Part shown: positions 1 through 35,015 of the stretch, piece after piece
How positions within the stretch are numbered: the stretch's first letter is position 1
Layout: every line of letters begins with the position of its first letter
NCBI GenBank assembly: GCA_965612865.1
Contig: CBFDTJ010000009.1
Span: 1 to 35,015 of the forward strand
Source: an uncultured bacterium
GTDB lineage: Bacteria > Caldisericota > Caldisericia > B22-G15
Reading direction: 5' to 3'
DNA length: 35,015 bases
Notes under the pieces: model-generated
The model's database searches: none
The model's input: the letters and a program-made list of their open reading frames with translations, nothing else
Told to the model about the DNA's origin: nothing
Program-made: the position numbers and the translations under genes

Positions 1-1
1 G

Positions 2-937
2 TATGGATTTCCAAAGTACCATGATTTCGATCCAACACCATACTTTACTCCACTGTTTATCCTCTTCTTTTCTTTGTGCTTTGGAGATGTAATTTATGGT
101 TCTCTTCTACTTTTGGGCTCCTATCTTTTCATAAAGTTATTTAAGATTCACGAAAAGGATAGAGGTTTCTTCTACTTCTTTATGATTCTTGGTTTTTTCT
201 CCATAATAGTTGGAGTTCTTACAAATTCATGGGCTGGTGATCTCCTCTCCTTCCCTCAACTTGCAGTAATCGACATAATAGGAGACGAAAATGGTCTTTT
301 AAAGATGCTTATATTTGCTCTGGCAGTAGGATTCATAAGTCAGCTATTTGGGATTTTCTTGAAAGGTTTAAACAATATAAGACATGGTAAGTTACTCGAT
401 GCAATCTTTGATCAGTTCTCGTGGATTTCAGCTCTCTCTGGAATTGGGGTTTATATCCTTGGTTCTACATTCAAATCACCCGCTCTTCTAAATGTAGGTA
501 AGTTCATGATAATAGGCGGAGTTATCATAATTGTTCTAACGGGAGGGAGAGAATCAAAATCAATATTTGGAAAGGTTATTGGTGGAGTTGTATCTCTTTA
601 CGGTATAGTTAGTAGCTATGGTTTCTCTGCAGCTCTTGCAGATATTCTGTCCTATTCGAGACTGCTTGCTCTTGGTTTTTCAACTACAGTTCTTGGCATC
701 ATTATGAATACAATGGCGAGAATGTTTGGTAAGGGAATTATGCTCTTTATTCTTGCACCTTTGATACTCCTTGCAGGACATGGATTAAATTTCTTTATGG
801 GGATTCTTGGAGCTTTTGTTCACCCAACAAGACTTATATTCTTAGAATTCTTTGGTAGATTTTATGAGAATGGAGGAAAAAGGTTTAAACCATTTAAGTT
901 TTCAAGTGAAAAAATTATTCTTAAAAAGATTGATTAA
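2..937 (+). CDS. atpI: V/A-type ATP synthase subunit I (a), 5'-truncated by the window edge
   Basis: Frame is open from position 2 (YGFPKYHDFDPTP, the YGxPxYxxxDPT motif). Contains ADILSYSRLLAL and HPTRLIFLEFFGRFY..GGKRFKPF. Heads the V-ATPase gene run. Confidence 0.95.
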   Translation, partial: YGFPKYHDFDPTPYFTPLFILFFSLCFGDVIYGSLLLLGSYLFIKLFKIHEKDRGFFYFFMILGFFSIIVGVLTNSWAGDLLSFPQLAVIDIIGDENGLLKMLIFALAVGFISQLFGIFLKGLNNIRHGKLLDAIFDQFSWISALSGIGVYILGSTFKSPALLNVGKFMIIGGVIIIVLTGGRESKSIFGKVIGGVVSLYGIVSSYGFSAALADILSYSRLLALGFSTTVLGIIMNTMARMFGKGIMLFILAPLILLAGHGLNFFMGILGAFVHPTRLIFLEFFGRFYENGGKRFKPFKFSSEKIILKKID

Positions 938-952
938 GAAAGGAGTGGTAGA

Positions 953-1435
953 ATGGAAAACATGTTAGGTTTAGTATTTGCAATTATGGGAATGATGGCA
1001 GCGATTTCCCTTGGTGGCATAGGTTCGGCCATTGGTGTAGGTATTTCAACTACCCAGGCTACCGGGGTTTTATCAGAAAAACCAGAACTTTACGGGAAAT
1101 TATTTGTTATAATGGCACTTCCTGGTACACAGGGTTTCTACGGTTTTATAGAATTCTTCTGGATTATGACGAGATTGAGACTATTTTCTGGAATCCCTCA
1201 GATTTCCTACAGCCTTGGACTTCAACTCTTTACCATTGGTTTTGTAATGGGTATTGTTCAGCTATTCTCAGCAATACATCAGGGTAAGGTATCTGCAGGA
1301 AGCATCAATCTTGTTGCTGAAAGGGAAGAGGAGGCGGGTAGAGCAATAATTCTCCCGAGCCTTGTTGAAATTTATGCAGTTCTTGCTCTTATAGCTTCAA
1401 TCCTTATAACAAATATAGTAACTGCAGGACTATGA
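953..1435 (+). CDS. atpK: V/A-type ATP synthase subunit K (c), four-helix proteolipid
   Basis: 160 aa, hydrophobic; LPGTQGFYG, SAIHQG and VEIYA motifs; SD aaggag upstream. Confidence 0.95.
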   Translation: MENMLGLVFAIMGMMAAISLGGIGSAIGVGISTTQATGVLSEKPELYGKLFVIMALPGTQGFYGFIEFFWIMTRLRLFSGIPQISYSLGLQLFTIGFVMGIVQLFSAIHQGKVSAGSINLVAEREEEAGRAIILPSLVEIYAVLALIASILITNIVTAGL

Positions 1436-2025
1436 AAATAGAAAGAATAGTTGAAGAAATAAGGAAAGAAACAGAAGAGGAGATAAAAAAGATCCTTCTT
1501 TCATCTCAAAAGGAGATAGAGCTAATTGAAAAGGAAACAAAGGAAGAATTAGAACAGATTGAAGAGAAGTGGAATAAAATAAAAGCAAAGGAGCTTTCTT
1601 CTTTGAAAGAGAAAAACAAGAGTGAAATTGAAAAAGAAGTGGAAGCTCTAATACTTAAGAAAAAGAATGAAATTCTTAAAGACTTTAAAGAGTATGCCAA
1701 GGAAAAGCTAAAGCAGGAGAACGAAGAAACGCTGAAGGAATTCTTTTTAAAGGAGATAGAGATAAGCTCTGAAACTGGTAGAGAGAAGATAGTTATAGGA
1801 AAAGATTTTAAAAGTCTTTTTGATGAGGAATTTAAAAGAAAAATAAGAGAAACTGTAGAGAAAAAATTGGGACAAGAGGAACTTAAATTTGAAATTGGCA
1901 ACGAAACTAAAGTTGTAGGAGATGGTTTTGTTGTAGTCATTTCTCCTTTAAGAAAGTTAGAAGAGAAATGGAAAGAACTTCTGGTTGAATTACAGAAAAT
2001 TCTATTTTTAGAGGAAGAGAAGTGA
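1432..2025 (+). CDS. atpE: V/A-type ATP synthase subunit E
   Basis: 197 aa with charged coiled-coil N-terminus; lies between K and C with 4-nt overlaps on both sides. Confidence 0.8.
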   Translation: MKIERIVEEIRKETEEEIKKILLSSQKEIELIEKETKEELEQIEEKWNKIKAKELSSLKEKNKSEIEKEVEALILKKKNEILKDFKEYAKEKLKQENEETLKEFFLKEIEISSETGREKIVIGKDFKSLFDEEFKRKIRETVEKKLGQEELKFEIGNETKVVGDGFVVVISPLRKLEEKWKELLVELQKILFLEEEK

Positions 2026-2939
2026 ATTTAAAAGGCTGGAACTACCTTTCAGGAAAATCAGTGGTTCTAATGAGCAAGATTTTAAAGATTGAGGTAATGA
2101 AGAATTTTCTTTCCAATACGCTTGATGAATTTGTTTCAAATCTAAGAAGAATATATGAGATGGGGGAGGAGTATAAAGATTTTAACGAAATAATAAACTA
2201 TGACTGGCGAAAGAATTTGAACCTAATAAAGACCAAATCACCTGAGGATTTTATTTTTAGCTACTTCCACACTTCTACTCTTTTTCTCTCCATAAGAGGT
2301 GTGTTGAGTGAAAAAGAGCTTACATTAACTACCGCAGATATATCGATAAGTGAAATAAGAAATTACATTTATAAAGGTGTAGGAAAACTACCTGAAGATA
2401 TAAAACTTATTCTAAAAGAGTTAAAGAAGTACATCCAGGATGAGAAAAAGACAGAAATCTTTCTTATAAGAAAGGAAGTGGAAAGAGAACTGGAATTTGC
2501 AGAGAGAGATGAGTTTTTGAAGAGATTTCTTGAAATCAAGGTAGATCTTACAAATATTGTAAACTTTATAAGACATAAAGCTTTGAAGGAATCAGATTTT
2601 TACTATATTCCACATGGGACAATAAAACCTTCAACCTTTGATTCTTTTGAAAAATCGTCATTAGAATCCTTTATTGATTTCTCTCTTAGAAAGTATCCAT
2701 CCTTTCAGGTTGAAAGAAAAATGGAAGATATGCTTCTCTCTTTAGGAAAGATAAAGGACGAGTATCTAATAAAATATTTGAAGAAAGCTCAAGGCGTTGG
2801 TTTTGGCCCCTCTCTTCCTTTTGCCTATATGAACTTAAAACTTATGGAGTATAAAAATTTAAGAACAGTTTATATCGGGATAAAATATAATCTCCCAGAG
2901 AGCATGGTTATTCGGAGGTTGAGAAACATAAATGGATAA
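2022..2939 (+). CDS. atpC: V/A-type ATP synthase subunit C (d)
   Basis: VDLTNI and EYKNLRTVYIG...RRLR C-terminal signature; operon position; GTG start. Confidence 0.85.
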   Translation: MNLKGWNYLSGKSVVLMSKILKIEVMKNFLSNTLDEFVSNLRRIYEMGEEYKDFNEIINYDWRKNLNLIKTKSPEDFIFSYFHTSTLFLSIRGVLSEKELTLTTADISISEIRNYIYKGVGKLPEDIKLILKELKKYIQDEKKTEIFLIRKEVERELEFAERDEFLKRFLEIKVDLTNIVNFIRHKALKESDFYYIPHGTIKPSTFDSFEKSSLESFIDFSLRKYPSFQVERKMEDMLLSLGKIKDEYLIKYLKKAQGVGFGPSLPFAYMNLKLMEYKNLRTVYIGIKYNLPESMVIRRLRNING

Positions 2940-3252
2940 AATATGTTTTTTTGGTGATGAATCAATAGGTTTGATACTTAAGGGTCTTGGGATAGACGCT
3001 TTCATTGATGAAAATATAGAAGAATCCTTTCAGGATGCCTATAGGAAAAATCTCTATTCTCTTATTATAGTTTCTGAGGATCTAAAGGATAGAATTTTAC
3101 CTGTATACCTTGAGATGAGAAAGGAATTCCTTCCGGTAGTCATATTTCTTCCCACAAAGGGAAGAAGAGAGGAAGTAAGTTTTAAATATATAAGAAGGAT
3201 GATAGAGAAAGCAGTTGGAGTGGATATCCTTAAAAAGGGAGAAGAAGAATGA
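2932..3252 (+). CDS. atpF: V/A-type ATP synthase subunit F
   Basis: 106 aa; GD..GLG at the N-terminus and IEKAVGVDI at the C-terminus. Confidence 0.92.
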   Translation: MDKICFFGDESIGLILKGLGIDAFIDENIEESFQDAYRKNLYSLIIVSEDLKDRILPVYLEMRKEFLPVVIFLPTKGRREEVSFKYIRRMIEKAVGVDILKKGEEE

Positions 3253-5024
3253 AGAAAGGAAGAATAATTAAAGTAGCAGGCCCTTTGGTTGTTGCTAAGG
3301 GACTTGAAGGTGTAAAAATGTATGAAGTGGTCCTTGCTGGAGAGCAGGGACTGCTTGGAGAAGTAATTCAGATAAAGAGTGGAATGGTGTTTATTCAGGT
3401 TTATGAGGAGACAGAAGGTGTTGGTCCTGGAGATCCAGTTGTCCCTACAGGAGCACCTCTTTCTGTGGAATTAGGACCGGGTCTTATTGGAGCTATCTTT
3501 GATGGTGTTCAGAGACCTTTAAGTGTTATAAATCTCAGACATGGACCATTTATTGTTAGAGGAGTTAAAGAGAAAGCTCTTCCAAGAGATAAAGAATGGG
3601 AGTTTGAGCCGCTTGTAAAAGAAGGAGATGAGGTGGTAGAAGGAGATGTATTAGGCACAGTCAAGGAAACAGAAATTATTGTTCACAAGATACTTGTTCC
3701 CCCTGGGGTGAGTGGGAAAGTAGAGAAAGTTTTTTCAGGAAAGAAAAAAATTGAAGATACAGTAATCGTCCTAAAAACTGAAGATGGTAAAAAAGAGATA
3801 TCAATGCTTACAAAATGGTCTGTAAGAATCCCAAGACCTGTTAAAAAGAAGCTTCCACCTGATATTCCTCTTGTAACAGGGCAAAGAGTTATTGATACAT
3901 TCTTTCCTATAGCTAAGGGGGGAACAGCGTGCATCCCTGGTCCTTTTGGTTCTGGTAAAACTGTTACTCAGCATCAGTTATCCAAGTGGGCCGATGCAGA
4001 GATAGTTGTATATGTTGGGTGTGGTGAGAGAGGGAACGAGATGACAGAGGTGCTTATTGAGTTTCCTGAACTTAGGGACCCAAGGACAGGACGTCCTCTT
4101 ATGGAGAGAACAATCCTTATAGCTAATACATCAAATATGCCTGTTGCTGCAAGAGAAGCATCAGTATTTACAGGCATAACCCTTGCTGAATATTTTAGAG
4201 ATATGGGTTATAATGTTGCACTCATGGCAGATTCTACTTCTCGTTGGGCAGAAGCAATGAGAGAAATATCAGGAAGACTTGAGGAAATGCCTGGTGAGGA
4301 GGGATACCCTGCATACCTTGCTTCAAGAATTGCACAATTCTATGAGAGAGCCGGAAGAGTTGTTAATCTTGGAAAAGATGATAGAATTTCATCCTTATCT
4401 GTAATTGGTGCAGTTTCACCTCCTGGTGGCGATCTTTCAGACCCTGTAGTCCAATCCACATTGAGAGTTGTAAAGGTATTCTGGGGACTTGATGATACAC
4501 TTGCATCAAGAAGACATTTTCCTGCAATAAATTGGCTAACGAGTTATTCACTTTACACAAAGGACCTTGATCCACACTATGAAGAAAAGGTGGATAAAGA
4601 GTTCCCTCCTTTAAGAGAAAAAGCAATGGAATTACTGGAAAGGGAAGCTGAACTCGAGGAGATTGTTAGACTTGTGGGAATAGATGCTTTATCAGCGAAA
4701 GATAGACTTGTCCTTGAAGGAGCAAAATCCATAAGAGAAGATTTTCTTCACCAGAATGCTTATCATGAAGTCGATACATACTCTTCATTAAAGAAACAAT
4801 ACTTAATGCTTAAACTTATCCTGTTTTTCTATGACAAAAGTGTAGAGGCTCTACAGAAAGGTGTAGAATTGGACAGCATTATTGAGCTTCCTGTAAGAGT
4901 GGATATAGCCAGAGCAAAATATATACCTGAGGAAGAGATGGATGAAAGATTTGATAAATTGATTGAAAAAGTTGAGGAGAGTTTCAGATCTCTAACTGAA
5001 GAGAAGGAGGTTGTTAATGGCTAA
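3249..5024 (+). CDS. atpA: V/A-type ATP synthase subunit A (catalytic)
   Basis: P-loop [30 protein letters not shown]; 591 aa, no intein. Confidence 0.98.
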
Positions 5025-6414
5025 AGAGTATCTTACCACAAGTGAAATAGCAGGACCTCTAATGGTGGTTCAGGACATTAGTGGAGTAAAGTATGGGGAA
5101 CTTGTAGAAATAACACTTCCTTCCGGTGAAGAAAGAAGAGGAAAAGTTCTTGTTGCTGAAGAAAACAGAGCACTTTTGCAGCTATTTGAACCATCCTATG
5201 GACTTAACCCAAAAGAATGTAGAGTTAAGTTCACTGGAAGAGGACTTGAAGTTCCTGTATCAAAAGATATTCTTGGGAGAATATTTAATGGATTCGGTGA
5301 ACCTATAGATGGAGGACCTGACATTATTCCAGAGGACATGAGAGATATAAATGGAAATCCTATAAATCCATATGCAAGAGACTATCCAAACGAGTTTATT
5401 CAAACAGGTGTGTCAGCCATTGATGGTCTTAACACTCTGGTAAGAGGACAAAAACTGCCGATATTTTCTGGAGCAGGGCTTCCACATCCTCATCTTGCTG
5501 CTCAAATTGCAAGGCAGTCTAAAGTACTTAAGACAGGAGAAAAATTTGCAGTGGTTTTTGCTGCTATGGGTATCACCTTTGAAGAGGCAAATTTCTTCAT
5601 AACTGATTTAAAGAGAACAGGTGCAATAACAAAGGCAGTGCTCTTTATAAATCTTGCAAATAACCCGGTAATTGAGAGAATATCTCTTCCAAGAACAGCT
5701 CTTACAGTGGCAGAGTATCTTGCCTTTGACCTTGATATGCACGTACTTGTAATACTTTCAGATATGACAAACTACTGTGAGGCATTAAGAGAAATTTCTG
5801 CTGCAAGAAAGGAAGTTCCCGGAAGAAGAGGATATCCCGGATATATGTATACAGATCTTGCAACGATATACGAGAGAGCTGGAAGAATAAAAGGAAAGAA
5901 AGGATCTATAACTCAAATCCCTGTTGTAACAATGCCTGAAGATGATAAAACCCACCCGATACCTGATCTTACCGGATACATAACAGAGGGACAGATATTT
6001 CTTTCACGAGATCTTCATAAAAGAGGAATATATCCCCCAATTGACGTAAGACCGTCGCTTTCAAGACTTAAAGATAAAGGTATTGGAAAAGATAAAACAA
6101 GGGAAGACCATTCAGATCTTATGAATCAGTTATATGCAGCCTATGCGAGAGGAAAAGATGCCGAAGAACTTGCTACAATTCTTGGTGAGACTGCATTAAC
6201 ACCTGTTGATAGAATATTTGTAAAGTTTGCAAATAGATTTGAGAAAGAATTTATAAATCAGGGTGAGTATGAGAACAGAACTATTGAAGAAACACTGGAT
6301 ATAGGATGGAAGCTTCTATCCATGATCCCAATTCCTGAACTTAAGAGAGTAAGAGAAGAATACATAGAAAAGTATCTAAAGAGGTTTGTAGATGAAGATA
6401 AAAGCAAATCCTAA
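5017..6414 (+). CDS. atpB: V/A-type ATP synthase subunit B
   Basis: [40 protein letters not shown]. Start moved to ATG 5017, which follows SD aaggagg. Confidence 0.98.
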
Positions 6415-7018
6415 TAGAATGGTTCTCCTCCGCCTAAAGCGGAGGCTTAATATTGCAAGAAGAGGTCACAAACTCCTGAAAGATAAGCTGGAAGGGATGA
6501 TGAAAGATTTTATAAAAACTGCTAAAGAGTTTAGAGAAGATACAGAAATTGTTGATAGAGAGTATTTAAGGATTGAAGGTCTTTTTGCTCTTGCAGAAAG
6601 TGAAATGGGGAAAGAAACGATAAAGCTTTTATCCAAAAAAAGAGCAGATATAAGGTTAAAGCACGAGAAGAAAAATATAATGGGAGTAGTTGTTCCAGAA
6701 TTCAAACTTGATATAAGAGGAAAAGTCTTTGACTATCCAGTTAACATAACTACACCTGAATATGATTTTGGGATTCAAGGTTTTATAAGCTTCTTACCAA
6801 AACTTATCTCTCTTGCAGAAAAGATTAAAGCACTTGAGGAGCTATCAAGAGATATAGAAAAGACAAGAAGGAGAGTTAATGCCCTTGAATACATAATGAT
6901 ACCGTCTCTTGAAGAGACTATAAAGTATATAACAAATAAACTTGATGAGCTGGAAAGAGAATCTCACGCAAGGATTTCAAGAATTAAGGAGATAATAAGA
7001 GGGGAGGAAAAAAGGTAA
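6392..7018 (+). CDS. atpD: V/A-type ATP synthase subunit D
   Basis: PNRM..L...RGHKLLKDK and [10 protein letters not shown] signatures. Confidence 0.97.
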
Positions 7019-7022
7019 AAAT

Positions 7023-7051
7023 AAAAAGGGAGGGCATTTGCCCTCCCTTTT
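7023..7051. terminator. Bidirectional intrinsic terminator between convergent atpD and the amidohydrolase gene
   Basis: AAAAAGGGAGGGCA-TT-TGCCCTCCCTTTT: perfect inverted repeat with an A tract on one side and a T tract on the other. Confidence 0.9.
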
Positions 7052-7070
7052 AAATTCAGTCTTTAAAAAT

Positions 7071-8282
7071 CTAACCTCTGAATTTTTCTTTATCTACAAG
7101 CTTTCCATGACTTATGATGTATTCTGGTTCATCATGGTTTCTTAAGGCTTCAAGAACATTCTCCTCTTTTAGAACAACGAGATGTGCGTCATTTCCTTCT
7201 TTTAAACCAAAGTTTTTAATCCCCATAGCTTCCGCAGCGTCAACTGTTATCATATCATAGAGTTTTTCCATATCTTCACTGGTTGTCATCCAGAGTATAT
7301 GAGATGAAAGGAACGCTACTTCCAGCATGTTATTTCTACCGTAAGGATAGTAAGCATCTGATATATCATCCTGACCAAGAGCTACAAGAGCACCCTCTTC
7401 TATCATTTCTTTAACTCTTGCATGAAGAGGTCCTGTGTGGGGATCGCTTATAACACCCATCTTTGCCTTCTTTAGAATGGCAACGAGTTTCATAAAGTAT
7501 GGTTTTGGATATAAAGCCATTGCTCTTGCATGATGAGCAAGAACCCTTCCTTCCCACCCCTCTTTTATTGCTTTTAAGGCTAACATTTCCAGTGTTCTTA
7601 ATCCAGGATCACCGGCATCATCTACAAGCATAGATACAGGTTTATCAAATTCTTTAGCGATTTCAAACATTTTGTCAATATGTTCCTGTTCATCTTCCTC
7701 AGTGAATTCAATCCATGGAATTCCACCAACTACATCTGCACCCAATTTCATTGCTTCTCTCACAAGCTCATAGGCTCCAGGTTCCCTTACCACTCCATCC
7801 TGTGGAAAGGCTACCACTTCCACATCAACAATTCCTTTAAACTCGTCTCTTGCTTTAATAAGTGCTTTTATTCCCTCAAGTTTTGCTTTATTATCTACAT
7901 CAGCAAATGCTCTTATATGAGTAACACCATTTAATGCTGCCATCCTAAGAGCCTTTCTTACATTTGGAAGTATCCACTTTTCGTCATACTTTTCCTTTAT
8001 CTTGGCTGCAAGTTCTATGGCTGTCATGGCTTTGCCCATATCTTCTCCATGATAATCCTTTAGAGCCTCTTCTGTCATCATCATCAGGGTATAAACCTTA
8101 CACAGGTGAAGATGAGCATTTACAAATGATTCAGTTACAAGTTTTCCTTTTGCATCAATTTCTGTAGAACCCTTTTCATCAATCTTTTCTCTTATGGTTT
8201 TGATTTTTCCGTCAAGAATTCCAATGTCAACAAGACCTTTAAGTTTTCTTGTTTTCGCGTTTCTAATTACTATATCATACAT
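7071..8282 (-). CDS. Cytosine deaminase (CodA)-like amidohydrolase, substrate unknown
   Basis: HLH metal motif, AFPQDG, DVVGGIP, GQDD..D.YYPYG; 403 aa; SD ggagg. Confidence 0.85.
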   Translation of the reverse strand: MYDIVIRNAKTRKLKGLVDIGILDGKIKTIREKIDEKGSTEIDAKGKLVTESFVNAHLHLCKVYTLMMMTEEALKDYHGEDMGKAMTAIELAAKIKEKYDEKWILPNVRKALRMAALNGVTHIRAFADVDNKAKLEGIKALIKARDEFKGIVDVEVVAFPQDGVVREPGAYELVREAMKLGADVVGGIPWIEFTEEDEQEHIDKMFEIAKEFDKPVSMLVDDAGDPGLRTLEMLALKAIKEGWEGRVLAHHARAMALYPKPYFMKLVAILKKAKMGVISDPHTGPLHARVKEMIEEGALVALGQDDISDAYYPYGRNNMLEVAFLSSHILWMTTSEDMEKLYDMITVDAAEAMGIKNFGLKEGNDAHLVVLKEENVLEALRNHDEPEYIISHGKLVDKEKFRG

Positions 8283-8297
8283 AAGAACCTCCTTTTA

Positions 8298-8783
8298 TTA
8301 TTTAAATACCTTCCCTTCCTTCAAATATTTTTGAGCAAGTTTTGCTCCTTCAAGGATGGTCTCATATCCAGTACACCTACAGAGGTGATTTTTGAGAGCC
8401 TTAAGTATCTCTTCCTCAGTAGCATCTATGTTTTTGTTAAACAGGGCATAAAGCTCCAGTATAATAGCAGGACTACAGAAACCGCACTGAACTGCACCAG
8501 CGTCTATAAGAGCCTGTTGAATTGGGTGGAGTTTTTTACCATCAGTTAATCCTTCAATGGTGATTACCTCTGCCCCTTCCAGTTTTTTGGCTGAGTATAT
8601 ACAACTTTTTACAGCCTCTCCATTTACTACTACAACACATGCACCGCATGTGGCATCATCACAACCTCTTTTCGCACCTGTAAGACTAAGGTAATCTCTC
8701 AGTATATCCAGAAGTTTTTCCCATCCTTCTATCTCCACACTTACAGGTTTTCCATTTACTGTGAAGTTAATCTTCTCTCCCAT
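8298..8783 (-). CDS. 2x[2Fe-2S] small subunit of a xanthine dehydrogenase/CoxS-family molybdenum hydroxylase
   Basis: GCDDATCGAC...SC and QCGFC...CRCTGY cysteine motifs. Confidence 0.95.
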   Translation of the reverse strand: MGEKINFTVNGKPVSVEIEGWEKLLDILRDYLSLTGAKRGCDDATCGACVVVVNGEAVKSCIYSAKKLEGAEVITIEGLTDGKKLHPIQQALIDAGAVQCGFCSPAIILELYALFNKNIDATEEEILKALKNHLCRCTGYETILEGAKLAQKYLKEGKVFK

Positions 8784-8797
8784 TTGTATTCCTCCTA

Positions 8798-11140
8798 TTA
8801 AGAAACTTCTGTTTTTTGTTTCTTTTTCTCTTCAATGGCCTTTTTGATTAAGTCTGGCGTGATCGGAATACGATAAAAGTCTACTCCTATAGCATCGTAT
8901 ATTGCATTGAGTATTGCTGGGGCAACTCCTATAACAGGGTGCTCTCCTATTCCTCTTGCTCCGAAAGGTCCTATTTCATCTGGTGTTTCAACAAATTCAA
9001 CAGTTTGTTTCTTTGGTGTATCTTCTATTGTAGGGAATCTATAAGTTTTGAAATGAGGATTTATAATTCTTCCATCTTTATCAAATTTCAGCTCTTCATA
9101 GAGTGTTGCACCAATTCCCATCATAACGCCACCAACCACCTGACCTCTTATCTGAACAGGATTTATCACCTGACCTACATCAAAAGCAGATGCAAAATGG
9201 TCTACAATTATCTCTCCAGTTTTTTTATCAATTCTTATCTCACATCCCTGAGCACCAAAGGTATAATCAACACCCATATTTCCCTGACCTGTCTCAGGAT
9301 CCGGAAGTGAGTAACGTGGGAGTCTTGCATCAGCTGTTGCTTGAAGAACCTCTCCCACTGTTATTCCATCATCATGCATGTATCCTCTGACTATTTCAGG
9401 TACAGAGATCCTTACGCTTGGATCTGATTTTAAAAATACATACTCACCATCATAATCAAGCATATCTATGTCACATCTTAGAGCATATGCTGCATTTTGT
9501 TTTAACTTCTGAATGAGTCTTTCTGCTGCTCTAACTATGGCCCTTCCTCCCTGTACAGTAAACATGGAACCAATGGTTTGCCATTCCCATGGAGAAAACT
9601 GGGTGTCTATTTCTGTGTATACTCTCACCTTTTCTGGTGGAATTTTTAAAGCTTCTGCTGTTACTTGTTTAACTACTGTTCTTAAACCCTGTCCTACCTC
9701 GGCACCACCCATGTTAATTGAGACACTACCATCTATGTTGAATTTGATATAGCAACCTTTGGAGGAATTTGGTGCTCCTTTAGGTCCTTTAACTATAGCT
9801 GCAAATCCCCTTCCATAAAAGTATCTTTCATCTTCCTTTGGTTTTGGTTTGGAAAATATAGCCTTTTTTACAACATCTGTACACTTCTTAACATCTCCGT
9901 GCATCTTCCACATTTTTTCTCCAAGTGCATTCTCTTTTCCTTCACCAAGATAGTTCTTTTCTCTCAGCTCAAACTCATCCATATTAAGTTTTCTTGCCAG
10001 AATGCTCATGAGCCTTTCAAGTGCAAAGTGGGAATATTGATAACCATAAGCTCTATAGGCGCCTACAGGTGGTGTGTTTGTGTAAACTGAGTATGCTTCA
10101 AGATAACAGTTTGGAACCTCATAAGGTCCTGTTGAAGAATGAGCAGCGCCCTGCGCAATATTTACTCCTGTATCAGCATAAGCACCAGTGGAGTGATATA
10201 CTGTAGCCTTCATTGCTACAAGCTTACCATCTTTCTTTGCTCCTATTTTCATTCTGATTCTCATACCATGTGCAATAACAGTGCTTGTAAAGTCTTCCTT
10301 ACGAGATGCAACCCACTTTACAGGTCTTCCTGGTACAAAACTTGCTATATAGGCTACTGTCTGTTCAATAATTACATCAGATTTATAGCCAAAACATCCT
10401 CCAATTTCCGGAATGTGGACTCTCACATCAGAAACAGGCACTCCATAGGTTCTTGCAATATCCTCTCTTATTATGAAAGGACAGATAGACGAAGACCAGA
10501 TTTCAATGGTCCCATCCTCTTTAAACCATGCAATCGTACCATGTGGCTCTATTGCCGCTGAGGAACCAAAGGGATAAATAAATTCTCCTTCTACAACCAC
10601 ATCTGCTTCTTTAAATCCTTTCTCTACATCCCCTTTCTTAAGCTCATAATGCATAGCTACATTAGTTTTTGGTATTGGTTTGTAGGCTGGTAGGTGCCAG
10701 TATTCTCCATTTTTTTCGTGAATAAGAACTGCATCCTCTTTCATAGCTTCTAGTGCATCTGTGTAAACTGGAAGTTTCTCATACTCAACCTTTATCTTCT
10801 TTACAGCCTGTTTAGCATAATAGGGATTTTCTGCAATAACTGCAGCTACTGGTTCTCCAATATATCTTACTTTATCCACTGCCATTGGGTAACGATCTCT
10901 TATGCAATCTCCATAAACAACTTTACACCCCTGCCCTGTAACTACCTTAACAACACCTGGAGATTTCTCTGCTTCAGATGTATCAATGGAGAGAATCTTT
11001 GCGTGAGCATACGGTGGAGTTAGTATAGCAGCATAAAGCATTTCAGGTAGTTTAATATCATCAAGAAAAACCGCCTTACCTGTTACTTTTGATACTGCAT
11101 CTGGTCTCTGAACATTTTTTCCTAAGTACTTAAATTCCAA
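8798..11140 (-). CDS. Molybdopterin-binding large subunit, xanthine dehydrogenase/aldehyde oxidoreductase family
   Basis: KVTGKA, GGCFGYK, AYRAYG, EVGQG, GQVVGG, GARGIGE; TTG start behind aaggaggtg. Confidence 0.93.
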   Translation of the reverse strand: MEFKYLGKNVQRPDAVSKVTGKAVFLDDIKLPEMLYAAILTPPYAHAKILSIDTSEAEKSPGVVKVVTGQGCKVVYGDCIRDRYPMAVDKVRYIGEPVAAVIAENPYYAKQAVKKIKVEYEKLPVYTDALEAMKEDAVLIHEKNGEYWHLPAYKPIPKTNVAMHYELKKGDVEKGFKEADVVVEGEFIYPFGSSAAIEPHGTIAWFKEDGTIEIWSSSICPFIIREDIARTYGVPVSDVRVHIPEIGGCFGYKSDVIIEQTVAYIASFVPGRPVKWVASRKEDFTSTVIAHGMRIRMKIGAKKDGKLVAMKATVYHSTGAYADTGVNIAQGAAHSSTGPYEVPNCYLEAYSVYTNTPPVGAYRAYGYQYSHFALERLMSILARKLNMDEFELREKNYLGEGKENALGEKMWKMHGDVKKCTDVVKKAIFSKPKPKEDERYFYGRGFAAIVKGPKGAPNSSKGCYIKFNIDGSVSINMGGAEVGQGLRTVVKQVTAEALKIPPEKVRVYTEIDTQFSPWEWQTIGSMFTVQGGRAIVRAAERLIQKLKQNAAYALRCDIDMLDYDGEYVFLKSDPSVRISVPEIVRGYMHDDGITVGEVLQATADARLPRYSLPDPETGQGNMGVDYTFGAQGCEIRIDKKTGEIIVDHFASAFDVGQVINPVQIRGQVVGGVMMGIGATLYEELKFDKDGRIINPHFKTYRFPTIEDTPKKQTVEFVETPDEIGPFGARGIGEHPVIGVAPAILNAIYDAIGVDFYRIPITPDLIKKAIEEKKKQKTEVS

Positions 11141-11154
11141 CTAAATCACCTCCT

Positions 11155-12120
11155 TTAAGAGGATAGAATCTCTATTATTTCTTCAAATTCAAAATCTATC
11201 CTCTTTTCTTTCTCTACAACGCTTAAATCTTTTATCATAATTTCCCCCCTGTTCCATGTAATCATTTTATTTTTAGACTTGTTACTTGCTATTAATTTTA
11301 CCGCATTGAAACCAAAAATGGAAGCAAGTTTTCTACTAAAGTATGTAGGTTTTCCACCTCTCTGAATATATCCAAGAACTGTCACCCTTACTTCAGAATG
11401 AGGGAGAAGCCTGGAGATTTTCTCTCCAATCGTATATGATGATCCTACCCCCTCAGCCATAACGATTATGTATGATTTTTTACCCTTCTCTATTCCTTTT
11501 TTAAGAACATTAATTACTTTTTTTAAATTAAATGGTATCTCTGGAATAAGAACTATTTCAGCACCTGATGCTATGCCAACCTCAAGGGCAATAAAGCCAT
11601 GTTTTCTTCCCATAACTTCTATTATAAAAATTCTTTCATGAGAGGTGGCTGTGTCTCTTATTTTGTCAATAGCGTCAACGGCCGTATTTACTGCTGTATC
11701 AAAACCTATGGTTTCCTCTGTGCCATACACATCATTATCGATTGATGCCGGAATACCAATTACATTGATATCACTTTCTCTAGAAATTCTTAATCCTGCG
11801 TTAAGAGAGCCTTCCCCACCAATAATAATGAGGTTTTCTATACCTCTATTTATTAGATTTTTAATAGCCGTTTCCCTGATTTTTCTATCTTTAAATTCAG
11901 GAAACCTTTGAGATTTTAAAATTGTACCACCCTTGTTTATTATTCCACTCATGTCTCTTGAGGTGAGTTTAATGATTTCATTCTCTATTAACCCTTTCCA
12001 TCCTCGCATTATTCCAAAAACATCAAAACCCTCAAGTATTGCTGTTCTTACAACAGCTCTTATACATGCATTCATACCAGGAGCATCTCCTCCTGGGGTT
12101 ACAATTCCAATTTTAGACAT
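11155..12120 (-). CDS. pfkA: ATP-dependent 6-phosphofructokinase
   Basis: GGDAPGMN, GGEGS, PASIDND, EVMGR, LGYIQRGG. Gly at position 104 and a non-Lys residue at 124 fit the ATP-dependent type. Confidence 0.95.
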   Translation of the reverse strand: MSKIGIVTPGGDAPGMNACIRAVVRTAILEGFDVFGIMRGWKGLIENEIIKLTSRDMSGIINKGGTILKSQRFPEFKDRKIRETAIKNLINRGIENLIIIGGEGSLNAGLRISRESDINVIGIPASIDNDVYGTEETIGFDTAVNTAVDAIDKIRDTATSHERIFIIEVMGRKHGFIALEVGIASGAEIVLIPEIPFNLKKVINVLKKGIEKGKKSYIIVMAEGVGSSYTIGEKISRLLPHSEVRVTVLGYIQRGGKPTYFSRKLASIFGFNAVKLIASNKSKNKMITWNRGEIMIKDLSVVEKEKRIDFEFEEIIEILSS

Positions 12121-12754
12121 GAATTACAATATTCTTGAAGTTCTCTACAAGCTTTTTAACTTCCCTTGGAGTTTCGTCTGGATCTGGTTTAATAAGTGCA
12201 AAAAGAATATTTGTACTTTTAACAAGACCAATGTGTCTCAATCCAGAAGGGTTGAAGGTCTTTTTGGCAAGTTCCATCAGTTTATCAAGATCTTTCAGAT
12301 TTTTGTACATAGTTAGAAACCTGCTCTCACCCAATACAACTTCTCCTTTTTCAAGCTCTTTTGCTTCATCTATGTCTGGTCCAAGGAAATAGTAATATTT
12401 TTTAATTATATGAACATCTGTGTTTATCCGCACCTTTGATCTTAAGACTATATAAAGCCTATCGTGTTTTCTTGTCAGGAGTGATATTGGAAAATATAGA
12501 AGACTTTGGCGTGGTAGTAGTGTGAGGGTTAACTCTAATTTTTTAATAGCACTATCATTTAATTCGTAGTGAGCTCTGAAGCCAGCGTATCCTCCAATCC
12601 AGACATACGTTTTGTCTTTAATTCTCAAATTCTTTTCAAAACCCTGAACATATTTTTTCATTAAGAGAAGGTTGATTTTTCTGCCTTGAAAAAATTGGAG
12701 GGTTATTACCCCTCCGATTACAACAAGGATAATTATAATTTGAGACTGAGTCAT
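12113..12754 (-). CDS. Hypothetical protein with a single N-terminal TM anchor; possible CCDC47/DUF1682-like fold
   Basis: 213-aa ORF overlapping both neighbours; hydrophobic residues about 6-23. The family call is by-eye only. Confidence 0.75.
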   Translation of the reverse strand: MTQSQIIIILVVIGGVITLQFFQGRKINLLLMKKYVQGFEKNLRIKDKTYVWIGGYAGFRAHYELNDSAIKKLELTLTLLPRQSLLYFPISLLTRKHDRLYIVLRSKVRINTDVHIIKKYYYFLGPDIDEAKELEKGEVVLGESRFLTMYKNLKDLDKLMELAKKTFNPSGLRHIGLVKSTNILFALIKPDPDETPREVKKLVENFKNIVIHV

Positions 12755-13053
12755 AAAGTTTTCTCCTCTCTTTTTCCACCCACAACAAGAACCTCTGTAA
12801 AACCTGCTTTATTTAAGGATTCCACTATCTTTTTTGCCAGGGTGTTTGTTATATAGGATGCAAGAAATAGGTTGAAGGGTCGATATGCCATGGGATAAAG
12901 GTCTTTCATATGAATTATTATTCGAGTGAAATCAATCTCTATCTCATCAATAAACTCACCTGTTATTAAATCAAGTCCCGTTGTGGGTTCTTCAATTGTA
13001 GATAAAACCAATTTTATCTTTCTTATAGTTTCCCTATCTCCTTTATACCTCAT
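12751..13053 (-). CDS. Small DUF59/MIP18 (FeS_assembly_P)-like protein without Cys
   Basis: LSTIEEPTTGLDLI..EFIDEIEI resembles the LxxVxDPExxxxIV start of DUF59; 4-nt overlaps on both sides. Confidence 0.6.
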   Translation of the reverse strand: MRYKGDRETIRKIKLVLSTIEEPTTGLDLITGEFIDEIEIDFTRIIIHMKDLYPMAYRPFNLFLASYITNTLAKKIVESLNKAGFTEVLVVGGKREEKTL

Positions 13054-14003
13054 ATAAGATAATTATTATACAGCTCTTTCAATTCTTCAATACCACGTGG
13101 TGAATGCTCAAGGAGGGGAATTTCCTTTATTTGTATTCCTCTAAATTCTTCTCTCATCTTTTTTAAGACCTCTTCCTGCTCTTTTATCTTGCCTTTTATA
13201 CCCTCAGGAGGCTTTTTACACTGAATTACTTTATTTAAAAATATAGTTCTTAGTTTTATCTTGAATTCTGAAAGGGACTCGGATATTCTTTTTGTTTCAA
13301 AAAGAGCAAGTTCCTCTGGCATTGTTACTACATTAACTGTTGTATTATCTGATGAAAAGAAGTTTCTCAGTTCTTCCATTTCAGCTCTATACCGAACCAA
13401 TTCCTGCATTACATCATCTTCCTTTTCATCAGAAGTAAGTACTACCGTTTCTCCTTCTATTTTAGCTTCAAATCTCCCCTTCACATTTTCTACCATCTTT
13501 CTTCTATCAAGAATTCTTTTTCTCATTTTTATAAGTCTATCTGTCCATAAAAGGGAGAGTTTTGGCATTGCAAAAACTCTTATTGTAATTCCTGTAGGGG
13601 GTGTATCAAACACTATTGTATCGAATTCTTTCAGTTTTATAAACCTCTTTATAGCTTCAAGAACTGCATACTCTTCAATACCGGGAGAATGTCTCAAAAT
13701 ATCAAAGTATCTATCAAGGTTGAAGGTAGTAAGGTATCTATAAGTGTTTTTCATCTTATATGCAAGCTCATTCAGGTATTCTTTTATCATTTTCTCTATA
13801 TCCACTTCCACAGCTGAGAGATTATCGCTGATCTTTTTTATCTTGTTGGAGAGCGTAGAGTTAAAAGCATCTCCAAGATTATGAGCTGGATCTAAAGATA
13901 CGACGAGTACATTTCCATTATCTAAGGAAGTGCCTACACCAAAGGAAGCTGCAATAGTTGTCTTCCCGACTCCCCCTTTTCCAAGGAAAAAGTATGTTTT
14001 CAT
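13050..14003 (-). CDS. ArsA/Get3 (TRC40)-family ATPase, single domain
   Basis: Deviant Walker A GKGGVGKTT, SLDPAHNL, PGIEE, switch II DTPPTG, LNKV. Confidence 0.93.
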   Translation of the reverse strand: MKTYFFLGKGGVGKTTIAASFGVGTSLDNGNVLVVSLDPAHNLGDAFNSTLSNKIKKISDNLSAVEVDIEKMIKEYLNELAYKMKNTYRYLTTFNLDRYFDILRHSPGIEEYAVLEAIKRFIKLKEFDTIVFDTPPTGITIRVFAMPKLSLLWTDRLIKMRKRILDRRKMVENVKGRFEAKIEGETVVLTSDEKEDDVMQELVRYRAEMEELRNFFSSDNTTVNVVTMPEELALFETKRISESLSEFKIKLRTIFLNKVIQCKKPPEGIKGKIKEQEEVLKKMREEFRGIQIKEIPLLEHSPRGIEELKELYNNYLI

Positions 14004-14012
14004 TGTTTACTC

Positions 14013-14291
14013 CTAATCAATGTCAAATGTTCCTGCAGTTTCTGCAAAGACATCGTCAAGATTTTTACTTCTTAGCATCATTACATATATTTCCCTCTGC
14101 ATATATGGAAGAAGCCTTAAGACAAGACCAGTTGGAGGAGATGGGATTCCAGATAAAAAACCCATTGTTAAAAGTGCAAAAACATTTTCTGTTTCCTCCA
14201 ACTCTTTCTCAATGAGAGAGACTGAAGCTTCTTTTAAACCTTCATCAATACCACCAAAGAATTTTCTAAGGAGATCGGAGAGCTTCTTCAT
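14013..14291 (-). CDS. Small cstA-associated protein (cory-CC-star-like, without terminal CC)
   Basis: 92 aa; ENVFALL...GIPSPP....RLLPY core; starts 2 nt after the cstA stop, SD gaggtg. Confidence 0.75.
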   Translation of the reverse strand: MKKLSDLLRKFFGGIDEGLKEASVSLIEKELEETENVFALLTMGFLSGIPSPPTGLVLRLLPYMQREIYVMMLRSKNLDDVFAETAGTFDID

Positions 14292-14293
14292 TT

Positions 14294-16033
14294 CTATTTC
14301 ACCTCTGCTTCAGGTTTTGGTCCTTTTCTGAATGCTCCCAAGAAATCTCCTATGAGGATAAAGTTAAGGATAATCATTATTATTGTAAATATTGCCACAG
14401 GATATTTGGTTGTTGCTGCTTTGATAGCTGGGACTGCAACGAAGAGGTACCATATCAATGCTACAGTAACTGTAACCCATAAGAAGAGTGCAGGGATAAG
14501 AACTGCATATTGCCATACTTTCTTTGCCTTCTGTACATTTCTAACCCATACCGCTGCTGTAATCATTGCAATGGATGCAAGCATCTGGTTTGCACCAGCA
14601 AATCCTGGCCAGAGGGCACCAAGAGTTCCTCCCCAGACAATAAGCATTCCAAGCCCTGCAGCGATAATTGAGCCAACCCATTTATTTGCGATGAATTTAT
14701 AGAAACCTTCACTTGTCTTCTTCACAGGTTCCCATATCTCACCCCATGCAAACCTTGCAAGTCTGTTGGAGGTATCAAGGGTTGTAAGGATGAATGCTGA
14801 AACCCAGAGTCCTCCAAATGTTACTCCAAGTTTATAGGGGATTCCTATTGAACCAACAAGTTTTCCATATGAGTGGGTGAATATACCCACCTTACCAACT
14901 GTAGATCCAATAACTCCTGCTCCATACTTTCCAATAAGTGCCGGAGATGCAAGTTTTGCCATGTCTCCACCTGCTTCTTTAAGGACAGTCATTCCAAAAG
15001 CGGCTATAGAGAGAACGACTATTGTGGATAAGAAACCTTCAGTAAACATACCACCGTAGCCAACAAGAAGTCCACTTAACTCATTATCCAGCTGTTTGGA
15101 GCTTGTACCTGAAGCAACTATTGAATGGAAACCAGACAGAGCTCCGCAGGCTATAATTAATGGAACAGTTGGCCAGAACGGTGAGGGCTGACCACTTATC
15201 AAGTTAGGAGAAAATACTGTAAATGCAGGCCATGAGAATCCCTTGAAGGCAATAAGAGCTGCAAGACCACCGACTATAAGTCCAAACCACAGAATGTATG
15301 CATTTAGATAATCTCTTGGCTGAAGTAGTATCCATACAGGAAGTGATGCAGCGATTATTATGTAGATAAACTGAATCACATACCAGGCTTGCTTACTTGC
15401 AATCTTAATAAACGGGAATTTGAATCCTATAACTATAGCAAGTATAAGGAGTATTACTCCTATAATAGAAGCAGCACTGAAGTTCATCTTTGTTCTGTAC
15501 ATTATATAACCTTCAATCATAGCTACAATGATGAAGAGAATCGATGCTGTTGCAATTTCTGGAGTGGATGATGCAAGACCGGCGAAAACGTTCATAAACG
15601 CTGCTATAACAAGAAGAAGTGCAAAATATACAAAGAGCTCAAAAGCATACTTGGTCTTTGGTGTCATAAGCTTACCAGAAATCCACTGAACCGATTTACC
15701 ATCATATCTTACCGAAGCCATTAAAGCAAGATAGTCATGAACACTACCAATAAAAAGGTTACCAAACCAAATCCAGAGAATACTTGGTAACCACCCCCAA
15801 ACCATGGCAAGCGCAGGTCCTACTATTGGACCAGCCCCGGCAATAGAAGCGAAATGATGTCCATATAGAACGAACTTATTTGCAGGCATGTAATCTACAT
15901 TATCCCTTAATTTTACAGCAGGGGTTGGTCTGTTAGGATCTGCCTTTACTACTTCCTTCTCCAATCTTCTACCATAGACCATGTAACCTATGATGTAAAT
16001 AGCCCCTCCAATAATTGCTAAAAGTGCGGTCAT
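14294..16033 (-). CDS. cstA: Carbon starvation protein A-family transporter
   Basis: GHHFASIAGAGPIVGP, LPVWILLQPRDY, IACGALSGFH, GYGGMFTEG, TTLDT, ANQMLA; polytopic. Confidence 0.96.
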   Translation of the reverse strand: MTALLAIIGGAIYIIGYMVYGRRLEKEVVKADPNRPTPAVKLRDNVDYMPANKFVLYGHHFASIAGAGPIVGPALAMVWGWLPSILWIWFGNLFIGSVHDYLALMASVRYDGKSVQWISGKLMTPKTKYAFELFVYFALLLVIAAFMNVFAGLASSTPEIATASILFIIVAMIEGYIMYRTKMNFSAASIIGVILLILAIVIGFKFPFIKIASKQAWYVIQFIYIIIAASLPVWILLQPRDYLNAYILWFGLIVGGLAALIAFKGFSWPAFTVFSPNLISGQPSPFWPTVPLIIACGALSGFHSIVASGTSSKQLDNELSGLLVGYGGMFTEGFLSTIVVLSIAAFGMTVLKEAGGDMAKLASPALIGKYGAGVIGSTVGKVGIFTHSYGKLVGSIGIPYKLGVTFGGLWVSAFILTTLDTSNRLARFAWGEIWEPVKKTSEGFYKFIANKWVGSIIAAGLGMLIVWGGTLGALWPGFAGANQMLASIAMITAAVWVRNVQKAKKVWQYAVLIPALFLWVTVTVALIWYLFVAVPAIKAATTKYPVAIFTIIMIILNFILIGDFLGAFRKGPKPEAEVK

Positions 16034-16098
16034 TTTAGCTTACCTCCTTTTAAAAATCTCAAAAAAGGTTCTCGCACTCTCCGATCTCCTCAAGGGAT

Positions 16099-16107
16099 AT
16101 TATATCA
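16099..16107 (-). promoter_or_regulatory. Extended -10 sigma70 promoter for the cstA operon
   Basis: Minus strand reads TGaTATAAT, with TTGAAA 19 bp upstream. Predicted +1 near 16091. Confidence 0.65.
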
Positions 16108-16150
16108 CATAAAATTAAAATTTTTTCAAAATAGATATATATTTTTACCT

Positions 16151-16159
16151 TGATATAAT
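16151..16159 (+). promoter_or_regulatory. Extended -10 promoter for the ferritin-like gene
   Basis: TGaTATAAT followed by SD taaggaggtg and ATG 16178. Confidence 0.65.
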
Positions 16160-16177
16160 TAATTAAGGAGGTGTAAA

Positions 16178-16660
16178 ATGAAAAAATTATTGGAGGATGC
16201 AATTCAGGCTGAACATGATGCAATGAGGTTTTATAAAAAAATCTCTGATTCAGTAAAGAATAAGATTGCAAAGAAAAAACTGGATAAACTTTCCAGAGAA
16301 GAGGAGTCCCATGAGAGAAAGCTCATTAAAATGTACAGAAAACTTTTTGAAGAAAGCTTTACACCTGAAGATAAGTTTAATGTAAATCCAGAATTTAATA
16401 TTGTTGAAGAGAAAGATTGGGATAAAGTTAAATCTTTAGATATAGTGAAGATAGCTCTTCAATCTGAGATAAAGGCAATAGAGCATTACACGAAAATGCT
16501 TGAAAAAACTGTTGACGAAGAAGATAAAAAGTACATAAATGAGCTTATAAAAGTAGAAAAATATCATGCCGATTTATTAAAAAGGGAATACGATATACTT
16601 AAGAAACAGGATTACTGGGACAATCCAACTCTGGAGAATCTTGGCGATTTAAGATTATAG
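16178..16660 (+). CDS. Ferritin-like/rubrerythrin-family diiron protein without a rubredoxin domain
   Basis: Duplicated E...Y...ExxH pattern (EHDAMRFY/EEESH and EIKAIEHY/EKYH); strong SD. Confidence 0.88.
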   Translation: MKKLLEDAIQAEHDAMRFYKKISDSVKNKIAKKKLDKLSREEESHERKLIKMYRKLFEESFTPEDKFNVNPEFNIVEEKDWDKVKSLDIVKIALQSEIKAIEHYTKMLEKTVDEEDKKYINELIKVEKYHADLLKREYDILKKQDYWDNPTLENLGDLRL

Positions 16661-16743
16661 AAACTTATACAAATTCCATTTCAGGTTTTTTTATTTAATA
16701 AAATATAGTAAAATATTGTAAATTCCTTTCCAAGGAGAGTATT

Positions 16744-17937
16744 ATGTTTGATATTACAGAACAGTTAAAGATAATTAAAAAGGGAACCTTAGAGATAATC
16801 AACGAAGAGGAGCTTGTAGAGAAATTAAAAAGAGGTAAACCTCTTGTTGTAAAACTTGGTGTTGATCCTACTGCTCCAGATATACATCTTGGACACACTG
16901 TAGTTTTGAATAAATTGAGAGATTTTCAAAGACTTGGTCATCATGTGGTACTTATTATAGGAAGTGGAACTGCAATAATAGGTGATCCATCTGGTAGAGA
17001 TAAGGCAAGAAGTGGTCTTACTCCAGAACAAATTGAAAGGAATGCTAGATATTATAGCAAGCAGGCGTTTAAAATTCTGGATAAAGAAAAGACAGAGATA
17101 CGATACAATGGTGAGTGGCTTCTTCCTTTAAAAATGAGAGAGATTGTGGAACTTGCCTCCCATTTTACAATAGCAAGGATACTTGAAAGAGATGATTTTT
17201 TTAACAGGTATAAAAAGGGAGTTCCCATATATCTACATGAGTTTCTATATCCTGTCATGCAAGCATATGATTCAGTAGTAATAAAGGCAGATGTTGAGTT
17301 AGGAGGAAGCGATCAAAAATTTAATCTCCTGTTTGGTAGAGACCTTCAGAGAGATGTGGGTCAGGAACCTCAGATTGCAATTCTTATGCCAATACTTAGA
17401 GGAATTGATGGAGAAAAGAGAATGGGGAAGAGTCTTGGAAATTACATTGGAATAAATGATGCTCCAGAGGAGATGTTTGGAAAAGTTATGAGTATTCCAG
17501 ACCACCTTATAATTGAGTATTTTGAGCTTCTTACAGATAGAGATCCAGACGAGATTGAAGAATTTAAAGAAAGAATGGAGAAAGGAGAAAATCCCAGAGA
17601 TTTTAAGCTTCTTCTGGCTGAAGAGATTGTTTCAAGATTTCATTCAAAAGAGGATGCCAAAAGAGCAAGAGATAGTTTTATAAAAGTTTTCAGTAAAAAG
17701 GAGATACCAGAAGATATTCCCACTGTTGAAATTGTAGAGGACAAGATCAATCTTGTGGAGCTCTTAAAGGATCAAAATCTTGTATCTTCAAAAAGTGAAG
17801 CAAGAAGATTAATTTTGCAGGGGGGTATATCTATTGATGGAAAGAAGGTGAAACCTGAAGAGATTATGATAGATGTAAAGAATGGCATGATTATAAAAGT
17901 TGGGAAGAGAAGGTTTTTGAAGGTGATTAAGAAATGA
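16744..17937 (+). CDS. tyrS: Tyrosine-tRNA ligase
   Basis: GVDPTAPDIHLGH, YPVMQAYD, GGSDQ, RMGKS, C-terminal S4 domain. Confidence 0.98.
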   Translation: MFDITEQLKIIKKGTLEIINEEELVEKLKRGKPLVVKLGVDPTAPDIHLGHTVVLNKLRDFQRLGHHVVLIIGSGTAIIGDPSGRDKARSGLTPEQIERNARYYSKQAFKILDKEKTEIRYNGEWLLPLKMREIVELASHFTIARILERDDFFNRYKKGVPIYLHEFLYPVMQAYDSVVIKADVELGGSDQKFNLLFGRDLQRDVGQEPQIAILMPILRGIDGEKRMGKSLGNYIGINDAPEEMFGKVMSIPDHLIIEYFELLTDRDPDEIEEFKERMEKGENPRDFKLLLAEEIVSRFHSKEDAKRARDSFIKVFSKKEIPEDIPTVEIVEDKINLVELLKDQNLVSSKSEARRLILQGGISIDGKKVKPEEIMIDVKNGMIIKVGKRRFLKVIKK

Positions 17938-19205
17938 TAAAGGGTCCAAAGGGATGTCCTGATATCCTTCCAGGCAAAACAGAGGCACTGTATATTGTAA
18001 TTTCCTTCATAAGAGAAACTGTTGAAAATTTTGGTTATAGAGAGATTATAACCCCGGTTTTCGAACATAGAGAAATTTTTGAAAGAAGTGTTGGAGAGAA
18101 TACTGATATTGTGGAGAAAGAAATGTACACATTTAAAGATAAAGGAGGAAGAGATCTTTCCTTAAGACCTGAGGGCACAGCACCTGTGGTGAGGGCGTAT
18201 ATTGAGCATGGTATGAAATCTCTTCCGCAACCTGTGAAACTCTACTATTTTGGACCAATGTTCAGGTATGAGAGACCTCAAATGGGAAGACAAAGGCAGT
18301 TTTTCCATTTTGGAATTGAGGCTTTAGGTGATGAGAGTCCATATCTTGATGTGGAAGTCATAAATTTGGCTCTTATCATTTTAAAGAAACTTGGACTTAA
18401 AAACCTGAGCGTAAAGATAAACAGCATTGGATGTAAAAAATGTAGACCGAAATATAGAGAGGCCCTGAAAGAGTATCTAAAGCCAAGGTATGAGAAGCTA
18501 TGTGATGATTGTAAGAGAAGATTTTATTCCAATCCTCTAAGAATTCTTGATTGCAAAAAGGAATCATGTAAAAGAGAAACAGAAAATGCCCCAAGAATTA
18601 TAGATTTTCTGTGTGATGAATGCAGGGAGCATTTTGAGAAAGTTCTTGAACTCCTTGATATTCTCGGTGTTAAGTATGAGATTGACAATAGGCTTGTAAG
18701 AGGGCTTGACTACTATACAAGAACTGTATTTGAAATTCAATCAGGTGATTTGGGAGCTCAGAATGCAGTTCTTGGTGGTGGTAGATACGACGATCTTTCT
18801 GAAAGTATGGGAGGTAAGAAAACACCTGGTGTTGGATTTGCCATGGGGATAGAGAGATTAATGATTCTTCTTGAGAAAACTGGAAATTTGCCTTACAGAG
18901 AAAGAAAAACAATTTATATACTTCCCATTTCTGAAGCAGATTATATAGATGCATTCAAGTTATATATGGATTTAGGAGAAGAAGGAAGCAGTGTATTTAT
19001 TCCCTATAAACCTAAAAAACTAAAATCCGGTGTTACTGATGCAGTAAAGAGAAATGCATCTTATCTAATAATAGTGGGTGGAGAAGAAAGAGAAAGAGGA
19101 AATGTAATCTTGAAGGATTTATCAAGAAAAGTTCAGGAGGAGATTTCTCTCACAGATATCAAGGAAAGAATTAAACAATTGGAGGAGAGGAATGGAAAGA
19201 AGTAA
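17934..19205 (+). CDS. hisS: Histidine-tRNA ligase
   Basis: LRPEGTA, FRYERPQ, LVRGLDYYT, GGGRYD. Confidence 0.98.
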   Translation: MIKGPKGCPDILPGKTEALYIVISFIRETVENFGYREIITPVFEHREIFERSVGENTDIVEKEMYTFKDKGGRDLSLRPEGTAPVVRAYIEHGMKSLPQPVKLYYFGPMFRYERPQMGRQRQFFHFGIEALGDESPYLDVEVINLALIILKKLGLKNLSVKINSIGCKKCRPKYREALKEYLKPRYEKLCDDCKRRFYSNPLRILDCKKESCKRETENAPRIIDFLCDECREHFEKVLELLDILGVKYEIDNRLVRGLDYYTRTVFEIQSGDLGAQNAVLGGGRYDDLSESMGGKKTPGVGFAMGIERLMILLEKTGNLPYRERKTIYILPISEADYIDAFKLYMDLGEEGSSVFIPYKPKKLKSGVTDAVKRNASYLIIVGGEERERGNVILKDLSRKVQEEISLTDIKERIKQLEERNGKK

Positions 19206-20940
19206 GTATTGCGGTGAAGTAAATAAAAGTGACGTTGGTAAAAGACTAACACTTTTTGGATGGGTAAAGAATATAAGAGACCTTGGCGGTTTGACTTTTA
19301 TTGAATTAAGAGATAGAGCTGGTTTTGTTCAAATAGTTTTTGATCCAGAAAAGGATAAGGATCTTCACAAAAGAATCAAAGGAGTCGGTGTGGAGTGGGT
19401 TCTTAAAGTTGTTGGAACTGTCAGGGAAAGACCAAAAGAAAACATAAATGATAAAATTCCCACAGGTGAGGTAGAAGTTGTTGCTGAAGAGATGGAAGTG
19501 TTGAATAGATCAGAAGCGCTTCCATTTGAAATTGATTCGAGGAGTGAAATAAATGAGCTTTTAAGACTTAAGTATAGATATCTTGATATAAGAAGAGAAT
19601 TTATGAAGAGAAACATATATATTAGATCAAAAGCCACAAATGTTGTGAGGAATTTTCTAATAAGTGAGGGATTCTGGGAGGTGGAAACGCCTATACTCAC
19701 CAAGAGTACTCCTGAAGGAGCAAGAGATTTTCTTGTTCCTTCAAGAATATATCCTGGAAAATTCTATGCTCTTCCCCAATCTCCTCAGCTCTTCAAACAG
19801 ATACTCATGATTTCAGGTATAGACAGATACTTCCAGATTGCAAAGTGCTTTAGAGATGAAGATTTAAGAGCAGATAGACAACCAGAGTTTACACAAATTG
19901 ACATAGAGATGTCCTTTATCTCCGAAGATGACATTATGGATGTAGTTGAAAGAATGATCAAAAAAGTTTTTGAAGAAACATTGAATATTAGTATTCCGAT
20001 TCCTTTAAGGAGAATATCTTATTCTGAAGCGATGGAGAAGTATGGCTCAGATAAACCTGATCTGAGATTCTCACTTCCTATAACTGATTTTACAGATATT
20101 TTTTTAGATTCAGATTTTAAGTTGTTTAAAAATATAATAAAAGAAGGTGGAAGAATCAAAGGGTTTGTAATAAAAAATAGACTTCTATCAAGAAAAGAGT
20201 TAAAGGAGATAGAGGAAAAAATTAAAGACATTGGACTATCTGGTGTGATAGGTTATTCCATCTCTGATAAAGTTCCTTCAATTCTCACAAAGTTTATAAA
20301 TGAGGAGCAAAGGAACAAACTTAGAAATTTAGCCAGTGAAGGTGATACTATTCTATTGTTTGCAGGAAGGGACAATGAGTTTCTGGAATTACTTGGGAAG
20401 GTAAGATTATATCTTGGAGAGCTTTTTGGCATGATAGAAAAGGAAAAATTTGAGCTTCTATGGGTGACAAATTTCCCTCTCTTTGAATGGAATGAAGAGG
20501 AGAAAAGATGGGATTCAAAACACCATCCCTTTACTTCCCCTTCTCCTGAAACTGTTGAGTTACTGGATAAAGATCCTGGAAAAGTTTATTCCCGTGCCTA
20601 CGATTTTGTCATAAATGGCTATGAAATTGGTGGTGGAAGTATAAGAATTCATGATATGAATTTACAGAAGAAGATATTCAATCTTTTGGGTTACTCTGAT
20701 GAGGAGGTAGAGAATAGATTTGAGTTTTTCCTTCGTGCCTTAAGATATGGTGCTCCTCCTCATGGTGGTATTGCTCTCGGGCTTGATAGGTTAGTCATGC
20801 TCCTTTCAGGAGCTTCCAGTTTACGAGATGTGATTCCTTTTCCAAAAACACAGAAAGCCATATGCCCTCTGACGTCGGCACCCAGCGATGTTCAGGAGGA
20901 ACAACTCAAGGAATTAAAGATAAAGATTGAAGAGAAGTGA
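19192..20940 (+). CDS. aspS: Aspartate-tRNA ligase
   Basis: PEGARDF, LPQSPQLFKQ, FRDEDLRADRQPEFTQID, HHPFT, PPHGGIALGLDR. Confidence 0.98.
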   Translation: MERSKYCGEVNKSDVGKRLTLFGWVKNIRDLGGLTFIELRDRAGFVQIVFDPEKDKDLHKRIKGVGVEWVLKVVGTVRERPKENINDKIPTGEVEVVAEEMEVLNRSEALPFEIDSRSEINELLRLKYRYLDIRREFMKRNIYIRSKATNVVRNFLISEGFWEVETPILTKSTPEGARDFLVPSRIYPGKFYALPQSPQLFKQILMISGIDRYFQIAKCFRDEDLRADRQPEFTQIDIEMSFISEDDIMDVVERMIKKVFEETLNISIPIPLRRISYSEAMEKYGSDKPDLRFSLPITDFTDIFLDSDFKLFKNIIKEGGRIKGFVIKNRLLSRKELKEIEEKIKDIGLSGVIGYSISDKVPSILTKFINEEQRNKLRNLASEGDTILLFAGRDNEFLELLGKVRLYLGELFGMIEKEKFELLWVTNFPLFEWNEEEKRWDSKHHPFTSPSPETVELLDKDPGKVYSRAYDFVINGYEIGGGSIRIHDMNLQKKIFNLLGYSDEEVENRFEFFLRALRYGAPPHGGIALGLDRLVMLLSGASSLRDVIPFPKTQKAICPLTSAPSDVQEEQLKELKIKIEEK

Positions 20941-20955
20941 AAGGAAATGTATAAT
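20927..20955 (+). promoter_or_regulatory. Internal sigma70 promoter, probably giving a leaderless cca mRNA
   Basis: TTGAAG (20927-32), 17-bp spacer, TATAAT (20950-55); 7 nt separate the -10 box from ATG 20963. Confidence 0.6.
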
Positions 20956-20962
20956 TTAATTG

Positions 20963-23566
20963 ATGAATTTAATTGTTACACACAGATCAGCGGATTTTGA
21001 TGCATTAGCATCCCTTGTTCTTGCTGGAAAAATATTTCCAGATTCTGTACTTTTACTACCTACATTATCTTCACCTGTTTATTCCTTTTTCTCAATATAC
21101 GGAACATTATTTGATAACATAAAGCCAAAGAAAAAGATAGATTTGGAAAAGATAGATAAGATTATTGTAGTTGATACTCAGTACCCGGACAGACTCGGAT
21201 CAATAGGTGATTTTGTTAAAAATTTTCCAAAAGTTGTGGTGATAGACCATCATGAACTAGATTCAACTGCTTTACCTCAAGCTAAAAAGATAATAAAGAT
21301 AGTTGGAGCTACAACCTCAATAATTGCTCATATGCTTAAGAACAAGAGGATAGAATTAAATTCCATTGAGGCAAGTCTTGGTGCCCTTGGAATATATGAA
21401 GATACAGGGAATCTTACATTCTTAACGACTAAAAAATATGATATGGAGGCTTTAAGCTATCTATTCAACTTTGGTGTTGATCTAACAATGGTTTCCAAGT
21501 ATGCAATGACATATATGAATGTTATACAGAAAAAGGCATTTGAAAAACTCCTGTTTGCTCTTAAGATAAAAACCATAAATGGTTATAGAGTTGGGATTTC
21601 AGAGGTTGTGCTGGAAGAGTATGTTGAAGGGATGGGTTTTTTAACTCATAAACTTCTTGAGCTTTTTGATCTCAGTGCAGTGTTCATAATTTTGAAATCC
21701 ATAGAAAAAAAGAGAGCGGTTATAATAGCGAGGAGTAAAACTGTTGAAGTGGATGTAAGAAAAATACTTGCTCCTTATGGAGGGGCAGGACATAAGACAG
21801 CCTCCTCTGCAAATTTTGAGATTAAGGAAGACGAGATCTTGACTGATAAGATAGTTAAATTGGTGGAGGAGAACACTTCAAAGAGAATTCTTGCTAAGGA
21901 TATAATGAGTTCCCCGGTAAAGACTGTAAGCGAGAAGAGTACTCTTGATGAAGCAAGAAAGATTATGTTAAGATACGGGTTTTCTGCTCTTCCGGTGGTT
22001 AAAAAAGAAAAGATTACAGGAATACTTTTAAGAAAGGATCTTGAAAGGATGGAACTTCATGGGCTTACAAACCTTAAAGTAAAAGACTTTATGAAAAAGA
22101 GTATAGTTATTGTATCTCCCGAGACTCCTCTTGAAGAAATTGAAAAGATAATGATTGAGGGAAATGTTGGCAGGATTCCTGTTGTGGTTAAGGGAAAGAT
22201 AGTAGGAATAATTGCAAGAAGTGATATATTAAGAGCTATATATCCTGAAATAAACAAAGTTATCTTTCCAGTAGAGAGGGATTATATAATTGATCTATTG
22301 GAAAGAAATGTACCCTCAAGAATAGCAAAAAGATTTAAGGAGATAGGTAAAATTGCTGAAGGTCTTAATATGAAAGCTTATCTTGTAGGTGGCTTTGTAA
22401 GAGACTTGCTTTTAAAGAGAAAGGTAGAGGATATAGATATAGTAGTGGAAGGAGATGCCATAATTCTTGCAAGAAAGATAAAGGAAGAATTTAAAGCAAA
22501 GATATTTATACATCCAGATTTTAAGACTGCAAAGGTTGTATTTGATGATGAAGTAAAGATTGATATAGCTTCTTCAAGGAGAGAATACTATAAGGAGCCA
22601 GCTGCTCTTCCAAAAATAGAGTGGGCAAGTTTAAAGGAGGATCTTGCAAGAAGGGATTTTACAATAAATACTCTGGCGATATCTTTAAATCCTAATGAAT
22701 TCGGTCTTCTAATAGATTTGTTTGGTGGGATAAAAGATTTAAAGGAAAGAAAGATAAAGGTGCTCCACAATTTTAGCTTTATAGAAGATCCTACAAGGAT
22801 ATTGAGGGCAATTAGATATGCCACAAAACTCGGCTTTGTTATAGAGGATGATACGATAGATTTGATGAGAAATACAATGAAAACAGGACTCTTTACAGAC
22901 TCAAGAAATACAAGAATGAAAGAAGAATTTTTCACCATATTAAGAGATAAAACTATAACTATTCCAGCTTTAAGAATACTTAAATCCCTTGACGGCTTCA
23001 AGTGCATTCATAGAAAGCTTAAATACACTGAGAGGACAGAAAAATTAATTAAAGAGGCTGAAAAGTTGATGAGAAAAATGGAGAGGGAGGTAGTTCTTTT
23101 TGAAAGAGATAAGATTATACTTTTCCTTTTAATTTCTGAACTCAATGATTTTGAAAGGAAAGAGGTTATAAAGAGATGGTGTATGAAAGAGAATTTTATA
23201 AATAAAGAGTCTTACTATTCTGATAAACAGAATGAACTTAAGGAGACTGAAGAGGCCTATTCCATTTATAGAATCCTCGAACCCCTTACTTTAGAGGAGA
23301 TAGTTTATCTTTATGCTAAAGGAGATAAAGAGATAAAGAATAAAATTGAAAAATACCTGTTTGAGTTAAGGAAACGAAAGCTTCATATCGGGGGAAAGGA
23401 TTTATTGAAACTTGGAATGAAACCATCCCCAGAGTTTAGTAGAATTTTAAGGATAGTAAGAAGATATGTAATAGAAGGTAAATTAAAAACTAAAAAGGAC
23501 GAACTTAATTTTGTAAAAACTTTGTTAGAGAAAGGAGAAAGGCATGTTTTTGAAAAAACTACTTGA
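20963..23566 (+). CDS. cca: tRNA nucleotidyltransferase (CCA- or A-adding) with N-terminal DHH/DHHA1 and CBS-pair domains
   Basis: THRSADFDA, IDHH, GGAGH; two CBS repeats; VGGFVRD, DIDIVV, EDLARRDFTIN, EDPTRILR. Confidence 0.9.
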   Translation: MNLIVTHRSADFDALASLVLAGKIFPDSVLLLPTLSSPVYSFFSIYGTLFDNIKPKKKIDLEKIDKIIVVDTQYPDRLGSIGDFVKNFPKVVVIDHHELDSTALPQAKKIIKIVGATTSIIAHMLKNKRIELNSIEASLGALGIYEDTGNLTFLTTKKYDMEALSYLFNFGVDLTMVSKYAMTYMNVIQKKAFEKLLFALKIKTINGYRVGISEVVLEEYVEGMGFLTHKLLELFDLSAVFIILKSIEKKRAVIIARSKTVEVDVRKILAPYGGAGHKTASSANFEIKEDEILTDKIVKLVEENTSKRILAKDIMSSPVKTVSEKSTLDEARKIMLRYGFSALPVVKKEKITGILLRKDLERMELHGLTNLKVKDFMKKSIVIVSPETPLEEIEKIMIEGNVGRIPVVVKGKIVGIIARSDILRAIYPEINKVIFPVERDYIIDLLERNVPSRIAKRFKEIGKIAEGLNMKAYLVGGFVRDLLLKRKVEDIDIVVEGDAIILARKIKEEFKAKIFIHPDFKTAKVVFDDEVKIDIASSRREYYKEPAALPKIEWASLKEDLARRDFTINTLAISLNPNEFGLLIDLFGGIKDLKERKIKVLHNFSFIEDPTRILRAIRYATKLGFVIEDDTIDLMRNTMKTGLFTDSRNTRMKEEFFTILRDKTITIPALRILKSLDGFKCIHRKLKYTERTEKLIKEAEKLMRKMEREVVLFERDKIILFLLISELNDFERKEVIKRWCMKENFINKESYYSDKQNELKETEEAYSIYRILEPLTLEEIVYLYAKGDKEIKNKIEKYLFELRKRKLHIGGKDLLKLGMKPSPEFSRILRIVRRYVIEGKLKTKKDELNFVKTLLEKGERHVFEKTT

Positions 23567-24188
23567 GCTTCTATTCATTTTACCTACCATAATCATTGCA
23601 GTTATTATTCATGAATATGCACATGGATGGGCTGCATATAAATTGGGTGATGAAACTCCAAAGAGAAGTGGGAGATTAACCCTGGATCCACTGAAACACA
23701 TTGATCCTATAGGCACAATTCTTGTTCCAATACTACTTCTTATAACATCCAACTTTACTTTTACATTTGGATGGGCTAAGCCAGTTCCAGTTAACTTTTT
23801 AAGATTTAGAAATCTTAGAAAGGGGCTTATTCTGGTTTCCCTTGCTGGACCTCTATCAAATCTTCTCCTTGCTTTAGTATTTGCTTTAATCTATAGATTT
23901 CTTGTTTTTCCATTTCCAGCATTTTCTTCTTCGTATCTGGAATTTTTTACAAGGTATATGGTAATAATAAACTCTGTTCTTGCAATATTTAACCTGATAC
24001 CCATTCCACCTCTCGACGGATCAAAGATTTTATATGGAATATTTTTGAAGTACCCACAGGATGTTCTTATGAATCCAAAGATTGATATGTACGGGATGAT
24101 TATTCTTGTTATACTTCTCTTCTTTGGAGTGATAGGAAAGATTATAAGTCCGATTTTAACATGGCTAATATACCTACTTCTCTGGTAA
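23544..24188 (+). CDS. Site-2 protease (peptidase M50) family membrane metalloprotease
   Basis: HEYAH, AGPLSN, NLIPIPPLDG; hydrophobic; SD aaggag. Confidence 0.93.
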   Translation: MFLKKLLELLFILPTIIIAVIIHEYAHGWAAYKLGDETPKRSGRLTLDPLKHIDPIGTILVPILLLITSNFTFTFGWAKPVPVNFLRFRNLRKGLILVSLAGPLSNLLLALVFALIYRFLVFPFPAFSSSYLEFFTRYMVIINSVLAIFNLIPIPPLDGSKILYGIFLKYPQDVLMNPKIDMYGMIILVILLFFGVIGKIISPILTWLIYLLLW

Positions 24189-25303
24189 GCAAGAAAAAGA
24201 AAAAAGCTGTACTTATAGGAACGATAACTGGAAAGTTCAGCCAGTTCTTACCAGAGGAAACTCTGGAAGAACTTGATCTTCTTGTAAGGACCCTGGGTAT
24301 AGAGGTGGTATTTAAAACTTTAAAAAGACTTAGAGAGATCAACCCTGCTTATTTTATCGGTAAGGGGGCACTCATGGAGATTTCCAGTCTGGCAAAGGAT
24401 AAGGGGGCAGAATATCTTATTTTTGATGAAAAACTTTCCTATTCTCAAATAAGAAACATAGCGAATTTAACTAACCTATTTGTTCTTGACAGACCCCATG
24501 TAATAATTGAAATTTTTGAGAAGAGAGCAAAAACAAGAGAAGCTAAAATCCAGGTGGAGCTTGCAAGGCTCAAGATGGAACTTCCAGCCATTGTTGGTAT
24601 AGGGAGAAGCCTTGATCAACAGATGGGAATTGTTGGAATAAGGGGTGGTCCTGGAGAAAAGTATAGAGAATTGAAGAGAAGAACTGTGGAGAAAAAGATA
24701 AAACAACTGGAAAAACAACTTACTTTGATAAAGAAAAGAAGAATTACAAGGAGGAAATTAAGAAACAGAAGTGGTATTCCTATAGTGTCAATAGTTGGTT
24801 ATACCAATGCAGGAAAGACCACTCTTTTCAACGCAATTACTTCAGAGAAGGCATATACGGAGAATATGCTCTTTGCTACCCTTGATACCCTTGTAAGGAA
24901 GTCATATCTTAAAGGTCTTGGGAAGGAAATAATTTTTGTCGATACCGTTGGTTTTATCCAGAAACTTCCACCCATTCTCATTTCCTCTTTTAGATCTACG
25001 CTTGAAGAGATTAACGATTCTGATTTGATACTTCTTACAGTGGATGCATCAAATATATCTTATAGGAAACATATAGAAACTGTAAGGAAAATTCTTAGAG
25101 AAATTTTAATAAGAGATATACCCATAATAATTGTCTATAACAAAATTGACCTTTTAGAAGGATTCCAAATAGAGAAACTAAAAAGTGGAGATCCAGAGGG
25201 AGTCTTTGTGTCAGCTCTAAAGGGCTATGGAATAGAAAAACTGAAGGAAAGAATAACTCAGCTACTTTCTGGCATCAACTCAAATGCATTTAAAGAAGCT
25301 TAA
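24161..25303 (+). CDS. hflX: Ribosome-splitting GTPase HflX
   Basis: EAKIQVELA, GPGE, GYTNAGKTT, LFATLD, DTVGFI, NKID. Start position uncertain. Confidence 0.95.
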   Translation: MANIPTSLVSKKKKKAVLIGTITGKFSQFLPEETLEELDLLVRTLGIEVVFKTLKRLREINPAYFIGKGALMEISSLAKDKGAEYLIFDEKLSYSQIRNIANLTNLFVLDRPHVIIEIFEKRAKTREAKIQVELARLKMELPAIVGIGRSLDQQMGIVGIRGGPGEKYRELKRRTVEKKIKQLEKQLTLIKKRRITRRKLRNRSGIPIVSIVGYTNAGKTTLFNAITSEKAYTENMLFATLDTLVRKSYLKGLGKEIIFVDTVGFIQKLPPILISSFRSTLEEINDSDLILLTVDASNISYRKHIETVRKILREILIRDIPIIIVYNKIDLLEGFQIEKLKSGDPEGVFVSALKGYGIEKLKERITQLLSGINSNAFKEA

Positions 25304-25305
25304 CT

Positions 25306-26595
25306 TTACGGAGTATAAAGACCAGCTTTAACAGGTATCCATAAGCTTAGCTGAGGGAAGAATGTGAGTATAATTAGACCAACAACTGCGGCAATAACAA
25401 AAATCCATACTTCTCGAGAGAGTCTATCAAGGCTACTTTTTATCAAATTTGCTGCAACATAGAGATTTACAGCTACAGGTGGTGTGATCTGGCCAATGGC
25501 AAGGGCAACTACAAATATCACTCCAAAGAAGAGAGGATCTATGTGGAAGTGTGCAAGAACAGGCATCAATATAGGCATGAAGACATAGGTTATTGAAATC
25601 GCATCAAGGAACATACCTGCGATAATGACAACGAGGTCTGTAAGAAGCAATACAACTATAGGAGATTTTGAGACTGACACAATAAATCTTGCGGAGGTGT
25701 CTATAACACCTAAGGTAGCTGCTGCCCATGAGAATATACCAGCAAATGTTACAACAAACATTACAACAGAGGAGGTAACAGCAGTATTAACGAGTGCTTC
25801 ATAAAGTGATTTTAAGTCAAGAGTTTTATATACAAAGAATCCCACAAATAAACTATAAAATACAGCAATTACTGCTGCCTCTGTAGGTGTAGCAACACCT
25901 GCATAGATTCCACCAAGTATAATCACAGGTGCAAGTAATGCCCAAAAAGCATCCTTTAGTGCAATAAGAATTTCCTTGAGGCTGCCTCTTCTTGTTGTAC
26001 CGTGATAATTTCTCTTCTTCGAAACATAATAGGCGCCTCCTATGAGAGATAGTCCTATAATTATACCCGGGATGATACCGCCAAGGAATAGAGCACCCAC
26101 AGATACACCAGTAACATTACCATATATTATGAATGCTATACTTGGTGGAATAACAATTGCAAGTCCACTGGCTGCAGCTATGGTTGTTGCAGCAAAGTAT
26201 GAACTGTAACCCTGAGCAACCATAGGTGTTATTAGTATGAGTCCAATAGCAGCAGTAGTTGCTGGTCCTGAACCAGATACAGCACCCCAGAACATTGCAG
26301 TTACTATAGCTGCTATTGCAAGGCCACCTGTAGCTTTACCAACAATTAATGTTGCAAGATCTGCAATCTTTTTTGCAAGCTTTGCCTTCTCCATAATGAT
26401 ACCGGCGAGAACAAAGAAAGGGATGGCTATAAGTGGGAATTTGGCTATTCCTGCTGCGAAGTTTCTTGAGAGCATATCAAGTCCAAGATGGTACTTCCAT
26501 ATGGCAAGAACTGCAGCTATTCCAATTGAAGTCCCAATTGGTACACCAAATATCAAAAGTAAGAAAAAAACTCCAAATAATAAAAGGATGGCCAT
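25306..26595 (-). CDS. dctM: TRAP transporter large permease
   Basis: LIAIPFF, SGSGPA, IVIPPSI, TPTEAA, ITPPVA. Confidence 0.95.
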   Translation of the reverse strand: MAILLLFGVFFLLLIFGVPIGTSIGIAAVLAIWKYHLGLDMLSRNFAAGIAKFPLIAIPFFVLAGIIMEKAKLAKKIADLATLIVGKATGGLAIAAIVTAMFWGAVSGSGPATTAAIGLILITPMVAQGYSSYFAATTIAAASGLAIVIPPSIAFIIYGNVTGVSVGALFLGGIIPGIIIGLSLIGGAYYVSKKRNYHGTTRRGSLKEILIALKDAFWALLAPVIILGGIYAGVATPTEAAVIAVFYSLFVGFFVYKTLDLKSLYEALVNTAVTSSVVMFVVTFAGIFSWAAATLGVIDTSARFIVSVSKSPIVVLLLTDLVVIIAGMFLDAISITYVFMPILMPVLAHFHIDPLFFGVIFVVALAIGQITPPVAVNLYVAANLIKSSLDRLSREVWIFVIAAVVGLIILTFFPQLSLWIPVKAGLYTP

Positions 26596-27077
26596 TACTT
26601 CCCTCCCTTATCTATATTCTTTATCTCTCTTAAAGTAGATTGAAAAATTCTTATAAATATAAAGACAGAAAAGATAGGAATTCCAATTGTGTATACCCAG
26701 AATGGGATACCCAATGCTTCACTTGTTGCATGAAACAGAGTTATATCTTGATATATCTCCTTAATTGCATATATATTGACAAGGAGAAATAGAATGGTTG
26801 ATAAAAGTCCAGAAATTATGGCTACACCTTTTCTAATTCTCTTCGGTAATTTTTTGTACAAAGTAACCATTCCAAGGTGAGACCCTCTTTCAAATGCTAT
26901 TGCAATACCTATCACAGTGACCCATATGAATAAATTGACCTCTATCTCCTCAGTAAATGCAAATGAAAAGTGAAAAATGTATCTACTTAAAACATTTATA
27001 AAAGCAATTGTTGCCATGACAAAGACCATTATGGCAACCAACAATTCCTCTATCTTAAGTTTCTTCTTTCCTTCCAT
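26595..27077 (-). CDS. dctQ: TRAP transporter small permease
   Basis: Four hydrophobic segments; NVLSRY, FTEE; lies between dctP and dctM. Confidence 0.92.
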   Translation of the reverse strand: MEGKKKLKIEELLVAIMVFVMATIAFINVLSRYIFHFSFAFTEEIEVNLFIWVTVIGIAIAFERGSHLGMVTLYKKLPKRIRKGVAIISGLLSTILFLLVNIYAIKEIYQDITLFHATSEALGIPFWVYTIGIPIFSVFIFIRIFQSTLREIKNIDKGGK

Positions 27078-27102
27078 TTTTTCTCACCTTCCTTTAAAAC
27101 AG

Positions 27103-27127
27103 AAAAAGGGGGAGAAACTCCCCCTTT
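27103..27127 (-). terminator. Stem-loop between dctP and dctQ (partial terminator or mRNA stabiliser)
   Basis: Minus strand AAAGGGGGAG-TTT-CTCCCCCTTTTT, 3 nt after the dctP stop. Confidence 0.8.
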
Positions 27128-27130
27128 AAC

Positions 27131-28216
27131 TTACTTACCCATATCTCTCTTTGCTGCCTCAACAACTTCTTTTCCAATCTTATCTACCCATTCATCAAAT
27201 ACTGGTTTTGTTGCCTCTATAAATGCCTCTCTTTCCTCATCTGTTAGGAAGGTAACCTTCATGCCATTATCTTCCAAGTACTTTACAGGATCTGCAACTT
27301 CTGGAGTAACTCCAAACTTTTCCTTGAGAATATTTATGGACTTATCTCCATCAAGTCCAGCACGGCATAGAGCCTTTTCATACTCAGCTGCCTCCTCTGC
27401 AGCTTCTTTTATTGCCTTCTTTATATCATCTGGAAACTCATCCCATATCTTCTTGTTTACTCCAACAATAACTGGATCAACGAGGTAGTTCCAGAAGGTT
27501 GCATACTTATGGTATTGCCATATTTTGACAGGTATGAGAACTCCAACTGGATTCTCCTGACCATCAACAGTTCCTTGCTGGAAAGCAGTTACTGCATCTG
27601 CCCAGTTCATATTGGTTGGATCAGCACCTAACTGTCTGAAGATATCAAGGAATATTGGAGAACCGACAACTCTAATCTTCAACCCTTTCAAATCCTCTGG
27701 TCTCCTTATTTCTCTCTTGCTATTTGTTAGCTCTCTAAATCCATTCTCAGCCCATGCTAAGCCAACTACACCCTTCTCTTCCATCTTTTTAAAGATTATT
27801 TTCCCCGTCTCTCCATACTCCATCTTGTCAAGGTTTTCAAATGTGTTTATAAAGAATGGTAGGGAGAACACATTCATCTCCTTTATCACAGGAGACCAGT
27901 TAATTGTGGAACCCCATGCAAAGTCTATTGCTCCAGATGCCATAAGCTGAAACTCATTTGTTTGCTTACCTGCAAAGAGCTGTCCACCATAGTAAACTTT
28001 TATATTTACTTTTCCATCCGTTTTCTCTTTAACATCATCAGCAAATTTTTGCGCACCCAGACCCCACCAGAAGGTAGGACCAACTACTACACTTAGTTTA
28101 TATTCCTCTTTTGGTGTCCATGTGGGTTTCTCCTCTTTCGGTTTACAGGAATAAGTGGAGAAGCCCAAAACTACCAGAAGGGATACAATTAAGATAAGAC
28201 TTACGATTTTTTTCAT
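27131..28216 (-). CDS. dctP: TRAP transporter substrate-binding protein, probably a lipoprotein
   Basis: Signal peptide ending ...TYSC; ENGFRELT, DLKGLKIRV, GTVDGQENP. Confidence 0.95.
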   Translation of the reverse strand: MKKIVSLILIVSLLVVLGFSTYSCKPKEEKPTWTPKEEYKLSVVVGPTFWWGLGAQKFADDVKEKTDGKVNIKVYYGGQLFAGKQTNEFQLMASGAIDFAWGSTINWSPVIKEMNVFSLPFFINTFENLDKMEYGETGKIIFKKMEEKGVVGLAWAENGFRELTNSKREIRRPEDLKGLKIRVVGSPIFLDIFRQLGADPTNMNWADAVTAFQQGTVDGQENPVGVLIPVKIWQYHKYATFWNYLVDPVIVGVNKKIWDEFPDDIKKAIKEAAEEAAEYEKALCRAGLDGDKSINILKEKFGVTPEVADPVKYLEDNGMKVTFLTDEEREAFIEATKPVFDEWVDKIGKEVVEAAKRDMGK

Positions 28217-28284
28217 GATTTAACCTCCTCTCTAAAAGTTTTATTTTTTTAAAAATGTAATATTTTCTCACCTCCTTTTCCAAT

Positions 28285-29364
28285 TCAAATTTCAGGGTTT
28301 TCAATTAAGTTAGCTAATTCCTTTAAAAACTTTGCTGCATCAGCACCATCTATAACCCTATGATCATAAGATAGAGAGATATAACCCATATCTCTTATGA
28401 AGAGTGTATTGTTGTCAAAGATTTTAATTCCTTTTTTGATCCTGCCAATTCCTAAAATTGCAACTTCTGGTGGATTTATAACAGGAGTAAATATATCTGT
28501 TGCCATCATTCCAAGATTGGTTATTGTGAATGTAGAATCCCTTATTTCTTCTGGTTTTAAAACTCCGCTTCTCGCTTTAGATGCAATTTCTTTAAGCTCA
28601 TTGTTTATTTCTTGAAGCGATAAAGAATCAACATTTTTTATGACTGGAACAATAAGACCTCTCTCTGTATCAACAGCAACTCCAATATTTACATGGGTGT
28701 AAATCTTCAACTTGTCACCATCAAAGTGTGCATTGAATTTTTTAAATTTCTTCAAAGTGCTTGAAACAACAAATATCAATCCAGATGTGATGCTAACATT
28801 CGTTTCATTAACTTTTTTTATAAATTCAGTGAAATCAACCTCTAAGATGTTTGTTACTGTTACTGCTGTATGAAAAGATTTTGAAAGCCTCTCAGAGATG
28901 ACTTTTCTTAAGCCTGAGAGTTTCTCTATTGTTACTTCCCTCAAGGAGGTGGAGGCGGAGAGGAACGGCAAGAGATCCCTTTTAACTATTCTTCCTCCAG
29001 GACCACTTCCTTTAACCTTTGATAGATCAATATTCATCTCCTTAGCTATTCTCCTTGCAAGAGGAGATATTTTTATCCGTTCCTCTCTCCTCTTTGGAGG
29101 TACTGGTTCTTTCTTTTCCTCTTTTTCTCCTTCCTCTTCAATTAAGGCTATAACCTCTCCAACTTTATACTCTTTTCCTTCTTCTCCCATTATTTTTTTG
29201 ATAGTTCCACTAACTGGTGAAGCTACCTCATTTGTTATCTTTTCTGAGGAAACCTCAAGTAATGGTTCACCCTTCTTGACTTTTTCACCTTCACTTTTAA
29301 ACCACTTTTCTATAAAGCCCGTTTCCATTGTTAAACCAAATTTTGGCATTCTTACTTCATACAT
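28285..29364 (-). CDS. acoC: Dihydrolipoamide acyltransferase E2 (AcoC-like)
   Basis: Lipoyl domain (EVSSEKIT), E1/E3-binding domain (SPLARR..GSGPGGRI), catalytic DHRVIDG. Confidence 0.88.
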   Translation of the reverse strand: MYEVRMPKFGLTMETGFIEKWFKSEGEKVKKGEPLLEVSSEKITNEVASPVSGTIKKIMGEEGKEYKVGEVIALIEEEGEKEEKKEPVPPKRREERIKISPLARRIAKEMNIDLSKVKGSGPGGRIVKRDLLPFLSASTSLREVTIEKLSGLRKVISERLSKSFHTAVTVTNILEVDFTEFIKKVNETNVSITSGLIFVVSSTLKKFKKFNAHFDGDKLKIYTHVNIGVAVDTERGLIVPVIKNVDSLSLQEINNELKEIASKARSGVLKPEEIRDSTFTITNLGMMATDIFTPVINPPEVAILGIGRIKKGIKIFDNNTLFIRDMGYISLSYDHRVIDGADAAKFLKELANLIENPEI

Positions 29365-29367
29365 TGT

Positions 29368-30339
29368 TTACTCCAAAACTTTTTTGATAGCTTTAATTAC
29401 ATCTTTATAATCTGGTGTGACAAATTCCTCAAGTGGTGGACTGAATGGCATGGGAACATTCTTTTCACCAACCCTCAAGATGGGTGCATCCAGATAATCA
29501 AAAGCTTCCTCCTGAACTACACTGGCAATTTCTGCTCCCCACCCAGCTCTCTTCCAGGTTTCATGGGCAACCACAAGGTGATTTGTTTTCTTTACAGATT
29601 CAATAACTCTCTTTTTATCCCAAGGAACCAAAGTTCTTAAATCGATCATCTCAACACTTATTCCTTCCTTTTCCAATTCATTAGCTGCCCTTAATGATTC
29701 ATGCACCATTCTTGACATAGCAACAACTGTTACATCCTTTCCCTCTCTTTTAATATCAGCAACTCCAAATGGAATTAAATATTCTTCCTCTGGAACTGGA
29801 CCTTTTATTTTATAAAGTCTCTTGTGCTCAAAACATATAACGGGGTCATCACTTCTTAATGCAGTTTTCATTAAACCTTTCATATCATAGGGTGTGGAGG
29901 GGATTATAATTTTTATTCCTGGCACATGCATGAATATTGTCTCTATCGATTCTGAATGCTGAGCTGCTGCTGATTGAGCTACACCATCAGGACCTCTTAA
30001 AACAAGGTGAAGTTTTCCCTGCCCCCCTGTCATGTATCTTATCTTCTCAATCTGCAAAGTTATTGATTGTATTCCCGTAAAGAGGAAGTCTGCAAAGTGA
30101 AATTCAACTACAGGACGCATCCCTACGAGGGCAGCACCCAACGCTGAACCGTAAATTGCTTCTTCAGATATTGGCGTATCAAATATTCTGTCAGGAAACT
30201 TACCTAAAAGTGATTTATAGGCACCAAATATACCTCCCTGTTTTGCAATATCCTCTCCATAAGTGAATATGGTAGGATCCCTCTCCATTTCCTCAAGAAT
30301 TGCTTCACCCAATGCTTCTGAGAAAGTTATCTCTCTCAT
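29368..30339 (-). CDS. acoB: TPP-dependent acetoin/2-oxoacid dehydrogenase E1 beta subunit
   Basis: GEDI, DTPISE, AAQHS, EHKRLY, IDLRTL. Confidence 0.88.
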   Translation of the reverse strand: MREITFSEALGEAILEEMERDPTIFTYGEDIAKQGGIFGAYKSLLGKFPDRIFDTPISEEAIYGSALGAALVGMRPVVEFHFADFLFTGIQSITLQIEKIRYMTGGQGKLHLVLRGPDGVAQSAAAQHSESIETIFMHVPGIKIIIPSTPYDMKGLMKTALRSDDPVICFEHKRLYKIKGPVPEEEYLIPFGVADIKREGKDVTVVAMSRMVHESLRAANELEKEGISVEMIDLRTLVPWDKKRVIESVKKTNHLVVAHETWKRAGWGAEIASVVQEEAFDYLDAPILRVGEKNVPMPFSPPLEEFVTPDYKDVIKAIKKVLE

Positions 30340-30351
30340 TCCTTACCTCCA

Positions 30352-31332
30352 TTAATAATCATAGCCAGTATCATCAACAAATAGATCTGTTAGTGCATCC
30401 TCTGGTTTTGGCATAGGACTTTCTTCAGCAAACTTTACTGCTTCATCTATCTCTTTTTCAGATTCACTCCATATAGAGTCTCTTAGATTTTTATTTAGAA
30501 TCTTCATTTCAAAGAGTTTCTTTTCGAACCTTCCTATGGGTTCTTTGGATAAGAATTTTTCTATTTCTTCTTTCTTTCTATACAATTCAGGGTCTCCAAC
30601 AAAGTGTCCTTTCAGCCTATAGGTTTTTGCCTCAATCAGAGAAGGACCTCCACCTTCTCTTGCTCTTCTTATAGCCTCTTTAGCAGTTTCATACACAGCT
30701 ATAACGTTATTTCCATCAATAGTAACCCCCGGTATTCCATAACCTACTGCTCTATCAGAGATATTCTCAACAGATGTTGTTTCTTCTACTCTTGCCGTGG
30801 AGGCAAATCTGTTATTTTCATTAATAAATACAACAGGAAGCTTATAAATAGACGCGAAATTCAGACTTTCATGAAATGCACCCGTATTTGAAGCTCCTTC
30901 TCCAAAAAATGCAACAACGACTTGGTCACTTTTTTTGATTTTTATTCCCAGTCCTGCACCTACAGCTATTGGTAATCCACCACCGACAACTCCGTTGGCA
31001 CCCAAAACACCTATCTCAAAGCTTGCTATATGCATGGAACCACCTTTTCCCTTGCAGTAACCTGTAAGTTTACCATAAAGCTCAGCCATCATTCTTTTCA
31101 TATCTCCACCTTTGGCAATCATATGTCCGTGTCCCCTATGTGTGCTTGTGATATAGTCATCTTTTCTTAAATTTGCCATTACCCCTGTAGCGATAGCTTC
31201 TTCTCCAATGTATAAATGGATGAATCCCGGAAGTTTACCCTCTAAAAATAATTTCTCTGCCCTTAATTCAAAATTCCTTATTCGAACCATTGTTCTGTAC
31301 AAATTTAGTAGGAAGTCCTTTGAATATTCCAT
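30352..31332 (-). CDS. acoA: TPP-dependent acetoin/2-oxoacid dehydrogenase E1 alpha subunit
   Basis: LPGFIHLYIGEEA, STHRGHGH, GKGGSMH, GEGA...ENN, GHFVGD. Start reset to ATG 31332 behind aaggagg. Confidence 0.88.
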   Translation of the reverse strand: MEYSKDFLLNLYRTMVRIRNFELRAEKLFLEGKLPGFIHLYIGEEAIATGVMANLRKDDYITSTHRGHGHMIAKGGDMKRMMAELYGKLTGYCKGKGGSMHIASFEIGVLGANGVVGGGLPIAVGAGLGIKIKKSDQVVVAFFGEGASNTGAFHESLNFASIYKLPVVFINENNRFASTARVEETTSVENISDRAVGYGIPGVTIDGNNVIAVYETAKEAIRRAREGGGPSLIEAKTYRLKGHFVGDPELYRKKEEIEKFLSKEPIGRFEKKLFEMKILNKNLRDSIWSESEKEIDEAVKFAEESPMPKPEDALTDLFVDDTGYDY

Positions 31333-31364
31333 GAAAACCTCCTTGATCTTTTCTGTTCTAAAGT

Positions 31365-31381
31365 ATGCAAATTTTGTGCCA
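31365..31381 (-). promoter_or_regulatory. Sigma54 (-24/-12) promoter of the acoABC-like operon
   Basis: Minus strand TGGCAC-AAAAT-TTGCAT is an exact consensus match; adjacent to a sigma54 activator gene. Confidence 0.93.
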
Positions 31382-31458
31382 ATATAGATAAAAACTTGAT
31401 TATGAAAGTATTTGAAGCATAGGTGTACGAAAAAACTCTTGTCATTTTTACAAATATA

Positions 31459-31527
31459 TGTAAAATAATTTAACAAAGGTTAGGAGATACGATAAATACC
31501 GCCTTATTAGTGTAAAAAATATTTACA
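31459..31527. promoter_or_regulatory. Putative upstream activator sites for the AcoR-like protein
   Basis: TGTAAAATAATTTAACA (31459-75) and TGTAAAAAATATTTACA (31511-27): two TGT-N11-ACA dyads 52 bp apart. Confidence 0.6.
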
Positions 31528-33390
31528 TTAAATCTTTATATTCCATTTAGAGATAAGTCTATACACAGTAGGTCTTGAAACTCGTAATATCTTTGCTGTT
31601 TTAGAAATATTCCAGTTTGTTTCTCTTAATGCCTTTAAGAGCGTGGCTTTCTTTACCTCTTCTATTGATTGTACATCTGTTTTTGATGAAAGCACTTCTT
31701 CAGGTAGATATCTTTCGTCAAGTGTCTCCCCCTCACATATATTTAATGCTCTCTCGATTATATTCTCCAGCTCCCTTACATTACCAGGAAAGTCATATTT
31801 TAAAAGCGGTTTTAGAAATGAATCATCTATTTTTATTTTTCTCTTTTGAAGTTTCTGAGAGAGCTTTCCTACGAAATGTTTTACAAGGAGAGGTATATCT
31901 TCTTTTCTCTCTCTCAAGGGAGGTATCTTTATCTGAATAACGTTTAGTCTATGGTAGAGATCTTTTCTAAAGTTTCCTTTCTCCACCTCAGAAGTTAAAT
32001 CTCTATTGGAAGCAGCTATAACTCTTACATCTACATCTATTGATCTAACTCCTCCAATTCTTGTTACACTTCTATCCTGTAGTACTCGCAAGAGTTTAGA
32101 CTGGAGACCTACAGGCATCTCTCCTATTTCATCAAGGAAAACGGTTCCTCCATCTGCAAGCTCAAATTTTCCAGGTCTTCCATTTTTATCTGCTCCTGTG
32201 AAGCTTCCAGGTTCATATCCAAAGAATTCACTTTCTGCAAGTTCTCTTGGAATTGCGCCACAGTTTATAACAACAAATGGACCCCTTCTCCTCATTCCCT
32301 CATAATGAATTGCTTGTGCAAACATTTCTTTACCTGTCCCCGTTTCTCCAAGAATAAGTACATTGGAGTTAGATTTTGATGCAATTTTTGCTATTCTTAT
32401 GGCTTCTCTAAACATGCTACTCTTGCCCACAATGTCCGAAAATCTAAATTTTGCTTTTGCCCCTATATAAGATGTTACAAATTTCCTAACCCTGCTTATT
32501 TCTCTAAAGAAGTCAACTACACCTACAAATTTCCCATTTTCATTCCTTACGACGACTGCCGTTTTTATAAAATGTAGGGTCCCCATAGATGGACTATTTA
32601 TGATAAATTCTCTATCTACATAACCTTTATGAGTTTTATAAACCGACAAAATAACAGGAGTAAAATCAACTACATCGCCTACAAATTTACCTATAGCTTT
32701 ATTGGGATCTATACGTAAGATATCAGCAGCTCTTTCATTCATGTAGAGAATTTTCGCGTTCTCATCGAGACACAAAACTCCATCCTTTATTCCTTCACTT
32801 ATAATATCAAGATATTTTTTCGAAAGCTTTAAATTTTCTGTAGTTTCTCTCCACATAACCTCCTTTTCTACTGCTTCTGCAAGGGAAGAAACTACAGCTA
32901 ATGCGTAATCTGGGTAATTACTTACCTTTGATGAAAGAGAGATTACACCGTATATACTTCCTTTTAAATTGTGAACTGGAGCTGCAGCACATGCCCATTC
33001 TTTTAATTCATCTAAATAGTGTTCTTCTCCAACTACTTCTATAGCTGTGTCATGACTAATTGAGAGGTTTATAGCAGTTGTTCCAAAAAAATCTTTCTTT
33101 ACAATGACACCTTCTCTTAAAATTCTTTCACCACTATTATTTTCACCACTATTACGGGGTAGTACTTCAAGAACAACACTGTCAGAATCTACGAAAGAGA
33201 TGTATAAGTTTTTTTTATTTAATTTTGAGAGAAAGTTTTCCATTAAAGAGATAACGGAGGAGAGCCATATTCTATTTTTAGACCTTCTTTCACTCAATTC
33301 CTTTGGGGAGATTCTTGAAATTTTTAGCCTCTTTATACCTCTTGTCTTCATTTCCCTCCAGGAATCCATTATTTCTCTCTTTTTAATCAT
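31528..33390 (-). CDS. acoR: Sigma54-dependent transcriptional activator (GAF-PAS-AAA+-Fis HTH), AcoR-like
   Basis: GETGTGKE, GSFTGA, FLDEIGE, FRKDLYHRL, PGNVREL, C-terminal HTH; N-terminal EHY...WACAAAP GAF pattern. Confidence 0.88.
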   Translation of the reverse strand: MIKKREIMDSWREMKTRGIKRLKISRISPKELSERRSKNRIWLSSVISLMENFLSKLNKKNLYISFVDSDSVVLEVLPRNSGENNSGERILREGVIVKKDFFGTTAINLSISHDTAIEVVGEEHYLDELKEWACAAAPVHNLKGSIYGVISLSSKVSNYPDYALAVVSSLAEAVEKEVMWRETTENLKLSKKYLDIISEGIKDGVLCLDENAKILYMNERAADILRIDPNKAIGKFVGDVVDFTPVILSVYKTHKGYVDREFIINSPSMGTLHFIKTAVVVRNENGKFVGVVDFFREISRVRKFVTSYIGAKAKFRFSDIVGKSSMFREAIRIAKIASKSNSNVLILGETGTGKEMFAQAIHYEGMRRRGPFVVINCGAIPRELAESEFFGYEPGSFTGADKNGRPGKFELADGGTVFLDEIGEMPVGLQSKLLRVLQDRSVTRIGGVRSIDVDVRVIAASNRDLTSEVEKGNFRKDLYHRLNVIQIKIPPLRERKEDIPLLVKHFVGKLSQKLQKRKIKIDDSFLKPLLKYDFPGNVRELENIIERALNICEGETLDERYLPEEVLSSKTDVQSIEEVKKATLLKALRETNWNISKTAKILRVSRPTVYRLISKWNIKI

Positions 33391-33406
33391 GATTGCTCAA
33401 TCCCTC

Positions 33407-34114
33407 CTAATTTATTTCTTTAACATAACTAATTTTAAGATAGCGAATAAAATTTTCAAGTATTCTACTTTTCAGTTCATCCATTGATAAAAACTTTAAA
33501 TCAGTTAAATTTATGACCTTACTTCTTACGCTTTTAACAACATTTCTTATGTTTTTTGGATAGTCTTCTTTCCATTTTATGACATTCTTTAATACGCTAA
33601 TATCGGTGTTCACAAGCATAGATGCATGATAAAGGAATGCATTTCCTTTAATAGCCATTGCAGAACCCAGTATCTTTTTTTCTCCCACAAAGATGGAATT
33701 TCTTACTCCAATGCGAGCATTTATACCAAAGCTCTTTATGCTCTCCAGAATTATTTCTGTGATTCCTTTTCCCTCTTCATGAAAATATTTTGAGAATAGA
33801 TGAAAATTTTTACTTTTGCAAAAAGTTATATTTAGAGTTCCTTCATCGTGATAAACTGTTCCACCACCTGTAAATCTTCTTATAATTGGTATATTTTTAC
33901 TTTTAATATAGTCTATATTTACCTCATATTCCTCCTTTTGAAATTTGCCTATAACAACACACGAGTTGTTTCTCCAAAAACGTAGTACAAATGTATCATC
34001 ATTACACATCTTAAGAATCTCTCTTTCCTTTTCGAAATTTTTATAAACATTGAGGGAGTTTGAATTTATTAGAATTAGTTTATTTTTTCTTTGAGTGGGG
34101 ATGGAAGTTTTCAT
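33407..34114 (-). CDS. lplA: Lipoate-protein ligase A family, catalytic domain only
   Basis: W.N..CVVIGKFQ, RRFTGGGTVYHD, KKILGSA; 235 aa; start uncertain. Confidence 0.8.
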   Translation of the reverse strand: MKTSIPTQRKNKLILINSNSLNVYKNFEKEREILKMCNDDTFVLRFWRNNSCVVIGKFQKEEYEVNIDYIKSKNIPIIRRFTGGGTVYHDEGTLNITFCKSKNFHLFSKYFHEEGKGITEIILESIKSFGINARIGVRNSIFVGEKKILGSAMAIKGNAFLYHASMLVNTDISVLKNVIKWKEDYPKNIRNVVKSVRSKVINLTDLKFLSMDELKSRILENFIRYLKISYVKEIN

Positions 34115-34955
34115 ATATCCTTTTTAAATTCTCCTTGGTAAGATGAGTGTATATCTGTGTGGTAGAAAGTTTTGAGTGTCCGAGCAATTCCTGAACACTC
34201 CTTAAATCTGCTCCTCCTGTTAAAAGGTGAGTTGCAAAGGTGTGTCTTAAAGTATGGGGAGTTACATTCTTATCCGGAACAACTCTTTTAGAATACTTTT
34301 TTATTACAAGTCTTATACCTCTATCTGTTAATGGCTTACCATTCCTATTTAAGAATAGATACCCGTTTGTCTTTCTCCTTCTTTTTAAATACTCCTTCAG
34401 GAGAGTCGAGAGTTGTTCAGGTAAGAATACAATCCTTTCTTTTTTACCTTTACCAAAGACTTTTACCTCCCCTCTCTTCAAATCAAGATGAGAAACTTTT
34501 ATTGATATAAGCTCAGAAACCCTCACACCTGTAGAGTAAAGAAAGAGGATAATTAGTTTATCCCTTAATCCCAATAGAGTTTTAGAATCCGGAGCATTAA
34601 TTAGTTTCACTATTTCTTCCTCTGTAAGAAATACAGGCAGTTTCTTTTCTACTCTCGGGAGTTCCACCATGAGAAAAGGATTTTTCTTTATGTAACCTTC
34701 TTTCGTGAGAAATCTAAAGAAACTTCTTATTCCAGATATTTTTCTTGCAATACTTTTTCTTGTTAAGTTTCTTTCCCTTAATTCAAACAAAAATTTTCTT
34801 AAGTTATCTCTGTTTACTGTATCAAAGTTAAGATTATTTTTCTTTAAAAAATCAATAAAATCAAGTATATCTCTTCTGTAAGCTCTTATTGTGTGGTTGG
34901 AGGAGTTTTTAAAGTTTTTAAGGTAAAAGAGAAAATTTGCAAGTAGTTTCTTCAT
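34080..34955 (-). CDS. xerC: Tyrosine recombinase XerC/XerD
   Basis: TGVRVSEL, GKGKKER, HTLRHTFATHLL.GGADLRSVQELLGH..LSTTQIYTH. Confidence 0.88.
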   Translation of the reverse strand: MKKLLANFLFYLKNFKNSSNHTIRAYRRDILDFIDFLKKNNLNFDTVNRDNLRKFLFELRERNLTRKSIARKISGIRSFFRFLTKEGYIKKNPFLMVELPRVEKKLPVFLTEEEIVKLINAPDSKTLLGLRDKLIILFLYSTGVRVSELISIKVSHLDLKRGEVKVFGKGKKERIVFLPEQLSTLLKEYLKRRRKTNGYLFLNRNGKPLTDRGIRLVIKKYSKRVVPDKNVTPHTLRHTFATHLLTGGADLRSVQELLGHSKLSTTQIYTHLTKENLKRIYENFHPHSKKK

Positions 34956-35014
34956 TTCTTCTTCCTCTCTATTAACTTAAAGATAGCAAGTAGAGATCCC
35001 AATGTAAACATGGT
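34952..35014 (-). CDS. 3' end of an upstream gene, probably a membrane protein (partial)
   Basis: Open frame ...TMFTLGSLLAIFKLIERKKK*; its TGA overlaps the xerC ATG (ATGA). Confidence 0.5.
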   Translation of the reverse strand, partial: TMFTLGSLLAIFKLIERKKK

Positions 35015-35015
35015 T

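Follow-up and report, generated by a model that had tools for sequence, protein, structure and literature searches.

What does a single-pass membrane protein that has been likened to the eukaryotic translocon component CCDC47 do in a bacterial transporter operon? The window, a 35,015-nucleotide stretch of DNA from an uncultured Caldisericota bacterium, carries in tight succession cstA, cstX (DUF7990), an ATPase gene, a DUF59-like gene and the gene in question, cstY. Neighbors in this run overlap or lie at most nine bases apart (Table 1).

Table 1. Positions of the cstY features and of the operon genes upstream of it, in window coordinates.
Feature	Position	Strand	Description
cstA	14294..16033	(-)	carbon-starvation transporter of 579 aa (peptide/pyruvate); opens the operon; PF02554 E 7.7e-127
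cstX	14013..14291	(-)	small protein of 92 aa assigned to DUF7990; cory-CC-star match weak; predicted to form two long helices on either side of a PSPP turn
ArsA/Get3-family ATPase	13050..14003	(-)	single-domain; passes the TIGR00345 cut-off; intact P-loop and switch motifs; a lone Cys and no CxxC
DUF59/FeS_assembly_P-like gene	12751..13053	(-)	100 aa; weak match, E 0.0057; optional operon member
cstY	12113..12754	(-)	213-aa single-pass protein; N-terminal membrane helix and predicted cytoplasmic alpha/beta CCDC47-fold domain; latch tail absent
cstY membrane helix	12689..12739, residues about 6-22	(-)	GRKIN directly after; from hydropathy and the positive-inside rule
cstY conserved core	12449..12538, residues 73-102	(-)	strand, PRQ/H, hydrophobic helix 85-95, D98; commonest Pfam CCDC47 match, profile ~74-124
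cstY terminal amphipathic helix	12122..12172	(-)	structural match ends at ctCCDC47 residue 366

The reading frame described in the initial annotation holds up: cstY starts with an ATG codon served by a GAGGAG ribosome-binding site in the window sequence, and its product has only one hydrophobic segment, at the N terminus (residues ~4-22; 19-residue hydropathy up to 2.29). The membrane helix begins within the first six residues, leaving no luminal domain ahead of it. All six motifs that had been quoted, including HDRLYI, SRFLTMY, LRHIGL and NILFALIKP, are found, at residues 21, 73, 97, 144, 172 and 182, and the terminal amphipathic helix is borne out at residues 195-211 (hydrophobic moment 1.76). 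The proposed location beside a Get3-family ATPase stands only in part, in that the operon does encode a Get3-like ATPase, but two genes upstream, with the DUF59-like gene between. Within the start of cstY (12697-12715, minus strand) lies a terminator-like hairpin followed by its T run, probably a by-product of the coding sequence. Promoter-like sites are uninformative, with 37 found against 28.6 ± 5.9 in shuffles.

Operons of this kind have been described before. According to the accessible text of Castillo and Saier (2010; PMC2963123), they combine CstA with CstX, a protein of ~90 amino acids, and with a single-domain ArsA homologue of ~320 amino acids (ArsA cluster 14), and five archaea also have CstY, a single-helix protein of ~210 amino acids. 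The same text proposes that the ATPase energizes CstA via CstX, with CstY a non-essential auxiliary, and reports a duplicated cstX in Thermococcus kodakarensis and a cstY without ATPase in Hyperthermus. We identify the window gene as CstY because its size, topology and position agree with this account. Compared by description, the two share a length of ~210 amino acids, one membrane helix, and cstA, cstX and single-domain ArsA neighbors. The Thermococcus duplication of cstX and the existence of three-gene operons lacking cstY are also common to both studies; here, two tandem cstX paralogues occur in eight Thermococcus-group loci (L016, L028, L029, L030, L033, L034, L035 and L037). Whereas the 2010 CstY came from five archaea, with no fold given in the accessible text, the present gene is bacterial, has bacterial relatives, and belongs to a family of 257 clusters with a predicted CCDC47 fold. 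The gene family and its operon are already known by name; the CCDC47-fold assignment and the link to TtfA discussed below appear to be unpublished, and no CstY-CCDC47 link in print was found in the literature searched, most subscription journals and supplements lying outside that search.

The 257 clusters, defined at 50% identity, come from an exhaustive profile search; a search among 544 candidates had 60 homologues at E≤1e-3. Of the clusters, 150 were listed, 149 of them new. The alignment used for the counts below (A2, n = 129) holds the window protein, ten proteins from the 544-candidate search (one also present in the exhaustive search) and 118 of the 149 new ones; 31 rows that were fragments, partial matches, or apparent frameshifts or fusions were excluded. 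Residue numbers count Met1, which the alignments and the model omit, so that model numbers are one lower. Family members are 194-240 amino acids long (median 215). The N-terminal membrane helix is present in 126 of the 129, with a second hydrophobic segment in only six, and in all 129 there are more Lys and Arg residues after the helix than before it; by the positive-inside rule, the large domain is therefore predicted to be cytoplasmic. This domain is basic, with a net charge of at least +5 in 101/129 homologues. The features singled out in the initial annotation, namely GxxxN after the helix, RQ or RH, and a downstream D, are conserved (G24 in 116, N28 in 114, R82 in 123, Q/H83 in 116, with Q in 71 and H in 45, and D98 in 127), as are G54 (128), G58 (127), P81 (125), P89 (126) and H115 (119).

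The nearest named relative, at 88% identity, is from an uncultured Caldisericota bacterium, and other relatives occur in Synergistota, Dehalococcoidia and Brevinematia. Homologues with 33-44% identity hold the same operon position in Thermococcus and Desulfurococcales. Copies from Caldisericota, Synergistota and Brevinematia form one supported group in an unrooted tree.

The operon context is retained across these lineages. Among the best 80 of 107 genome loci, counting only those with enough upstream DNA, cstY is accompanied by the ATPase gene in 71/72, by cstX in 68/69 and by cstA in 65/66; the sole exception, L080, has a shortened copy, and cstA is inverted in eight Desulfurococcales loci. 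A divergent subfamily was represented by the best 80 of 275 metagenome loci, which are partly redundant, and the 37 with 3 kb on both sides include cstA in every case and cstX and the ATPase gene in 36 each. At L114:4081-6642, cstY comes directly after a divergent cstA, and neither cstX nor an ATPase gene was detected within the 6-kb flanks. In the host phylum (81 genomes), cstY is found in 23 genomes, spanning 8/24 genera, and cstX in 28; cstY and cstX share a contig in 23/23. Five genomes of this phylum (L082-L086) have a second, divergent three-gene cstA-cstX-ATPase operon that lacks cstY. In three of the five cstA itself lies beside cstX-ATPase, and in two there is a CstA-sized open reading frame at the same place. 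Thus, with cstX and the ATPase gene present in the absence of cstY, CstA modules can evidently run without CstY. The cstY-less operon lies near a response-regulator-like gene in L082 and L083. In the phylum of Thermococcus, 79 of 114 genomes carry cstY. Tree distances of the four operon proteins correlate at 0.83-0.89 over 58 loci, values expected of any operon and obtained with no control gene.

An open reading frame of DUF59-like size lies between the ATPase gene and cstY in 32/73 loci. Among the copies compared, which include those of the window and of L047, L048, L055 and L056, the CxxC is kept in Archaeoglobi, and no Cys occurs in the window copy or in the Thermococcus copies listed. The ATPase scores 223 bits with TIGR00345 against a cut-off of 135, and far under the arsenical-pump models. 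In the PDB it matches ARSA1 and the Get3/TRC40 proteins of archaea and eukaryotes best, with an E of 5.5e-45 for 3zq6 versus 4.2e-27 for arsenite ArsA. A CxxC of any kind is present in only 2/58 copies of the ATPase; at the position of CEFC in 3zq6, the window copy reads PEGI. Arsenite ArsA binds arsenite through Cys ligands. With zero or one Cys in 46/58 copies, arsenite binding by the operon ATPase is therefore unlikely, and an arsenic-resistance role was rejected for this single-domain protein, which has one Cys and falls far under the arsenical ArsA cut-offs. Judged from its sequence, the ATPase appears to be Get3-like, which is not to say a proven Get3.

The AlphaFold2 model of CstY (56 sequences) has a pLDDT of 93.3 and a pTM of 0.87. 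At E≤0.001, Foldseek matched this model to only four PDB entries, 7tm3_4 (E 1.8e-7, TM 0.72), 9i78_4 (E 1.4e-6, TM 0.70), 6t84, which is TtfA (E 2.9e-4, TM 0.33), and 6w6l_7 (E 9.1e-4, TM 0.56). A second, independent structure aligner compared the model with 48,161 representative chains. In this comparison 7tut_4 aligns over 208/212 residues (Z 17.7, rmsd 2.8, chain range 135-396) and 9i78_4 over 206 (Z 15.3, rmsd 3.2, chain range 76-366); TtfA is the third match (Z 9.6, rmsd 3.8, 149 aligned), and the remaining chains score 6.6 or lower. The accessible text of PMC12572126 describes CCDC47 as docked in 9I78 in the segments 76-370, 371-417 and 417-447, with the latch helices in 371-447. We take 9i78_4 to be CCDC47 because its chain range fits the first of these segments, and the CstY match therefore spans the membrane helix and the globular domain and stops just before the tail. 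The matching chains of 7TM3, 7TUT and 6W6L are inferred to be CCDC47 as well, from their origin in multipass translocon entries and from the same match. The initial annotation's proposal of a CCDC47-like protein thus comes through structural comparison intact, with CCDC47 chains as the best matches by a wide margin.

The next match, TtfA (MSMEG_0736), is a cofactor of the mycobacterial transporter MmpL3. As described in the part of PMC6593404 consulted, it combines an N-terminal helix with a cytoplasmic domain, and co-purification of MmpL3 requires its residues 1-205, which also suffice for it; the excerpted review PMC7458404 treats direct TtfA-MmpL3 contact as unproven and cites the TtfA structure as an atypical fold. 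CstY resembles TtfA (6T84) in having an N-terminal membrane helix and a cytoplasmic domain, within a length close to the ~205 essential TtfA residues. However, the match is weaker than that to CCDC47, identity is 11-12%, and the transporter family is different. TtfA is an essential protein, but some CstA modules have no CstY; TtfA is found in mycolate producers with MmpL3, whereas the nearest named relative of the window CstY is from Caldisericota and its neighbor is CstA.

We propose, with a probability of roughly 0.55 on our analysis, that CstY serves the CstA transporter of its own operon as a dedicated accessory subunit, and is not a general part of the translocon. This role seems the most likely because both studied proteins of the fold are anchored helpers of multipass membrane proteins, and because CstY matches the essential part of TtfA in size and build, comes after cstA at nearly every locus, persists where the ATPase has been lost, and occurs in only a minority of the host-phylum genomes. 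The constancy of CstA as a partner favors a helper dedicated to the transporter over a general PAT-like machine, and the L114 locus, with cstA and cstY only, together with the Hyperthermus cstY that lacks an ATPase, points to CstA as the protein with which CstY associates. Under this proposal, the membrane helix of CstY and its hydrophobic helix 85-95 might pack against CstA, or against CstA plus CstX, in the membrane. The cytoplasmic domain could then offer a docking surface and so hold the large transporter in an assembled, working state, much as TtfA serves MmpL3; the Get3-like ATPase would act on this complex by way of CstX.

A different division of labor is conceivable, though we consider it rather unlikely: CstY, CstX and the Get3-like ATPase might form a client-dedicated biogenesis relay, in which the ATPase would shield hydrophobic segments and CstY would act only transiently during insertion or folding of CstA (or CstX). 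The closest fold to CstY is that of a biogenesis factor, CCDC47, and the ATPase is nearer to Get3/TRC40 than to arsenite ArsA, with too few Cys residues to make arsenite binding likely. However, 3zq6 has a CxxC that is missing from the ATPase, the coiled coil by which CCDC47 extends to the ribosome exit tunnel (as given in the accessible text of PMC7505659) has no counterpart in CstY, and the cstA-cstY pair persists without the ATPase in L114. We rank this relay second, after the accessory-subunit role.

Whether the likeness of CstY to CCDC47 reflects common ancestry depends also on sequence. Identity between the two is 8-13%. The window CstY has no Pfam match at E≤1, and profile searches of PDB sequences with CstY found no CCDC47 chain at E≤10, the sole match being unrelated (E 0.31). 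Among its homologues, PF07946 (CCDC47) matches 17/56 at E≤1; in the larger set it is the top family, matching 43/129 at E≤0.1 (best 6.2e-5), with 3/129 for the next family, and is the only one that recurs. Of 21 homologues inspected, 17 match PF07946, all below the curated cut-off of 27.7 bits (best 20.6 bits). The matches are collinear over the post-helix and RQ...D regions, such that residues 6-109 in one example correspond to profile positions 5-122, and residues 72-201 in another to 80-200. Language-model features rank the CCDC47 cluster first among Pfam-named sets (0.78), which is a lead only. Because the structural match, including the membrane helix, stands 11 Z units over unrelated chains, and because profile comparison arrives at the same family, model and sequences together indicate that CstY is very probably a true homologue of CCDC47, likely by common descent. 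Convergent evolution towards a common, membrane-anchored alpha/beta fold would be compatible with the low identity, with the sub-threshold Pfam scores, and with the partial matches (Z 5-6.6) of type III secretion chaperones and other alpha/beta proteins to the model. Nonetheless, we judge it improbable, given a match that takes in 208 of 212 residues and that CCDC47 comes first by structure, by profile across 129 homologues and, as a lead, by language-model features.

CCDC47 (calumin; PF07946, formerly DUF1682) belongs, as a subunit, to the PAT complex and to the multipass and SND3 translocons. The accessible text of PMC7505659 describes a luminal domain, a conserved, positively charged C-terminal coiled coil that is wedged between Sec61 and the ribosome and reaches the exit tunnel, and a globular domain that touches eL6 and H25. 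Like CCDC47, CstY has a lone membrane helix and, after it, a globular domain that is predicted to be cytoplasmic and to have the CCDC47 fold; the weak collinear Pfam signal over GxxxN and RQ...D also connects the two. In contrast to CCDC47, CstY has no luminal domain before the helix, a domain ~50 residues shorter (212 versus 135-396), no C-terminal latch or coiled coil and no recognized Asterix, and it is bound to one transporter operon. A search for Asterix, the obligate partner of CCDC47, in the bacterium's own genome (87.6% complete) gave one PF03669 match, at E 0.39, below the cut-off and at a level also reached in 4/14 control genomes. The CstX model, which is poor overall (pTM 0.41), has no Foldseek match at E≤0.001, and only generic single-helix matches (best Z 6.2) with Asterix absent among those listed.

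The charged C-terminal helix of CCDC47, reported as missing in the initial annotation, is indeed absent, as judged from the end of the structural match and from homologue tails. No more than nine residues follow position 208 in 115/129 homologues, and five do so in the window protein; the longest tail has 36 residues, and in no case does the tail form a long basic helix. Such a helix is likewise missing from eight longer proteins inspected by eye, six of which had been excluded from A2. As weak further evidence, no longer or tailed forms (421-2000 aa) were found at E≤10 among 7,994 candidates. A latch encoded separately downstream of cstY was ruled out, since pfkA overlaps the cstY stop codon by eight bases. 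In one protein of 323 aa, P0101, CstY seems to be joined to the C-terminal portion of an ArsA-type ATPase; this single case is possibly an assembly or frameshift artefact. Because CstY ends where the latch helices of CCDC47 begin, it falls outside the PAT complex, even though the two have a core in common. It is very unlikely that CstY works at SecY as a prokaryotic PAT subunit, a translocon factor that would help many multipass proteins and whose proximity to cstA is incidental: the fold match does cover the membrane helix and the globular domain, the part that in eukaryotes touches the ribosome at eL6/H25, the domain is basic, and the gene is widespread in the phylum of Thermococcus, but the distribution in the host phylum is patchy, cstY is almost never apart from cstA, and the latch is lacking.

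Two published statements, in the excerpts of their sources available, hold that prokaryotes have no PAT complex. The assignment of a predicted CCDC47 fold to a family in archaea and bacteria contradicts them, and 257 clusters with a CCDC47 core alter the picture that they give. It also provides CstY, unexplained since 2010, with a predicted fold, and TtfA, published as an atypical fold, likely joins the same superfamily. Archaea of the Thermococcus type would offer a small system with the globular domain of CCDC47, no latch, and Get3-like ATPases beside CstA. More tentatively, CstY, CstX and the ATPase could represent a prokaryotic, client-dedicated assembly kit, with CstY the tail-less ancestral core of eukaryotic CCDC47 and the latch a later gain, so that CCDC47, CstY and TtfA would make up one superfamily of membrane-anchored helpers of multipass proteins.

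Two cstY paralogues, often in tandem, are present in 27 of the 80 metagenome loci, a partly redundant set (L087, L094, L100, L115, L128, L130-L135, L137-L140, L143, L145, L150, L154, L157-L163 and L165), and are 25-42% identical in seven pairs compared. Such pairing hints at a CstY dimer.

Downstream of cstY, the operon continues without gaps (window 7071-12120) into pfkA and genes for a molybdenum hydroxylase large subunit, a 2Fe-2S subunit and an amidohydrolase, and it ends at a strong terminator-like hairpin at 7051-7024. The molybdenum enzyme directly follows cstY in L002, L008, L009 and L011; pfkA was seen at this place only in the window and in L001. The association with a molybdenum enzyme may hint at the substrate of this CstA. 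Neighboring genes, at 74-7018, 16744-25303 and 25306-34955, include a V/A-type ATP synthase operon, Tyr, His and Asp tRNA ligases, a CBS/poly(A)-polymerase-family protein, an HflX-like GTPase, a TRAP transporter, a 2-oxoacid dehydrogenase cluster with a sigma-54 activator, and a tyrosine recombinase.
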